IMG/VR virus record: IMGVR_UViG_3300012667_000136
Span: 1 to 63,212 of that record
Direction: 5' to 3' (one strand)
Length of the DNA: 63,212 bases
DNA from: a virus
Lineage: Duplodnaviria > Caudoviricetes
The notes beneath the pieces were generated by a model, which had not been told where the DNA came from, did no database searches, and saw only the letters and a program-made list of their open reading frames with translations. Below, piece by piece: positions 1 to 63,212 of the stretch. Both the position numbers and the translations under genes were made by a program. Position 1 is the first letter of the stretch, and each line of letters opens with the position of its first letter.

Positions 1-1
1 T

Positions 2-610
2 TGTGTTTAAGCTAGGACGATCAGATTGTGAACCTGTACCGCTGTACTGTCCTTCGCCTTGTCCTTTCTTCTCTGCGCCGTGGCCGCCTGGAACTTTCTC
101 AACGTACTCACGTACTGTTGCTAAGTCAAAGTCTTCTTCTTTAGCAAATGGGTTTCCACCTTCTTCGCCATCGTCGCTACCCATATCACCTTCGTCGCCC
201 ATGCCTTGTGCGTCGAACTTAGCTTGTAGTTCGTCAACAATAGAGTTCAAGTCTTGGAATAGTTCTTCTGGATCTTTTTCGGCAAATTCGTCTTCGCCTT
301 CTTCACCTGCATTCAACTCGCCTTCTAGGTCGTCGCCCATATCGCCGGATGGACCGTCCATTTCGTCGTCGCCTTCGAAAGCAACATCTTCAAATCCTTC
401 TTCAACGTCTTCTTCAACGTCTTCTTCGAATTCTTCGTCGACTTTTTTGTTTTCTTCATCATCGCCGTCGGCTAATTCTGATTCAATAAGGTTCTCGTAG
501 ATTTCACGAGATTTAGCTACCACGTATTCGTGGAATAGCTCTTCTGCTTTAGCTTGGTCTTCGTTTACCAAGCGCTCTAGCATTTGTTCTAATAATGATT
601 TGTCTGCCAT
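2..610 (-). CDS. Acidic prohead core/scaffold-like protein, 3' end outside the window (absent from the ORF track)
   Basis: ATG at 610 with AAGGAG RBS and TTAAATA promoter upstream. It reads MADKSLLEQMLERLVNEDQAKAEELFHEYVVAKSREIYENLIESE..., is very D/E-rich, and stays open to the window edge. Its position downstream of portal is where T4-like core genes sit. Confidence 0.7.
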   Translation of the reverse strand, partial: MADKSLLEQMLERLVNEDQAKAEELFHEYVVAKSREIYENLIESELADGDDEENKKVDEEFEEDVEEDVEEGFEDVAFEGDDEMDGPSGDMGDDLEGELNAGEEGEDEFAEKDPEELFQDLNSIVDELQAKFDAQGMGDEGDMGSDDGEEGGNPFAKEEDFDLATVREYVEKVPGGHGAEKKGQGEGQYSGTGSQSDRPSLNT

Positions 611-646
611 GTCTTTATCTCCTTCAAGGTGGTTAGGCTGTGTTTT

Positions 647-653
647 TATTTAA
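647..653 (-). promoter_or_regulatory. T4-late-type promoter (TTAAATA)
   Basis: Variant of the T4 gp55 consensus TATAAATA, intergenic, upstream of the gene starting at 610. Confidence 0.6.
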
Positions 654-674
654 CACTATGATTACAAAAGGGGG

Positions 675-1316
675 TTAAATGGTAGTATTTTGATGATTTT
701 CAGAAGTATAAGTACAACCGGAGTATAATTTCTCAAACTCTTGGTATGTCATATGCTTTAGGTTAGTAAGTTCCGATCCTAACTGATCTGGTATAAAGTC
801 AGCTGGATTAATAACTCTAGTAAATTTAATGTTTCTAAATTCTTTAATAACTTTAGCAGTTTGACTTAGCCAGTTGCCGTGAAAGGTAGCTGCATCACTG
901 CTTTTCTTATAGTTGTAAGTGTCTGCATAGACATTATTAAATTTTCCGTTTATTCCTTGATAATCAAATCCAAATATAAAAACTTCTTTTGGACCATGGG
1001 AACACGCTAACCATAATGCTGTAGGGCCACTACTCCAGCCCTTGTGCGGATTAAACAGATTGATGTGATGCTTAGATGCTATACCGTTATTGGGATTTGT
1101 CCACACAGAATGAGTTCTGTGATAACCGCTAGATATTATTTCGTTGATCATTTTGACATCAACTGCAATTAAAAAGTGGGGATCGAACTCTCTATAGATA
1201 GCGTTACAGGCATAAACAGTACCCTTATCTAATAAGGCTTTATGATTTAATTTTGATCTGCTAGTACCATTGCCTAGTACAAACGCTATTTTATTGGACT
1301 GGCTGCTCTGCGTCAC
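675..1316 (-). CDS. MptE-like/DUF115 (Maf or sialyltransferase-like fold) protein
   Basis: Motifs AFVLGNGTSR, VYACNAIYR, LIAVD, WSSGPTALWLA, VFIFGFD. Likely GTG start at 1316; the track start is 1346. Confidence 0.55.
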   Translation of the reverse strand: MTQSSQSNKIAFVLGNGTSRSKLNHKALLDKGTVYACNAIYREFDPHFLIAVDVKMINEIISSGYHRTHSVWTNPNNGIASKHHINLFNPHKGWSSGPTALWLACSHGPKEVFIFGFDYQGINGKFNNVYADTYNYKKSSDAATFHGNWLSQTAKVIKEFRNIKFTRVINPADFIPDQLGSELTNLKHMTYQEFEKLYSGCTYTSENHQNTTI

Positions 1317-1542
1317 TTGCTGGGGTTCCGTACATCTGTGATACAAAGCCTAGCTCGCTTTTTTGCTCGTATTCATGAGCTTCGCTCTGCATCCTTAGTT
1401 GATTTATCTGTCTTAATGTTAAGCGGATCTTTCTAGTATCGCTTTTTTTGACTACAGATTTGTCGTTGGCATTGTCGTAGCGACGATCGACTGCAAAATC
1501 GTTATTGTTATCGTTAAAATAAAGGAACTCTAATAGAAGCAT
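1291..1542 (-). CDS. Small hypothetical head-module protein (83 aa)
   Basis: ATG at 1542 just after the portal stop, preceded by ATAAATA. The longer track start overlaps portal. Confidence 0.7.
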   Translation of the reverse strand: MLLLEFLYFNDNNNDFAVDRRYDNANDKSVVKKSDTRKIRLTLRQINQLRMQSEAHEYEQKSELGFVSQMYGTPASDAEQPVQ

Positions 1543-1549
1543 GATAGTG

Positions 1550-1556
1550 TATTTAT
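1550..1556 (-). promoter_or_regulatory. T4-late-type promoter (ATAAATA), probably leaderless transcript
   Basis: Motif lies 7 nt upstream of the ATG at 1542, with no RBS in between. Confidence 0.6.
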
Positions 1557-1558
1557 TA

Positions 1559-3265
1559 TTAGACAGTCTGATTCGGAGCCGCGGCAGCATCTGCAGGAGG
1601 AGCTTCACCGCCCTCTTCTGGAGGAGCTGCCATGTCTGCTTCTTGATCTTGAGCACCAGCTTCGTCGGCTATCCCGCTAGGAGTAATACCAACACTACGC
1701 ATCTGGCCGCCTGCATCAATTGCAGGTTTTAGATTTCCGCTATTTTCTTCTCTCCATAGCTTTTCGTTTTCTTTGATCTCTTCTTCCGTTAGGCCTAGGT
1801 AGCGTTTTAGTGCAAATCGCTTACTTAGGTGCGGGATTTCTTGCAATGTAGCAAACGTTGCGGCCCTTGCAGTATCAAGTTCACTCTGACGATATGCTGC
1901 AAAGTTTTGTGGAGGATTGAACTTTAATTCAAAGATACTGTTATCAATGTTAATGCCATTATTCTTTAACCAATACTTAAATTCTTGATCAAATGTTTCT
2001 ACTACCATTGCTTGCAGTCTTTCACAATATTTGTTGAATCGCAATTCTTGAATGTATGCAGTACCAACTTTTCCGTCAGTAACAGTATTGCTAGCATCAT
2101 CAACCGACGTTGGCAAGTAACTGCTAGGAATACGCAGGGCACGGAATAACTTGTTAGTGAAATAACGTAAGTCAGTAATCTCGCCTAGGTTAGTACCGCC
2201 AGGTAGTGTTTCAACTTTAGAACCGCGGCCTTCTGCTGTTTGTGGGAAGAAGTAATCCTCTGATACTGATAGCGGATTGTAACTAGCATCGACCATGTTC
2301 TGGCCGCCACCTGTTGAGCTAGGAATTCTACGTTGATGGATTTCGTTCTTAACACGTTCAACAAAGCTCATGGCCATGTGTGCTGGCATATTACCTACGT
2401 CAACGTAGAAAATTCTACGCTCTGGCGCACGTTGAATACGATAGATAATGATCGCATCTTCAAGCAATTCTTTTTGTTTGTAAACTTTAAACACGCTTTC
2501 TAACAAGCTGTTGCCAAATGGATAGTTGTTATCTAGTCCTTCGCTCAAACTAATATGCACAACGTTTTTAGCATCAACTGTGACTTCGTTTGTTTGGTTA
2601 CTGAATCTAGTGCCTGGTGGTTGAGCAGCATTGCCAACCATACCGCGGCCTTGCCCGCCACCACTGGTATAGCTACTTGTTCCGCTAGGAGCAGTATTAG
2701 TAGTACCGTGAGGCGTAGTTGCAACTAAGTTAACAAAGTTAAAATTAATATCTCGAATAACATATTGCTCTGGAACTTTACCTTCACTTTCATTTACAAT
2801 AATTTTCGATACTTTAGCAGCATCGACAAACAACCACTTTAATGTTTGCGGATCTCTAACAAAGAAACAATCGCCGTACTTGAAAGTATTCCTAACGATT
2901 CTAAAAATCCTTGTTTCAAATTGTTGTTGTTTGCTCCACTTCTGTAGACTTTCTTTAATTAATTTAACTTCAGTGCTAGTTGGGCTTCCACGGAAGTATG
3001 TATGGAACGTTGTGGAGTTCTCTTTATCTTTTTGGGTACAAAATTCTGCAAGGATATCTAAAGCAGCATTTACTTCGCTGTCCATATCCATAGTATCGTA
3101 TTGCATATAGCGTTCAACTCTGTTAGGAGCTCCGGCGTAGACATCTGGCAAGAAACTAGAATAATTTGTACGTGCAGGGCCGGGACGTCCTCCGCTACCA
3201 ATTGGACTTATTGATCCAGATTGGTTGTTAACGTTTACCGGTGTAAAATATTTTTTCCAACTCAT
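1559..3265 (-). CDS. gp20: Portal vertex protein, T4 gp20 family
   Basis: LLEDAIIIYRIQRAPERRIFYVDVGNMP, EDYFFP..EGRGSKVETLPGGTNLGEITDLRYF..KLFRALRIPSS and ELRFNKYCERLQ are hallmark gp20 motifs. Confidence 0.95.
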   Translation of the reverse strand: MSWKKYFTPVNVNNQSGSISPIGSGGRPGPARTNYSSFLPDVYAGAPNRVERYMQYDTMDMDSEVNAALDILAEFCTQKDKENSTTFHTYFRGSPTSTEVKLIKESLQKWSKQQQFETRIFRIVRNTFKYGDCFFVRDPQTLKWLFVDAAKVSKIIVNESEGKVPEQYVIRDINFNFVNLVATTPHGTTNTAPSGTSSYTSGGGQGRGMVGNAAQPPGTRFSNQTNEVTVDAKNVVHISLSEGLDNNYPFGNSLLESVFKVYKQKELLEDAIIIYRIQRAPERRIFYVDVGNMPAHMAMSFVERVKNEIHQRRIPSSTGGGQNMVDASYNPLSVSEDYFFPQTAEGRGSKVETLPGGTNLGEITDLRYFTNKLFRALRIPSSYLPTSVDDASNTVTDGKVGTAYIQELRFNKYCERLQAMVVETFDQEFKYWLKNNGINIDNSIFELKFNPPQNFAAYRQSELDTARAATFATLQEIPHLSKRFALKRYLGLTEEEIKENEKLWREENSGNLKPAIDAGGQMRSVGITPSGIADEAGAQDQEADMAAPPEEGGEAPPADAAAAPNQTV

Positions 3266-3278
3266 TAATTATTTCCTT

Positions 3279-6200
3279 TTAAGCAGCGTATAAATCGCCA
3301 CTCTGGGCTATGTTTCGTTGTACAGATAACTGACGCTCATTGATTTCTATTGATTTCTTGGTAATAGCAATTAGTGTATCCATCTTGTTATTTAAGGTAG
3401 AAAGCAGAGATTCAGGGCTTTCCTGGCGGCTAGCACCGCCCGGGCGCTGTGCTGCGGCTGCTTGAACTGCTGGCGCTGCTGCTGCGGTTGCTGCTGCTGC
3501 GGGTGCAGCGGCAATTGCTTGTTGTGCAGCCGCAGATGTTGGAGCTCCTGCAATTCCTGCCATTTGGCCAGAATATGCAGTTACCTTATTCATCACTTCT
3601 CCTGACAAATAAGATCCTTTCTTTCTTACATCGCCGCCTGCTACCTGGCTAGTTGCTAACAAATTAGCCTGGTCCTGGGTCATATTCTTTTCATCGATGC
3701 CCATAGACTTAGCCATACTAGACTTGCCTTTCTTCATGTACCATGCTGTAACTTCAGCAGCTACAGCAGGTTGATTAACTAGATCCGGATCTTTAATTAA
3801 CCGGTCGTCACCGTATATCTCTTTAGATGCAGCCGAGTAGTTGTTCTTACCTGTGAGTTGAATAAACCCACGACCTCGGAATTTAAAACCGTCGCCCGGT
3901 TCTAAGTTGCCCATTGCTTGGCCCATTTTGGTTCCAGCGCCGTACATCATCTCGCCCATCTTGCTTGGGTCTTTTTTAATTGTGTCTAGCTCTTCGTCAG
4001 ACTTTCCTGCTGCTCTAGATCCAAAAATACTTCTGATTCTATCGTTGCTAGTTTTTCCGTAGTTTAAATTCTCAGACTTGCTAGTGCCACCTGTTTCTTT
4101 CATCACGTTACCTAAGGTAGCGGCAATGTATTTCGGATCCGTAATACCTTGTTTTTGTAGTGCAGCTTTAACCATTTCCATATTTTTAGTCTGGTCTTGA
4201 TTAGGCGGTGGTGGTGTTGTTACTCCTGCAGATCCGCTTGTTGCTCCTGGCTGCGATGTAGCTGCATTACCTGCACCTTTCATACGATTCACCATGCTGT
4301 CAAACATCTTCTGAGGACTTGACATGTCAATCGGTGATGCTGCGGTAACAGTAGCAGCAACTTCTTTTGTCTTGGCTTCGGTATTTGATTTTGTAGCTTC
4401 GGTGTTTTCTTTAGCCGCTTTCTTAGCTTCTTCTTTATATCCGCGCTCGTCTTTTACCTGTTCTCTTCTTGCATCTCTTGCTTTTTCTTTTTCTTTTAAT
4501 TCAGCTTTTTCTAGTTCGATAGCTTCTCGGGCTTGCTTGATTTTTTTGTTAGCATCACCAAATGTAACTTTGTCCAGTAGTCCTAAGAACCCGTCTGCTA
4601 GTGTTAAGACAAGACTCTTTATGTTATCTTTCATGGCCTCAATAACTGAACTAAACTCCCACCCACTCTTTCTTAATGCGTAAAATACTGCACCTACGGC
4701 AGCAACTGCTGCAATTAAAGGAAGGAAAGGCGCTGCTGCGGCTAGTGCCGCTCCTGCCATGGCAGCTAATGGTGCTAATGATGCAGTAATTCCTAATGTT
4801 TGTAACGCTTGCACAACGTTGTGGGCAAAGATTGCAGCCTTTAATAATGCAAAGATTGCAACTAGTGGTGCAGCAATAGCAACAATTGTACCAAAATTAT
4901 TAGCCATAAACTGGAACGCAGGCACAACATAATCCATAGTAAATGATGTAAGCATTTCAAATGCACTCATCATGGTATCAAGCAAACCGCTATTAGCAAG
5001 GAACATAGTAAACACGTTGCTAGTTTCGGCAAGTTTTTGTTTATATGTTTCCATCGATGCTGGATCAAGACCTTTCTTTCCAAGCTCTTCTTCTTTTTTC
5101 TTGCGTTCTTCTGCTGCTAACTGTTGTTCAGCTTGTGCTTGCCCTAGAGTTTTCTGATTAGCTGCTGCATCCATAGCACCTACATAAAATCTCTTACTTG
5201 CATCATCACCGTACTGTGCCATATTTTCAGCAACACCGGATTTAGTAAATGCCGTTACTTCTTTCTTATATGCCGCATTGATACTTGCTGCCTGATCCGC
5301 ACCCATCTTGCCTGTAGTACGAATCTGTTGATTCAACTGCATCATATTTCGAGCAGAGTCTGGTAAAAATGCCAGAGCCTTCTTACCAGCTTCACTAGTT
5401 GCAGTACCAGTGGCAATAATTTCCTTCATGCCTTCCTGATGTTCTGCAGGAATACTGTCCATTAAGTTTTGCAAGTTGCGTTGGCTATCAACATCCAACT
5501 TGCTCATAATATTTCTAAATTGTGAATCTTTAAGTCTAGCATTACGCTCGGCTTCTAGTTCTTGCTTGTTCTTTCCAGTTAGCTTTGTTAGTGCGTCTAA
5601 GTCTTTTAAGTAAGCACCAGTCGATGCAACTAACTGAGCGTTAGTCATTCCTTGTAACTGTCCAGTCTTAGCTAACTGAGCAGAATAGGTAACCATGCCT
5701 TCGTTAATTGCTTCAGTTGAATAACCTAAACGATTAAGTTCTTTGGCTATTGGACTGCCTTTGATTTCCTTACCTAGTGCTGCTAATCGTTTAGCACCTT
5801 CTTCTGACGTGCCTCCTAACAATGCTAGGTCCTTACCAGTCTTGGCAATAATTCCACTAAAGGCATCAAAAGTTAAACCTGCTTGACTAGCAGAGTTAAC
5901 CATCTCTGTAATGCTGCCGCCGAAGTTTGCCCCAACGCTAGCAGCTTGCTGAAATGACTTGTAAGTTTTTTCGGCTGCTCCTGCAACTGCTCCGAATACT
6001 CCTGCTAGAGCACCACCTACAATTGGAATTTGATTCATCGAAGCTGCGGCAGCTTCTAGACTATTACCAACGTTAGCAAGTGTGCTTAGTAAGTTAGTCA
6101 TTCCTGTAGCAACACCTGCTACAGTGTTACCCAAGTATGCTAGTTTGTCAGCAGAATTTTGGATAGCCTTCCATTCTTCTTCTTTTTTCTTTTTGGCTTT

Positions 6201-6488
6201 TTCTTCTGCGTCTGTAAGATCTTGTTTGGCTTTAAGAGCTTTCTTCTGCGCATCAGTCATCTTCTCGAGCTCTTCACGCTCTTTTTTACTTGCTGCTGCT
6301 AATCTTGCTAACTCTTTTTCTAATTCTTTTATTAGTTTAGGATCGGGTGCCCCTTTGCCTTTGCCGGCTTTGGGTTGAGAAGCTACCATGGCTAGCATAG
6401 CCGCTAGAAGTTGTCTTAGAGTCGTCTCCGTAGCCGCATTGTTTAATTGGATCGGCTGTCCGCCCAAATCGCCTGTTACGTCTGCCAT
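3279..6488 (-). CDS. Tape-measure-like protein with C-terminal GH19 (chitinase/lysozyme) domain
   Basis: Long Ala/Gly-rich helical coiled coil with hydrophobic stretches, followed by KETGG..SENLNY and GDGFKFRGRGFIQLTGKNNY (GH19 signature). Confidence 0.8.
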   Translation of the reverse strand: MADVTGDLGGQPIQLNNAATETTLRQLLAAMLAMVASQPKAGKGKGAPDPKLIKELEKELARLAAASKKEREELEKMTDAQKKALKAKQDLTDAEEKAKKKKEEEWKAIQNSADKLAYLGNTVAGVATGMTNLLSTLANVGNSLEAAAASMNQIPIVGGALAGVFGAVAGAAEKTYKSFQQAASVGANFGGSITEMVNSASQAGLTFDAFSGIIAKTGKDLALLGGTSEEGAKRLAALGKEIKGSPIAKELNRLGYSTEAINEGMVTYSAQLAKTGQLQGMTNAQLVASTGAYLKDLDALTKLTGKNKQELEAERNARLKDSQFRNIMSKLDVDSQRNLQNLMDSIPAEHQEGMKEIIATGTATSEAGKKALAFLPDSARNMMQLNQQIRTTGKMGADQAASINAAYKKEVTAFTKSGVAENMAQYGDDASKRFYVGAMDAAANQKTLGQAQAEQQLAAEERKKKEEELGKKGLDPASMETYKQKLAETSNVFTMFLANSGLLDTMMSAFEMLTSFTMDYVVPAFQFMANNFGTIVAIAAPLVAIFALLKAAIFAHNVVQALQTLGITASLAPLAAMAGAALAAAAPFLPLIAAVAAVGAVFYALRKSGWEFSSVIEAMKDNIKSLVLTLADGFLGLLDKVTFGDANKKIKQAREAIELEKAELKEKEKARDARREQVKDERGYKEEAKKAAKENTEATKSNTEAKTKEVAATVTAASPIDMSSPQKMFDSMVNRMKGAGNAATSQPGATSGSAGVTTPPPPNQDQTKNMEMVKAALQKQGITDPKYIAATLGNVMKETGGTSKSENLNYGKTSNDRIRSIFGSRAAGKSDEELDTIKKDPSKMGEMMYGAGTKMGQAMGNLEPGDGFKFRGRGFIQLTGKNNYSAASKEIYGDDRLIKDPDLVNQPAVAAEVTAWYMKKGKSSMAKSMGIDEKNMTQDQANLLATSQVAGGDVRKKGSYLSGEVMNKVTAYSGQMAGIAGAPTSAAAQQAIAAAPAAAATAAAAPAVQAAAAQRPGGASRQESPESLLSTLNNKMDTLIAITKKSIEINERQLSVQRNIAQSGDLYAA

Positions 6489-6514
6489 TAAGTAAAAATC
6501 CTAAAAACTACGCA

Positions 6515-6522
6515 TATAAATA
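6515..6522 (+). promoter_or_regulatory. T4 late promoter, exact TATAAATA
   Basis: Perfect consensus upstream of the gene at 6556, which has a GGAG RBS. Confidence 0.75.
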
Positions 6523-6537
6523 CATTCGTAGATATGT

Positions 6538-6544
6538 TATTTAT
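6538..6544 (-). promoter_or_regulatory. T4-late-type promoter (ATAAATA) for the tape-measure gene
   Basis: TATTTAT on the + strand in the divergent intergenic gap. Confidence 0.6.
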
Positions 6545-6555
6545 CGGAGATAAAA

Positions 6556-7428
6556 ATGTCAGACCATCCAAATTTTCAGCCGGCTAACAAGCCATTAAAC
6601 AACCCACTTGCTAATTATTTTAGACAACCAAAGTTGTATCTAAGATTACCTAGCCAGGGTCAGTTTTATGAAAACGGCTCGCTCGATGCTAGTCAAAACG
6701 ACGAGTATGCAGTATATGCAATGACTGCTAAAGATGAGTTAATGTTTAAAACTCCCGATGCATTAATGAACGGGCAAGCAACTGTTGAAGTTATTAAGAG
6801 CTGTGTACCTGCAATTAAAGATCCTTGGTTAATGCCAAGTATTGATATGGACGCTGTTCTTATTGCTATCCGAATTGCATCATACGGTGAAACTATGGAT
6901 ATCGCTTCAGATTGTCCTAGCTGCAATCATCGTAATGAGTTCGAAATGAATTTATTGGCTCACTTAGATGCAGTTAGCCAATTCCAATACGAGTCTGCAT
7001 TACAAATTGGCCCGTTAACTGTACATATCCGTCCTTATACATATAAAGAACTTAGCAAGACTGCTATCAAAACGTTAGAACAACAGAAAATTTTCTCAAT
7101 TGTTAGTGATGATAGCCTCAGCGACGAAGATAAGATTACACAGTTTGGTAATAGCTTTGTTAAATTAACTGAACTCACCGTTGATGTTGTTGCTGGTTGC
7201 ATTACAAAAATTGCAACACCAGAAGGTGAAGTATCAGACCAAGCGATGATTTTTGAATTCATCCGTAATGCTTCTAGTGAAGTCTTTAATAAAATCAACA
7301 GCCATATTTTAGAAATGAAAGATGTAATGACGTTAAAGGCTCAAGGTGTAAAGTGTACAGAGTGCGAGCACGAATGGGAAGTTAACGTAACCATGGACCA
7401 GACAAATTTTTTCGGAACAGGATCTTAA
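6556..7428 (+). CDS. gp26: Baseplate hub assembly / tail assembly chaperone, T4 gp26-like
   Basis: P-x-L-Y-L-x-LPS-x-G, MTAKDEL, DMDAVLIAIRIASYGE, two CxxC motifs (CPSC, CTEC) and C-terminal NFF. Confidence 0.75.
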   Translation: MSDHPNFQPANKPLNNPLANYFRQPKLYLRLPSQGQFYENGSLDASQNDEYAVYAMTAKDELMFKTPDALMNGQATVEVIKSCVPAIKDPWLMPSIDMDAVLIAIRIASYGETMDIASDCPSCNHRNEFEMNLLAHLDAVSQFQYESALQIGPLTVHIRPYTYKELSKTAIKTLEQQKIFSIVSDDSLSDEDKITQFGNSFVKLTELTVDVVAGCITKIATPEGEVSDQAMIFEFIRNASSEVFNKINSHILEMKDVMTLKAQGVKCTECEHEWEVNVTMDQTNFFGTGS

Positions 7429-7450
7429 GCCTGCCTCAGCCTGAGATCCT
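7404..7450 (+). promoter_or_regulatory. Predicted -1 programmed ribosomal frameshift signal (slippery site plus stem-loop)
   Basis: In-frame A_AAT_TTT and T_TTT_TTC heptamers (7404-7413), a 5-nt spacer, then a 9-bp stem 7419-7427/7442-7450. The -1 frame is open into ORF 7452-7640. Confidence 0.75.
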
Positions 7451-7451
7451 T

Positions 7452-7640
7452 TTGTATGTTAAATCTTTAGAGAAAGAGGCGAGTGCAATAAAGAAAGACA
7501 TTCTTAAAATTTGTTGGTATATGAGAGGAATGAGTTATACCGAAGCCATGCATTTATCACATGAAGATAGATCGATAATATCAGATATCATTAAAGATAA
7601 TTTAGAAACTACAAAGAAAAGCGGACTACCGTTCTTCTAA
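7452..7640 (+). CDS. Small baseplate/tail assembly protein (gp51-like), probably made as the -1 frameshift extension of the upstream gene
   Basis: CWYMRGMSYTEAMHLSHEDR pattern. It has only a TTG start without RBS and lies in the -1 frame relative to 6556-7428. Confidence 0.65.
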   Translation: MYVKSLEKEASAIKKDILKICWYMRGMSYTEAMHLSHEDRSIISDIIKDNLETTKKSGLPFF

Positions 7641-7642
7641 TA

Positions 7643-7668
7643 AAAAAGGACTCCTAGGAGTCCTTTTT
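7643..7668. terminator. Bidirectional intrinsic terminator
   Basis: Perfect 26-bp palindrome AAAAAGGACTCCTAGGAGTCCTTTTT between convergent genes, giving a U-tract on both strands. Confidence 0.85.
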
Positions 7669-7670
7669 GT

Positions 7671-8822
7671 TTAATGCTTTCTAAAAAAACTTAGTTCGCC
7701 GTTCCTCACAGCACTTTCAGTCATTTGTCTCTTATGACGCTCTACGCTATCTGTAAACTTGCCCATCATGCGTTCGCGATCTGCATCAATTTCTGCTTGA
7801 TTAGGACCTGCTGGTGATTTGCGACCTTTAAGTTTACTTTGTAGAAACCCTGGCTTTCCTTCGTCGCCTGCGTCTGCTGCCGCAGGCTTTGCTGTTGGCG
7901 CTGCTGCTGGTTTAGCAGCTGGTTTAGCAGCTGGTGCTGGAGCTGTTTGATTAGTTGTGTTCGGAACTCCGCCTTGAACTTTATCCCCAACTGGTGTTCC
8001 TGGAGTGTTTTTCATTGTAGCTGGATCAAACTTTGCTCCGGTGCTAACAGTCTGCTTGCCACCAGCTAGTTGATTATTAAAACTTCCAGCTTTAGCTGGT
8101 GCTGCTGCTGGTGCTTTTTGTTTCATTGCTGCGCTAACTTTAGGATCAGCTTTAAGCATTGTTACAAGTTCTGATTTTTGCTCAGGAGCTAACCCTTGAA
8201 CAGCTTTCTGTACTTGTGCGTATGCACTATCAGCTTTAGGATTTGCTGCTGCTGGCTCAGCTGCTGCCGGAGCTGCCGGAGCTGCCGCTGGCTTTGCTGT
8301 TGGCGCTGCTGCTGGTTCAGCAGGTGCTGCTGCATTTGGGTTACCTGGTTTAGCAGTATTAGTTTTGCTAACAGGAGCATTAGCCATAGTGTTAGGCTTT
8401 TCACCGCCTAGTTGATTAGCCATTGCACCCATTGCTGGTGAACTTGCTGCACCTGCTGCTGGCGCAGGAGCTGCCGAAGCTCCGGATGCTGCTTTTGTTC
8501 CGCTGTTTGCCGCAGTGTTCAATCTTCCAAATGCAGATTTAGGTTGTGCTGCTGGTGCCGGAGCACTGCCTGCTGCTGGTGCTTCACCTGCTGCTGGTTC
8601 TGCAGGAGCATCTGCTGCTGGCTCTTCTTCATCACCTGCAACTGTTTTCTTGCCGCTTTGGTAGCCTTTCTTAAAAGCACTGCCTAACCCTGCAACACCT
8701 CCAGCTACTGCACCAACTGCTTTAGCTGCACCGCCGGCAACTTTACCGAGCCCTGAACCGATGGCACTCAAAGGACCTTCATCTAGTTGTTCGTTTTCTA
8801 CTAATAATTCATGAATTTTCAT
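7671..8822 (-). CDS. Ala/Pro-rich putative internal head (virion) protein
   Basis: N-terminus MKIHELLVENEQLDEG carries L-x-E motifs like T4 prohead-protease sites, followed by low-complexity PAA repeats. Confidence 0.55.
   Translation of the reverse strand: MKIHELLVENEQLDEGPLSAIGSGLGKVAGGAAKAVGAVAGGVAGLGSAFKKGYQSGKKTVAGDEEEPAADAPAEPAAGEAPAAGSAPAPAAQPKSAFGRLNTAANSGTKAASGASAAPAPAAGAASSPAMGAMANQLGGEKPNTMANAPVSKTNTAKPGNPNAAAPAEPAAAPTAKPAAAPAAPAAAEPAAANPKADSAYAQVQKAVQGLAPEQKSELVTMLKADPKVSAAMKQKAPAAAPAKAGSFNNQLAGGKQTVSTGAKFDPATMKNTPGTPVGDKVQGGVPNTTNQTAPAPAAKPAAKPAAAPTAKPAAADAGDEGKPGFLQSKLKGRKSPAGPNQAEIDADRERMMGKFTDSVERHKRQMTESAVRNGELSFFRKH
7885..8317. repeat. 28-bp intragenic direct repeat (7885-7912, 8290-8317) and 12-bp tandem unit (7906-7935)
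   Basis: GGCTTTGCTGTTGGCGCTGCTGCTGGTT occurs twice (encodes PAAAPTAKP). GCTGGTTTAGCA is repeated 2.5 times. Confidence 0.85.
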
Positions 8823-8831
8823 TTTTAATCC

Positions 8832-10781
8832 TTATGCCATTGTTGGTTCAATTCGTCCGTTGCCTGCATCTCTACTAGGTGCTGCCGCAGCAGGTGCTCC
8901 GCCTGAATTCTTTTCTAGATATTTTAATAATCTCACTTTACGATCAACAGGCAAAGCTGCAATTAATTTTTTAACTTGTTCAATGTCCATAGGTGCTGCT
9001 GCATCTGCTGCCTTGGGAGAACTAGCAATCTTCATAGTCTTATAAACGCCGTCAACAACATTAGCTGCAACACCTTGCTGTGTTAGAAATGCTTTCAGTT
9101 CTTCGCTGTCAGTAGGAGCTCCGGCTTTTTGCCAAGCTGAGTTTAATTTGTCTGCTGTAACTTTTGTTGTAAGGTTCTTGCCCTTGGTAGCTGCCCAGTT
9201 CATTGCCTTGCCAGCTGCACCTTTAATTGCGTCTAACGGTCCTTCCATTAGGCGACCTTCACCTAACATCTTGTCATTCAATGTGCATACACGGTTGAAC
9301 ACCATGTAAACTTGACCTTCACTTAACGATTTAGATGTTCTGCTAATGCTTTCGCCTTTCATTGCTTTGAGCAATTCAGCAGCTCGATCTTTGTTAATCA
9401 TTGGACGAGGATGTGTTCCGTCGATAACTTGTTGCAAGTAATCGGCACTGTACTTGCCGGCAGCTTTACCTGCCGACGTTGCTGCATCAGCTGCTGCGCC
9501 CGCAGCTTGTCCGCTGTTTTGTGCTTGCCAGTCAAGAGCTTTTTGTGCGTCTTCTGGAGATATCTTGAATCTCACTCCACTATTGCCGCCTGCATCTACA
9601 ACACGCTGTAGATAATCACTACTCATGCCAGCACCGTATGGTTGGGATGTTGCAACATCAGCGGCACTATTAGCAGCAGCTTTAGTAAGTTCTTTTGCTG
9701 TTAGTCCAGTTGTTTTAATAATTTCTGCTTTCTCTGCAGGGTCTGCTGCTACAAATTCAGCAGCAGCCTTGGCTGTTGCCTTGGCATTTTCTGCTGCATC
9801 GGCAGTTGGCAATTGTAGTTGTCCCCTGAGATCCTGTGCATCGCCCATGGCTTTAAATGCTGCATCACTCTTTGCTGCATCACGAACTCCAGCCATTGCA
9901 TCGCTAGATACAGAACCACTACTAATTCCAGGAGTTGCCATTTGCCCATTGTTAGTCAAGTCGGCAAATGTCTTCATATCCATAGTCTTCAATGGTATGT
10001 CACCAGTGAATACTTTCCTACCAGTAGAGTCAAATACTTGTAGAGAATCTCCGCTAGAAGAAAACGTGTATCCTTTGTCGGGCGGAAACTTATTAAGAAT
10101 TCTATCTTGGAATGCTTGATCGGCAGCTAGACCCTGTTGAATGTCTGCTGGTACTTCGCCGCCACCTTCGGGTTTACCTTTTAGATAGTCGCCTAACTTG
10201 CTTGCACCATAGGCCATAGCGCCAGTCTTGCCGCCGGCATAGGCAGCGGAGCTAAATTTTTCACCTTGTAGCAGCTTGTCAGTCATCTTTAACAAGCCTA
10301 GAACAGCAGCGCCACCTAGTCCAGCACCACTAATACCAGCGGCTGCAATAAGTGCAGAATAGATCAATCCCTGTGCAATTGGATGTTCTTTGGCAAATGT
10401 ACGATATTTTTGAATTACTGTATTAATAGCGTTATCCGGACCACCTAACCCTGCTTCAATCTTAGCAACAACATCGTCGTATTTCTGATCAACAGCCTTA
10501 ATAGGACCACTATCTTGAATCTTTGTTTTTAAATCTTCCCAGGCTTTGTTTACTGCTTCGGCAGCATCCTTACCTTTACCTAATAATGTTCTATTACCGC
10601 CAGATGCTGTAGATTGTGTTTCGATTTCAGCAAACAAGCTCTGAATCTGATCAGCTGTTAGTGCTGCTTCTTTTAATTTAACGCCTGCACTCTCCCATAG
10701 AACCATAGTCCTTCTACTAGAGTAGTCGAGACCTTCATATAGGTATGTGTTTTTATTATTCGATATTTGTTGAATTCTCAT
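8832..10781 (-). CDS. Putative internal head/ejection protein, modular, with a hydrophobic Gly/Ala segment
   Basis: Late promoter upstream; L-x-E motifs (LYE, LKE, LSE, LME); internal repeat SSDYLQRVVD / SADYLQQVID. Confidence 0.5.
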   Translation of the reverse strand: MRIQQISNNKNTYLYEGLDYSSRRTMVLWESAGVKLKEAALTADQIQSLFAEIETQSTASGGNRTLLGKGKDAAEAVNKAWEDLKTKIQDSGPIKAVDQKYDDVVAKIEAGLGGPDNAINTVIQKYRTFAKEHPIAQGLIYSALIAAAGISGAGLGGAAVLGLLKMTDKLLQGEKFSSAAYAGGKTGAMAYGASKLGDYLKGKPEGGGEVPADIQQGLAADQAFQDRILNKFPPDKGYTFSSSGDSLQVFDSTGRKVFTGDIPLKTMDMKTFADLTNNGQMATPGISSGSVSSDAMAGVRDAAKSDAAFKAMGDAQDLRGQLQLPTADAAENAKATAKAAAEFVAADPAEKAEIIKTTGLTAKELTKAAANSAADVATSQPYGAGMSSDYLQRVVDAGGNSGVRFKISPEDAQKALDWQAQNSGQAAGAAADAATSAGKAAGKYSADYLQQVIDGTHPRPMINKDRAAELLKAMKGESISRTSKSLSEGQVYMVFNRVCTLNDKMLGEGRLMEGPLDAIKGAAGKAMNWAATKGKNLTTKVTADKLNSAWQKAGAPTDSEELKAFLTQQGVAANVVDGVYKTMKIASSPKAADAAAPMDIEQVKKLIAALPVDRKVRLLKYLEKNSGGAPAAAAPSRDAGNGRIEPTMA

Positions 10782-10803
10782 AGGGTTATTAAGATATATT
10801 TGT

Positions 10804-10810
10804 TATTTAT
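10804..10810 (-). promoter_or_regulatory. T4-late-type promoter (ATAAATA)
   Basis: Upstream of the ATG at 10781. Confidence 0.6.
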
Positions 10811-10814
10811 TGTG

Positions 10815-11325
10815 ATTACGAGCTAAAGCTCGTATTCGTTTTCGCTAACGCTCAACGAATTTTCTTTCTTCTTAACTATGAAGTAATGTATCTGCGAAGC
10901 AGTTTAAATATTATGTAGATTGTTCAGTCACACTTAACCCGAGCAGGGTTAAGATTAGCATTATGTGAGTTGCACAATACACTTAGCGTTAAAGCATTAC
11001 AGTGGCGGTCAGCCGGTACCACGAGCTTTGTCTTAATATCTGACGGTGGACTAATACACATACGCTAACATATGCACTAGTCTAAGGGTTTTTCTCCCTT
11101 CTTTTAGCCTTGTTACTTACAATATTACAAATCAAACCGGTTTTATGAAAGGCATATCCGATCGTCGTCCTGTAAAGGATAGTGATTTGCTACTCTTCGC
11201 CAACGTAGAGTTCCTTACCGTCACACATCAGAACGGATTTTGGGCACGATATAGTCGCCTGTGCGGGCTTTTTTGGCGATATTTTGCCTGGATTTGTTGA
11301 GCCTAACTGTGCCTGGCGACTGTGT
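10815..11325 (-). ncRNA. Candidate large structured non-coding RNA (~500 nt); alternatively a structured DNA origin
   Basis: Only long gene-free stretch in the window. It contains many hairpins, long-range helices and a possible pseudoknot, and its G-U wobbles favour the minus strand. Confidence 0.55.
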
Positions 11326-11332
11326 GTTTGTG

Positions 11333-11767
11333 TTATATTTTAGGTTTTTTGAGGATATGTGAGCCGTGAACTCGAACCTGTATGTGACCGTTGTACCAGT
11401 CATTAGATTCTAGAACTTTGTTTTTAAATTGTTCTCTTGCCTCGATGTAGCTGCATTCTGATTTAGTTGTGCAGTAAAATAGAATTTCTCTGGTGAAGTT
11501 TTCTTTGCCTAAGGCCTTAATATCTGCTGTTAGCGCATCGCTAGAACCATAATAGTCCTTCCAATCGCTTTCAATTTTGCCTCTGATTTTCTTCTTTTTC
11601 TTCTTGCCGTTTTTAAGTGTGACTGATTTGTATGTTGTTTTTGCGAATTTTGCTAGTTTTTTGCCTATGTACTTGCGTCCAGAGATAACGTTGGTGATAA
11701 GATAAACGAATCCAATGTATTCGTCCGAAATTTCGGTAACTTCTTTCTTCTTATAAAACCACGTCAT
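11333..11767 (-). CDS. Stand-alone GIY-YIG endonuclease (Seg-like catalytic domain)
   Basis: GFVYLITN..GRKYIGKK, WKDYYGSS, ENFTREIL, E in SYIEAREQ and terminal WYN. It has a poly-Lys insertion. Confidence 0.85.
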   Translation of the reverse strand: MTWFYKKKEVTEISDEYIGFVYLITNVISGRKYIGKKLAKFAKTTYKSVTLKNGKKKKKKIRGKIESDWKDYYGSSDALTADIKALGKENFTREILFYCTTKSECSYIEAREQFKNKVLESNDWYNGHIQVRVHGSHILKKPKI

Positions 11768-11997
11768 CCCGTAGTTAGCTTCTTCGGCCTACCCGGCCTG
11801 CCATTCCTGGCAATACGTCGTACTTCTCTTTTTTCTTGTATTTCTACTCGCCTAATGCTTGCCTCGTTGCGTATTTCTGATAACCAATATCGTGCCTTAA
11901 TGCCTGCCTCGTCTACCCCGGTGTATTCAAACCGGGTCTGCCATTTAAAATATTCCTGAAACGCATGGATCATTCGATCGTGTGAATCTGTACTCAA
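11764..11997 (-). CDS. Small basic nucleic-acid-binding protein (Hc1/histone H1-like pattern)
   Basis: F..G...AG.KAR..L.EI......R.EI.E pattern with an Arg/Lys tail (GRPGRPKK). Overlaps both neighbours by 4 bp. Confidence 0.5.
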   Translation of the reverse strand: MSTDSHDRMIHAFQEYFKWQTRFEYTGVDEAGIKARYWLSEIRNEASIRRVEIQEKREVRRIARNGRPGRPKKLTTG

Positions 11998-13772
11998 CCA
12001 ACAATCTCCACATCGTTACTGTAGCTAGTAAACCCATTTTCTTTAATAACTTTTAATACGTGATTTACACGACTTGTTAAATCATCTCGATGTGAGATTA
12101 AGAAAATGTTCTTATCGCGCTCTCGACTAATGCGTTTCAATACTGCAATACTAGATTCAACACCGCTAGCATCCATACCACTATCTACTAATTCGTCAAT
12201 AAACAACAAATTAATGGAAGTGTATAAGTTTTCCCAAACATCACGGAATGCCCAGCTCATCGAAAGTATCAATCTATTGCGTTCACCGCGTGATAGATTG
12301 TCAAAATCTAGATCTTGTCCGAGTTGTGTAATGATAACGCTTAGATCGTTTTGGAATTCAACGATATGCGGTAAGCCGATCTTGTCTAGATAATAGGTTA
12401 GTCGTTGATTTAAGAATGCCAAGTTCTGATCAATAATGCGTTTACGTACAAAGCTATCTTTGTTTGTTAACAGCTTATACAGGAACTCTTGGTGATCCTT
12501 GAGCTTAACTAATTCGTTAACTGCATCCCAGTTAATATCCTGAACAGCAGTATTTTGTAATTCTGTAATTTGTTCAAGATACGGATTATTCTCTGCACAC
12601 TTGATTTCAAGATCACGCTCAAGACTGCCTAACGTATTTTTATGATTTAGAGCTTGTTCTAAAGTATCGTAGATTACTTCAGGCATGCTTCCTAGTTCTC
12701 CTAATTCATTAAGCGCATCAGTATGTTCGATTAATTGAGTGTTTGTTGCTAATGCTTGAAGTGCAGCTTCTTGCAGATCTTTGCGCTTCTTTTCTAATAG
12801 AGCAACTTGCTTTTCGTCGTGGAAGCCTTGCCCGCAACTATGGCAGGTATGATTTTCCAGACTTTCAATTTCTAACTTAAGAGTATCTATTAGTTTTTGT
12901 TCACGTACTTCGTCTAATTCGCAACGTTTGATCCAGCTATTAAGATCGTTAATAGCTTTACGCTTTACATTGTAAGCATCCAATGCACGATGCGCTAGAA
13001 TCTCGTTGTCAATGTTGATATGTAACAACTTTTCAATAGCTTTGGCTAGATTAGCCACAGCCAGTTCGTGCTGTTCTTCCCACATCCGTTGTTTGCGTTC
13101 TAATGCATCAATACTTTGTTGAATCTTTTCGTTTGAAATTTTAATTGTTTCAATCTTAGTATTTTCAGTAGTAATAGCATCTTTGGTAAACTTAATTTGT
13201 TCTTTAAGTGCTTCTGCTTTTTCAGACAATTGTGTAATACCTAACAACTGTTCGATAATATTTCGTTGATCTGCCGCCTTCATTGACAAGAACGGCTCAG
13301 TATAAGTGTTCAAAGCCACAATATTTTTAAACATATCGTGGCTCAGTCCAAATAATTCGTCAATAGCTTTTTGTGTTTCTCTAGAATCACCTTGACTTTC
13401 GTCTTTATCTAACGATTCTTGTTCTCTTCCGTTTATACTAAACTTGAGTATATTGGGTTTACGTCCTCGTTCGATGTGATAATCTACTCCGTCTTTTTCA
13501 AAACTAACAGTACACAGCATGCCCTTGCCGTTAATTTTATTAACTAAATTATCTTTCTTGATATTAGTCAATGCTGTGCCGTAGATAGCATAGCTAAGAC
13601 CGTTAATAATAGTAGTCTTACCTGTACCGTTACGGGCTCCGCTGTCGTCTCCCCCTAGATCTAAGTTCTCACCTAATACTAGAGTTAATTGCCCCTTATC
13701 GAATCCAATAGCTTGAGTTTGGTTGCCCACACTCATAAAATTCTTTACGGTTAAATTCTTAATTTTTATCAT
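11994..13772 (-). CDS. gp46: Recombination endonuclease ATPase subunit (Rad50/SbcC-like, T4 gp46)
   Basis: KNFMSVGN, Walker A NGTGKTT, coiled coil with CHSC zinc hook, LSRGE signature, LLFIDE Walker B, ISH. Confidence 0.93.
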   Translation of the reverse strand: MIKIKNLTVKNFMSVGNQTQAIGFDKGQLTLVLGENLDLGGDDSGARNGTGKTTIINGLSYAIYGTALTNIKKDNLVNKINGKGMLCTVSFEKDGVDYHIERGRKPNILKFSINGREQESLDKDESQGDSRETQKAIDELFGLSHDMFKNIVALNTYTEPFLSMKAADQRNIIEQLLGITQLSEKAEALKEQIKFTKDAITTENTKIETIKISNEKIQQSIDALERKQRMWEEQHELAVANLAKAIEKLLHINIDNEILAHRALDAYNVKRKAINDLNSWIKRCELDEVREQKLIDTLKLEIESLENHTCHSCGQGFHDEKQVALLEKKRKDLQEAALQALATNTQLIEHTDALNELGELGSMPEVIYDTLEQALNHKNTLGSLERDLEIKCAENNPYLEQITELQNTAVQDINWDAVNELVKLKDHQEFLYKLLTNKDSFVRKRIIDQNLAFLNQRLTYYLDKIGLPHIVEFQNDLSVIITQLGQDLDFDNLSRGERNRLILSMSWAFRDVWENLYTSINLLFIDELVDSGMDASGVESSIAVLKRISRERDKNIFLISHRDDLTSRVNHVLKVIKENGFTSYSNDVEIVG

Positions 13773-14779
13773 AGTTCTTTATAGATGTCTAATAACATAG
13801 ACTTGTTGTAGCTATCACTTTCAATGGCATTTATTTGGTTCATAACAATAGTATCAACACTTTCAAAGTTGATATCGATTGGAACAGAGTTAGAATCCAC
13901 TTCTACTTTTTCGGGAATTAACATTAATTCTCGTAAATTAAATTGTGGAATGAATTGTTCCTTGATAAAATTTGCCTCTTCGAATGTAATAGGCAAATCA
14001 ATAGTAACCCTACAATGCATTTTTTCTCTAAGTAGTAGCTCTGGACTATCGATAATTTGACTTAGCTTGTAGACCCGGTATACAGGTTGCTTGGGCCATG
14101 CCTTGAACTCGGGCTTGCCTCCCCACTCTAAAATCATCATGCCACGCTCGTCATCCCCTGCATCGGCATAGTTATGAGGAAATGCATTTCCGATATACCA
14201 AATGTTCTGCGCATTTTGACGTTTGTGGAAATGTCCAGTAAACACGTATTCTTGATTTACAAAATGACTGCTTTGGACTTGCCCGTGATCGGGCATTTGT
14301 ACCATAGCGTTCATGTAGAAACTAGGCAATTCTAAATGCCCAAACATGTACTTGCTTTTAATATTAGGAATAGTCTTCCATTCGTCAGCAATTAACCAAG
14401 GCATGATAGTTACGTCGCCTTGTGTTATTGTCTCGTTGACTAGGACAATGTTAGGAAACAATCTTCCAAACTCTAAACTATGAATTTCACGCTTGTCTTT
14501 GTAGAACATATCGTGGTTACCGGTAATAACATAGACTTTCTCAAAGCTATTATTGAGTTTTTCTAAGTTACTAACGGTATAGTTCATAGTACTCACATCA
14601 GTGGTGCTACGATTATGGTGCCAGTCGCCGAGAAAGATTGCAGTTTCACAACCTTGCTCTTTGGCTGTATCACAAAACCAAGAGACGAAATCTTCGCAAT
14701 CTTGATTATGTGTACGACTTCCTGATTTTAATCCGAAATGAATATCAGTAAAACATGCTACTTTCTTGAATAGATTCAT
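13769..14779 (-). CDS. gp47: Recombination endonuclease nuclease subunit (Mre11/SbcD-like, T4 gp47)
   Basis: Metallophosphoesterase motifs DIHFG, GDWHH, GNHD, GH, GHFH. Start adjusted to ATG 14779. Confidence 0.93.
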   Translation of the reverse strand: MNLFKKVACFTDIHFGLKSGSRTHNQDCEDFVSWFCDTAKEQGCETAIFLGDWHHNRSTTDVSTMNYTVSNLEKLNNSFEKVYVITGNHDMFYKDKREIHSLEFGRLFPNIVLVNETITQGDVTIMPWLIADEWKTIPNIKSKYMFGHLELPSFYMNAMVQMPDHGQVQSSHFVNQEYVFTGHFHKRQNAQNIWYIGNAFPHNYADAGDDERGMMILEWGGKPEFKAWPKQPVYRVYKLSQIIDSPELLLREKMHCRVTIDLPITFEEANFIKEQFIPQFNLRELMLIPEKVEVDSNSVPIDINFESVDTIVMNQINAIESDSYNKSMLLDIYKEL

Positions 14780-14785
14780 AGATAT

Positions 14786-14814
14786 ATTATAACTTGTTAG
14801 GAGACAAAGATCAA
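14786..14814 (-). promoter_or_regulatory. Sigma70-type promoter TTGATC-N17-TATAAT upstream of gp47
   Basis: -35 at 14814-14809, exact 17-bp spacer, -10 at 14791-14786, then 6 nt to the ATG. Confidence 0.6.
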
Positions 14815-15680
14815 TCCCAATCCCCGCCACCTTCTCCGGAACTAACAGGCCCACTATAGTTGCTGCCGCCGCTGTTCTGTCTAGTCCAACTTGGGTTCAT
14901 TCCGTTCATTTCAAGAATGTCGTCTCGAATGTTTTGATTGCGCTTCTCAATGTTGATAATTCTAACGAATGAATTAGTGACAGCAGCAGTATAGTAAGCA
15001 AAAGGATTATCAGATTTGCTTTCATCGAATTGAAGTCCTATTTGAGTAAGTTGCAAGATAGCTTGCCCACGCATTTCGTCGTTGTAAGTATAACCGCGAA
15101 CGTTGCCTCGAGTTGCATATCTCTCACAGAGTTTTAAGAACATGCGAGCTAAATTGTTTGTCATCTTGCCGTGTTCTTTGTTAAACTCGCCAGTTAGTAA
15201 ATCGCCCTTCCAATGGCTCTTTCCTACCAACACAATGTTATCGTTATCGTCAAATTTAAAATGTTGGAAAGGTGGAAAGTTAACCTTCTCGTGACTATCG
15301 GCTGTATTTTTTAGAGTTTTCTTGCGCCCTGGTGCAAGTGGTACATGATCAAATGTCATGATCCTAAAAACAACGTCAGTTTTCTTAATAGTTTTATAAT
15401 CTACTTCGAACTCTTTAGCAGGCAATTTTTTACCGCCAGTTAATACGGCAGTTTCGTGTGCTTGTTTGCTAAGTTTAATAGCTCGATTTCGTTTAGCTTC
15501 TGCAATAGTTCTAATGTTAATTTTCCCTAAATTGGGCAATATTAGATCATAGTCAGCATATCTTGGGTCAGTATAAGAGCAATAGGTATTCTTGCTCAGG
15601 TGAATTTCTTTTAATAAGTCCTTGTTTGTCAAGTATTTTATTTTAGGTACTGTAGGTGTCATCTCCGGTGGTTTCTCCAT
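14811..15680 (-). CDS. gp55: Late-transcription sigma factor, T4 gp55 family
   Basis: KYLTNKDLL, MFLKLCERYA..NVRGYTYNDEM, FDESKSDNPFAYYT...NSFVRIINIEKR. It is adjacent to gp47/gp46, matching the T4-like order. Confidence 0.88.
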   Translation of the reverse strand: MEKPPEMTPTVPKIKYLTNKDLLKEIHLSKNTYCSYTDPRYADYDLILPNLGKINIRTIAEAKRNRAIKLSKQAHETAVLTGGKKLPAKEFEVDYKTIKKTDVVFRIMTFDHVPLAPGRKKTLKNTADSHEKVNFPPFQHFKFDDNDNIVLVGKSHWKGDLLTGEFNKEHGKMTNNLARMFLKLCERYATRGNVRGYTYNDEMRGQAILQLTQIGLQFDESKSDNPFAYYTAAVTNSFVRIINIEKRNQNIRDDILEMNGMNPSWTRQNSGGSNYSGPVSSGEGGGDWD

Positions 15681-15710
15681 TAGTTAATATAATAGCACAT
15701 TTTGTCAAGA

Positions 15711-15717
15711 ATAAATA
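15711..15717 (+). promoter_or_regulatory. T4-late-type promoter (ATAAATA) heading the baseplate operon
   Basis: Intergenic, upstream of the gene at 15744. Confidence 0.6.
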
Positions 15718-15743
15718 CTGAATAATAGGAAATATTGTTCAAA

Positions 15744-16880
15744 ATGGCATTATCCACAAACCCTTTGGCTAAGTTAGTATCCTCGGTATCATCACAAGTA
15801 GGAGCCGCAGCCGCATCAGCAGAGACTGCAATAAAATCCGTGAATTTCGATTCTCTTAAAGCAAATGTAGACTCTACAGTTGGCAGATTAGGTGGTGAAA
15901 TTGGTAGCGGATTGAACGGTGCAACGTCTGCAATGAATGAAATGGCAGGCAAAGCCGGCTCTGCATTAGCAGGTGCAAAATCTGCATTAGGCGGAGTAGG
16001 TAATCCAATACAAAGCCTAGCGTCAAATGCCACTGGATCACTTGCAGGAGCCGCCGCAGCACTAGGTGGTGCAGCTGGGTCTATTAGTAATGCTGGTGCA
16101 GCTATTGGTGCGAGTTTAAACAAATTAGGTTTAGCCAGTGGTGGTCTAGGCGGAGGACTTGCACAGATTGCTGGACAGATTTCCTCAGCAGCAGGAATGG
16201 TTAACAATCTTCTTAGTTTAGCTAGAGGCAAGAACTTACCTAGTGGTGCAGAGCTATTTAAACAGCAAGGAGCATTTGTCGAGTTGAAATCGGGCGCGGC
16301 AGATGATTGGCGAGTAAAGTTAAACTGTAATTTTGGACTGTTCGGCGGAGCATTTTCTAGGTTATCTGATACAGGCGGATTTGTTTGGCCCTACTTACCT
16401 TCTATCTCAGTAAGTTCCAAAGCCAATTACACACAAATCGATCCAGTACATAACATACAACCATTTTATGCTTACAAGAACAGTCAAATTGACGATATTC
16501 AAATAACTGGTGAATTTTCTGTAGAAAATGAAATGGATGCAGAGTACTGGATTCAAGCAACTACCTTCTTAAAGACAGCAACAAAGATGTTCTATGGTCA
16601 AGGAGCAAACGTAGGAAATCCTCCAGTGGTGTGTAACTTAACAGGCTACGGTGCTCGAGTTTTTAATAATGTTCCAGTTATAGTAAAAAGTTTTACCGTA
16701 GACTTTAAAGACGATGTAAATTATTTGAAGTATACAAAAGGTCCGACTCCTACTTGGGTTCCTATTATGTCAACAATTAGTGTTACTGTAGCCCCAATAT
16801 ATAACAGAACACGACTACGCCAGTTTGATTTAAAGACTTATGCTAACGGCGGAATGACCGGCGGCCAGGGAGTTCTATAA
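15744..16880 (+). CDS. Baseplate/tail-tube initiator-like protein (gp48/gp54-type fold) with Gly/Ala-rich N-terminus
   Basis: C-terminal WPYLPSI...GNPPVVCNLTGYG...VPVIVKSF..D pattern typical of tube-initiator proteins. It precedes the gp53-like gene. ATG at 15744 (track TTG at 15735). Confidence 0.55.
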   Translation: MALSTNPLAKLVSSVSSQVGAAAASAETAIKSVNFDSLKANVDSTVGRLGGEIGSGLNGATSAMNEMAGKAGSALAGAKSALGGVGNPIQSLASNATGSLAGAAAALGGAAGSISNAGAAIGASLNKLGLASGGLGGGLAQIAGQISSAAGMVNNLLSLARGKNLPSGAELFKQQGAFVELKSGAADDWRVKLNCNFGLFGGAFSRLSDTGGFVWPYLPSISVSSKANYTQIDPVHNIQPFYAYKNSQIDDIQITGEFSVENEMDAEYWIQATTFLKTATKMFYGQGANVGNPPVVCNLTGYGARVFNNVPVIVKSFTVDFKDDVNYLKYTKGPTPTWVPIMSTISVTVAPIYNRTRLRQFDLKTYANGGMTGGQGVL

Positions 16881-17179
16881 TGGCTAGATATAAAAAAACA
16901 TCACCGTACTATACAACCAAAGAAAATAATCTTTACTTAGAATTATTAACAATTCGTCCAGTACCTGCTGAAGCAGATGACTACGAATATAGGATCGAAA
17001 CTCAGTATAAACATCGCCCTGATCTATTAGCGTTTGACTTATATGGTAACTCGGCACTATGGTGGGTGTTTGTTCAGCGCAACATGAGCATACTAAAAGA
17101 CCCTATCTATGATTTTCAACCAGGTACTGTAATTTTCTGTCCTAAAAAATCAAACCTAGAAAAGTATATAGGAGTATAA
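16880..17179 (+). CDS. gp53: Baseplate wedge protein, gp53/LysM-like
   Basis: RPDLLAFDLYGNSALWWVF...N...DP motif. Confidence 0.8.
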   Translation: MARYKKTSPYYTTKENNLYLELLTIRPVPAEADDYEYRIETQYKHRPDLLAFDLYGNSALWWVFVQRNMSILKDPIYDFQPGTVIFCPKKSNLEKYIGV

Positions 17180-17180
17180 G

Positions 17181-19523
17181 ATGCCTCTATTTAAAGATCT
17201 AGGACAGACAGTCGGTAACCTTCTTCGCCCAGACGGCAATCCGATATCACAGGTTGCTAATGCAGTCAACGTTGGCATTGGTAGCGCAAGAAGTATTACC
17301 AATGCCATTTCGGAATCAGCAGCAACACTTAGTCTAAGTGCATTAAACAAAGTGCTACCGGATCCTACTAAGATCCCATTGATCAAGGCGTTTGCTTTTC
17401 AGAAGCCACCTGCCGGTGGCCCACCTTATCCTAACACACTGGAACAGTTTGCTTCCTACACGCCGCTGTGGACGTTATGTTGCCTGGAACCAAATCAATT
17501 CAACGATCCTAGAAAATATCGAGGCAACCCGGCATCTTTAAAACATGTGGTGTTATCATCGGCAGGCCGATACGACTCCGAAAGAGCAAATACTGCCTAC
17601 GGAGCTCCGGAATACTTTATTGACAACGTTTTAATGAGCGCACAACTAGGTGGATCAGCAAAGACTGGAAACACAAACGTTAGTAGCTTTACATTCGAAG
17701 TCTTCGAACCGTATTCGTTAGGATTATTTTTACAAAGTCTGCAAGCTGCTGCATTAGATGCTGGATATCCTTCCTATCTAAACGATACTCCTTATCTTCT
17801 AAAATTAGAATTTGCAGGATTCCAAGATAACGGAGCAATATTTGCATCTTCAGACGAGTTAACAAAATATTTTACAATTAAAATAACCAAGGTCGAGTTC
17901 AATGTAAACGAAGGTGGCAGCAAGTATAAAGTAGATGCTTCGCCATTCCACCATCAGGGATTCAGTGATGTTGTTAATAGTGTAACAACCGACGTTAAGA
18001 TTACAGGTATGACAGTAAATGAAGTGTTAACTTCTGGACCGCAGAGTTTGTGTACAGCATTGAACACAGTTCAATTAGAAAAAGTAGATACCGGACAGGC
18101 CGAAGTACCAGACTTGTATGAGATTGTATTTCCTGTTGATTCTAGCGACCCAGTTGGATTAAGCGATAATTCTGTAGCAGAAGTGTTAAAGGCTATGGCT
18201 GACCCGAACGCTACTAAGACACAACGTATTGAAGCAGTAGATAGAGAGCTTGCCCAGGAGAATTGGGGTGAAGGTGAGATTGGATTTTCTAGCATGGGCT
18301 TTTCTGAATCGTCTGGGGGAAATTACAACTTTAAATTAGAAGGCGATGTAATCGATGAAACAACTGGCAGGATTAAAAGAGACAGCATGTCGATTGATCC
18401 TAAACAGCGAGAGATTGTTTTTACACAAGGTACAAAGATTACAGAAATTATTAAGATGGTAGTGTTATCGTCTGAGTATTGTGTTGAGAAATTAAAAGGC
18501 GAAAAAATTGATAAAGGTATGATATCATGGTTTAGGATTGATGTACAAATTCAATTATTAGACTACGATAAAATTAGGAACGTTAGAGCTAAACGCTTCA
18601 TTTATAGAGTTGTTCCGTTTAAAGTTAGTGCTGCAATTTTTAAAAATCCTAGCTCTGTGTCTTCCGGTGAAAATGACATCCAACGAATTATTGCTAAACG
18701 TTATGATTATTTGTATTCAGGGCAAAATAACGATATTCTTAAATTTGACTTAACATTTAACGGTATGTTCTATACAGGCATTATGCCACGTCCTCCTAGT
18801 CAAAATGCAAATGTTTCAAACGCAGATCAACAGAACGCAGTTCCTGATCAAACACCACAAGCTCGAATTAAAACAGGTGACGCACCAAGTAGTGCAACAT
18901 CTGCATCGGGGTCACCTGCTGTAAAAGGCGACCCGAAAATGACAGCACCGAGTGCCTCGGGTGAGAAAACAGTAGGACAAATTATTGCAGACTCTTTCAA
19001 TAAAGCATTCCAGGCCAGCAGTGATCTAACTTCTGTAAAGATTGATATTTTAGGAGATTTGTATTTCTTATCAGACAGCGGAATTAATTCAAACCACCTT
19101 GCAGAATATGGTCCTAACGAACAAATTAATTCCGACGGTTCAATGAATTGGGAAGGCAGTCAAATATTTGTTTACATTACCTGGAGGAATCCGTTAGAAC
19201 CTAACCTAGGAACAACTGGACAAGGAGGGTTGATGGGATTTCCGGATGCGGGAGGGCCAACGCCTTTCAGTGGAATATATCATGTAAAGAGTGTTGAGAA
19301 TCGATTCTCTAATGGCACGTTCCAACAAACACTAGACTTGGCCCGTCAGGTTAATCAAGAAATTGATTACAAAGGTCAAGAATCAATTAATAAACAAAAT
19401 CAAACTATGTATGACACTTCTAGGGTTGAAACACCCAAGACAAGTCCTACCGATACACCGTCTGTATTATCAGATGCTGATATTGCAGCAAACAACGCCG
19501 CACTTGGCGATTTCATGGGGTAA
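17181..19523 (+). CDS. Baseplate hub protein (gp27/late control D-like)
   Basis: Lies between gp53 and gp5. C-terminal IDILGD...FSGIYHVKSVENRFSNGTFQQTLDLAR is a typical hub ending. Confidence 0.65.
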   Translation: MPLFKDLGQTVGNLLRPDGNPISQVANAVNVGIGSARSITNAISESAATLSLSALNKVLPDPTKIPLIKAFAFQKPPAGGPPYPNTLEQFASYTPLWTLCCLEPNQFNDPRKYRGNPASLKHVVLSSAGRYDSERANTAYGAPEYFIDNVLMSAQLGGSAKTGNTNVSSFTFEVFEPYSLGLFLQSLQAAALDAGYPSYLNDTPYLLKLEFAGFQDNGAIFASSDELTKYFTIKITKVEFNVNEGGSKYKVDASPFHHQGFSDVVNSVTTDVKITGMTVNEVLTSGPQSLCTALNTVQLEKVDTGQAEVPDLYEIVFPVDSSDPVGLSDNSVAEVLKAMADPNATKTQRIEAVDRELAQENWGEGEIGFSSMGFSESSGGNYNFKLEGDVIDETTGRIKRDSMSIDPKQREIVFTQGTKITEIIKMVVLSSEYCVEKLKGEKIDKGMISWFRIDVQIQLLDYDKIRNVRAKRFIYRVVPFKVSAAIFKNPSSVSSGENDIQRIIAKRYDYLYSGQNNDILKFDLTFNGMFYTGIMPRPPSQNANVSNADQQNAVPDQTPQARIKTGDAPSSATSASGSPAVKGDPKMTAPSASGEKTVGQIIADSFNKAFQASSDLTSVKIDILGDLYFLSDSGINSNHLAEYGPNEQINSDGSMNWEGSQIFVYITWRNPLEPNLGTTGQGGLMGFPDAGGPTPFSGIYHVKSVENRFSNGTFQQTLDLARQVNQEIDYKGQESINKQNQTMYDTSRVETPKTSPTDTPSVLSDADIAANNAALGDFMG

Positions 19524-19526
19524 TAA

Positions 19527-21083
19527 ATGGGACAAGAAACAAGAAGTCCAGTTAAAGAAGGCGAAGGTAAATTACCAACAGGTATAGTATCGGCAAAGGT
19601 AGTTGGATATTTAGATCCAACGTTTATGTCGGGCCTAATAGTTACCTTACTTCGAGAGAATGGCAATACGATTGGAGATTTAAATCAAACATTTCCAGTA
19701 AAATATGCGAGCCCATTCTACGGAGTAACTGGGTACGAATACATGGGAGTCAACGCCGGTGACTTCAACGACACTCAAAAAAGTTACGGTATGTGGTTTC
19801 CAACAGTTGAAATTGGAACAACTATTTTATGTGCATTCATTAATGGTAGTCCGGACAACGGATATTTTATTTCCTGTGTGCCTAGCAAATTTATGAATCA
19901 GATGATTCCGGCAATCGGCGGAACGACTGAGTATACTGCAAGTGCCGAACAAAAAAAGAAATACGACACTACAAATGCGTTGCCGGTTGCTGAAGTTAAT
20001 CGTAAGATACACAATCAAAATAGTCTTAATACTGACAAAATAAAAAAACCTATTCATCCTATTGCTGATAGATTTTTACAACAAGGATTGTTGGAAGACG
20101 ATGTTAGAGGAGTTCCCACTACTACCAGTAGACGAGACATTCCTAACTCTGTCTTTGGAATTTTAACACCGGGACCGTTTGATAGAGGCCCGGGATCTAA
20201 AAGTCAGTTCATTGGAACAAAACAAAGCCAAAGTCCTAAGCCTGTTCCTGTTAGTAGACTAGGTGGAACACAGATGGTATTTGACGACGGTGAAGATCGT
20301 TATCAAAGAAAAAAACCGGCAGGCGAAGGTCCAGTAGAGTATGCTGACGTAGAAAACGGAGAGAAAGGCGATAGTAATATTCCCTATAATGAATACTTTA
20401 GAGTTCGAACAAGAACCGGGCACCAGATCCTCTTGCACAATAGTGAAGATTTAATTTACATAGGCAATGCTAAAGGCACTACCTGGATTGAATTAACCAG
20501 TAACGGTAAAATAGATATCTATGCAGAAGATAGTATTAGTATCCACACTGAGAACGATTTGAATATTCGTGCAGACAGAGACATTAACTTTGAAGCAGGA
20601 CGAAATATCAATATGCGATCCGAAGCTGGAAGATTTCACGTTGATGTTGCTACAAATTTAGAATTAGTAGTTGGAGCTAATGGGTTAATAACAACCAAAG
20701 GCAACTTAGATGTAAACACCACAGGCAACAATAAAATTACTGCCGCTGGTACTCTTGATGTTAAGAGCGGCGGTGCTAGTAACTGGACTGCTGGTGGCGA
20801 CGTAGGAATTAATGCAGCCAATACTACTATTTCCGGAGGAGATATAAATCTCAACGGACCAGCAGCACCCACAGCAGCCGATGCAGCAATTGCAGAAGCT
20901 CTACAAACCCACGATAACATAGCAACTGGTTCTAGCGAAAAATGGGATGGCAAAAATAGGTACGCTAAGAAAGAACCAGTGAAGAGTATTATGAAACGTG
21001 TGCCTATGCACGAACCGTGGGCGCTACATGAAAACCAAGCACCTCAATTCTTTACTCCAACTAATACAGATAGGGATGCTTAA
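19527..21083 (+). CDS. gp5: Baseplate central spike, gp5/VgrG-like (OB fold plus beta-helix), no lysozyme domain evident
   Basis: SYGMWFP..IGT..LCAF..G, RTRTGHQILLH, repetitive beta-strand C-terminus, RVPMHEPWALHE. Confidence 0.8.
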   Translation: MGQETRSPVKEGEGKLPTGIVSAKVVGYLDPTFMSGLIVTLLRENGNTIGDLNQTFPVKYASPFYGVTGYEYMGVNAGDFNDTQKSYGMWFPTVEIGTTILCAFINGSPDNGYFISCVPSKFMNQMIPAIGGTTEYTASAEQKKKYDTTNALPVAEVNRKIHNQNSLNTDKIKKPIHPIADRFLQQGLLEDDVRGVPTTTSRRDIPNSVFGILTPGPFDRGPGSKSQFIGTKQSQSPKPVPVSRLGGTQMVFDDGEDRYQRKKPAGEGPVEYADVENGEKGDSNIPYNEYFRVRTRTGHQILLHNSEDLIYIGNAKGTTWIELTSNGKIDIYAEDSISIHTENDLNIRADRDINFEAGRNINMRSEAGRFHVDVATNLELVVGANGLITTKGNLDVNTTGNNKITAAGTLDVKSGGASNWTAGGDVGINAANTTISGGDINLNGPAAPTAADAAIAEALQTHDNIATGSSEKWDGKNRYAKKEPVKSIMKRVPMHEPWALHENQAPQFFTPTNTDRDA

Positions 21084-21085
21084 AA

Positions 21086-21520
21086 ATGGCTAAAATTTAC
21101 AACAAGAAATCAGTAGCTTCGTTAACAGCTAGTGTAACTGACAATCAGCAATCGTTTACATATAAAGGATTTAGTTCTAAAGAAACTAACAATTCTTTTA
21201 GATTAAATGATATCGACTTAGTTAAGCAAGATATTATAAATCACTTTTACATTAGAAAAGGTGAGAAGTTGATGAATCCAGAGTTCGGTACAGTGATATG
21301 GGATTTGCTTTTCGAACCATTTACAGAAGAAGTAAAAAAGCTAATAACTGATGACGTTGAAGCAATTATTAACTACGATCCTCGCATTGCAATTAACGGT
21401 GTAATTATTGATAGTACTGATATGGGAATACGCATTCAAGCAGATATTACATATTTGCCCTTTAATATTAACGAAAGAATGGCATTCGACTTTGATCGAG
21501 AAAACAATATTATAAAGTAA
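21086..21520 (+). CDS. gp25: Baseplate wedge protein gp25
   Basis: LVKQDIINHFYIRKGEKLMNPEFGTVIWDLLFEP...I..YDPR. Confidence 0.9.
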   Translation: MAKIYNKKSVASLTASVTDNQQSFTYKGFSSKETNNSFRLNDIDLVKQDIINHFYIRKGEKLMNPEFGTVIWDLLFEPFTEEVKKLITDDVEAIINYDPRIAINGVIIDSTDMGIRIQADITYLPFNINERMAFDFDRENNIIK

Positions 21521-21537
21521 GCACATAATTTTCTTGG

Positions 21538-21544
21538 TTAAATA
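21538..21544 (+). promoter_or_regulatory. T4-late-type promoter (TTAAATA)
   Basis: Intergenic, upstream of gp6. Confidence 0.55.
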
Positions 21545-21561
21545 CAAGATAGGATTAAAAA

Positions 21562-24500
21562 ATGACAACAAGCTCGAGACAAAACAACCTTATTTTAAAT
21601 GAAGACTGGACTAGAATATACCAGACATTTAAAAATGCTGACTTTAAAAGTTACGATTTTGAAAATCTTCGTCGCGTTATTATTTCCTATTTCCGTGAAA
21701 ATTATCCGGAAGACTTTAACGACTATATCGAGTCTAGTGAATACCTAGCACTAATTGACGCCATTGCATTCCTTGGGCAGAGTCTTGCGTTTCGTGTTGA
21801 TTTGGCTAGTCGAGAAAACTTTATTGAGCTTGCAGAACGTAAAGACAGCGTATTGCGTCTAGCGAGGATGTTGTCCTATAACGCCAAACGAAATGTCGCA
21901 TCAAAGGGCTTATTAAAGTTCGATACAGTTAGCACCACCGAATCTATTTTAGATAGCAACGGCAAGAATTTATCACAACAAACCATCGTCTGGAATGATC
22001 CAACAAACCAAAACTGGTCCGAGCAGTTTATCACGGTATTAAATGCAGCAATGTCTGACAACACCGAATTCGGCCGTAGTCAAGGAACTTCAACAATTGA
22101 AGGAATCCAAACAGATCAATACAGATTTAGGACAGCATCTTCTGATGTACCTATTTTTACATTTAGCAAAGTAGTAGCCGGACGTCAAATGCCGTTTGAA
22201 CTAGTGAGTACTAGTTTTAAAGGCCAAGAAGAAATATACGAAGAAGCGCCTACACCTGGAAATCAAATTGGGTTTATTTACAAAAATGACGGTCGTGGAG
22301 GCACTAGTGCTAACACTGGATTCTTCATGATGTTTAAACAAGGTAGTTTAGAATTAGCAGATTTTTCGATAGACATTCCAACAACTAACGAAGTTATTGC
22401 TATTGATAGTAATAACATTAATAATGACGACATCTGGTTATTTGCTCTAAGTTCTGCAGGAGTTCAGTTGAATCAATGGACTCAGGTCAGTAGTCTAGTA
22501 GGTAGTAATATTGCTTACAATAGTGTTAACTCTAGTATCAGAGATATCTATTCTGTAATTACAAAAGAAAATGATAGAGTTGATATCGCATTTGCTGACG
22601 GAGTTTACGGAAACCTCCCACAAGGTGCGTTTAGAGTCTATTACAGACTAAGCAATGGATTGGTTTATCAAATAGCACCTAACGAGATGCGCGGCATTAA
22701 TATTGCTATCCCATATGTTAACAAGCAAGGTGTAAGTCACACCCTTAATGTAACAATGAGTTTAAAATATACAGTGAGTAGTTCTTCTGCCACAGAAAGT
22801 CTTGCATCAATTCGTGCAAATGCACCTGCTCAATATTATACTCAGAACAGGATGGTAACTGGTGAAGATTACAATCTTGCACCCTTAACTACATCTCAAG
22901 ATATTCTAAAGATTAATGCTATTAATAGAACATCTAGTGGTATTAGTAGAAACTTTGAAATAATCGATGCTACTGGAAAATACAGTAGTGTTAATGTGTT
23001 TGCAGATGACGGGCTAATTTATAAAGAAGAAACCGAACGTTCTATTGCTTTCAAGTATACTAACAGAATCGAAATTTTAAACTTCATCAGAAACACGATA
23101 GAACCATCTGTAAATGATACCGATGTCTATAATTATTATGTTACTAAATTTGATAGAATTAGTTTTACTGATCAAAATACGTTGTGGAATCAATCTACAA
23201 CAGACGTAAACCTTTGTACCGGTTATTTTAATAATGCCGTGGATACTAACATAATTTTAAAGGTTGGTAACTATACTACCAGCACATTAAAATATATCTC
23301 TGTAGGAGCATTAGTTAAGTTTGTTCCGCCGGTATCTTCAGACGCCACAAAGAAGTATGTGTTTAATAAAGGTAAGTTATCGTTAGTTGCAATTGGTGCA
23401 AATAGCATTGATTACAGCGATCGTATTTGGACCAAAGTTATTAAGGTAACAGGCGACGGAACTAACGCCGGTAAAGGAGTGTTGACTTCTGGCTTGGGCG
23501 CTATACAGTTTAGCGATACAGTTCCTACTGGAGCAATTGCTACTCGTATTGTACCAAAATTTGCAACTAGTTTCTCGTTGGCATTAATTGCCGAGATAAC
23601 AAATCAGATGTCTAGTAATTTAAATTTCGGTCTAAGATACAGTGTTATTGATGCTGACTGGAAATTAATAACAAGTGCAAATTTAAACTTATTGAGTAAT
23701 TTTAGCCTAGGTAAAGCAGGAGACATTACAAATAGTAGCTTGGATGCCTCGTGGATAATTGCTTTTGTAAAAGAAGCTGACGAGTATGTTATTCGAATTC
23801 GCGGGCTTGATTACATCTTTGGCAGCATTGAACAGAATAGATTCTATTTTGATTCTAAGTCTAAAACATATGATGGAAAAACAGGCAAAGTCGTCAAGGA
23901 CCAAGTTAAAGTATTGGGCGTAAATCCTGATAGTAATTTATTGGATCCACTAAAGCAAGATATTAGATTTGAGATTAGTGATACTATTAGATTTGATGAT
24001 GGATATCAAAGTGTTGATAAAATTAAGATAGCATTCTTTGACAGCGACAGTGACGGTGTTATTGATAATCCAGATGCGTTTGAACAAATTGTTGGATTAG
24101 ATTTAGATTTGAATTACTTATTTTTTCAAGAAGTTACTGATACTTTAGGTAATAAAGTTAAGCAATATATTAACAACGATGATGGACATATTTCTATAGA
24201 ACAAAAAGAAAGCACTGTTAATGTTAATAATTTTAACGACGGTGATTTAATTTACTTCTGGAATAGTGACGAAGATCAAGTTAAGCGAGTTAACAGAACA
24301 ACTAACACACTTGAATTAGAAAGCACTTATTCTGCAAGTATTGGTCGAGCTGGATTAAAATTTCAATACATACACAATGCTAGTGTAGATCGTAGAATCG
24401 ATCCTAGTGCAAGTAACATTATGGATGTTTATATTTTAACAAGAAGTTATGATACCAGTTATAGAAATTATCTAGCTGGTGCAGTTGCAACAGAACCCGA

Positions 24501-24993
24501 AGCTCCTAACAGCGATAGTCTTCGCATTAGCTTTGGTACAAAATTAGGACAAATTAAAACAGTTAGCGATGAGATAATTTATCACCCTGTTCAATATAAA
24601 GTGTTATTTGGATCCATGGCAGATGCAAAGTTGCAGGCAAAATTTAAAATTGTAAAAAACCCTAATAAGTTAATCAATGATAATGATTTAAAAGTTAGAG
24701 TTATAAATGCAATCAATGAATTTTTTGATGTTAATAATTGGGACTTCGGTGACAGATTCTATGTCAGTGAATTGATAACCTATGTTATTAACACCGCCGC
24801 ACCTGATATATCAAACATGGTATTGGTACCTAGACAGCCTACACAAAGTTTCGGAAGTTTATTTGAAATACAAAGTAGAGTAGACGAGATATTTGTTAGT
24901 GGCGCAAGAGTAGACGACATTGAAATAGTGACTGCAATTTCTGCTACAGAAATCCGAGCAATCAGCAGCACAATAATTACAAGTACAAATTAA
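21562..24993 (+). CDS. gp6: Baseplate wedge protein gp6-like (extended)
   Basis: DFENLR...F.DY..SS...LID..A, ENFIELAERKDSVLRLARMLSY, FADGVYG..P, ESLASIRANAP..Y.TQNRMVTGEDY. Confidence 0.85.
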   Translation: MTTSSRQNNLILNEDWTRIYQTFKNADFKSYDFENLRRVIISYFRENYPEDFNDYIESSEYLALIDAIAFLGQSLAFRVDLASRENFIELAERKDSVLRLARMLSYNAKRNVASKGLLKFDTVSTTESILDSNGKNLSQQTIVWNDPTNQNWSEQFITVLNAAMSDNTEFGRSQGTSTIEGIQTDQYRFRTASSDVPIFTFSKVVAGRQMPFELVSTSFKGQEEIYEEAPTPGNQIGFIYKNDGRGGTSANTGFFMMFKQGSLELADFSIDIPTTNEVIAIDSNNINNDDIWLFALSSAGVQLNQWTQVSSLVGSNIAYNSVNSSIRDIYSVITKENDRVDIAFADGVYGNLPQGAFRVYYRLSNGLVYQIAPNEMRGINIAIPYVNKQGVSHTLNVTMSLKYTVSSSSATESLASIRANAPAQYYTQNRMVTGEDYNLAPLTTSQDILKINAINRTSSGISRNFEIIDATGKYSSVNVFADDGLIYKEETERSIAFKYTNRIEILNFIRNTIEPSVNDTDVYNYYVTKFDRISFTDQNTLWNQSTTDVNLCTGYFNNAVDTNIILKVGNYTTSTLKYISVGALVKFVPPVSSDATKKYVFNKGKLSLVAIGANSIDYSDRIWTKVIKVTGDGTNAGKGVLTSGLGAIQFSDTVPTGAIATRIVPKFATSFSLALIAEITNQMSSNLNFGLRYSVIDADWKLITSANLNLLSNFSLGKAGDITNSSLDASWIIAFVKEADEYVIRIRGLDYIFGSIEQNRFYFDSKSKTYDGKTGKVVKDQVKVLGVNPDSNLLDPLKQDIRFEISDTIRFDDGYQSVDKIKIAFFDSDSDGVIDNPDAFEQIVGLDLDLNYLFFQEVTDTLGNKVKQYINNDDGHISIEQKESTVNVNNFNDGDLIYFWNSDEDQVKRVNRTTNTLELESTYSASIGRAGLKFQYIHNASVDRRIDPSASNIMDVYILTRSYDTSYRNYLAGAVATEPEAPNSDSLRISFGTKLGQIKTVSDEIIYHPVQYKVLFGSMADAKLQAKFKIVKNPNKLINDNDLKVRVINAINEFFDVNNWDFGDRFYVSELITYVINTAAPDISNMVLVPRQPTQSFGSLFEIQSRVDEIFVSGARVDDIEIVTAISATEIRAISSTIITSTN

Positions 24994-24994
24994 T

Positions 24995-27900
24995 ATGGCA
25001 CAAGAAAATTTCCCAGACAGTCAATTACCGATCAGAAGAACCGTAGAATTATTACCGCAAGTTTTTCAAACTGAGGCAAATAAAAAGTTTTTATCGGCGG
25101 TACTTGACCCGCTAGTTCAACCGGGCGTATTACAGAAAACTGTAGGATATGTCGGTCGTCGCTACGGAAAAACTTATAATGCTAGTGACATCTATTTGGA
25201 CACTGACGAAACTTTAAGAAGTCGTTATCAACTAGAACCGGGTGTTGTTATTACTCAAAATAACACAGTTACTAATTTCTACGATTATCTTGATTTTAAG
25301 AATCAAATTAAATTCTTTGGAAATAAAGAAGAGTTTGATGCAACAATAACAGCACAAGAACACTATTCCTGGAATCCCCCAATTGATTGGGATAAGTTCA
25401 TTAACTACCGCGAATACTATTGGGTACCCGACGGCCCTCCTGCGGTGAAGATTTTAGGACAAGATCAAAATATTGTTAGCACCTACAAGATAGGTCTAGG
25501 AGTCGGCAGTGTCTTCTTGTTTACTCCTGACGGTCTAACAAATAACCCTGCGTTGACTCTGTATAGAGGTCAAACATATAAGTTCCAAGTAAATGTTCCA
25601 GGTAATGGTATTACTTTTAAAACAGCAATTGATACAGGTACGTTGTTGTACAATCCGTTAGTTGCATATTCTAAAGGGCAACTTACTGTTTTTAACAACC
25701 AACTATGGAGAGCATTAGATAATATACCGCTCGGCGACGGAAGTACAATCGACTTAGCTACTCAAGATTGGGAATTTGTAGATGACCTTCAAATGACAAC
25801 CGTGTTGAATTATGATAAAGGAGTCACTAATAATGGCGCCGAAACAGGCACTATAACATTTGAAGTTCCATTAGATGCACCTGATGTATTGTTCTATCAG
25901 AGTGCTACTGATCCTAACAGATTTGGCAGATTTATAATTTCTAATATCGAGACTAATACTAAAATTAATGTTGAGAAAGAGATTATTGGAAAAGAAACAT
26001 ACACCAGCAGTAACGGTGTTGAGTTATCTAACGGCATGGTTATCTATTTTATCGGATTAGTAACACCTGCCAAATATGCTGATAACAACACTAAGTGGTT
26101 AGTTGAAGGTGTAGGCACACAGATAACGTTAACTAAGTTTACAGATCTAATTGTATCTGAAAATTTAAATAACACAGCAGCAGAAGTTTTGTTTGACAAC
26201 GGAGGATTCGACAGCCAACCATACGACGATGCTGCGGCATATCCAGCATCTAAAGATTATATCACGATTAACAAATCTAGTATAGATTCTAATCCGTGGA
26301 GTCGTTATAACCGTTGGTTCCACAGATCAACATTAGATTATTCTCATTCGTTTAACGGTAGTAATTTTGAAGCACCTGAATCAACAAGAGCTAAACGACC
26401 TGTAATCGAGTTTAAACCTAATCTACAATTGTTTAATCACGGTAGTACTGCAAAACAAACAGTTGATTATGTTGATGATTTTACCACAGATGTATTTTCA
26501 GTTGTAGAAGGCAGTCTAGGATATATTGTTGACGGTGAAAGTTTATTTGACGGCGCACGAGTGCTAGTCACAGCAGATACAGATAGTCTTACGAATAATC
26601 AAATTTACGTTGTTAACTTTATCAAGCACAACAATGTAACACAAATTAATTTAAAGAAATCTGATGATTCTGAATCTCTGCTAGGAGAATGTGTTCTTGT
26701 TAGACGAGGCAATAACAATAAAGGATCAATGTTCCACTTTAACGGAACAATGTGGGTTAAGAGCCAGGCAAAGACAGCTATTAACCAACCGCCTATGTTT
26801 GACATGTTTGACAATAACGGTGTTAGTTTTTCTGATGCTGATACCTATCCTGTAAGTTCGTTTGTTGGAACTAAGGTACTAAGCTACAAGCTCGGTTCGA
26901 GTGTTGTGGATTCTGAATTAGGTTTTAGTTTATCTTACCTTAACATCAATAATGTAGGCGATATTCAATTTGAATTTGACTTAGATGCTGATTCGTTTAA
27001 TTACAAAATACAACAGTCGGTATACACAAAAAATATCTCTACAGGATTTTTAAAGTTTAACGGCATTGAAACATACAACAACGGTTGGACAGTCTTAGAC
27101 ACTGACCTAACTCAGCCTATTATTGATTCGATAGCAGTAACTTCTGCATCGAATGTAATAACATCTACCGCAGTTGACTGGGATAATGTAACTGACTCAC
27201 AAATTAAGAAAATAGTGTTTTATGTTAATGGAGTAGTAACAAAGAAGACCTGGACTAGATTAAATGGCACATTTACATTTAGCAGCAACTTTGCCGAAGG
27301 CGATGTTGTTACTATTAAGATATTTGCTGACTTAGATCCTGTAACAGGATACTATGAGATTCCGTTAGGGCTTGAAAAGAATCCACTAAATGAAAAAATT
27401 AAAACGTTCACATTGGGCCAAGCAGCAGATCATGTGTTGTCTGGTGTTGAATTAATTGATAACTTTTCTGGAATTTATCCAGGCGCTAGTAACCTTAGAG
27501 ATATCTCAGGGTACGAGTCGAAGTCAAAGCGATTCTTAAAACACAGCAACATAGCACCGATCGCTATGGTACTATTGTGTGATAAAGAAGTTAACATTGT
27601 AAAATCTATTCAATATGCTAAGAAGGCATACACAGATTTTAAAAATACATTTATTGATTTAGCATATACACAATACTACGATCAAAATAGTATTGATTAT
27701 GTAGATACTATCCTAGAAGAAATAAGCAAGACACAAAATTCTAGTCGCCCATTTTCCGAATCGGATATGATCGGCAGTGGAGCATACACTGAATTAAACT
27801 ACGTGGTAGAAGACGAAGGCATCAAGACATTTGCATTATCGGAGAAGTTTGATCTAGAAACTCTAAGTTCTCGAGCTGTGTATGTCTACTACAATGACAC

Positions 27901-30900
27901 ACAGTTGTTGAATGGAGTTGATTACGAATTTAATTCTACATTTGGATTTGTTAAATTATTAATTACATTGTCCGAGAATGATACTATTCGCATTCGTGAA
28001 TACATATCAACTTCGTCAAACTTTATTCCACCAACACCTACAAAATTAGGGTTATATAGAAAATATACACCTATGAAGTTTTTGGATACAACATATGTCG
28101 AGCCAAAGGAAGTAATACAAGGTCACGACGGAAGTATCACAGTTGCGTACGGTGACTTCAGAGATGATGTATTATTAGAATTAGAAAAACGTATCTACAA
28201 TAATATTAAACAACAGTACGACGAATCAATTTTTGATAACGATGCAGTATTAGGTGGTTATTATGGTAATGCCGAGTACAATAAAACAGTAGTAGATGAT
28301 ATCATTGCTCCTGAATTTTTAAAGTGGATTTCTGATACAAATATTGATTATGTAAACAATACGTATTTTGATAGCGAGAATAGTTTTACCTATACTTACT
28401 CTAATATGGTAGATCCTACAAGTACTAAAAATCTACCAGGTTACTGGAGAGGAGTTTACAAGTGGTTCTACGATACTGACAGACCACATCGTTGCCCTTG
28501 GGAAATGTTAGGGTTCTCAGAGAAGCCAACTTGGTGGGAAAGCGAGTACGGCCCAGCACCTTACACAAGTAATAACTTAATACTGTGGGAAGACCTACGA
28601 GACGGTATTATTCGCCAAGGTGAAAGAGCAGGAATTCGAGACAGATACAAGCGTCCGTCTATAATGAAACATATTCCTGTAGACGAAGATGGAAATTTAA
28701 TCAGTCCATTAGATTCTAATCTTGCAGGCAATTTTACATTAACTAACAATAAAGGTTTATTTGTATTAGGTGATCAAGGCCCTGTTGAAGCTGCATGGCG
28801 TTTGAGTTCAGAGTGGCCATTTGCAACAGTGTTGGCGTTATGTTTGTTAAAGCCGTTCGAGTACATCACTGACAACTTCAACAAGTCTGAAACTATTCTG
28901 AATAATGTCGGACAAACTGTTAATAAAAATTCTAACGAATTCTTCACAGTTGATGATTTAGTTTACAACTCGTCAGCAGCATCGGGATTAGTATCTTACG
29001 TTGTAAATTATTTAAAGAGTAAAACAATTCCGGTTGAAACCTTAAGTAACAAATTATCTAATATTGATGTTAGGTTAACAAACCGTTTGTCTGGATTTGT
29101 TGATCAAACTCAACAAAAGTATGTATTGGACAGTAAAAATCCTAAGTCCACAACAAGTAGTATTTTTATCCCACAAGAAAATTACAACATTATTTTCAAT
29201 GTAAGCTCACCAATTTACTCGTTAGCATATAGTGGTGTGATTATTGAGAAGACTAATCAAGGCTACAAGATCACTGGTTATGATAGTAAAGATCCGTATT
29301 TTACATATTATAAACCAGTCATTAGTCAAACTGATCCTTTAATTTCAGTTGGCGGTGTTAGTGAGAATTTCTTAACATGGACCGCTAATAAGTTTTATGG
29401 AAACGGCGTAATTGTAAAAGATGGACAAACTTATTACAGAAGTATAAAGAGTCACACAAGTGGCGATTCCTTTGATTTAACAGCATGGAAGCAATTACCT
29501 TCATTGCCATTAACTAATGCTGTCGAGGCGTTAAGAAGACGCCGATTTAATAAATTAAAAACTTCTAGACTGAACTACGGTACAATTATGACTTCGATTC
29601 AAGAAGTTGTAGATTTTATGCTAGGTTATCAAGAATACTTAATTAGTGTAGGATTTGTTTTTGACGGGTACGACTCTGCAACACAAACAACTTACGATTG
29701 GTTCACTTCTGTAAAAGAATTTATGTTTTGGACAAAGCATAATTGGAGTGACGGATCCCTATTAACATTGAGCCCTAACTCTCAGAAAGTTGAAGTTCAA
29801 GTGGCACTAGGAGTTGCTGACAGTTTCTTAGATAGTTTTTATGATTATCAAATTTTACAAGACGACGGAACACCGTTACGTCCAGAATTCATTGAAGTAA
29901 GTAGAGACTATAAAACATTGTCTCTGTCAACAATTAATACAAACCGTGGTATCTATTTCTTGAGAGCAAACTTTGTTCTCAAAGAACATGTGGTAATATT
30001 TGATGACAAAACAGTGTTCAACGATATATTATACGATAAGCCAACCGGATATCGTCAAGAACGTATCAAAGCTAGAGGCTTCCGCACAGTTGATTGGGAC
30101 GGTGACTACACTAGCCCGGGCTTCTTGTTTGACAATGTTAATATCCAGGTATGGCAACCATTTACTGATTATAAGTTAGGTGATATTGTAGCTTATAAGA
30201 GTTACTACTGGACAAGCAAGAGTAATCAATTAGGCACAGAGTCGTTCAATGATACAATCTGGACAAAGTTAGATTCAACACCAACTAAAGGACTTCTGTC
30301 AAACTTCGATTATAGGATTAATCAGTTTGAAGATTATTATGAAGTTGACACAGACGGTGTTGGCTCAAGTCAGCGCGACCTAGCTAGACATGCTATTGGA
30401 TACCAACCAAGAGAATACTTACAAGGTTTAGCCGAAGACGAAATTACACAATTTAGACTATATCAAGGTTTCATTAAAGAAAAAGGAACTAACAACGCCA
30501 TTACTAAAGTTTTTGATAAACTTAGTAAGACACAAGATGACGGAGTTGTGCTTAACGAAGAGTGGGCATTTAAAGTCGGCGAATTCGGCGGAGTTGATCA
30601 ACTTAGAGAAATAGAGTTTGAGATTTCAAAAGATGATCTACAAGTTAACCCGCAACCTACATTAATCGTTGAATCAAAGAGTTCGATTATTTCTGATCAG
30701 AATTTACGAATTGATCCGTCGAGATTTACAATTAGCCCTGCTCAGTTTACTACTGATATTACACCGACGGCGCTATTTGATAGTCCGTCACGTTCGGCAG
30801 GATATGTGCATCTCGACGATGTTGAGTTTATTGTAAAGACTAGAGATGATATTTTAGATATTAATATTTTAACAGTAAACGAAAATGATCACTTTTGGGT

Positions 30901-33900
30901 AACATTTGATTCGTACAAATGGACAGTGTTGCGATATAACGAAACATTATCCTTAAGGATTATTTCGTTAGTAAAGTCAGGTAATGATGTAACAATCCAA
31001 TTAAACAGAACTCATAATTTTGTTATTGGTGACATTATCGGCATTACTAAAGTTTTTAACTTAACAGGTTTCTACAAAATAACATCTGTAGACAGCACAA
31101 CCGTTACTGTATCTTCCACAGGAGATGATCCTGCGATTGAAGATAGTACATCAGCAGTGGTTGGAACTTTTACTGAAGCAAGATTTAATACTTATCAAGG
31201 AGTAGACTACCAGAGTACAGCCTTGCTGGCAACTGGATCTAAGTTATGGATTGACTCTACTGAGACAGGAACTTGGGAAGTTGTTGAAAAGATTAAACAG
31301 TATCAGACATATGATTTAGTAGATTATGGTATTACTGTGCCGGTAAGAACAGGTACTGCGGTTGTATACCTTGAACCTTATAAACAGGTAGCAACCTCGT
31401 TGCCTGCATCGAACTATGTAATGATATATTCGGATAGAACTAATGTTAACCAAGCATTGGGCCTAAAACAAATTATTTCAGCTCCATCTGGATTTGAATA
31501 TGCAGTTGACGGAGTATTTGGAAAAGTGTTGGCAGTAAGTCCGGACTACAAATGGTTGGCAATATCAACACCTACTGCATCGGCAGTTCCTAATCCATAT
31601 ATGGGAGAGTTAACTACTCGTAGTTATTTGGCCGGTGAAGTTGTATTGTACAACGGAAAACTATGGAAGGCTAAAATAAACACTTTACCGTCTGATGGTA
31701 GTTCGATCACATTGAATACAGAAGACTGGGAACCAGCAACACTTGTTGAAGCAAACTCAACAAGCCGCGGCACTGGTGTTGTTAATCAAGGTATGGTGTC
31801 ATTATACACTTACGTTAATGATCAATGGGAAAACGTTTACAACATTGTAAGTCCGCGTCAAGCAACAGATGAGAGATTCGGTAGTGCAGTAACATTTGGA
31901 GTAAATGGTTCTACCTATTACATGGCAGTATCGGCAATAGGATCATTATGCGATCCAGCAATAGGTTATGCTACTGGTAAAGGCAGAGTATATCTGTACT
32001 ATTACAATGGCACTAACTGGACACATCACGAAAACCCAAATTATATGGGAGTCTACGATCCGTCTCCGTCTGTAGAATATCCAGCAGGCAGTGTTGTATG
32101 GTCTAATGATAGTCTATGGCAAGCGTTGATCGATACAAACGGCGACGGCAGCACGTTGACTCTTGAGTCAACAGAGTGGGTACAGCTAGATGATGTAACG
32201 ACTGAGAATTCTCTACCGTCGAACGTAGCAATAGAAGACGACGGGTCGACATTAGCCGCAGGTTTATTGGATCCTACTCAACTTGCAGAGTTGATTAAGG
32301 ACGGCGACAATTTTGGTTATAGTCTAACAATGTCTAGAGATGCTAGCATCCTAGTCGTTGGTGCTCCTAACAGTGACGGTAGATATATCCCTAACTTTAG
32401 AGGACTATGGAATCCTTACCAAGAATACAGAGCAGGAGATGCTGTAAAATACCAAGACAACTATTATGTACTCGATGATACAGTATCTACAACTGTAAGC
32501 ATTAACGAAGAACCAACAAGCGGAAGCCCTTGGGTATATGAGAGTAATGACGATTTTACAACAACTGGTAAGGTATTTGTATATCAACGAAATAGCAATG
32601 GAATATTTGCATTAACTCAAACTATCACAAATCAGTCATTAGAAAGTATTAATGACATTGGATCGTTGGGATCAATAGCGTCTGGTGACAACTTTGGTAC
32701 CTCTATTGATATAGATGCCGCCGGCACAACGCTAATTGTTAGTAGCCCTACCGCGGATATACAAAAACAAAATCAAGGCGCTGTATACGTCTTTAAACGC
32801 AGCGTAGGTGCATTAGAGTTTAGATTAGTTCAGAAGCTACAAAGCTACGAAAACTATACTAATGAATATTTTGGTTCTAGCATATCTATTAGTGCTGCAA
32901 CAGAACGAGTTGTTATTGGCGCTAAAAATGCAGGGTACAGCCTTCCAACAGGATTTGAAAATGGTACTACTTTTGATAGACGTAGAACATCGTTTGCAGA
33001 TCCAGGTGGGTTCCCAGGCCAAGTTTATGTATATGAAAGAAAAGATCAAGGATACATCTTAGCTGAAAAGCTACAAGCAGACTTTAGAGATTATGAATCT
33101 TTCGGAGCATCTGTTGATTGTACAAACTCTGTCATTGTAGTAGGATCACCTAATTATCAACTTGAAGGAGCACCGATCGGTAAAATCAGATTGTTTAAGA
33201 AAACTGCAAACAAGGATAGCATTAATACTATCCGAGCTCAAGGTGAACAAGTTGATTTAAATTCTTTGAAGAATATTGAATTGTATGATCCACAAAAGAA
33301 TATAAAGATTTCTGACATTGATGTAGTTGATCATTTTAAATTAAAAATTCTTAGCATTGCAGAGCAGGATATTAAATTTAAAACAATTTATGATCCTGCA
33401 ACATATATGTTAGCAACTGACGATCAGACAATTGATGCAGGACAGGCATGGTTCGAAGATCATGTAGGCGAAGTATGGTGGGACCTAAGTGCAGTAAAGT
33501 TTTTAAATGCTGAACAAGGTGATCTATCTTATAAAGTGGGTAACTGGAATACACAGGTAGAAGGATCGTCTGTCGATGTCTACGAATGGGTTGAAACTCC
33601 TTTGCTACCATCCGAGTGGAGTATTTTAGCCGATACTACTCCGGGACTAGTTGAAGGAATCAGCGGACAACCAAAGTTTGCTGATGATACCGTCTATAAT
33701 ACAAAAGTATTATACAATCCTACAACAGGTCTAGCAACTAGTACCCTATATTATTTCTGGGTTAAGAATAAAACAATATTACCTGCCCAGAAAGACAGAA
33801 GAGTTTCAGTCTCTACGATTGCGTCATCTATTGCAAATCCAGTTGGAACAGGTATACCATTTGTTGCGCTAGTTGGTACTAACCAGTTAGCATTTTACAA

Positions 33901-36900
33901 TTTCTCTTCAGTAGTTAGTAACGATTCTGTATTAGTGAATATTGAATACAATAAAGATGATATCGAAGCTAACCCAGTACATAGAGAATATCAGTTATTA
34001 ACAGAAGGCGTTGCAGATAATATCCCTTCGGAGTTTTTAGAGAAGAAATGGATTGACAGTCTTGTAGGATTTGACGAGGCAGGAAATACTGTTCCTGATT
34101 TTAACTTATCATTGAAGCAACGATACGGCTTGAGTTTTAGACCAAGACAAACAATGTTTGTTAACAGAGCCAAGGCGTTGAAAATTGTTATAGATAACAT
34201 TAATACAGTGTTGGCATTGCGCCCATTTGTTGATACTATCAATTTTGAAAATCTAGCTGCTAAAGATTCTATTCCTAGTTCATTATTAAATGAGTATGAT
34301 TTAGAAGTAGACAACTATATCGATCTTGATCAAGTTGGTACTGTAAAAGTAAAACAGGCTGTTTTCTCAGTAAACATTATCAACGGTGAAATAGATACAA
34401 TTGATATTATTGATCCTGGATTCGGTTATAGAACAGCACCGTACGTTCAAATCCAAGGTACTGGAAAGAATGCCAAGGCCTCTATAACATTAGACACTCA
34501 AGGACGAGTATCGTCTATCACTGTAACTAACCGTGGTAAGAAGTACACGTCTGCAATCGTTAAGATTAGACCGTTCTCTGTATTAGTTAAAAACGATATA
34601 AGTGATAAAGGATTGTGGAGCATCTACTCCTGGGATCAACAACGTAAGATTTTCTATCGTAGTAAAGCCCAAGGTTACGATACAACAGCATATTGGGAAT
34701 ACACTGATTGGTGGGCGTCTGGATTCAGTTCATTATCTAGAATAACAACTGAACTTGATAGTTTCTACAAAGAACCAACTGTTTCTTTAGAACCAGGAAC
34801 ACTACTGCGAATCAAGGAATATTCCAACGGCGGCTGGGCAGTTCTAGAACGTACTGCTAATGGCGCAGGCAATTTGTTGTCTAATTACAATTTAGTTGGT
34901 AGACAAAATGGTACCATTGTAATTAAAGAATCTTTGTACAATGCATTAACTACTGCACTAGGATATGACAATGTTGGTTACTATGATGTAGCATTGTACG
35001 ACCTGCAACCTATTAGAGAATTGAGAAATATTCTATTGGCAGCAAAAGAAAATATATTCATTGATGATTTAGCTGTCGAATGGAACAAATTATTCTTCTC
35101 TTCTGTGCGATATGCATTCTCTGAGCAGCAGTATGTTGATTGGGCATTTAAAACAAGCTTCTTAAATGCTATTCACAATGTTGGAGATCTAGATCAACGT
35201 CCTAATTATAAAAACGACAATTTAGAAAGTTTCAGACAATACATCGAGGAAGTAAAGCCATATAGAACAACTATTAGAGAATACACAAGTCGTTATACCG
35301 AAAACGAAAACTATCAAGGTGGTACAATTGACTTTGATCTACCACCGGCGTATTCAGTAAGAGATGGAAAAATACTGCCAGTTAGTCAGAACTATAATAG
35401 ATTTAACGAATACCCTTGGAAATGGTGGGCAGATAACAACGGTTATTCTATAACATCAATTAACGTAGCATACAGTGGTGCAAATTATACCTCTCCGCCA
35501 ACAGTATTGATAAGTGGCAACGGAACTGGTGCAACTGCAACAGCGTTTATATCTAGTGGAAAAGTATCCGGTATCCGAGTTGATACTCCTGGATCCGGGT
35601 ATACTCAGATTCCTACAGTAGTGTTAGTAGGCGGTAACGGTACTTCTCAAAGTATTGCAAAAGCTTCTGCCATTATGGGAGACAGCGTAGTTAGAACATT
35701 TGATATAACTATGAAGTTCGACAGGATTAGCAAAGCTGGTGAATATCGAGCGTTTACACAAACTCAACAATTTGTAGCTACCGGGTATAGTGCTATCTTT
35801 AATTTAAATTATGCACCTACAAGAGATAAGACAAAAATCCAAGTCGTTAAAAATAGTGAGATTATTTTAAACAACGAATACGAGATTGATCTGTATCGTG
35901 ATTCAACTGACGGATTCTCCTTGCTAAAAGGAAAGTTAAGATTTTTAGCAGCACCTAAGGCAGGAGATGTAATAGTTGTTAGCTACGATAAAAACGATGA
36001 ATACCTAGATGCAGTTAATAGAATTAACAAGTATTACGCACCGTCGTCTGGAATGAAAGGAAACGAAGTTGGACAGTTAATGACAGGTATCGACTTTGGT
36101 GGTGTACAAGTTCAAGGTACTACATTTGATGTAACAGGCGGATGGGATGCGTTACCGTGGTTTACTGACAATTGGGATAGCGTTGAAAGCAATTCCGATT
36201 TCCATTATATTGCAGATGGAAGCACAACATATGTAGTATTGCCTTATATTCCTGAAAACAATGCTGTAATTTCAATCTATCTAAAACGAGTTACTGATTC
36301 GCGAGCAACTAGAATCGATGATCCTTATTTCTTAGAATACGACGGCATTACAGTTCAACCTAACGGAAGAACAACACCGTTGGCAAATGCATTAATGCCA
36401 TCTTTTATCGGTGATGGATCAACTAACGTTGTTCAATTGCACAACGCAACAACAGATGAAAATTACATTACAGGCGGTTTAGAAGTTGGTGATACACTAA
36501 TTTTCCGCAATATCGATAGCGATGGATCAGTAACTATCACAGACATTAATTTGTTAGATACTCGTATTAGCGGCGGAACATTAGCTAATGTTAGTAATGC
36601 ATATGTTACTGCAACTGGATTAACTCCAGAAGAAATTGTAATCGATGGTGATAAGTTTGTTAGTCCCGACCAAGTGCCAGCACCTGAAGAAAACTTACCC
36701 GGACAAGTGTTGGATAGTTTAAGCGTAAAAGTTTTCACAACTACTAGCCCTGGTTCAGCACCACTACAGTCTAAGGTTATTGTAAGTGACGGTGAAACAA
36801 GAATATTCGATATCGGATTAAGAGTTCTAGAATCTAAATCAGTTATGGTATATGTTGACAAAGTTAAGAAAGAAATTGATCTAGATTATATTATTAATTT

Positions 36901-38713
36901 TATTGATAATACCGTAGAATTTATTTCAGCCCCACTTGCTAGTACAGTAATAGAAATACTTTCTATTGGTATTGGCGGCATTGCTCTTATTGATTATCAA
37001 GAATTCGTTGCAGACGGAACAACTAGTTTGTTCCTTACTAAAGCAGTATATGCTCAAACAGCAGCAGTGCTAGTTACAATTGACGGTGAAGAAATTGAAA
37101 CCGGATTTGTAAATAGTGGCGAGTTTACAGATACTGTTGATAGAACATTAGTTCAGTTCGGCCAAGCGCCTGCGTTTAGACAGGTTGTAAAAATTGTTTG
37201 TTTCGGTCCTAGTACCGAGACAGATTCTACAGGAATACCTTTCATTAGAATCAATCAACAAACAATTGTTTTCGACGGAAGCAGCAGGACAGTTGATTTA
37301 GATAAGTTTGTATCACTATCTAGATCTTCGATCATGTCGTCAATTTTAGTAGAAGTTAACGGTACATACCTTAAAGGTATTGACACTACCTATGTTGTGT
37401 ACGACGGTACTAACAATGCACTCGAAGTAGGTGTTGATCCTGAAGAAGCCGTTGGTACAATTACATCGGGTGCAATTAAAGTATACATCAACAATGTATT
37501 ACAGCGATTTGTTATCGATTATACCTATAACGGTAATTTGAACCTAATTGAAATCCCAACTGGTAATTTAGCTCTTGAAGATGTAATCAGAATTGAAACT
37601 ACTACAAGAACACAATATTCTATAGAGAATGGTAGTATTGTATTTGCTGATGATTTAGTATTAGAAACCGACGACGTAGTTGTTGTTACCTGGTTTAGTG
37701 AATACCCAACCATGGATATTATCTCAGATGAGTATACAGGCGGCAAGGTTCAGTATCGATTACCAAGAGCTCCACTAAACATCAGCTATGTTTGGGTTTA
37801 TAAAAACGGTTCGAGACTAACCAGAGATCGTGACTATGCAATTTCCCTACCAAGAGCAGTTGTTACATTAAACGAACTAACAGTACCAACTGACGAAATT
37901 AAGATTGTTCAGTTTGGTAATATTGTATACGAGTCTCCTAAGGCATTTGAAATATTCAAGGATATGTTGAATAACTATCATTACAAGAGACATTCTAGAA
38001 AGAATACAGTTAAGTTAGTTAACGATTTGTATTATTATGATACATCAATAGTGTTAACTGATGCAAGCATGTTGCCTATTCCTATGCCTGCTAGAAACGT
38101 GCCAGGAGTAATAACAGTTAATAATGAACGAATTGAATATTTCTCGAAGACTGGAAATGTAATTTCTCAATTACGAAGAGGTAGCTTAGGAACAGCAATT
38201 GCTGAAAAGCATAAAGCAGGCAGTTTTGTAGTTGACGTTGGCTTTACAGAAACATTACCGTACTTAGAAACTCAAGAACGAACAGATTTTACCAGCGATG
38301 GTAGCAGTTTAATGATTGGGCCTCTAGATTTTATTCCTACCCAAGGAGTTCGATCTGAGTGGTATAGAGACACTATTCCTGCAGAATATGGTCCTTGTGA
38401 CGAGATCGAAATATTTGTTGGAGGCAAGCGTCTGAATAAGAATCCGCTAACTGTTTATGTCGAAGCCAACGGTGTAAGCAGTCCTTCTGCAGACGTAACA
38501 ATTGATGCTGAATTTAGTGTTGATGGCAGTTCTGCTTATATTCGATTAACTGACGTTGCTCCTGCAGGAACACGTATTACAGTTATTAGAAAACAAGGAA
38601 GAGTATGGTATGAAAGAGGTCAAGCATCCGCTAGCAAAGGAGTAACCTTACTATCTAATGCAACACCAGTGGCAGATTTCATCACAAATATGGGCACAGA
38701 ATTGCCCGAATAA
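24995..38713 (+). CDS. Giant (4572 aa) baseplate/virion structural protein with FG-GAP propeller repeats and CBM5/12-like modules
   Basis: Uninterrupted ORF after gp6 (gp7 position). FGYSLTMS..LVVGAP-type repeats, W...Y..GD.V.Y....W/Y modules, I.....G.GY...P.V repeats. Confidence 0.75.
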   Translation: MAQENFPDSQLPIRRTVELLPQVFQTEANKKFLSAVLDPLVQPGVLQKTVGYVGRRYGKTYNASDIYLDTDETLRSRYQLEPGVVITQNNTVTNFYDYLDFKNQIKFFGNKEEFDATITAQEHYSWNPPIDWDKFINYREYYWVPDGPPAVKILGQDQNIVSTYKIGLGVGSVFLFTPDGLTNNPALTLYRGQTYKFQVNVPGNGITFKTAIDTGTLLYNPLVAYSKGQLTVFNNQLWRALDNIPLGDGSTIDLATQDWEFVDDLQMTTVLNYDKGVTNNGAETGTITFEVPLDAPDVLFYQSATDPNRFGRFIISNIETNTKINVEKEIIGKETYTSSNGVELSNGMVIYFIGLVTPAKYADNNTKWLVEGVGTQITLTKFTDLIVSENLNNTAAEVLFDNGGFDSQPYDDAAAYPASKDYITINKSSIDSNPWSRYNRWFHRSTLDYSHSFNGSNFEAPESTRAKRPVIEFKPNLQLFNHGSTAKQTVDYVDDFTTDVFSVVEGSLGYIVDGESLFDGARVLVTADTDSLTNNQIYVVNFIKHNNVTQINLKKSDDSESLLGECVLVRRGNNNKGSMFHFNGTMWVKSQAKTAINQPPMFDMFDNNGVSFSDADTYPVSSFVGTKVLSYKLGSSVVDSELGFSLSYLNINNVGDIQFEFDLDADSFNYKIQQSVYTKNISTGFLKFNGIETYNNGWTVLDTDLTQPIIDSIAVTSASNVITSTAVDWDNVTDSQIKKIVFYVNGVVTKKTWTRLNGTFTFSSNFAEGDVVTIKIFADLDPVTGYYEIPLGLEKNPLNEKIKTFTLGQAADHVLSGVELIDNFSGIYPGASNLRDISGYESKSKRFLKHSNIAPIAMVLLCDKEVNIVKSIQYAKKAYTDFKNTFIDLAYTQYYDQNSIDYVDTILEEISKTQNSSRPFSESDMIGSGAYTELNYVVEDEGIKTFALSEKFDLETLSSRAVYVYYNDTQLLNGVDYEFNSTFGFVKLLITLSENDTIRIREYISTSSNFIPPTPTKLGLYRKYTPMKFLDTTYVEPKEVIQGHDGSITVAYGDFRDDVLLELEKRIYNNIKQQYDESIFDNDAVLGGYYGNAEYNKTVVDDIIAPEFLKWISDTNIDYVNNTYFDSENSFTYTYSNMVDPTSTKNLPGYWRGVYKWFYDTDRPHRCPWEMLGFSEKPTWWESEYGPAPYTSNNLILWEDLRDGIIRQGERAGIRDRYKRPSIMKHIPVDEDGNLISPLDSNLAGNFTLTNNKGLFVLGDQGPVEAAWRLSSEWPFATVLALCLLKPFEYITDNFNKSETILNNVGQTVNKNSNEFFTVDDLVYNSSAASGLVSYVVNYLKSKTIPVETLSNKLSNIDVRLTNRLSGFVDQTQQKYVLDSKNPKSTTSSIFIPQENYNIIFNVSSPIYSLAYSGVIIEKTNQGYKITGYDSKDPYFTYYKPVISQTDPLISVGGVSENFLTWTANKFYGNGVIVKDGQTYYRSIKSHTSGDSFDLTAWKQLPSLPLTNAVEALRRRRFNKLKTSRLNYGTIMTSIQEVVDFMLGYQEYLISVGFVFDGYDSATQTTYDWFTSVKEFMFWTKHNWSDGSLLTLSPNSQKVEVQVALGVADSFLDSFYDYQILQDDGTPLRPEFIEVSRDYKTLSLSTINTNRGIYFLRANFVLKEHVVIFDDKTVFNDILYDKPTGYRQERIKARGFRTVDWDGDYTSPGFLFDNVNIQVWQPFTDYKLGDIVAYKSYYWTSKSNQLGTESFNDTIWTKLDSTPTKGLLSNFDYRINQFEDYYEVDTDGVGSSQRDLARHAIGYQPREYLQGLAEDEITQFRLYQGFIKEKGTNNAITKVFDKLSKTQDDGVVLNEEWAFKVGEFGGVDQLREIEFEISKDDLQVNPQPTLIVESKSSIISDQNLRIDPSRFTISPAQFTTDITPTALFDSPSRSAGYVHLDDVEFIVKTRDDILDINILTVNENDHFWVTFDSYKWTVLRYNETLSLRIISLVKSGNDVTIQLNRTHNFVIGDIIGITKVFNLTGFYKITSVDSTTVTVSSTGDDPAIEDSTSAVVGTFTEARFNTYQGVDYQSTALLATGSKLWIDSTETGTWEVVEKIKQYQTYDLVDYGITVPVRTGTAVVYLEPYKQVATSLPASNYVMIYSDRTNVNQALGLKQIISAPSGFEYAVDGVFGKVLAVSPDYKWLAISTPTASAVPNPYMGELTTRSYLAGEVVLYNGKLWKAKINTLPSDGSSITLNTEDWEPATLVEANSTSRGTGVVNQGMVSLYTYVNDQWENVYNIVSPRQATDERFGSAVTFGVNGSTYYMAVSAIGSLCDPAIGYATGKGRVYLYYYNGTNWTHHENPNYMGVYDPSPSVEYPAGSVVWSNDSLWQALIDTNGDGSTLTLESTEWVQLDDVTTENSLPSNVAIEDDGSTLAAGLLDPTQLAELIKDGDNFGYSLTMSRDASILVVGAPNSDGRYIPNFRGLWNPYQEYRAGDAVKYQDNYYVLDDTVSTTVSINEEPTSGSPWVYESNDDFTTTGKVFVYQRNSNGIFALTQTITNQSLESINDIGSLGSIASGDNFGTSIDIDAAGTTLIVSSPTADIQKQNQGAVYVFKRSVGALEFRLVQKLQSYENYTNEYFGSSISISAATERVVIGAKNAGYSLPTGFENGTTFDRRRTSFADPGGFPGQVYVYERKDQGYILAEKLQADFRDYESFGASVDCTNSVIVVGSPNYQLEGAPIGKIRLFKKTANKDSINTIRAQGEQVDLNSLKNIELYDPQKNIKISDIDVVDHFKLKILSIAEQDIKFKTIYDPATYMLATDDQTIDAGQAWFEDHVGEVWWDLSAVKFLNAEQGDLSYKVGNWNTQVEGSSVDVYEWVETPLLPSEWSILADTTPGLVEGISGQPKFADDTVYNTKVLYNPTTGLATSTLYYFWVKNKTILPAQKDRRVSVSTIASSIANPVGTGIPFVALVGTNQLAFYNFSSVVSNDSVLVNIEYNKDDIEANPVHREYQLLTEGVADNIPSEFLEKKWIDSLVGFDEAGNTVPDFNLSLKQRYGLSFRPRQTMFVNRAKALKIVIDNINTVLALRPFVDTINFENLAAKDSIPSSLLNEYDLEVDNYIDLDQVGTVKVKQAVFSVNIINGEIDTIDIIDPGFGYRTAPYVQIQGTGKNAKASITLDTQGRVSSITVTNRGKKYTSAIVKIRPFSVLVKNDISDKGLWSIYSWDQQRKIFYRSKAQGYDTTAYWEYTDWWASGFSSLSRITTELDSFYKEPTVSLEPGTLLRIKEYSNGGWAVLERTANGAGNLLSNYNLVGRQNGTIVIKESLYNALTTALGYDNVGYYDVALYDLQPIRELRNILLAAKENIFIDDLAVEWNKLFFSSVRYAFSEQQYVDWAFKTSFLNAIHNVGDLDQRPNYKNDNLESFRQYIEEVKPYRTTIREYTSRYTENENYQGGTIDFDLPPAYSVRDGKILPVSQNYNRFNEYPWKWWADNNGYSITSINVAYSGANYTSPPTVLISGNGTGATATAFISSGKVSGIRVDTPGSGYTQIPTVVLVGGNGTSQSIAKASAIMGDSVVRTFDITMKFDRISKAGEYRAFTQTQQFVATGYSAIFNLNYAPTRDKTKIQVVKNSEIILNNEYEIDLYRDSTDGFSLLKGKLRFLAAPKAGDVIVVSYDKNDEYLDAVNRINKYYAPSSGMKGNEVGQLMTGIDFGGVQVQGTTFDVTGGWDALPWFTDNWDSVESNSDFHYIADGSTTYVVLPYIPENNAVISIYLKRVTDSRATRIDDPYFLEYDGITVQPNGRTTPLANALMPSFIGDGSTNVVQLHNATTDENYITGGLEVGDTLIFRNIDSDGSVTITDINLLDTRISGGTLANVSNAYVTATGLTPEEIVIDGDKFVSPDQVPAPEENLPGQVLDSLSVKVFTTTSPGSAPLQSKVIVSDGETRIFDIGLRVLESKSVMVYVDKVKKEIDLDYIINFIDNTVEFISAPLASTVIEILSIGIGGIALIDYQEFVADGTTSLFLTKAVYAQTAAVLVTIDGEEIETGFVNSGEFTDTVDRTLVQFGQAPAFRQVVKIVCFGPSTETDSTGIPFIRINQQTIVFDGSSRTVDLDKFVSLSRSSIMSSILVEVNGTYLKGIDTTYVVYDGTNNALEVGVDPEEAVGTITSGAIKVYINNVLQRFVIDYTYNGNLNLIEIPTGNLALEDVIRIETTTRTQYSIENGSIVFADDLVLETDDVVVVTWFSEYPTMDIISDEYTGGKVQYRLPRAPLNISYVWVYKNGSRLTRDRDYAISLPRAVVTLNELTVPTDEIKIVQFGNIVYESPKAFEIFKDMLNNYHYKRHSRKNTVKLVNDLYYYDTSIVLTDASMLPIPMPARNVPGVITVNNERIEYFSKTGNVISQLRRGSLGTAIAEKHKAGSFVVDVGFTETLPYLETQERTDFTSDGSSLMIGPLDFIPTQGVRSEWYRDTIPAEYGPCDEIEIFVGGKRLNKNPLTVYVEANGVSSPSADVTIDAEFSVDGSSAYIRLTDVAPAGTRITVIRKQGRVWYERGQASASKGVTLLSNATPVADFITNMGTELPE

Positions 38714-38716
38714 ATA
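38710..38716 (+). promoter_or_regulatory. T4-late-type promoter (ATAAATA)
   Basis: Overlaps the stop of the giant gene, upstream of 38743. Confidence 0.55.
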
Positions 38717-38742
38717 ACATATAAAACAAATCAGAGATTAAC

Positions 38743-39384
38743 ATGTCAGAAACTCAAAACACTAAAATACCCGAAAAGAAGCCTAACGAAGTAGGTGGGT
38801 TTCATTTCGAGGGTCATATTAAGATATTTGACCCAGAAACTGGAGAAGTTTTTCAAGATAAACGAAATGCGATTCATTATGAAAATATGAGTGTAGCAAT
38901 GGTAAATTCGTTATCGAATCAAGGCCAGGGCACTGTGTACGAGATGGTGTTTGGAAACGGTGGTACTACTGTTGATCCTACAGGACTTATTACATATTTG
39001 ACTCCAAATACTATCGGTACTAACACTAGTTTGTATAACCAAACTTATACTAAGATAGTAGATCAGAATGCATCTGAAAATACAGATCCTGTTAGGAACA
39101 AGATGGAAATTCGTCACATTAGTGGTGCAACTTATAGTGATATTATTATTAGTTGTATTTTAGACTACGGCGAGCCTGACGGACAAGAAGCATATGATAA
39201 TAGCCAAGATTTAGCAGGCGACTTTGTATTTGACGAGTTGGGCCTTCGATCTTTCAATCCTTTAGGTGACGGAAAGTTATTAACACATGTGGTATTTCAT
39301 CCTGTGCAAAAATCATTAAACAGATTACTCCAGATCGATTACACAATTCGTATCCAGAGTTTAACTAGTTTCACAGAGGTTTAA
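38743..39384 (+). CDS. Baseplate/tail-fibre attachment structural protein (putative)
   Basis: Sits between the giant baseplate gene and the fibres. FDELGL...LLTHVVFHPVQKS.NR...IDYTIRI ending. Confidence 0.55.
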   Translation: MSETQNTKIPEKKPNEVGGFHFEGHIKIFDPETGEVFQDKRNAIHYENMSVAMVNSLSNQGQGTVYEMVFGNGGTTVDPTGLITYLTPNTIGTNTSLYNQTYTKIVDQNASENTDPVRNKMEIRHISGATYSDIIISCILDYGEPDGQEAYDNSQDLAGDFVFDELGLRSFNPLGDGKLLTHVVFHPVQKSLNRLLQIDYTIRIQSLTSFTEV

Positions 39385-39387
39385 TAA

Positions 39388-41460
39388 ATGCCATATATTG
39401 TTAATTTTACAGATAAAGAAAATAAACTACCAATTACAGTTTATGATAACACCTCTAGTACAGATACTAGTTTAGTGTTTCCTGGAAGGAATGTTACTGG
39501 ATACGGACAAACTATTGCAGAGAATTTTTTAGCATTACTAGAAAATTTTGCAAAAGAAACAGCGCCAGTAAATCCTATTGAAGGACAGTTATGGTTTGAT
39601 ACCAGTGACGGTGTTCTAAAACTATGGGATAGTACTACTTGGAAAGCTGCCTCTAACATTCAGAAGGGAGGCGTTGAGCCAGCCACTGAGCAAAGTAAAG
39701 TAGGCGAACTTTGGGTAGATACTACTAACCAGCAACTTTATGTATATTCTGGTACTAGATGGATTTTAGTTGGACCTAATTTCTCAACAGGTTTGCGAAG
39801 CGGCCCGATTGTTGAAGAAGTTATTGACTCTGATAACATTGCTAGAGTAGTATTAATTTTTTATGTCGAAGATAATCCTGTAATTATTTTTAGTAAAGAT
39901 GCATTTACACCTAAAATTTCTATCACTGGTTTTGTAACAATTAAATCAGGATTAAACATAACAGCTAACGATATTGCAGCCAACGGAGCAGAAACTAAAA
40001 TTTGGGGAACTGCAACTGCTGCTGAATCTTTAATAGTATCTGATGTAGAGATTGCAGCTAGCAAATTTTTAAGATCTGATATTGTTAATACTATTGACTA
40101 CGGTCTTAACGTAAGAAACAACCAAGGTATTACTATTGGTATCGATGGTACATTTAGTGTAACAAATAGTGATACTGCTGCAAAGATTTATAATTCTAAT
40201 CCAGGTAGTAGCGTTGACTTACAAGTTAACAGAGATGGTATTCCTACTACTGTTCTTCGAGTAATTAACAATACCGTAGGCGTTAACGTTGCAAGCCCAG
40301 ACGAAGCATTGCACATTGACGGCAATATTAAATCTAACGGTTCTATAATTTTAACAGATACTACAGCTAGTACTAACTTTAACAACGGAACATTTAGAAC
40401 AGCAGGTGGCGCAGCAATTGGAAAGAATTTATTAATAGGCGATGGACTCCAGGTCACAGGAACCAGTGTGTTTAACACGGTACAACCTACAACAACTGAT
40501 ACCTATGATTTAGGAACAGAAATTAAACGCTGGAAAACTGTTAGAGCTAAGACATTAATTGCAGAAACAATCGAAGGTGTTCTTACAGGAAACATTGTTG
40601 GTAATTCTTCAACATCAACCAACCTTAAATTTACAACTACATTTAAGATGGAAGGTGATGTAACATCACCGAGCCTTCAATTCGATGGACAAGTTGGCGG
40701 GTTAACAAAAACATTTACAACCTCACTAACGTCTGGACTTATCAGTAGTAAAAGTGAACCGTTGCCAAACATATCAAAACCTACAGACTTTGTTTTAGTC
40801 TATAGAGGATCTGAGGGACTTTTAAAAGAATCAAGGAATGTGTTTGTTGGCGACCTAGGAGTTCCGATGGGCGGCATACTACCATTTGCGGGAGCAGAAG
40901 TTCCATACGGATATCTGCTATGTGACGGTAGTGAAGTAGAAAGAACAAAGTATAGCGACTTATACGACATAGTAGGTACTATCTATAATGGATCAGTGCC
41001 GTTGGTAGGTGTTAACACATTTAGATTACCGGATCTAAGGGGTAGATTTCCATTAGGTCGTGATAACATGGACAATGGCGGTACAGTACCAAACACTACC
41101 GGCGGTTATGTAGATGCAGGTGGCGGCAACGTTGATAGAGTAGCAGGTACTGCCCCTGATAACTTAGGTGATGGTGGCGGTCAAAGTTCTAATGCATTGA
41201 CTGTTTCGAATCTACCAGAACATGAACACAGTATGAAAGGATCAACAGGTCAGCAATATTATGCGACCAGGGTCGATAGTGCAATTCCTGTTGATACAGG
41301 ATCATTATCGGACAAAGGTCCAACTACAGTCGGTCAGAGCCAATATATCCCTTCCAGTGGCGGCATTAAAACTGCTGGTAGTTTAGGACAGCAGTTCTCT
41401 GTTATGAATCCGTTTTTAACATTGAACTACATTATTCGTTCCGGCCCAGCGGCATTCTAA
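39388..41460 (+). CDS. Tail fibre with phage tail-collar domain (short-fibre-like)
   Basis: PMGGILPFAG...PYGYLLCDGSEVERTKYSDLYDIVG.....FRLPDLRGRFPLG and terminal NPFLTLNYII; shared fibre N-terminal domain. Confidence 0.85.
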   Translation: MPYIVNFTDKENKLPITVYDNTSSTDTSLVFPGRNVTGYGQTIAENFLALLENFAKETAPVNPIEGQLWFDTSDGVLKLWDSTTWKAASNIQKGGVEPATEQSKVGELWVDTTNQQLYVYSGTRWILVGPNFSTGLRSGPIVEEVIDSDNIARVVLIFYVEDNPVIIFSKDAFTPKISITGFVTIKSGLNITANDIAANGAETKIWGTATAAESLIVSDVEIAASKFLRSDIVNTIDYGLNVRNNQGITIGIDGTFSVTNSDTAAKIYNSNPGSSVDLQVNRDGIPTTVLRVINNTVGVNVASPDEALHIDGNIKSNGSIILTDTTASTNFNNGTFRTAGGAAIGKNLLIGDGLQVTGTSVFNTVQPTTTDTYDLGTEIKRWKTVRAKTLIAETIEGVLTGNIVGNSSTSTNLKFTTTFKMEGDVTSPSLQFDGQVGGLTKTFTTSLTSGLISSKSEPLPNISKPTDFVLVYRGSEGLLKESRNVFVGDLGVPMGGILPFAGAEVPYGYLLCDGSEVERTKYSDLYDIVGTIYNGSVPLVGVNTFRLPDLRGRFPLGRDNMDNGGTVPNTTGGYVDAGGGNVDRVAGTAPDNLGDGGGQSSNALTVSNLPEHEHSMKGSTGQQYYATRVDSAIPVDTGSLSDKGPTTVGQSQYIPSSGGIKTAGSLGQQFSVMNPFLTLNYIIRSGPAAF

Positions 41461-41471
41461 GGTAAAGAGAC

Positions 41472-43310
41472 ATGGCATATACAATTAACAAAACTGACGG
41501 AACAATTTTAGCTACAGTTGCCGACGGGCAAGTAGACACATTGTCGAGTGATTTAACACTAATCGGAAAAAATTACAGCGGCTTCGGCGAATCATTAAAC
41601 GAAAATTTAATCAAGATGCTAGAGAATTTCTCTAGCTCGTCTGCACCAGTACATCCGATTAAAGGACAAATTTGGTTTGATGTAACTGAACTAAAATTAA
41701 AAGTCTATAACGGAACAGGCTTTGTACCAGTTAGCTCTGCTACTATTTCAGGAACTCGCCCAACTACATTAGGTGTTGGAGATTTATGGTTTAACGACAT
41801 AGACAAGCAGTTATACTTCTTTGATGGAACTAACACAATTTTATTAGGACCGTCGTATTCGGTTAGTCAGGGCGTTAGCGGATTAAAAGTATCAAACATT
41901 TTAGATACACTAAACCAAAATCGAGTAGTTACATATCTATATACTAACGGAATTTTGTTAGGTATATTTGCTAAAGATAGCTTTACTCCAAAGATAGCAA
42001 TTGATGGATTTACAGGAAATATTGAGCCAGGATTTAATGCTGGTTCGTTGGCCGGTATTAAATTTAACGTAACATCATCTAACTCGGACAAGTTAGGAAA
42101 TCAACCAGCTAGTGCATATGTTCGAAACGATACTTCAAACATTGTTAACGGACAGATTATTATTTCTTCTAATCTAGGATTGATCGTAGGTGACGCAAAC
42201 CAAGGCCAGTTCCAGGTGCAAGACGGTAATTTAATTATTGCTAACATTGCTTCTAACAAAAATCTAGTTCTTAACGTTAGACGAGACGTTATTGCTGAAG
42301 CTGCGATTGAAATTGAATCGGCTAACAGAACCATTAGATTATATGATGGATATCCAACTAGTGAAGTTGTAGTTAGCGGTAGTTTAACAGTTGATGGAAA
42401 TTTAACAGTTAACGGAGACATTGTAACAGTTAACACTAGTGTAATGACTATTGAAGATAAAAATCTTATCTTAGCAAGACAAACAGATGTTACTCCTACT
42501 GATGCTAACGCAGCAACCGGTGGCCTCATATTGCAAGGAGCATCGAGTCATATATTCTTATGGCATGATGTTGGACAGGCTGCTCAAGCAGCATCGGATG
42601 AAGCATTAGCTAACGGATATAATGATGCATTGCCTGCATTAGCAAGTCAAGCATGGACTAGCACAGAGCATTTAAATTTAGCCACAGGCAAAGAATTTAA
42701 AATTGACGGAGTTACAGTATTATCGGCCACAGCACTAGGTCCGGGAATTACAAGTATTCCTGGTGTAACATCTTTCGGTGCCCAGACACAACTAACAGTT
42801 GACGATCTCTATCTCAACGATGCTGCAATAGAAGTTACAGCATCGAACACTGATTTATCGTTAATTATAAATGGTACAGGTACTTTAAATTTAGGTAATA
42901 AGAAAATATCAAATGTTGCAGACCCAACATCGGCCCAAGATGCTGCAACGAGAGAGTATGTTGATGATACCGTTGAATCTCGAAGCCTTGTTTTTAGCAT
43001 GGATATTTCCGACGGTATTGCTAATTCGGGTATTGCTGCATTATTGGAACAGATTGCTCCGATAGCAGAGTATCGAAACGGAACAATAGCACGTATTCTA
43101 TGTTCGTTTGCAGTTAACGGAACTACAAATTTAGATATTAATCCGTTAGTTTCTACCAGTTCTCTAGAATTTGTAACACCAACAGGGTCAGCATTTGGAT
43201 TGAATAACATAAGTTTTGCATCTGCAACTATTGCTGCTCCAGGCTTATCTATCTCCAGAACAGTTAAGACATTCCAAATTATTAGCAATGCTTGGACATT
43301 TGTAAGTTAA
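41472..43310 (+). CDS. Tail fibre paralogue
   Basis: Shared N-terminus GKNYSGFGE..NEN...LENF...P..P..GQIWFD and the VADPTSAQDAATREYVD fibre motif. Confidence 0.75.
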   Translation: MAYTINKTDGTILATVADGQVDTLSSDLTLIGKNYSGFGESLNENLIKMLENFSSSSAPVHPIKGQIWFDVTELKLKVYNGTGFVPVSSATISGTRPTTLGVGDLWFNDIDKQLYFFDGTNTILLGPSYSVSQGVSGLKVSNILDTLNQNRVVTYLYTNGILLGIFAKDSFTPKIAIDGFTGNIEPGFNAGSLAGIKFNVTSSNSDKLGNQPASAYVRNDTSNIVNGQIIISSNLGLIVGDANQGQFQVQDGNLIIANIASNKNLVLNVRRDVIAEAAIEIESANRTIRLYDGYPTSEVVVSGSLTVDGNLTVNGDIVTVNTSVMTIEDKNLILARQTDVTPTDANAATGGLILQGASSHIFLWHDVGQAAQAASDEALANGYNDALPALASQAWTSTEHLNLATGKEFKIDGVTVLSATALGPGITSIPGVTSFGAQTQLTVDDLYLNDAAIEVTASNTDLSLIINGTGTLNLGNKKISNVADPTSAQDAATREYVDDTVESRSLVFSMDISDGIANSGIAALLEQIAPIAEYRNGTIARILCSFAVNGTTNLDINPLVSTSSLEFVTPTGSAFGLNNISFASATIAAPGLSISRTVKTFQIISNAWTFVS

Positions 43311-43313
43311 TGA

Positions 43314-43320
43314 GTAAATA
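43314..43320 (+). promoter_or_regulatory. T4-late-type promoter (GTAAATA)
   Basis: Intergenic, upstream of 43336. Confidence 0.5.
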
Positions 43321-43335
43321 TGTAGGGAGCGACGA

Positions 43336-45150
43336 ATGGCATATATAATCAACAGGGCTAGCGGTACTAAATTAGTGGTGCTAGATGACGGTACTTTAGA
43401 TACTTCTACTAGCATCGGCTTATTAGGACGTAACTACACCGGGTACGGTGAAGTTCAAAACGAAAATTTTTTATATCTATTAGAAAATTTCGCAAACGAT
43501 AAACCACCAGCAAGGCCGTTGTCGGGACAAACATGGTACGATACCATTACTAATTCATTGAATGTGTATAACGGTTCTGCTTGGTCCCCAGTAGGATCGG
43601 CAGTTGTTTCACAAAGCGAACCGGAAGGATTTAACGGCAGCTTATGGTATAACACTATTACTGATCAACTATCTGTGTTTGAAGACGGCATTTGGAAATT
43701 AATAGGACCAGAAGCTGTAGAGGGTTTTGGGCTTACTAGATTAAAAGCAAGAAGTGTTTTAGACTCCGAGGGTATCAACCATGTTGTTTTAGAACTGTTT
43801 GTAGACGGAGTTCAATTAGCGATATGTGCTAATGCTACATTTGTTTTAAATGATATTAATTTAATAGAAGGGTTTAGCGAACTAAAACCAGGTATTAACA
43901 TTAATTCCTTGAAAAGTTTCGTAGGTACACTTACTGGGAATGCAGAGTCAGCATCTCGATTATCATCTAATAATACCATTAACGGCGTTGTGTTTGATGG
44001 TAATAACGATATAACAATTACAGCGAACACAACAAATTTATTAACCAGAGGAACCTACCTCACTGGCAGTAATTTTAATGGGTCAGCAGCAACTACTTGG
44101 GCAGTAGATGCATCGTCTGCTAATACTATAGGAAAGGTCGTTGCTAGAGACAGCGCAGGAAATTTCGAAGCAGGAACTATTACTGCTAATTTACAAGGTA
44201 CTGTTACTGGTAATGTCACAGCAACTACCGGCACTAGCTCGTTTAATATTGTACAGGCAAATCAATTCATCGGAGCAACATTGTCCGGAAATGCAGATAC
44301 TGCATCAAGATTGGCCACCGCTAGAACCATTAACGGAGTTGCATTTGACGGGTTGAATAACATAACTATTCCTGTTGCTGCTGAGAATATTTCAGGAACA
44401 ACAATTGCGTCTACTGTAATAACCAGTAGCCTTACATCAGTTGGTACACTAAACAGTGTAGATGTAAGTACAACAGGTTATATTACCATAGGTGGACCAG
44501 ACCCAGTATCTGCTACATTAGCTGTTACTATAGACGGTGTTACACCTACATTTACTGGAAACACAGGATCTATCAATATCGCTATTGCTGATTCTACTCA
44601 AATAGATGATATTGCAAGTTTTGCATTTGTAAACTCAACAATATCTCTTACAGTAGGCGGTCCTGCTGCCCCGGCATTTATTCCAGATTCTGAAAATACA
44701 ACAAATTTAGGTATATCGACACGTAAGTGGAATACAGTATATGCTAACTTCTTTGATGGAGTTGCAACATCTGCTAGATATGCAGACTTAGCTGAGAACT
44801 ATGTTGCTGATGCTGAGTACGAACCAGGCACAGTATTAGAATTTGGCGGCGAAAACGAAGTAACCTTAGCTAGTGACGGTACTAACAAACTAGCAGGTAT
44901 TGTTACAACAAACCCTGCATACCTAATGAATAGTGAATGTGCAGGAGAGTTTATTGCAGGTATAGCCCTACAAGGGCGTGTACCGTGCAAAGTTAGAGGA
45001 ACAATCCGTAAGGGCGACATGCTTATTAGCGGAGGTGATGGGTTTGCTAGACCGTGTTTCCAACCAGCAATAGGCACTGTAATTGGTAAAGCTCTTGCTG
45101 ATTTTAACGGCACTTCGGGCGTAATTGAAGTAGCTGTAGGTAGAAATTAA
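43336..45150 (+). CDS. Tail fibre paralogue with C-terminal intramolecular-chaperone/autocleavage-like domain
   Basis: Shared N-terminus; ASRLATARTINGVAFDG repeats; ARYADLAENY...PAYLMN...IALQGRVPCKV. Confidence 0.78.
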   Translation: MAYIINRASGTKLVVLDDGTLDTSTSIGLLGRNYTGYGEVQNENFLYLLENFANDKPPARPLSGQTWYDTITNSLNVYNGSAWSPVGSAVVSQSEPEGFNGSLWYNTITDQLSVFEDGIWKLIGPEAVEGFGLTRLKARSVLDSEGINHVVLELFVDGVQLAICANATFVLNDINLIEGFSELKPGININSLKSFVGTLTGNAESASRLSSNNTINGVVFDGNNDITITANTTNLLTRGTYLTGSNFNGSAATTWAVDASSANTIGKVVARDSAGNFEAGTITANLQGTVTGNVTATTGTSSFNIVQANQFIGATLSGNADTASRLATARTINGVAFDGLNNITIPVAAENISGTTIASTVITSSLTSVGTLNSVDVSTTGYITIGGPDPVSATLAVTIDGVTPTFTGNTGSINIAIADSTQIDDIASFAFVNSTISLTVGGPAAPAFIPDSENTTNLGISTRKWNTVYANFFDGVATSARYADLAENYVADAEYEPGTVLEFGGENEVTLASDGTNKLAGIVTTNPAYLMNSECAGEFIAGIALQGRVPCKVRGTIRKGDMLISGGDGFARPCFQPAIGTVIGKALADFNGTSGVIEVAVGRN

Positions 45151-45165
45151 ATCATGCAAATTACG

Positions 45166-45172
45166 ATAAATA
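45166..45172 (+). promoter_or_regulatory. T4-late-type promoter (ATAAATA)
   Basis: Intergenic, upstream of 45195, which has a GGAG RBS. Confidence 0.6.
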
Positions 45173-45194
45173 ACAGTTATAACGGAGTTGATCA

Positions 45195-46949
45195 ATGGCA
45201 TATCAAGTAGACAAATTTAATGGAACATTCTTAGTCTCTGTCGACGACGGAACCATTGATACTACCACCGATTTGCGTTTTGTAGGTAAGAATTATGCTG
45301 GTTACGGCGAAGTACAAAACGAAAACTTTTTACATTTATTAGAGAGCTTTGCTAATACATCGGCACCTCCTAAATCTATTAACGGTCAGGTGTGGTACGA
45401 TAGCGGTAATAAAAAGTTAAAATTCTATGATGGTTCTCAATACAGAACAGCAAGTGGCGCAGAAGTAGGCCCAACTGCACCTTCTGGATTGCAAGCTGGA
45501 GATTTCTGGTTCGATACAAGTTCGGAACAGTTGCATACTTGGAATGGAACAGATTTTATTTTAATTGGTCCAGAAACTGCTCCTGATTTAGGTGCTAGTG
45601 CAGTATCTTCTCAGGTTGTAAAAGATAATTTAGGTAATAACCATACAATTGTAAAGTTCCAATCTGGCGGTGATATTATATCATTGGTTAGTAAGGATGC
45701 GTTTACACTAGATAGTGCTATAAATCCTATCACTGGATTTACTACAATCAAAAAAGGTATTAATTTAGTTAACACAAACGGTACAACCGGTGTTACTAGT
45801 ACCGATCATTACTTCTGGGGAACCGCTAGTAATGCCGCAAGATTGGGAGGATACCCAGCTGCCGACTTCCTTAGAACAGGGGAAGTATCATTTACTCAAG
45901 AAATTTCATTTAATGACGCTGGTTTTACAATCGGTGACCAAAACGATATACGTTTTAGAATTGAAAACGGTGACGAACCTGTAATCGAGAATCGCTTAGG
46001 TAATACTATTACTATGCGTATCAGGATAACAGACAGTGATCTACGAAATGTTGCAATTTTTACCCCAACTGCAATTTTACCAGGAACTACTGACTTCTTT
46101 AACATCGGTAGTTTAACTAGCAAGTATGCTAATATCTATGCAACAACACTATTAGGAAATCTTACGGGTAATGTAACTGGAGATTTAGTAGGAGTTCACA
46201 AAGGAAATATACTGGCTAGTGACTTATCTGTTGCATTTAATGCTGCTGATAAAACATTTTCTGGAGCATTTTCTGGCACACTAACAGGAAACGTTATTGG
46301 TTCTATTACCGGTACAGCAACTAATGCATTAACACTTAATAGCTTAGTTGGCGAGTTAGGATCTGTTGTAAATTCTATTGCATTAAGAGATAGTTCGGCT
46401 AATATTACAGCAAACAGATTTATAGGCCTTGCAGATAAGGCAGACAGAATTAAAATTGATAACAGTGCTACTGATACAGACCCATCTTATAAGTCAGCTA
46501 AAACAACGGCAACTGCAAACACCATTGCAGCAAGAGACGGTTCTGGAAATCTTACAGCAAACTTATTCCAAGGTACTGCTACTGCTGCTCAATACGCTGA
46601 TTTAGCTGAAAAGTATTTGCCAGATGCAGAATATGCTCCTGGCACAGTTATGATGATCGGTGGCGAAAAAGAAGTTACTGCTAGCGTATGGGGTAAACGT
46701 GCGATTGGTGTAATTAGTACTAACCCGGCATACATGATGAATAAAGACTTAGAAGGCGGCGTTTACGTTGCCTTAAAAGGTCGTGTGCCTTGCAAAGTTA
46801 TTGGACGTATTAAGAAAGGTGAAGACCTAATTGCAACTAATGACGGATGTGCAATGATGGCAGTACCACATGCAAGCGGTGTATTTGCCGTTGCTTTAGA
46901 AAGCAGCGACGACGAAGGCATTAAAACTATTGAAGCATTAGTATTATAA
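45195..46949 (+). CDS. Tail fibre paralogue with C-terminal intramolecular-chaperone/autocleavage-like domain
   Basis: Shared N-terminus; AQYADLAEKY...PAYMMN...VALKGRVPCKV. Confidence 0.78.
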   Translation: MAYQVDKFNGTFLVSVDDGTIDTTTDLRFVGKNYAGYGEVQNENFLHLLESFANTSAPPKSINGQVWYDSGNKKLKFYDGSQYRTASGAEVGPTAPSGLQAGDFWFDTSSEQLHTWNGTDFILIGPETAPDLGASAVSSQVVKDNLGNNHTIVKFQSGGDIISLVSKDAFTLDSAINPITGFTTIKKGINLVNTNGTTGVTSTDHYFWGTASNAARLGGYPAADFLRTGEVSFTQEISFNDAGFTIGDQNDIRFRIENGDEPVIENRLGNTITMRIRITDSDLRNVAIFTPTAILPGTTDFFNIGSLTSKYANIYATTLLGNLTGNVTGDLVGVHKGNILASDLSVAFNAADKTFSGAFSGTLTGNVIGSITGTATNALTLNSLVGELGSVVNSIALRDSSANITANRFIGLADKADRIKIDNSATDTDPSYKSAKTTATANTIAARDGSGNLTANLFQGTATAAQYADLAEKYLPDAEYAPGTVMMIGGEKEVTASVWGKRAIGVISTNPAYMMNKDLEGGVYVALKGRVPCKVIGRIKKGEDLIATNDGCAMMAVPHASGVFAVALESSDDEGIKTIEALVL

Positions 46950-46958
46950 GGATAAGAC

Positions 46959-47864
46959 ATGGCAATCGGCGATATAATTTCGGCAACGGACTACAACACA
47001 ATTAGAACTAAAATTATCAACGTTATGTCTGACGGAGCAGGTAATACTGGTTATGGTCAAACAACGTTTAGTTCGGCAGTTGCTACCGGAAACACGATAA
47101 CTAAAGCACAGTGGGATGCATTGAGATACGATATTTACAATGCATTGTATCATCAAACAGGATCTGTTCCTAGTATTGTACAAGTTGCTGCTGGTGACGT
47201 TGTTAGATTCGGCGCAAGTAATCCGAACACACAATACTCTACATTAGCAGATACTGCTACAACAAATAGATTTGACATAGGCACAGGGCAATTCCTCACA
47301 GAAGTTAAAGGGTCAGTTACTAGAACTGATTCTTGGTATTCGAGTGTTTCCTCTACTGTAGTTGTAACATTTTCTACTCAATACCATTGCAATCACTTTT
47401 TTAACAGTGGCGGCAAGGTAAGATTTGCAAGTTCTAGAACGGGCGGAGCATCGGTTGCTCAGAACACTGCCTGGAGTAACTTATTGGCAACAGCCGGAAC
47501 TCAGTTATTTTCTGCAACATCTACGCTAAATCTTTACAATTTAACTAGCAGTCCTCAAACATTTTATACTGTTTCTAGTAGTAGTCCATATTCTGCCAAC
47601 ACTTATAGAATACAGGCTAGCTGTAACGTTGCTAATAATGCCGGCGGTACAGCAAACATATTGACATTTAATGTAAGTTGGATCGATAACTATGTAGATC
47701 CAGGTCCATCGACCCCGGAAAATTTACCACCTGGTGACTTAGTTGACGGCACATTGTCGTTATATGTTGATCAGATTAGAGCCTACGGTAATTTACAACC
47801 TAGCGGAATATTTACGATTGCCGGACCATCCGGATATACTGTATCAGCAATTAGCGGAACTTAA
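46959..47864 (+). CDS. Putative tail/fibre-tip structural protein
   Basis: Ser/Thr/Gly-rich beta protein directly after the fibres. N-terminal GD.I.A.DYN / GNTITKAQWD repeats; HFFNSGGKVRF. Confidence 0.55.
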   Translation: MAIGDIISATDYNTIRTKIINVMSDGAGNTGYGQTTFSSAVATGNTITKAQWDALRYDIYNALYHQTGSVPSIVQVAAGDVVRFGASNPNTQYSTLADTATTNRFDIGTGQFLTEVKGSVTRTDSWYSSVSSTVVVTFSTQYHCNHFFNSGGKVRFASSRTGGASVAQNTAWSNLLATAGTQLFSATSTLNLYNLTSSPQTFYTVSSSSPYSANTYRIQASCNVANNAGGTANILTFNVSWIDNYVDPGPSTPENLPPGDLVDGTLSLYVDQIRAYGNLQPSGIFTIAGPSGYTVSAISGT

Positions 47865-47888
47865 TTTTTCTACTCCTATAAAGTACTA

Positions 47889-47895
47889 CTAAATA
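47889..47895 (+). promoter_or_regulatory. T4-late-type promoter (CTAAATA) heading the glycosyltransferase operon
   Basis: Intergenic, upstream of 47921, which has an AGGAG RBS. Confidence 0.5.
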
Positions 47896-47920
47896 AAGTG
47901 CGTATTTTATAGGAGATCCC

Positions 47921-48271
47921 ATGGACGAACGTCTACAAAAAGCCTTAGATTTTTCAAACTACAGGCAAACACTATCTATCCAACGTAAAACTCTTAAAGA
48001 GAAAATAAATGCCAAGCTAACCTACGGGTGTCACGGCGGATTATTTAAAATCGATCAATCGTTAATTGCGTTTGTTCAGATGTTAATTGATCAAGAGAGA
48101 ATTGAAAACATTCCGTTAATTGACATTAATGATAATCCTATTTTGATTCCAAATTTAAATGAATTTAAAGAAGAGATTTTAGATAGATATTTCACGGCTA
48201 CCTACGAGTATCTCGAAGAATACGACCGTATTAAATCTAGTAGAAGTGTTGAAAAATTATTAGATCTATGA
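47921..48271 (+). CDS. Hypothetical protein, possibly a tail-fibre-associated chaperone
   Basis: Strong RBS and coupling to the next gene. Function is suggested only by position and a loose sequence pattern. Confidence 0.55.
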   Translation: MDERLQKALDFSNYRQTLSIQRKTLKEKINAKLTYGCHGGLFKIDQSLIAFVQMLIDQERIENIPLIDINDNPILIPNLNEFKEEILDRYFTATYEYLEEYDRIKSSRSVEKLLDL

Positions 48272-49128
48272 ACAACGGAATTTTAATTTTCGCTCACAAT
48301 AATCCTAGTATTGACTATGGATTAATGGCGATCATATCAGGCGGTCTTGCAAAAAAGAAGTTAAATGTTCCTGTTAGTTTAGTTACAGACAAATGGACAA
48401 TAACATGGTTAAAAGAGTCCGGCATGTACTCTACTGCTGAAACGGTATTTGATAAAATTATCGAAGTAGAAAAACCAGTTACTAAAAATACAAGAAAGTT
48501 GCATGACGGATTTGACAGTAAAACAGTACCGTTTGAAAATTCAAATAGACACAGTGTTTGGGACTTATCTCCTTATGACAAAACATTGTTAATTGATAGT
48601 GACTATCTAGTATTTTCAGATTCACTAAATGAATACTGGAGTGTTGATGCTCCGGTTATGATGGGACGTTCGTTGAATGACATTACCGGAGAGCGTGCCG
48701 GAGTTCTTGATAATAGAGTTAGCGAGACTGGAATACATATGTTTTGGGCCACTACTGTGATGTTTGACAAAAGTGCCGAAAGTAAATTCTTTTTCAAGTT
48801 AGTTAATTTTATCAAAGACAACTATATGTATTATGCTGATTTGTTTAGATTTAATCCTAAGCAATTTAGAAATGACATTGCATTTAGTATTGCAAAACAT
48901 ATAATGAATGGGTTTGAAACAGAATTTGTTTATACATTACCTCCTGTATTATCGATATTTGATAAAGATATGCTAATAGATGTTGATAAAGATAAATTGA
49001 TATTCTTAGTAGATAAGCCACTCGACTGTGGAAGTTTTTGGGCTGCACAGACCTCGGGTGTTGATGTTCATATTATGAATAAGCAAAGCATTATTAGAAA
49101 CAAAGATTTATTGTTGGGGATGATATGA
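48268..49128 (+). CDS. GT-A fold glycosyltransferase (GT8-like)
   Basis: LSPYDKTLLIDSDYL (DxD), FRND.AFS, C-terminal HIMNK. Confidence 0.7.
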   Translation: MNNGILIFAHNNPSIDYGLMAIISGGLAKKKLNVPVSLVTDKWTITWLKESGMYSTAETVFDKIIEVEKPVTKNTRKLHDGFDSKTVPFENSNRHSVWDLSPYDKTLLIDSDYLVFSDSLNEYWSVDAPVMMGRSLNDITGERAGVLDNRVSETGIHMFWATTVMFDKSAESKFFFKLVNFIKDNYMYYADLFRFNPKQFRNDIAFSIAKHIMNGFETEFVYTLPPVLSIFDKDMLIDVDKDKLIFLVDKPLDCGSFWAAQTSGVDVHIMNKQSIIRNKDLLLGMI

Positions 49129-49967
49129 AGTTTGGATATTTAATAGTTGTTTCCAGTAATGCAGATGTTGATTATCTAAAATGTGCATATGCCGCAGCAA
49201 TGAGTATTAAAAATACACAGAAGCCTGGATATGATCAAGTAGCATTAGTTATCGACGATACATTTTCTGTAAAACGATTAAAGAGTCCTTGGGTGTTTGA
49301 TTTCGTAATAGAATGGAATCAAGAAAACTATTGGGACGGAAGAAGTTGGATGGATAAATTATCTCCATTCGAACACACAGTATGTATTGATGCAGATATG
49401 CTTTTCCTCCGTGATTACAGTCATTGGATTGATTACCTTGTTGAGAATAAAGAATTATATATTGCTAACAAAGCATATACCTATAGAGGTGAAATAGTCA
49501 CTAACGACTTTTATAGGAAAGCATTTACAAAAAATAATATTCCGAATTTATATTCAATGTTTACATTTTTCAGTAAGAATTCGGAATTAGCTAAAGAGTT
49601 TTTTACGCTAGGCAGATACATTTTAAAAAATCCAATTGAATTTAAAAATTTGTATATGAATGATCATAAACCTAAGGTAATAGGCACAGATGAAGCATTT
49701 GGGTTAGCCGCAAAGATTTTAGATATTACAGACGAAGTTTCGCATACGTTAGATTTTCCTAAGATTGTGCATATGAAGCCTATGGTACAAAATTGGCCTT
49801 GGGTTGCGGATAAAGTAACCGAACATGCAGGGTTTTACCTTAACAAAGACGGTCAGTTAAAAATAGGTAACTATCAACAAAATGACATTGTACATTATGT
49901 AGAAAAGGATCTAATAACAGACGAATCGATTAATTTATTAGAGGAGGTCCTATGGAACAAGAACTAA
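49125..49967 (+). CDS. GT-A fold glycosyltransferase (paralogue of the preceding gene)
   Basis: LSPFEHTVCIDADML (DxD), GTDEAF, VHMKP, VHYVEK. Confidence 0.7.
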   Translation: MKFGYLIVVSSNADVDYLKCAYAAAMSIKNTQKPGYDQVALVIDDTFSVKRLKSPWVFDFVIEWNQENYWDGRSWMDKLSPFEHTVCIDADMLFLRDYSHWIDYLVENKELYIANKAYTYRGEIVTNDFYRKAFTKNNIPNLYSMFTFFSKNSELAKEFFTLGRYILKNPIEFKNLYMNDHKPKVIGTDEAFGLAAKILDITDEVSHTLDFPKIVHMKPMVQNWPWVADKVTEHAGFYLNKDGQLKIGNYQQNDIVHYVEKDLITDESINLLEEVLWNKN

Positions 49968-50542
49968 TGGATTTTGATACCTGGTTAGCACAGCAATGTG
50001 TTCCAGAAGTTGAGTATTATGCAGAATACGATGACGACGGAATGGTTAAATCTATAGGTCCGTTGCGCACTATTGCTCCTGATTCACGCACAATAAAAGT
50101 TGATACTGAAGTGGCTACTTCGATCCTAGAAGGCCATGAACATATATTTTCTTATAGAGTTGACGTTCGAACTAAACAGTTTGTTAAGATGAACAAGTTT
50201 GCTACTCATACACTAACAAAGATAGATGATGTTCTTCATAGAGTTATTGATAGAAAATGGTCTAAAGCACAATCACCTGATATTGTAATTACACATAATG
50301 CTGCTACGTCCGAGTTAAAGTTTTCAATGGATGTTAGATATAAAAAAATGATTTTAGAAGGTGACACTGACATGAGCTTTCTAATAACAGATTATAATGA
50401 TCCTAATATTCTTCGCCGAATGATTACTTTCAAGGTTGGTGATATTGTTAATCATGATAAAGTATACACTCTCGAATTGCCTGCTAAGTTTAGCATTTAT
50501 ACAAGGCGTATTTTTGATCAATACGTGATGGATATTTTATGA
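49952..50542 (+). CDS. Hypothetical protein in glycosyltransferase operon
   Basis: GAGG RBS; overlaps both neighbours. Confidence 0.65.
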   Translation: MEQELMDFDTWLAQQCVPEVEYYAEYDDDGMVKSIGPLRTIAPDSRTIKVDTEVATSILEGHEHIFSYRVDVRTKQFVKMNKFATHTLTKIDDVLHRVIDRKWSKAQSPDIVITHNAATSELKFSMDVRYKKMILEGDTDMSFLITDYNDPNILRRMITFKVGDIVNHDKVYTLELPAKFSIYTRRIFDQYVMDIL

Positions 50543-51417
50543 AAACAGTTGAATTAGATATTGTATTTTTAAGCTACGACGAACCTAATGCAGATATGCA
50601 TTATGCAGATCTATGTAATAAAGTTCCGTGGGCAAAACGTGTACACGGAGTCAAAGGCAGCGACGAAGCACATAAAGAAGCTGCCCGTATGAGTGAAACT
50701 GATTGGCTCATTACAGTAGACGCTGATAATATTGTTGATCCTAAATTCTTTAATATTGACATAGATGTTTCAAATCCTAACGTTGAAGTTTTTAGCTGGT
50801 TAGCTAAAAATCGAATCAACGGATTGTTATATGGCAACGGCGGATTAAAGATATGGAAGAAAGATTTTATTCTTAATATGAAAAGTCATGAAGCAGCTGA
50901 TAATGAAAGAGCGCAAGTTGACTTCTGTTGGGAAGATGGATACGTACAATTCAAAGAGTGTTATAGTGAAACAGTAATAACAGGAAGCCCATTCCAGGCA
51001 TGGAGAGCAGGATTCCGAGAAGGTGTAAAGATGACTCTGCTCGACGGAGTGAAAGTTCCACCGCAAGAAATCAAAGAACGTGTTTGGTGGCATAACTTGC
51101 ACAGGCTAAAAATGTGGAGCACAGTAGGCGCACATGAAGACAACGGCAAATATGCAGTGCTCGGTGCTCGCATGGGAACATACATGACTAATTGTTCTGA
51201 TTGGGATTACGTAGAAGTTCGAGACTTTGAACTATTAAAAGCTATCTATGAAGAACAGGTTAACCATACATTTGTAGAACAAGATATACAAGACTATGGA
51301 ACTAAAATTAAACATCAATTAGGATTTAATTATCCTTATCTTGATGCACAACAAAGTAAGTACACCTTAGACTTGTACGAAGAAACTATTAAACTTACAA
51401 ACACTTACCTAAAATGA
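50539..51417 (+). CDS. GT-A (GT2-like) glycosyltransferase
   Basis: DIVFLSYDEPNA, AKRVHGVKG, ITVDAD (DxD), YGNGGLK, AWRAGFREGVK. Confidence 0.7.
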   Translation: MKTVELDIVFLSYDEPNADMHYADLCNKVPWAKRVHGVKGSDEAHKEAARMSETDWLITVDADNIVDPKFFNIDIDVSNPNVEVFSWLAKNRINGLLYGNGGLKIWKKDFILNMKSHEAADNERAQVDFCWEDGYVQFKECYSETVITGSPFQAWRAGFREGVKMTLLDGVKVPPQEIKERVWWHNLHRLKMWSTVGAHEDNGKYAVLGARMGTYMTNCSDWDYVEVRDFELLKAIYEEQVNHTFVEQDIQDYGTKIKHQLGFNYPYLDAQQSKYTLDLYEETIKLTNTYLK

Positions 51418-52491
51418 TTTACGATATTTTTTATGTATCTACTAGAGATATAGATGATGCTGATTGGATGCAGTTCCATACTAGATTTCCATCTGCTCAA
51501 AAAGTAGAAAATGCTAGAACCTTTGACGATATAAAAAAGAAAGCGTTTACAAAGTTCTTTTGGGTAGTGTGGAATGATTTAGAAGTTCTTCCAACATTTG
51601 ATTTTAGTTATCGTGTACCTAGTTGGGATCAATCATACATTCATATATGGAAAAATGCTGAGTGTTTTGATGGAATCTGTTTATTCTCTAAAACTAATTC
51701 TTTTTCTCAGCGAGAATTTGATACTAGATTCTTTGTTACAAATAAAAAAGAAATAGACGAAGTTGCAAGTATTCCAAAGCCGTTTGACGTTGTAACTATT
51801 GACACATACGACGAGTATCTAGCTACAATTGATACTGTTAAGACTAACATGTTTTGGATAGTGTGGAACGATGTACAACTGTCTAGTGATTTTGATTTTA
51901 CTTTTCAAGTACCAGTTTATAATCAGCATATTACCCACGTATTTAAAAATGGAGAATTCTTTGACGGCATTGTGTTAATGTCTAAAACAAAGCCAATTAC
52001 TAAAAAAGAATTCGTACACAGATTTTTTATCAATAAAAAAGAAATAGACATACAAGCAAGTGTTCCTAAACAATATGAAAAGTTTTCCTTAGAATATTAC
52101 GAGGATTATCTTGAAGCAAAGAAAAATTCAAAAACTGAATTGTTCTATCTCATTCCTACAGAAGTTGAACCGTTAACTGATTTTGATTTTGATTTATATT
52201 TTAGTCATCATAATAGTTATGAACGAAATATCAATCATGTGTTTAAAAATACCGATGTAGAAGAAGAGAAATATAATGGTATAATGTTGTTACCGAAATC
52301 TGGTGAGCTTAGTAAACGAGAAATAGATTTTAGATACCTTATTGAAAAGAAAGAATACGATGTAGTTGCTAGTACACTAAAGTATTACGACATTATCTTT
52401 ATTAGTTACGATGAGCCAAATGCAGACGAAAGTTATAAAACGCTTCTACAACGCTTTCCTAGAGCAAAACGTGTACACGGAGTCAAAGGCA
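50632..52491. repeat. Identical 28-bp repeat in two paralogous glycosyltransferase genes (50632-50659, 52464-52491)
   Basis: GCAAAACGTGTACACGGAGTCAAAGGCA read at both positions. Confidence 0.85.
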
Positions 52492-53072
52492 TACATCAAG
52501 CGCACATAGAAGCTGCAAAGCTGTCTACGACACCAATGTTTTATGTAGTCGACGGCGATGCAGACATTGTTGCAGATTTTAATTTTGATTTATTGTTGCC
52601 TAAGCACGATAGGGATATTGTACATATTTGGCATAGTCGTAATCCAATTAACAATTTGGAATACGGATATGGCGGTATTAAATTGCTGCCGAAATATCTT
52701 ACTCTAGGAGTTGATACAGGCACAGTTGATATGACAACATCTATTAGTAAGAAGATTCGAATAGTTCCAACAGTTAGCAATTATACTTCATTCAATACTG
52801 ATCCGTTTAATACTTGGAAATCAGCATTTAGGGAATGTGTCAAACTGTCAAGCAAAGTAATCGATAAAGACTATCAAGAAGAAACTGATGATAGATTGCA
52901 TGTTTGGTGTACAGTTGGCAAAGCTGAAAAGTTTGGTGAATATGCAATTGCCGGGGCTAACGCTGGAAAAGAATACGGCTATACTAATATAGCCGATTCT
53001 AAAGCATTATCAAAGATTAACGACTTTGATTGGTTATTAACTCAGTTTCAAAAACTATCGCCTCTTTCTTGA
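51414..53072 (+). CDS. Multi-repeat GT-A glycosyltransferase (three degenerate repeats plus one DxD-containing domain)
   Basis: Repeats FFWVVWND / MFWIVWND / LFYLIPTE, then DIIFISYDEPNA..MFYVVDGD..YGYGGIK..WKSAFRECVKL. Confidence 0.7.
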   Translation: MIYDIFYVSTRDIDDADWMQFHTRFPSAQKVENARTFDDIKKKAFTKFFWVVWNDLEVLPTFDFSYRVPSWDQSYIHIWKNAECFDGICLFSKTNSFSQREFDTRFFVTNKKEIDEVASIPKPFDVVTIDTYDEYLATIDTVKTNMFWIVWNDVQLSSDFDFTFQVPVYNQHITHVFKNGEFFDGIVLMSKTKPITKKEFVHRFFINKKEIDIQASVPKQYEKFSLEYYEDYLEAKKNSKTELFYLIPTEVEPLTDFDFDLYFSHHNSYERNINHVFKNTDVEEEKYNGIMLLPKSGELSKREIDFRYLIEKKEYDVVASTLKYYDIIFISYDEPNADESYKTLLQRFPRAKRVHGVKGIHQAHIEAAKLSTTPMFYVVDGDADIVADFNFDLLLPKHDRDIVHIWHSRNPINNLEYGYGGIKLLPKYLTLGVDTGTVDMTTSISKKIRIVPTVSNYTSFNTDPFNTWKSAFRECVKLSSKVIDKDYQEETDDRLHVWCTVGKAEKFGEYAIAGANAGKEYGYTNIADSKALSKINDFDWLLTQFQKLSPLS

Positions 53073-54307
53073 TGCTCTTTAAAATTGTTTTTATTTGGAC
53101 GAGAATTTTCTTTGTGTGTCCAAATTCTATCAATTGGGCTATCTTCTCCACAGGTTTTAGCACAGTACATTAATTTATGGTTGTCTTTTTTATCCCACGA
53201 ATCTGCGTACAATAGATTAAGATGATTGTTTTCAATAATATCTTCTAATGAATGTATGTTTAAGTTAAAATTGTCTTCACCGTAGTCTTTAATTTTTTTC
53301 TTAATTTGCACATTTTCAACAATAGAATGTGTAGTCTTAACCATGGTTCCTATATAACAGCAAGGATACACTTGTCCAATACTGTTTACATAGATTTCTC
53401 TCAACCCACCCCAAGTCTCGGACTTGCATGAAATATTCTTATTGTTAGACGATGTAAAGTCAATAGGACGTTCTTGGAATGTTTCACCGTCGAATATGTC
53501 TATAGACTCATTGTGTGGATCAATTATTTCTTTTTTATAAATGGTGATAATTGAAGTGTTAACTTCTGGATGTAAATCTTTAACTATTCTATTTGTTGTG
53601 TAGTTTCTGTTTTCTAAATCTTCGGGCGGTTCTAGCCAATATTTAAAATCACCTTGTTTATCTAACGCTGCTACACGAACAAGATCGTCGTTAAAATACT
53701 CAAACCCAAGTGCTTTCTTTGGCGCGAAGTTTCTGAATCCTAGCTGTTCTGATAATTCCTTTGCCTGATGTATTTGATGTTCGTTGTGTTTAAATATTAG
53801 ATAATCCCACGCAGCATTTCCACCAGCGGTTATGTATGCTTTTACATTGCGCATCAATGTATGCCAATCTACATTCCGTCTGTATAAGTGATTAGTGTCC
53901 TCTAGTCCGTCGATTGAAAAAATAATACGTAACCTCTTTCCAAACTTTGCAGAAACAGCGCCAAGGTGCGCCCAGTCTGCTTCTTTTCGGATGCCTCCGT
54001 TGGTATTAAATGTGACGTATATATTCTCATTGTGTTCATAGATATAATCTATAATTTTGACTACATCCTTTGCCATCATTGGATCGCCGACTGTACCACA
54101 GAACATAAAATGGTTTAATTTAGCAACTAGTTCAGGCTTGAACCAATCTTTGAATTGTTCTAAACTCACTGACGCTAACTCTAGGTCTGGTCTTACTATT
54201 TCACTTCCTTGATAAAATCTAGGACACATAGGACATGCAGCATTACAATAGCTTGATAATTCTACATGTATCTGAGCTAATAAATTTTTATTCCAAAAGT
54301 TGTTCAT
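53048..54307 (-). CDS. Radical SAM protein with C-terminal SPASM/twitch-like Cys cluster
   Basis: CNAACPMC, GDP, NTNG, FSIDG, then C...GQVYPCCY...CAKTCG. Confidence 0.88.
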   Translation of the reverse strand: MNNFWNKNLLAQIHVELSSYCNAACPMCPRFYQGSEIVRPDLELASVSLEQFKDWFKPELVAKLNHFMFCGTVGDPMMAKDVVKIIDYIYEHNENIYVTFNTNGGIRKEADWAHLGAVSAKFGKRLRIIFSIDGLEDTNHLYRRNVDWHTLMRNVKAYITAGGNAAWDYLIFKHNEHQIHQAKELSEQLGFRNFAPKKALGFEYFNDDLVRVAALDKQGDFKYWLEPPEDLENRNYTTNRIVKDLHPEVNTSIITIYKKEIIDPHNESIDIFDGETFQERPIDFTSSNNKNISCKSETWGGLREIYVNSIGQVYPCCYIGTMVKTTHSIVENVQIKKKIKDYGEDNFNLNIHSLEDIIENNHLNLLYADSWDKKDNHKLMYCAKTCGEDSPIDRIWTHKENSRPNKNNFKEHQERGDSF

Positions 54308-55473
54308 TTATAATCCCTGATTAACTCACCAAACTCTTTAAAGGTTTCATAGTAATTTTCTTTTCGATATTCGTCATGTACGTCGATTTCTTTTTTAAAG
54401 TTATCCCAACGCCACTGTTCAAATTTACCATCTTTAACGAACTGTATAATTCCAGGTAATTGTCTCCACACTGCCTCGTTTGACTTATCGATAGATTCTA
54501 ATCTTTCGCAGATTTTTTCTTTGATAGAATCGGGGAATATTTGACTGCAATAGTAGTCTGGGTAATGCACTAAGTTCAAATAGATATTCCAGTCCTTTTG
54601 AAAAAATTCAACAACTTCGGGGATATAATAAACATTCAATGCACTTATTGTGTGACACACGTCAAAGTATAAGTTTGGTCTATCCTTAGCCCATTCTTTA
54701 GCTTTTTGCATGTTAGCATATACTTCGTCCCATTTTGCAGGATGTCGCATGAATTCAAATCTATCCCCAACACCATCTATACTAAACCCAATATTAACAA
54801 ATTTAAAATTCTCTAATAGCGGTAATAATTCTTCAGGCCATTGTGTACCGTTTGTGTTGTAATGCAGGCTCATGTCTTTAGCCCACCCGTTCTTAACGCA
54901 GGTTCTAATAAATTCCCACTGTTGTTTAATTAACCAAGGTTCACCGCCGTAGAAGTCTACAACAACAATACCTTCGCCGATCTTCTCTAAATTTGCCCAT
55001 AACGGGCTTTCTCTTTCCCAGCTATCGTTATACTGTTTAGAATCTATCAAGAATGTCTTGTAAGTAGTTTTTTCTTTATTGACTTTGGTATCATAAAACT
55101 CTTTAATCCATTGACTACTGCTATAAGGATGGCAAGTACGACATTTAATATTGCAGGTGTTGCCCATATTAAGTTCTAGAGTTTTAATGCCGTCACCGTC
55201 TTTGAAATCGAATTTTTTGTTATCTCTTACTCGCTTACTATCTCTGCCAGCATCTTCTTCGTTCCAACATTTAGAACAATTAGGATGTCGCTTACCTTGT
55301 CGAAAATATTCTCGTACTTCTTCCATCCATGGTTCTACCCACAGCTCTTCTAATGGAGTATTAATGACTCTGCCTTTACTACTACCGTTGATCATGCAAC
55401 AGTGTTTTATAGTACCGGTAGAATTAACACTTAAATTGTGAAATGCATTAACACAATAAAATTCATTTTCCAT
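54304..55473 (-). CDS. Radical SAM protein with N-terminal twitch-like domain
   Basis: C...CC...CSKCW, then GNTCNIKCRTC..YSSSQW, GGEP, NTNGT, SIDG. Start is 55473 or 55482. Confidence 0.88.
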   Translation of the reverse strand: MENEFYCVNAFHNLSVNSTGTIKHCCMINGSSKGRVINTPLEELWVEPWMEEVREYFRQGKRHPNCSKCWNEEDAGRDSKRVRDNKKFDFKDGDGIKTLELNMGNTCNIKCRTCHPYSSSQWIKEFYDTKVNKEKTTYKTFLIDSKQYNDSWERESPLWANLEKIGEGIVVVDFYGGEPWLIKQQWEFIRTCVKNGWAKDMSLHYNTNGTQWPEELLPLLENFKFVNIGFSIDGVGDRFEFMRHPAKWDEVYANMQKAKEWAKDRPNLYFDVCHTISALNVYYIPEVVEFFQKDWNIYLNLVHYPDYYCSQIFPDSIKEKICERLESIDKSNEAVWRQLPGIIQFVKDGKFEQWRWDNFKKEIDVHDEYRKENYYETFKEFGELIRDYK

Positions 55474-56857
55474 AATTTTCATATTCCGTTTTACAAAGTT
55501 GCATGAATTCGTGATATTCTGGAAACAGACTATGAAAATCTGTGCCTAGTCGCTTGTCGTTTTCAGTAAAGAAACTATAGAAATCTCTACGACCTTTTTG
55601 AATTTTATCAGCACTTACTGGGTTCTCTCGCATGTAATCGACTACTCGTTTAAACACTTCGTATTCTAATTCATTGAATCCAACATCGAGACCGTTAGAC
55701 ATCATGTTATCTTTAATGAATTGTAAATTGTCAGTCATGTACTGATTAAAACTTTCGGGTAGAATATTAATCATCCAATGTGCTGGCTCTTTCAAATACG
55801 GAGTATCGAACTGCACTCGTTGTTGCCAAGGTGTTCCGGGATAGTCTTTTCGAAGTTCTAAAATCTTTTCTAGTAACGTTCTAAAATTTGCAACGGTTAA
55901 CACATTAAATGTGATCATAAAACTAATGTTCTGTTTAGGTAAGTTGTCTAGATAGTATCGTAGATTCTTTTCCCATAATTTAACATCGAGCCCAGTTCGA
56001 ATATATTCGGCCTGTGGTCCCCATGTATCGATACTAGTGTACAGCTTGAATCCTTTGATAGCTTTCTTTTCTAGCAACACCTTAACATGGTCTACTAGTT
56101 TTTGCACCAGTCGATGTGTAACTCCTAGATTACTGTTAACGTGAATTTCTAGATGTGGACTAGGATCGTTTTCAAGCATTTCTAACATTTTAAATGTGTT
56201 AGGATTCATCAAAGGTTCGCCACCGGTAATCCTAAACACACGTAGATCTTGCTTTAGACTAGGCCACCATTCCCAGAACGCATCAACATAAGGATTTGGA
56301 TCATCTTTGTTAAAAAATTCACTGTGAGTTAAAAATTCGATACCATATTGATTATATGTTAGATCGTAATTTCCGTGACGCTTGATTTCTTCCATCCATG
56401 AACTCGACGCTTGTGGACAGCAATAGCCGCATCTAAAATTACAACCGTTACCAAAGCTAACTTCGAGGTGTCTTGGATTCCAGTCAGACTCCCAACCTCT
56501 AGCAACAATCTCGTCTATTGTAGAATCTATATAATTAGAACTATGCTTCATTCGATCGCTAATATGATCTCCTGGCAAGTCTTCAATGTTCCAACAGTAG
56601 TAACATTCTTCGGGTCTACTACCTTCCATCATTTCTTTTCGTTGTTGTTTTTTCCACGGCGTGTTATGCAATGCACTAGGGTTCGCTTTTAACAAACTTT
56701 TATCAACCTTGTGCGGACGAGGATGGTAGCAGCTATGATTATCTCCCATATGGAGATATAAGGTTTCCATATTCCATTTGGCAAGACAAAATCCCTTGCC
56801 AACTTTGTTCAACTGGTCCCGAGTATCGTGGATAATTTCTATGTATTTTTTTGTCAT
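55463..56857 (-). CDS. Radical SAM protein with N-terminal twitch-like domain
   Basis: FCLAKW..HSCYHP..ECYYCW, CNFRCGYC, TGGEPL. Confidence 0.88.
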   Translation of the reverse strand: MTKKYIEIIHDTRDQLNKVGKGFCLAKWNMETLYLHMGDNHSCYHPRPHKVDKSLLKANPSALHNTPWKKQQRKEMMEGSRPEECYYCWNIEDLPGDHISDRMKHSSNYIDSTIDEIVARGWESDWNPRHLEVSFGNGCNFRCGYCCPQASSSWMEEIKRHGNYDLTYNQYGIEFLTHSEFFNKDDPNPYVDAFWEWWPSLKQDLRVFRITGGEPLMNPNTFKMLEMLENDPSPHLEIHVNSNLGVTHRLVQKLVDHVKVLLEKKAIKGFKLYTSIDTWGPQAEYIRTGLDVKLWEKNLRYYLDNLPKQNISFMITFNVLTVANFRTLLEKILELRKDYPGTPWQQRVQFDTPYLKEPAHWMINILPESFNQYMTDNLQFIKDNMMSNGLDVGFNELEYEVFKRVVDYMRENPVSADKIQKGRRDFYSFFTENDKRLGTDFHSLFPEYHEFMQLCKTEYENYGK

Positions 56858-58476
56858 TATTTTCTTGTGTTAAAGTTAGGAAACACTTTATTAAAGTTTG
56901 TTCCTCTTCTCTGATCATGCTGTTTAAAGAATTCGTACAGATCTGCTGTATTGGCATCTCTTACTTCACCGGTGTATTTATTTTCCTCAATCAATCTGAT
57001 ATTTCTTTCTAGTTTTTCAACCTCATAAGATTTAAATCCAGTTAGTGATTGTTGATAGACAGTGTCGTTACATTGTAATTGCATCCATGCATGTACATCT
57101 TTTAATTGTGCAATTTCGTCATCAGTTGCATTAAAAATATTCATCCATTGCGGACTCCTAAGAATAGGAATATCAAACCATATTCTTTGAAATGGTCTAA
57201 TTTTATATTTTGATTGAGATCGCATTGACCATTCTTTTCTAAGACGTAATACCATTTCTAGGTATTCTTTTATTTTTGGAATACTCAACAGATTAAATGT
57301 ATTGATAAAGCTAACGCTGGTATTTCTGGTATTCAAAAGAAATGTATTAACGTTGTCTAACATTCTATCAAATTCTAAACCATTCCGAATATATTCTGCC
57401 TGCTTGCCTATGCTGTCAACACTAACATATAGCGTAAAGTGTTTACATGCTTTGTCTTGATATTTGTATAGATATGTGAAGCTACCATCTTCGATAGCAT
57501 GTCCTATAGCTGGAAATGTTTGAGGAATCTCGTGTCTCTCTATGCTAGGTAAATCGTTATTGTGATATAGCTTGGCATCGTTGCCTATCACGTAATGTTT
57601 CCATGATGTCCACTCACTGCCGTCTTTTGGATCCGGTACATAGCATTCTACAGAATGTTCTACAGAATCTAACGCCTTTACTTTTTCAATAAATTTGTCA
57701 AATAGTTCCTGTTTAGGCGGACACATATTACTAGTGATACTCAGCTCGAGTTGTTTGTTAGGATTGTCTTTAACGTAATCTAACACCTTAAACGTATTAG
57801 CATCTAACAATGGTTCACCGCCAGTCATGCGAAACACTTTTAAGTCACTATAAATGTTCGGCCACCACTTCCAGAATGCATCGACGTATGGATTGTCTTT
57901 ATTTGCGCCACCGATTGGCATCAGCCCTACATCTCTAAGAACTGATACATTGTTATGTTCTTCGTTGCGTATGCGATACGGTCCGTGTACTTCTATTTCT
58001 CTTTCCCACTCGCTACTCAAGTGAGGACTGCAATAGCTGCATTTGAAGTTACAGGTTTGATTAAAATTTACTTCAACATATGTAGGACTTACATTATAGT
58101 CAAACGCTTGTGTAGATATTTCATCTATTTTATTAATGGCCCAGTGTTCACTACTGCGATAATATCGATCACTAATATGTCCTGCATCTTCGATTTTCCA
58201 ACAATAGTCGCAACCTGTAGGACGTTGCCCTTCGAGCATCATTTTTCTTTCTTGAAATTTTTGCTCGGTATTGTGTAATGCACTAGGATCTAACTTTAGT
58301 TTTTCTAAGTCAATTTGGTGCGTAGGCGGATGATAACAGCTATGTGTGCGGCCGTTGGTAAGGTGTAGACTAACCTGTAACCACTTGGCCGCACAGAAGC
58401 TTGGACTTATGCTGTCTAGAGTTATTTTTGTTGAGTCAAAATCTTTGACGTAAAAGTTAACTGGTTTTGTTTCCAC
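56857..58476 (-). CDS. Radical SAM protein with N-terminal twitch-like domain (paralogue of the adjacent gene, with ~70-aa insertion)
   Basis: FCAAKW..HSCYHP..CDYCW, CNFKCSYC, TGGEPL. Confidence 0.88.
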   Translation of the reverse strand: METKPVNFYVKDFDSTKITLDSISPSFCAAKWLQVSLHLTNGRTHSCYHPPTHQIDLEKLKLDPSALHNTEQKFQERKMMLEGQRPTGCDYCWKIEDAGHISDRYYRSSEHWAINKIDEISTQAFDYNVSPTYVEVNFNQTCNFKCSYCSPHLSSEWEREIEVHGPYRIRNEEHNNVSVLRDVGLMPIGGANKDNPYVDAFWKWWPNIYSDLKVFRMTGGEPLLDANTFKVLDYVKDNPNKQLELSITSNMCPPKQELFDKFIEKVKALDSVEHSVECYVPDPKDGSEWTSWKHYVIGNDAKLYHNNDLPSIERHEIPQTFPAIGHAIEDGSFTYLYKYQDKACKHFTLYVSVDSIGKQAEYIRNGLEFDRMLDNVNTFLLNTRNTSVSFINTFNLLSIPKIKEYLEMVLRLRKEWSMRSQSKYKIRPFQRIWFDIPILRSPQWMNIFNATDDEIAQLKDVHAWMQLQCNDTVYQQSLTGFKSYEVEKLERNIRLIEENKYTGEVRDANTADLYEFFKQHDQRRGTNFNKVFPNFNTRK

Positions 58477-58477
58477 A

Positions 58478-58786
58478 TTATTTCAATAAACTTTTACTCT
58501 GAGAGCCAATGTCGCCCTTCAGCCGATCGATATCTACTTTGAAGTCGATCTTCTTAATTTCGTCTCTATATTCTTGAAAAGTTTCAAGCAGCTTATTAGC
58601 AACAATATCACTATGATTATGTTCTAATTGCTCTCGAACATCGATTTCCCAAATCCTACCATTGCCAAATTCTAATCTAATCATTTCTAGATAATGAACT
58701 GGCATGGTATTCATATAAAGATCCTCAAATACCTCGGGCCATTCTTGCACAAGATGTTTTGGTGGTCTATATAACGGCTTAGGCAT
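58478..58786 (-). CDS. Hypothetical protein
   Basis: Tightly packed ORF in the minus-strand gene run. Confidence 0.65.
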   Translation of the reverse strand: MPKPLYRPPKHLVQEWPEVFEDLYMNTMPVHYLEMIRLEFGNGRIWEIDVREQLEHNHSDIVANKLLETFQEYRDEIKKIDFKVDIDRLKGDIGSQSKSLLK

Positions 58787-59435
58787 CTACTGCATCTACC
58801 GTGTCTTCGGATTTCTTTGTTGCCTTCTTAGTAGGAGGATCTAATGAATCAGCTTCTTTTCTCAGACGTGCTGCTTCTTTGTACATAGAATCTGCTTGGC
58901 TTCTATATGACTTAGCAATGTCTTTATCGGATAACACTTCAGTAGGTGATGCCTTTAATGGAGTTTCACGTCTTGGTTCTCCGACATCTCTTCCTAGATC
59001 TTTAACTTCAACAACTTCTTGAATTGTTGCTTTCTTAGGAGCGCCGGGTACAAATGTATATAAGTCGTCAACTGCAACATTTCGTTGTTCTGCAATTAGA
59101 ACGTTTAGTTGATGCAATTCAATTTCGCTACCTGGTGCAGGTGTCATAACAATCGCATCAGTTGGTAATTTAACTAATGCATTGTCGGCCCGTAGTGCTT
59201 GTAGCATAGGACGACCGTCTGGGAAATTTCTAGTGAATAAGATCTCACCAAACTCGAATACTTCCTGTGCTTGATCAATTTCAACTAATTTCATAATAGC
59301 GTCATGATACGAGTCGGAAAGTGGCGACACTGGACATACTAGTGCCATATGTGATTCACCAGGTAAAGTTCTGAATACTACAAGAACTTTAGCACCAGAT
59401 GATTTAATCCTTCCGATATGTTTAATAGCTCTCAT
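58779..59435 (-). CDS. Hypothetical protein
   Basis: AGGAGG RBS; tightly packed. Confidence 0.7.
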   Translation of the reverse strand: MRAIKHIGRIKSSGAKVLVVFRTLPGESHMALVCPVSPLSDSYHDAIMKLVEIDQAQEVFEFGEILFTRNFPDGRPMLQALRADNALVKLPTDAIVMTPAPGSEIELHQLNVLIAEQRNVAVDDLYTFVPGAPKKATIQEVVEVKDLGRDVGEPRRETPLKASPTEVLSDKDIAKSYRSQADSMYKEAARLRKEADSLDPPTKKATKKSEDTVDAVDA

Positions 59436-59660
59436 TTAAGCCTCCTTTTTTGCAACAGATTCTAAGAATGTGTTGAGTTTGTTATAGACTTTACCCACGG
59501 CTTCTAATTCTGCTGCTTTAAACGCACCGCGCTGTGTTGCTACTTCTACAATGCTTTTCAATGCAGCGAGATCTGTTAGATTCAAATCTGGACCTTGTGC
59601 TGGAGCCGATTGTGTTTGTGGTTGTTCAGCTGGTGCTGTATCTTTGACTTCGTCCGTCAT
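59436..59660 (-). CDS. Hypothetical protein
   Basis: AAGGAG RBS; contains the motif VATQRGAFKAAELEAVG. Confidence 0.7.
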   Translation of the reverse strand: MTDEVKDTAPAEQPQTQSAPAQGPDLNLTDLAALKSIVEVATQRGAFKAAELEAVGKVYNKLNTFLESVAKKEA

Positions 59661-59932
59661 TATTTTCTCCTTAAATATGGACAGGCTAACATAAAATATG
59701 TTAGTTCTTTGTGATCCTCAAACCCAACAAAAGTTAATGATCTTACTCGACCATCAGATCCAATGCCGGGAGTTTTATGCAGATAAAATCGGCCCTTTAG
59801 TTTAGTCTTAATCCAATTTTCTAAATTAGCATCATACCAATCAGCATCTGAAACTTTAATTTTAGAAAACTGGGGAGGCATAGAGTCAATTCTTCGTTGA
59901 TTTAAAACATCTAAGGCGTTTAATTCTATCAT
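59660..59932 (-). CDS. Hypothetical protein
   Basis: Preceded by TTAAATA 7 nt upstream; coupled to the next gene. Confidence 0.65.
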   Translation of the reverse strand: MIELNALDVLNQRRIDSMPPQFSKIKVSDADWYDANLENWIKTKLKGRFYLHKTPGIGSDGRVRSLTFVGFEDHKELTYFMLACPYLRRK

Positions 59933-59939
59933 GGTATGA

Positions 59940-59946
59940 TATTTAA
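59940..59946 (-). promoter_or_regulatory. T4-late-type promoter (TTAAATA), probably leaderless transcript
   Basis: 7 nt upstream of ATG 59932, the same spacing as at 1550. Confidence 0.5.
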
Positions 59947-59967
59947 TGTAGAGGGTTAAGGAAGTAG

Positions 59968-60351
59968 TTAATCTTGGCTTAGACGTTTATTCATAGCTTT
60001 TGCCATGCCCATCTTTCGAATATCACCTGAAAACAGATATAATTCAAATGCTGAGCGTTCTGACATTACTTTAATATAATTCTTTCCTAGATAAAACGGA
60101 GAGTTGATGAAATGATCTAACCAAACTAAAATTTGTGGTGTAATTTTTATTTCTTTTGGAAGATCGATTTTGTATGTTTTTATATCAGCACGAGATTCTA
60201 CAAACTCGATACCTTGATCAGTTAATCGAAGTCCTGTGCTATTTTTTTCACGTAGGTTATACCACCAAATAGATTTGTATTTTTCGACATCGCTATATGG
60301 TAGTTCGGCTGCTTTGAGAAATACCTCAGTGTAGGTATTCTTGTTATGCAT
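59968..60351 (-). CDS. Hypothetical protein
   Basis: Packed ORF; GLRLTDQG motif. Confidence 0.65.
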   Translation of the reverse strand: MHNKNTYTEVFLKAAELPYSDVEKYKSIWWYNLREKNSTGLRLTDQGIEFVESRADIKTYKIDLPKEIKITPQILVWLDHFINSPFYLGKNYIKVMSERSAFELYLFSGDIRKMGMAKAMNKRLSQD

Positions 60352-60352
60352 A

Positions 60353-60637
60353 TTAACTTATTTGTTCACCTTGTGTCAACTTAAAAACAGCAAAGTCTGT
60401 AGTTTTAAACAATTTGTTTAGTTTCTTCGCAAGGTTGTGTGCATGACCCGGATTTGAAAAACTAACTTTCTTGTATTTTGGTCCAGTATAACTAGCTACC
60501 AGACTACCACTTTTTAAGTTAAAAGGTTGACACTTATAGAACACAGCCCATATGGCATCGCTTTCTAAGATTTGTTCAATCTTATAAGTGTCTTTGTTAG
60601 CGTGTTCTAATATCACTCTAGGTTTTGGTCTGCTCAT
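60353..60637 (-). CDS. Hypothetical protein
   Basis: Packed ORF; GPKYKKVSFSNPGHAHNLA motif. Confidence 0.7.
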   Translation of the reverse strand: MSRPKPRVILEHANKDTYKIEQILESDAIWAVFYKCQPFNLKSGSLVASYTGPKYKKVSFSNPGHAHNLAKKLNKLFKTTDFAVFKLTQGEQIS

Positions 60638-60664
60638 TATACGTGTCCTAATTAACCACGTATA

Positions 60665-60671
60665 TATTTAT
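60665..60671 (-). promoter_or_regulatory. T4-late-type promoter (ATAAATA)
   Basis: Intergenic, upstream of 60637. Confidence 0.5.
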
Positions 60672-60676
60672 CTCAA

Positions 60677-60925
60677 CTAGAACGAACCACCATCGAACTT
60701 AATATCAATCTTGTTAGTTGACTCACGCATTTCGGATAACATTGCGTGTATTTCTTGTACAGTTCTGCCCAATTTGCTAGTTAGTACACTTAATTCGGCA
60801 GTAAGATCTCTAGCCTCTTGAATAGTAATTCTGATTTCTTTTTGTTGACTTTTTTCAGCAACAGCTACTCTATGTATTAATTTTTCTACACTAGGCAATG
60901 TAGTTGGTAAGTTATTTGCTGACAT
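60677..60925 (-). CDS. Hypothetical coiled-coil protein
   Basis: Packed ORF overlapping the upstream gene. Confidence 0.65.
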   Translation of the reverse strand: MSANNLPTTLPSVEKLIHRVAVAEKSQQKEIRITIQEARDLTAELSVLTSKLGRTVQEIHAMLSEMRESTNKIDIKFDGGSF

Positions 60926-61388
60926 TTGATAATACCTGTTTCATTTCAAATTCTGTTTTAAACGGACCTTGGTACTCGTACCTTTGTAGAGTGATGAGCT
61001 TAGGGCAGTGTGACTTGACCCAACCTTTGTCAAACTTGATAACATAGTATCCGGCACAATATAGACTCTTGCTATCCCCGCTTTTAGTAAACAGTGGGAG
61101 TTTTCGTTTGATGTCAAACATTGCGTTGTGGGGAATAGTAGATGTTGCATATCCGTGAACTTCGTTCGGCTCTGCATTATCTGCTTCCTTAATAATCTTA
61201 GCAACAAAGAAATTTTTACCAAATTGTTTTGTTAGGCTTTCTTTGTTGTCGTAAATTTTAATACCTAGTTCGTTACTCATAACAAATCGATTGTCTTCGT
61301 TCTTACGGAGTGTTGCAAACTTTTCGCCGTCTTTCTCGACAATCCAAAATTTATTTTCAATGATTGGTTTAGCATGGATTTCAGTCAT
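60912..61388 (-). CDS. Hypothetical protein
   Basis: ATGA overlap with rnh; LPLFTKS..SKSLYCAGYY motif. Confidence 0.7.
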   Translation of the reverse strand: MTEIHAKPIIENKFWIVEKDGEKFATLRKNEDNRFVMSNELGIKIYDNKESLTKQFGKNFFVAKIIKEADNAEPNEVHGYATSTIPHNAMFDIKRKLPLFTKSGDSKSLYCAGYYVIKFDKGWVKSHCPKLITLQRYEYQGPFKTEFEMKQVLSNVSK

Positions 61389-62371
61389 TTTGTATATCTC
61401 GCATTTAATGGTTCTGCATATGCTTGTGCCTGATCGGAAATTTTCTTAAGATCGTATAGTCCACAAAACTTCATCAGTCGCAGTCCAACTTGACTAATAT
61501 TTTTGTTAGCTGTTGTTGCGGTAGAAATAGTTTCTGTAATCTTTAGTTTAATATCTTCAGGCTGATGTGCTAAATCAATAAGAACACGATTGCGTTCATA
61601 ATCATCGAGTACTCGATGTTCGACGCCATTGTGATCAACCCAACGCTGAAGCATGAGATTGTTCCATGAGAAGCCTTTGCTCTTGCGATCTTCAAATGCT
61701 TCAGTGAGACCAACTTTCTTACTAGTACCTTTTGTGCGAACACCTGGGTATGCCGAGAAGACATTATCAGAGGTATCGCCACGCATACACTTCTCGAACA
61801 GTAACCATTCTGGATCAGGGTGCGCTTTTGGTAGCTGTGTCTTTTTGTCAATTACATACTTGCCTTTAGCGTCAAAATATCCTTCGTGCGTAATAGTTGT
61901 TTCACTAACACCGTTGTATTGTTTAACGTTAGGAGCAATTAACTGGACAAAATCTGTATCAGTTGAAATGATAACATGATCGTCGTTAGGGTGGCTCTGT
62001 ATAAAACCAGCAATTAAATCGTCAGCTTCAAGATTGGGATGCTGCAACACTGTACAGTTTGTTTTTTCTATAATGAAATCTTTAAACGTGTCAAAGGCTT
62101 CCCAGAATACTTTTTCTTCTTCTGCTTCTTTTTCTGTATGAGCAGCACGAGCACTAGCACGTTGAGCCTTGTACGGTGCATAGTAATCCTTGCGCCAGCT
62201 ACGTCCTTCTAAACAAAATACAACGTGAGATCCGTTAAAGTCTTGCCACGCCTTCTTGATACTGTTTAACGTAATATGAAATGCCATGCCTAGCTTAATA
62301 TCGGCATCACCGTTAATAACGTGTCTAGCACGAAAGAATGTATTTGCTGTATCTACTAAAATATATGTCAT
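61385..62371 (-). CDS. rnh: T4-type RNase H / 5'-3' flap exonuclease
   Basis: ILVD..N..FR, SWRKDYY..YK..R, LEADDLIA, IISTDTDFVQL, GDTSDNV, YERNRVLIDL. Confidence 0.9.
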   Translation of the reverse strand: MTYILVDTANTFFRARHVINGDADIKLGMAFHITLNSIKKAWQDFNGSHVVFCLEGRSWRKDYYAPYKAQRASARAAHTEKEAEEEKVFWEAFDTFKDFIIEKTNCTVLQHPNLEADDLIAGFIQSHPNDDHVIISTDTDFVQLIAPNVKQYNGVSETTITHEGYFDAKGKYVIDKKTQLPKAHPDPEWLLFEKCMRGDTSDNVFSAYPGVRTKGTSKKVGLTEAFEDRKSKGFSWNNLMLQRWVDHNGVEHRVLDDYERNRVLIDLAHQPEDIKLKITETISTATTANKNISQVGLRLMKFCGLYDLKKISDQAQAYAEPLNARYTK

Positions 62372-62832
62372 CTGTTATTCTTCAAAATGTTAGCGATATC
62401 AATTTTTCCAGTATCGACTGGACCGCCGTAATCACCGTCGACTACGACGTTAGCACACAGTTCACGGAACCAGCGATCGACAATTTCTTCGTCTTTATCA
62501 CCATCTGCTCCGTAACCTTCTTGTTTTAGCTTAGTAACAAACAGCTCATTCCAATCGAGTTCAAAGAAACCATTTCGAATGTTATCTTGATTAACGTGAG
62601 TATTTAAAACACCTACCCAAGGTTCTTTCTTTCGAGTAGCACGGTCTTTTGGACTTAGTTTAGCAAGTTCTTGTTCTTCTTGTGCTTTAGTGGCTTCTTG
62701 TCTTGCGCTCTCGGCTTCTCGCTGATGTGCCGCAGTTTCGTCGACAGCTTTCACCATCTTAGCTTCGGCCTCTGCAATAGTTTTTTCTAACTTGTCTATA
62801 CCAGTTAGACGTTTAAATAATTTTCCTAACAT
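62368..62832 (-). CDS. Hypothetical protein
   Basis: ATG at 62832 overlaps the upstream TAA (TAATG). GFFELDWN...EEIVDRWF motif. Confidence 0.7.
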   Translation of the reverse strand: MLGKLFKRLTGIDKLEKTIAEAEAKMVKAVDETAAHQREAESARQEATKAQEEQELAKLSPKDRATRKKEPWVGVLNTHVNQDNIRNGFFELDWNELFVTKLKQEGYGADGDKDEEIVDRWFRELCANVVVDGDYGGPVDTGKIDIANILKNNR

Positions 62833-63212
62833 TAAGTTCCCCACTCATTTTTAAATAACGGCACTTGTAGTCTATCGCTGTAACGTAACCCGTTCTTCAT
62901 TGCTATATCTGCTACAGCACGATTGTTTAGTGCATAAACACTTTCGACACCGCCTACTGGCATTAGATAAACGTGTCCTTTAAATCCAGCAGCACGATAT
63001 GCACCAATAGCACATTCTGCATCTTTAAAGTCTTGTTCAGTAGCGATGACAAATTTCAAGTATGCTGTGCCAACTTCTTCATACTCACAAACAATCTCGG
63101 GCTTGATAGCATCTTCCCACGCTTCGCCGCTACATGGAAGTTTAGCACTTACACTAAATGTAAGTTCTTTACCTACAGTGCTATTCCACTTTGCCAAGTA
63201 GCTTTTAAATTC
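62832..63212 (-). CDS. queE: 7-carboxy-7-deazaguanine synthase QueE-like radical SAM enzyme, C-terminal part (5' end outside the window)
   Basis: FSVSAKLPCSG, YLKFVI, VYLMPVG and GLRYSDRLQVPLF match the QueE C-terminus. The frame is open to the window edge. Confidence 0.75.
   Translation of the reverse strand, partial: EFKSYLAKWNSTVGKELTFSVSAKLPCSGEAWEDAIKPEIVCEYEEVGTAYLKFVIATEQDFKDAECAIGAYRAAGFKGHVYLMPVGGVESVYALNNRAVADIAMKNGLRYSDRLQVPLFKNEWGT

What the first reader, a model, noticed from the sequence alone, without database searches (positions are those of the whole stretch)
10815..11325. Candidate ~500-nt ornate non-coding RNA with long-range helices and a pseudoknot
Seen: this is the only large gene-free stretch in 63 kb, and it is packed with complementary segments. 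Hairpins: 10817-10823/10828-10834; 10834-10840/10854-10860; a perfect 8-bp stem at 10933-10940/10946-10953; 11049-11082 (long, with several G-U pairs only on the minus strand); 11084-11088/11096-11100. A 7-bp long-range helix (11217-11223/11041-11047) closes a ~170-nt domain. At the 5' end two helices cross (11315-11321/11253-11259 and 11309-11313/11243-11247), which is a pseudoknot topology. I recognise no tRNA, tmRNA or RNase P hallmarks. Inference: a large structured RNA co-transcribed with the upstream nuclease gene, comparable in size to ornate phage RNAs but of no family I can name.
Basis: partly seen in the sequence, partly recalled or inferred. Interest (0 to 1): 0.85.

Follow-up and report, generated by a model that had tools for sequence, protein, structure and literature searches.

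The report
Twin-word knotted giant-phage RNA gene
The gene-free stretch encodes a real, intricately folded non-coding RNA of about 470 bases from an uncultured giant freshwater phage; only its first third was catalogued before, and what it does, including who reads a short word that it shows twice, is still unknown.

Summary
The stretch is a real structured RNA gene on the minus strand, about window 11290 to 10818.

- **Known part.** Its first third is the catalogued orphan motif Polynucleobacter-1 (Rfam RF01718, 67.5 bits, cut-off 37).
- **New part.** The remaining ~330 nt are in no Rfam family. They are as well conserved and carry covariation-supported helices and two pseudoknots, which replicate on an independent metagenome set.
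All five local hairpins hold. The 7-bp long-range helix and the 5' pseudoknot do not.
- **Twin word.** One 7-letter word occurs twice about 50 nt apart. It was identical in 51 of 51 aligned relatives, although it changed at least 23 times. I found no complementary partner in the RNA, its flanks or the window.
- **Context.** A small nuclease gene lies upstream in 126 of 126 loci with enough flank (GIY-YIG in 123, PD-(D/E)XK in 3). That gene has a separate history, with a recombination breakpoint at the junction, and its family occurs in 489 cultured phages without the RNA. The next gene downstream is on the opposite strand in 25 of 41 loci, so the RNA is not a 5' leader.

Function is unknown. 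My best guess is a stand-alone scaffold that shows two identical words to a two-sided reader. This scan found the same family before on other DNA.

The parts
10818..11290 (-). Whole conserved structured RNA (about 470 nt). The 5' limit is approximate and the 3' limit is the end of the terminal hairpin.
   Evidence: Conservation among 60 relatives starts near 11290-11300 and runs to the terminal hairpin. Fold z is -4.28 on the minus strand only. Indel lengths are mostly not multiples of three (614+268 against 86) and there is no 3-base periodicity.
11125..11269 (-). 5' domain, equal to the Rfam RF01718 Polynucleobacter-1 match. Helices: P1 11260-11264/11244-11248; P4 11183-11188/11129-11134; P5; P6 11158-11163/11135-11140.
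   Evidence: cmscan gives 67.5 bits (cut-off 37), E 3.6e-12, model positions 1-141. P1, P4 and P6 are 97-99% paired with compensatory changes.
11084..11100 (-). Hairpin H7
Evidence: It is paired in 66% of cells on the MAFFT alignment, with 2 of 5 pairs compensatory; the alignment is poor there.
11049..11082 (-). Long hairpin H8. Its 6-nt loop (11063-11068) forms pseudoknot PK1.
   Evidence: 12 of 14 pairs show changes on both sides; 89.5% of cells are paired on A2.
10983..10988 (-). 3' strand of pseudoknot PK1, which pairs with the H8 loop at 11063-11068
   Evidence: 97% paired, with 5 of 6 pairs compensatory, on A1, A2 and the independent set A3.
11008..11044 (-). Pseudoknot helix H9 (11040-11044 with 11008-11012), which crosses H10 (11018-11022/11002-11006) and H11 (11025-11029/10991-10995)
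   Evidence: H9 is 99% paired with 3 of 5 pairs compensatory. H11 is 94-96% paired with 4 to 5 of 5 compensatory. H10 is 98% paired.
10960..10970 (-). Box 1: a constant 4-letter lead (10967-10970) plus the 7-letter word (10960-10966; ACAUAAU here)
   Evidence: The word is identical to box 2 in 51 of 51 relatives. Normalised mutual information with box 2 is 1.0; the best other column reaches at most 0.53.
10933..10953 (-). Hairpin H12, between the two boxes
   Evidence: 88-90% paired, with 2 of 8 pairs compensatory. Its 3' strand also fits 11045-11047, which is unexplained.
10910..10920 (-). Box 2: a constant 4-letter lead (10917-10920) plus the same 7-letter word (10910-10916)
10892..10902 (-). 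Small hairpin H13
   Evidence: The stem letters vary while pairing is kept in the alignment blocks. Only 62% of cells pair on MAFFT because the stem length varies.
10834..10860 (-). Hairpin Ha, with an inner 2-bp stem and a GNNA loop (10844-10851)
   Evidence: 7 of 7 outer pairs and 2 of 2 inner pairs are compensatory.
10818..10833 (-). 3'-terminal hairpin Hb
   Evidence: 4 of 5 pairs are compensatory. A U-rich tail (5 or more U in 10 nt) follows in only 20 of 51 relatives, and not in the window.
10804..10810 (-). T4-late-promoter-like ATAAATA, 29 nt before the start of the 649-aa gene. It lies outside the RNA.
   Evidence: Of 9 copies in the window, 5 lie 29-56 nt before ORF starts. The motif is present within 45 nt after Hb in 36 of 51 relatives. 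A gp55-like late sigma factor gene lies at 14811-15680.
11333..11767 (-). Upstream neighbour: a 144-aa GIY-YIG nuclease gene (SegE-like)
   Evidence: Pfam PF19835 at 3.6e-33. It is a separate evolutionary module.
8832..10781 (-). Downstream neighbour: a 649-aa protein with no known family. It is not a constant neighbour.
   Evidence: No significant Pfam or PHROG match. It lies downstream of the RNA in 1 of 42 pattern-found viral loci and 5 of 45 metagenome loci.

Best explanation
**Shown.** The stretch is a gene for a stand-alone, roughly 470-nt, doubly pseudoknotted non-coding RNA of uncultured giant T4-like freshwater phages. It is the full-length form of the orphan Polynucleobacter-1 motif.

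**Inferred.**
- It is made as the tail of the early/middle recombination gene cluster (late sigma factor gene, SbcD, SbcC, a small protein, a nuclease) and ends at a terminal hairpin, before the late promoter of the next gene.
- It acts in trans as a rigid scaffold. The scaffold displays two copies of one 7-10-letter single-stranded word, about 50 nt apart, to a two-sided reader.
- The two boxes must match each other, so they always change together.
- The neighbouring nuclease gene is a separately inherited, exchangeable cassette.

My odds: real full-length RNA of this family about 0.9; the display-scaffold mechanism about 0.3.
For: **Identity**
- RF01718 scores 67.5 bits against a cut-off of 37.
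- The fold is strand-specific.

**Structure**
- On a structure-blind MAFFT alignment of 51 relatives, 95 pairs are 85.7% paired against 74.1% in shuffles and 34-46% when slid. 64 pairs change on both sides. Covariation is 0.352 against 0.156, with 0 of 500 shuffles as high.
- The 3' core alone is 93.3% paired, covariation 0.477 against 0.188.
- Both pseudoknots replicate on 67 metagenome sequences that were not used to derive them: 97.8% paired, covariation 0.391 against 0.172.

**One RNA, not two**
- The 5' domain and the 3' core co-occur in 54 of 54 viral loci and 58 of 58 metagenome loci that are not cut by a contig end.

**Non-coding**
- Indel lengths are mostly not multiples of three, and there is no codon periodicity.

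**Twin word**
- Identical in 51 of 51 relatives, with 10 different words.
- Identical in 80 of 90 viral loci by regular expression; several of the other 10 are cut by a contig end.
- Identical in 57 of 58 metagenome loci.
- At least 23 word changes on a tree built without the box columns. The single positions change 13, 8, 4 and 5 times, always in both boxes.

**No partner in cis**
- Searches found none.

**Not a leader**
- The first ORF of 80 aa or more downstream is on the opposite strand in 25 of 41 loci.
- A late-promoter-like motif sits between the RNA and the next gene.

**Nuclease is a separate module**
- Nucleotide identity to the window switches at about 11330. L140 and L135 have the nuclease gene at 88-97% in most bins (72% in the last bin for L135) but the RNA at 30-86%. 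L122 and L121 have the gene at 56-78% but the RNA at 86-97%.
- A PD-(D/E)XK nuclease replaces GIY-YIG in 3 loci.
- An extra ORF separates the nuclease gene from the RNA in 9 loci.
- The GIY-YIG family is in 489 cultured phage records, while blastn finds the RNA in none.
- Melnitz-3 has the nuclease at 52% identity but no RNA by either model.

**Expression (weak)**
- Contigs from RNA libraries of 3 of the 4 laid runs, each from a different study, cover parts of the RNA.
Against: - No reader was found, so the display mechanism is inference only.
- A nuclease gene lies upstream in 79 of 79 viral and 47 of 47 metagenome loci with enough flank. This could mean a functional tie that I cannot see.
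- Transcript ends and strand are not shown. All four runs were contigs, and DNA carry-over in RNA libraries is not excluded.
- The terminal hairpin is a poor intrinsic terminator in the window and in 31 of 51 relatives. Read-through into the next gene is therefore possible where that gene is on the same strand.
- Two alternative pairings compete with H12: 11045-11047 with 10937-10939, which pairs in 62 of 62 sequences, and 11031-11036 with 10949-10954. These hint at a conformational switch rather than a rigid scaffold.
- The tree was a quick search on a short alignment, so 23 may overcount independent changes.
Confidence: 0.45

Rival explanations
1. Nuclease-RNA system: the RNA is a cofactor, guide, inhibitor or substrate of the small nuclease encoded just upstream. 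The twin boxes are its two binding or cutting sites.
For: - A small nuclease gene precedes the RNA on the same strand in 126 of 126 loci with enough flank.
- The spacing is too short for a separate promoter outside the gene: median 41 nt, minimum 14.
- The 144-aa protein is little more than the catalytic domain (PF19835 covers residues 3-129).
- When GIY-YIG is absent, another nuclease fold fills the slot (PF24608).
Against: - The gene and the RNA have different histories, with a breakpoint at their junction.
- Loci with the unrelated PD-(D/E)XK nuclease carry an ordinary word: L018 has the same word as many GIY-YIG loci.
- In 28 of the 51 relatives whose nuclease I could extract, no protein column tracks word positions 1 or 2. 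The best normalised mutual information is 0.47 and 0.56; this is a weak test.
- 9 loci have another ORF in between.
- The nuclease family occurs in 489 phage records without the RNA.
- The PD-(D/E)XK protein is 51% identical to a PA5oct protein annotated as a RusA-like resolvase. That gene lies near SbcCD in a phage without this RNA.
Confidence: 0.13
2. 3'-UTR or operon-end element: the RNA stays attached to the mRNA of the upstream recombination genes. There it controls their stability, 3' processing or termination, possibly by switching between two folds.
For: - There is no room for a promoter between the nuclease stop codon and the RNA.
- The RNA always has a same-strand gene upstream.
- Competing pairings around H12 are kept in relatives.
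- One metatranscriptome contig joins the RNA, a relative's nuclease gene and the gene before it (record 16). A contig does not prove a single transcript.
Against: - About 470 nt with two pseudoknots, and twin words that change 23 times, is far more than known 3' stabilisers need.
- The upstream gene can be swapped or separated from the RNA without change to the RNA.
- Nothing in the flanks pairs with the words: 31 own-word complements against 29.2 for control words.
Confidence: 0.15
3. Cis-regulatory 5' leader or riboswitch of the downstream gene. This is the guess attached to Polynucleobacter-1 in 2010.
For: - The table of the 2010 paper marks the motif as cis-regulatory 'y' and switch '?' (I saw passages of PMC2864571 only).
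- In the window and in 28 of 33 loci found through the 649-aa protein, that gene follows on the same strand.
- The terminal hairpin is a weak terminator here.
Against: - In loci found without reference to the downstream gene, the 649-aa gene follows in 1 of 42 viral and 5 of 45 metagenome loci. The first ORF is on the opposite strand in 25 of 41.
- 15 of 51 homologues of the 649-aa protein sit in other contexts without the RNA.
- A late-promoter-like motif lies between the RNA and the start codon.
Confidence: 0.05
4. The signal is at DNA level: the stretch is an origin, a recombination site or a homing target. The twin words are protein-binding DNA repeats, and the RNA folds are incidental.
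For: - It lies beside the recombination nuclease genes.
- It has direct repeats about 50 bp apart.
- The neighbouring nuclease cassette is exchanged, with a breakpoint at the edge of the stretch.
Against: - The fold is strand-specific (z -4.28 against -0.90).
- G-U pairs are tolerated on the minus strand only.
- There are hundreds of compensatory changes in 19 helices, including pseudoknots.
- The box spacing varies from 47 to 59 nt with no helical phasing.
Confidence: 0.04

Closest known systems
Polynucleobacter-1 RNA motif (Rfam RF01718; Weinberg et al. 2010, PMC2864571; I saw only text passages and the table row)
   Same: Window 11125-11269 matches the whole 141-position model at 67.5 bits. 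The habitat label is also the same: the paper's table says fresh water/estuary, and the run records say freshwater metagenomes.
   Different: The catalogued motif is only the first third. In every locus not cut by a contig end, it continues into a roughly 330-nt unmodelled part with two pseudoknots and the twin boxes (54 of 54 and 58 of 58). The assumed cis-regulatory role does not fit the gene context. The carriers are giant-phage contigs of up to about 346 kb.
Large ornate bacterial and phage RNAs such as GOLLD, ROOL, HEARO and OLE (names recalled; their Rfam models were part of the scan)
   Same: They share the size class (hundreds of nt), many covarying helices and pseudoknots, a phage or mobile context, and an unknown function.
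   Different: There is no sequence or structure match: no hit at E up to 10 in the region. None of them, as far as I recall, has two identical words that evolve in step.
Sponge or decoy RNAs with repeated protein-binding motifs (CsrB/RsmZ type) and type III antitoxin RNAs with repeats (recalled, not tested)
   Same: One short motif is repeated on a structured RNA, as if read by a multimeric protein. 34 of the 80 viral words begin with GGA.
   Different: There are only two copies. The word itself differs between close relatives (10 words), which a conserved host protein would not tolerate. The RNA lies after a DNA-nuclease-type gene, not before an RNA-cutting toxin gene.
Free-standing homing endonuclease genes of T-even phages (Seg family, GIY-YIG; recalled) as a model for the neighbouring gene
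   Same: The neighbour matches the SegE-type GIY-YIG domain. It sits between conserved genes and is exchanged as a cassette with sharp identity breaks at its borders.
   Different: No empty site was seen: 0 of 126 loci lack a nuclease. No DNA-binding domain was recognised. Cleavage was not tested.

Membership tests
Rfam RF01718 Polynucleobacter-1 | Covariance-model score at or above the curated gathering score (37 bits), over the whole model | tested here: met
   67.5 bits, E 3.6e-12, model positions 1-141 of 141, minus strand 11125-11269
Rfam RF01718 Polynucleobacter-1 | The consensus helices are kept by compensatory change in relatives | tested here: met
   P1 is 97.3%, P4 99.3% and P6 99.3% paired, with 4 of 5, 5 of 6 and 3 of 6 pairs changed on both sides. 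P2 (78%) and P3 (61%) are weaker on the MAFFT alignment.
Rfam RF01718 Polynucleobacter-1 | Lies in the 5' UTR of a conserved downstream gene (the presumed cis-regulatory role) | tested here: not met
   The first downstream ORF is on the opposite strand in 25 of 41 loci. The 649-aa gene follows in 1 of 42 and 5 of 45 loci found independently of it. This is a presumed role, not a defining sequence feature, so membership stands.
Rfam RF01718 Polynucleobacter-1 | A self-contained motif of about 141 nt | tested here: not met
   It is always followed by the 3' core where the contig allows: 54 of 54 and 58 of 58. The family model is therefore a fragment of the real RNA.
Other catalogued large RNAs (tmRNA, RNase P, group I/II introns, GOLLD, ROOL, HEARO and the rest of Rfam 15) | A covariance-model match | tested here: not met
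   There was no other match at gathering score in the window. In 10600-11500 at E up to 10, only two sub-threshold chance hits appeared (17.7 bits against a cut-off of 33; 15.4 against 66). ARAGORN found no tRNA or tmRNA.
Guide or partner RNA of the adjacent nuclease (RNA-guided nuclease systems) | The RNA and the protein are inherited together and co-vary | tested here: not met
   There is a breakpoint at the junction, with opposite identity patterns in L140/L135 and L122/L121. The nuclease fold is swapped in 3 loci. No protein column tracks the word, in a test on 28 of 51 proteins.
Guide or partner RNA of the adjacent nuclease (RNA-guided nuclease systems) | Physical binding of the RNA to the protein, or an effect of the RNA on cleavage | not testable with these tools
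   This needs biochemistry.
Intrinsic terminator (for hairpin Hb) | A G+C-rich stem followed by a U run | tested here: inconclusive
   The stem is conserved. A tail with 5 or more U in 10 nt follows in 20 of 51 relatives, and the window has only 3 U. The consensus scan found no minus-strand terminator.

The most novel reading that the evidence does not exclude
The RNA is a new kind of programmable two-handed adaptor. Its knotted body holds two identical, freely re-writable 7-10-letter words at a fixed distance, so that it can seize two copies of one target. The target could be a nucleic acid, such as a tRNA, mRNA or DNA site elsewhere in the phage or host, or a co-evolving protein dimer. The word would be the specificity determinant that phage lineages re-tune; it changed at least 23 times, always in both boxes. 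The exchangeable nuclease cassette next door may act on whatever the RNA captures.
Probability: 0.15. Interest if true: 0.88.

Novelty: new variant of a known kind. Interest (0 to 1): 0.62.

Why it matters
- **An orphan motif is only a fragment.** A motif that has sat in Rfam since 2010 as a presumed 141-nt cis-regulator turns out to be the first third of a much larger RNA. That RNA is doubly pseudoknotted and carried by giant freshwater and marine phages, and its gene context rules out the presumed role.
- **The in-step change is rare and strict.** Two boxes stayed identical in every aligned relative through at least 23 changes, with no partner in cis. This points to an unknown two-sided reader and gives a clean handle for experiments: mutate one box against both.
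- **A worked example of adjacency.** The RNA always sits next to a nuclease gene, yet the two have different histories.
- **No function is shown yet.** The immediate value is a better family model, a defined structure and testable hypotheses.

Tried and rejected
Not kept in relatives.
- **Cis partner for the twin word.**
  - A complement scan over the alignment found only a word-independent site near 11131 (37 own-word hits against 33 for control words) and a local site before box 1 in about 20 of 51 relatives.
  - Mutual information with all other columns reached at most 0.29 and 0.53 for positions 1 and 2.
- **Trans partner nearby.** The own-word complement in 521 kb of flanks occurred 31 times against 29.2 for control words, and the word itself 35 times against 41.7. 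In the window there were 5 matches against 4.7 expected, and two of these are the boxes themselves.
No protein column tracked the word, in a test on 28 of 51 proteins.
- **Mini-ORFs ending at the boxes.** The word reads as a sense codon followed by UAA or UGA, but the upstream frame is broken by indels that are not multiples of three.
- **Cultured phages.**
  - blastn of the RNA against 50,697 phage records found no match. blastn could miss divergent forms such as L156.
  - Melnitz-3 gave no hit with model R1 or with RF01718. Those two calls had no positive control of their own, but the models do hit the window.
  - PA5oct gave a 17.1-bit R1 hit that lacks the whole central core, so I rejected it. 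Phosso gave nothing. Rfam found nothing in the PA5oct or Phosso loci.
- **Cellular genomes.** R1 run on 100 of those 120 gave only two short partial matches (20 and 17.3 bits). The scan is therefore uninformative, not evidence of absence.
- **Relatives of the window's genome.** The tool does not draw relatives for virus records.
- **Chance pattern hits.** 62 of the 119 pattern-found viral loci have neither domain. 20 of them that I checked with Rfam have no RF01718.
- **Sequencing runs.** All four laid runs were contigs, so they give no ends, strand or expression level. The near-absence of cover over 10300-10787 means nothing, because the runs were found with 10700-11800.
- **Literature.** 'Polynucleobacter-1' occurs in 1 paper and 'RF01718' in 3; two of the three appeared in the search listing only and, by title, are genome reports. 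Searching 'phage' + 'structured RNA' + 'covariation' + 'GIY-YIG' returned 0. The supplements of the 2010 paper describe the motif's gene context, but I could not see them.
Full report
**Where the window comes from.** The window is a 63,212-base virus record, estimated to be about 18% complete. It carries T4-like structural and replication genes:
- portal, baseplate hub and baseplate wedge proteins;
- a gp55-like late sigma factor at 14811-15680;
- SbcD- and SbcC-like nucleases.

The nearest cultured relatives by SbcC are jumbo phages, at about 48% identity: Sinorhizobium phage Phosso and Pseudomonas phage PA5oct. Relatives of the finding sit on contigs of up to about 346 kb.

**The observation.** Between the 144-aa GIY-YIG gene (11333-11767, minus strand; Pfam PF19835, 3.6e-33) and a 649-aa ORF (8832-10781, minus) lie 551 bases with no ORF of 100 aa or more.
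- The minus strand folds at -140.5 kcal/mol, z -4.28, and 0 of 100 shuffles fold as well.
- The plus strand has z -0.90, and 20 of 100 shuffles fold as well.
- The stretch is not coding. Among 51 relatives, indel lengths are mostly not multiples of three (614 and 268 against 86), and variability shows no 3-base period (0.258, 0.216, 0.218).

**The known part.** Rfam's only match in the whole window at gathering score is RF01718, Polynucleobacter-1. It lies at 11125-11269 on the minus strand and scores 67.5 bits against a cut-off of 37, over model positions 1-141. The source paper lists the motif as a likely RNA that is likely cis-regulatory, from Burkholderiales and fresh water or estuary (PMC2864571; I saw the table row and text passages only). 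Nothing else in Rfam 15 matches the stretch at E up to 10, apart from two chance sub-threshold hits. ARAGORN finds no tRNA or tmRNA.

**The new part.** blastn of the stretch against 171 fetched viral loci showed that the whole ~510 nt is conserved, at 93% down to about 67% identity. This includes about 330 nt that lie 3' of the Rfam match. The best conserved blocks are 10983-11032 and 10903-10942, both outside the Rfam motif.

I aligned 51 non-redundant full-length relatives with MAFFT (alignment A1). I read long-range pairs from mutual information and wrote an 18-helix model by coordinates. On this structure-blind alignment the tool splits the model's 95 pairs into 19 helices:

| Measure | Model | Shuffled | Partner slid |
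|---|---|---|---|
| Cells paired | 85.7% | 74.1% | 34-46% |
| Covariation score | 0.352 | 0.156 (0 of 500 as high) | 0.06-0.13 |

64 of the 95 pairs change on both sides.

A second alignment of the 3' core alone (A2, 47 sequences) gives 93.3% paired and covariation 0.477 against 0.188. The core holds:
- hairpin H8 (11049-11082), whose loop pairs with 10983-10988 (pseudoknot PK1);
- helix H9 (11040-11044 with 11008-11012), which crosses H10 and H11 (a second pseudoknot).

Covariance models cannot encode pseudoknots. I therefore aligned 67 independently fetched metagenome sequences to my nested model R1 and counted PK1 and H9 on that alignment. They are 97.8% paired (84.2% shuffled, 24-48% slid), with covariation 0.391 against 0.172 and 0 of 500 shuffles as high.

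All five local hairpins are real (Hb, Ha, H12, H8, H7).
- The 7-bp long-range helix pairs in only 12 to 15 of 51 relatives at three positions and has almost no compensatory change.
- The 5' pseudoknot uses bases that most relatives lack.

**One RNA, not two.**
- Among 119 viral loci found with a pattern from the Rfam part, 57 have the 5' domain and 54 also have the 3' core. Of the other three, two are cut by a contig end and one is a 43-nt fragment.
- The 62 pattern hits with neither domain are chance matches. R1 finds nothing in them, and 20 of them that I checked with Rfam have no RF01718.
- Among 118 metagenome loci found with a pattern from the 3' part, 67 have the core and 58 also have the 5' domain. 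All nine others start at a contig end.

So RF01718 is a fragment of a larger RNA.

**The twin word.** Two boxes lie about 50 nt apart (spacing 47-59 nt), one on each side of hairpin H12. Each has a constant 4-letter lead followed by a 7-letter word, which is ACAUAAU in the window.
- The two words are identical in 51 of 51 aligned relatives, across 10 different words.
- They are identical in 80 of 90 viral loci by regular expression; several of the other 10 are cut by a contig end.
- They are identical in 57 of 58 metagenome loci.
- On a tree built without the box columns, the word changes at least 23 times. Its four variable positions change 13, 8, 4 and 5 times, always in both boxes. That tree came from a quick search, so the count may be inflated.
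- Each variable position shares all its information with its twin. It shares at most 0.29 (position 1) and 0.53 (position 2) with any other column.

I found nothing that pairs with the word:
- No complementary site in the RNA follows it.
- The own-word complement is not enriched in 521 kb of flanks (31 against 29.2 for control words).
- It is not enriched in the window either (5 matches against 4.7 expected, two of them the boxes themselves).

**Gene context: upstream.** A small nuclease gene precedes the RNA on the same strand in every locus with enough flank.

| Set | Loci with enough flank | GIY-YIG adjacent | GIY-YIG with an extra ORF between | PD-(D/E)XK (PF24608) |
|---|---|---|---|---|
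| Viral | 79 | 73 | 4 | 2 |
| Metagenome | 47 | 41 | 5 | 1 |

**Gene context: the nuclease is a separate module.**
- L140 and L135 share the nuclease gene with the window at 88-97% nucleotide identity in most bins (72% in the last bin for L135), but the RNA at only 30-86%.
- L122 and L121 show the reverse: 56-78% for the gene and 86-97% for the RNA. The switch lies at about 11330.
- The nuclease family occurs in 489 cultured phage records, mostly cyanophages, while blastn finds the RNA in none of 50,697 records.
- The closest cultured case is Methylophilales phage Melnitz-3, with the nuclease at 52% identity. It has no RNA by R1 or RF01718.
- The PD-(D/E)XK substitute is 51% identical to a PA5oct protein annotated as a RusA-like resolvase. 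That gene lies near SbcCD in a phage without this RNA.

I read the nuclease as an exchangeable cassette in a recombination gene cluster. It could be a homing-type gene or a repair nuclease. I do not read it as the RNA's partner, although the 126 of 126 adjacency keeps that rival alive.

**Gene context: downstream.**
- In loci found without reference to the downstream gene, the 649-aa gene follows in 1 of 42 viral and 5 of 45 metagenome loci. The first ORF of 80 aa or more is on the opposite strand in 25 of 41.
- 16 of the 51 loci with a homologue of the 649-aa protein showed no RNA. In 15 of these the protein sits in another context. The sixteenth, L156, is described under 'What remains open'.
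- In the window, an ATAAATA motif lies 29 nt before the 649-aa start. Five of the nine copies in the window lie 29-56 nt before ORF starts. It follows the RNA in 36 of 51 relatives, and the phage encodes a gp55-like late sigma factor.

The RNA therefore sits at the end of an early/middle gene cluster, before a late promoter, and is not a 5' leader. Its terminal hairpin has a U-rich tail in only 20 of 51 relatives, and not in the window, so termination there is inferred and not shown.

**Expression.** Twenty of the 24 listed public runs hold part of the stretch, and 14 of those 20 are recorded as RNA, most of them labelled freshwater. I laid four runs from four different studies. Contigs of three cover parts of the RNA, for example 10922-11078 with one differing letter, and 10981-11305. 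These are contigs, so they give no strand, ends or level, and DNA carry-over is possible. This is a weak hint only.

**Mechanism.** Shown: a conserved, strand-specific, pseudoknotted RNA structure; two identical words that change in step; no partner for them in cis; independence from the downstream gene; a history separate from the upstream gene.

Inferred: a stand-alone trans-acting scaffold that offers two identical single-stranded words to a two-sided reader, either a protein dimer or two copies of one nucleic acid. I put this at about 0.3. The rivals are a nuclease partner, a 3'-UTR element or switch, a cis leader, and a DNA-level element.

**What remains open.**
- Competing pairings around H12, kept in relatives, leave room for a conformational switch.
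- L156 is a divergent variant in the same slot. It escapes both models, yet by eye it still shows two copies of one word with the same leads. The family is therefore wider than my counts.

**Earlier notes of this scan.** After I had found the Rfam match, the extension and the twin boxes, I looked up earlier notes. Other agents had described the same family on at least nine other genomes. They reached the same main readings: the first third is RF01718, the RNA is knotted, the twin word changes in step, and the nuclease is probably a neighbour. This window is one more member. My tests above are independent of those notes.

**Literature.** 'Polynucleobacter-1' occurs in one paper of the library. 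'RF01718' occurs in three; two appeared in the search listing only and, by title, are genome reports. No paper combines phage, structured RNA, covariation and GIY-YIG. I found no published description of the 3' extension or the twin word. The library lacks most subscription journals.

Noticed in passing
L156:2403-3000 (+): This is a divergent variant of the RNA in the same slot (SbcC, GIY-YIG, a 584-nt gap, then a homologue of the 649-aa gene). nhmmer, model R1 and RF01718 all miss it. By eye it still has two copies of one 7-letter word with the same 4-letter leads, a hairpin between them, and Ha/Hb-like hairpins followed by ATAAATA.
   Followed up: partly
L018:3963-4484, L045:8819-9385, L394 (upstream of the RNA): In three loci a PD-(D/E)XK nuclease (Pfam PF24608, E about 1e-29) occupies the slot that GIY-YIG holds elsewhere. 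It is 51% identical to a PA5oct protein annotated as a RusA-like resolvase. This is a non-orthologous swap of a small nuclease next to the same RNA.
   Followed up: partly
window 11300-11800 compared with L140, L135, L122, L121: The GIY-YIG gene is far more similar to some relatives (88-97% nucleotide identity in most bins) than both of its flanks are (about 60-80%), and the pattern is reversed in others. This suggests recent exchange of the nuclease cassette alone, as expected of a mobile homing-type gene.
   Followed up: partly
window 11045-11047 with 10937-10939; 11031-11036 with 10949-10954: Two extra pairings compete with hairpin H12. One column of each co-varies with the H12 pair it would replace (62 of 62 sequences paired, with 5 compensatory, on the independent set). 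This could be a base triple or a second conformation; it is unexplained.
   Followed up: partly
window 6516, 6544, 10810, 38710, 45166: ATAAATA motifs lie 29-56 nt before the starts of five ORFs. They are likely T4-type late promoters, in keeping with the gp55-like sigma factor gene at 14811-15680.
   Followed up: partly
window 11764-11997 (-): This 77-aa ORF overlaps the start of the GIY-YIG gene and has a basic GRP-rich tail. It has no Pfam or PHROG family. A homologue was found upstream in 18 of the 40 metagenome loci with enough flank.
   Followed up: partly
window 7671-10781 (-): Two adjacent proteins (649 aa and 383 aa) have long Ala/Pro-rich low-complexity stretches and no known family. 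They lie at the head of a late structural gene block.
   Followed up: no
window 24995-38713 (+): A single ORF of 4572 aa lies among the baseplate and tail genes.
   Followed up: no
window 59436-59967 and 60352-60911: Two more gaps of over 500 nt have no ORF of 100 aa or more. The whole-window Rfam scan found nothing there.
   Followed up: no
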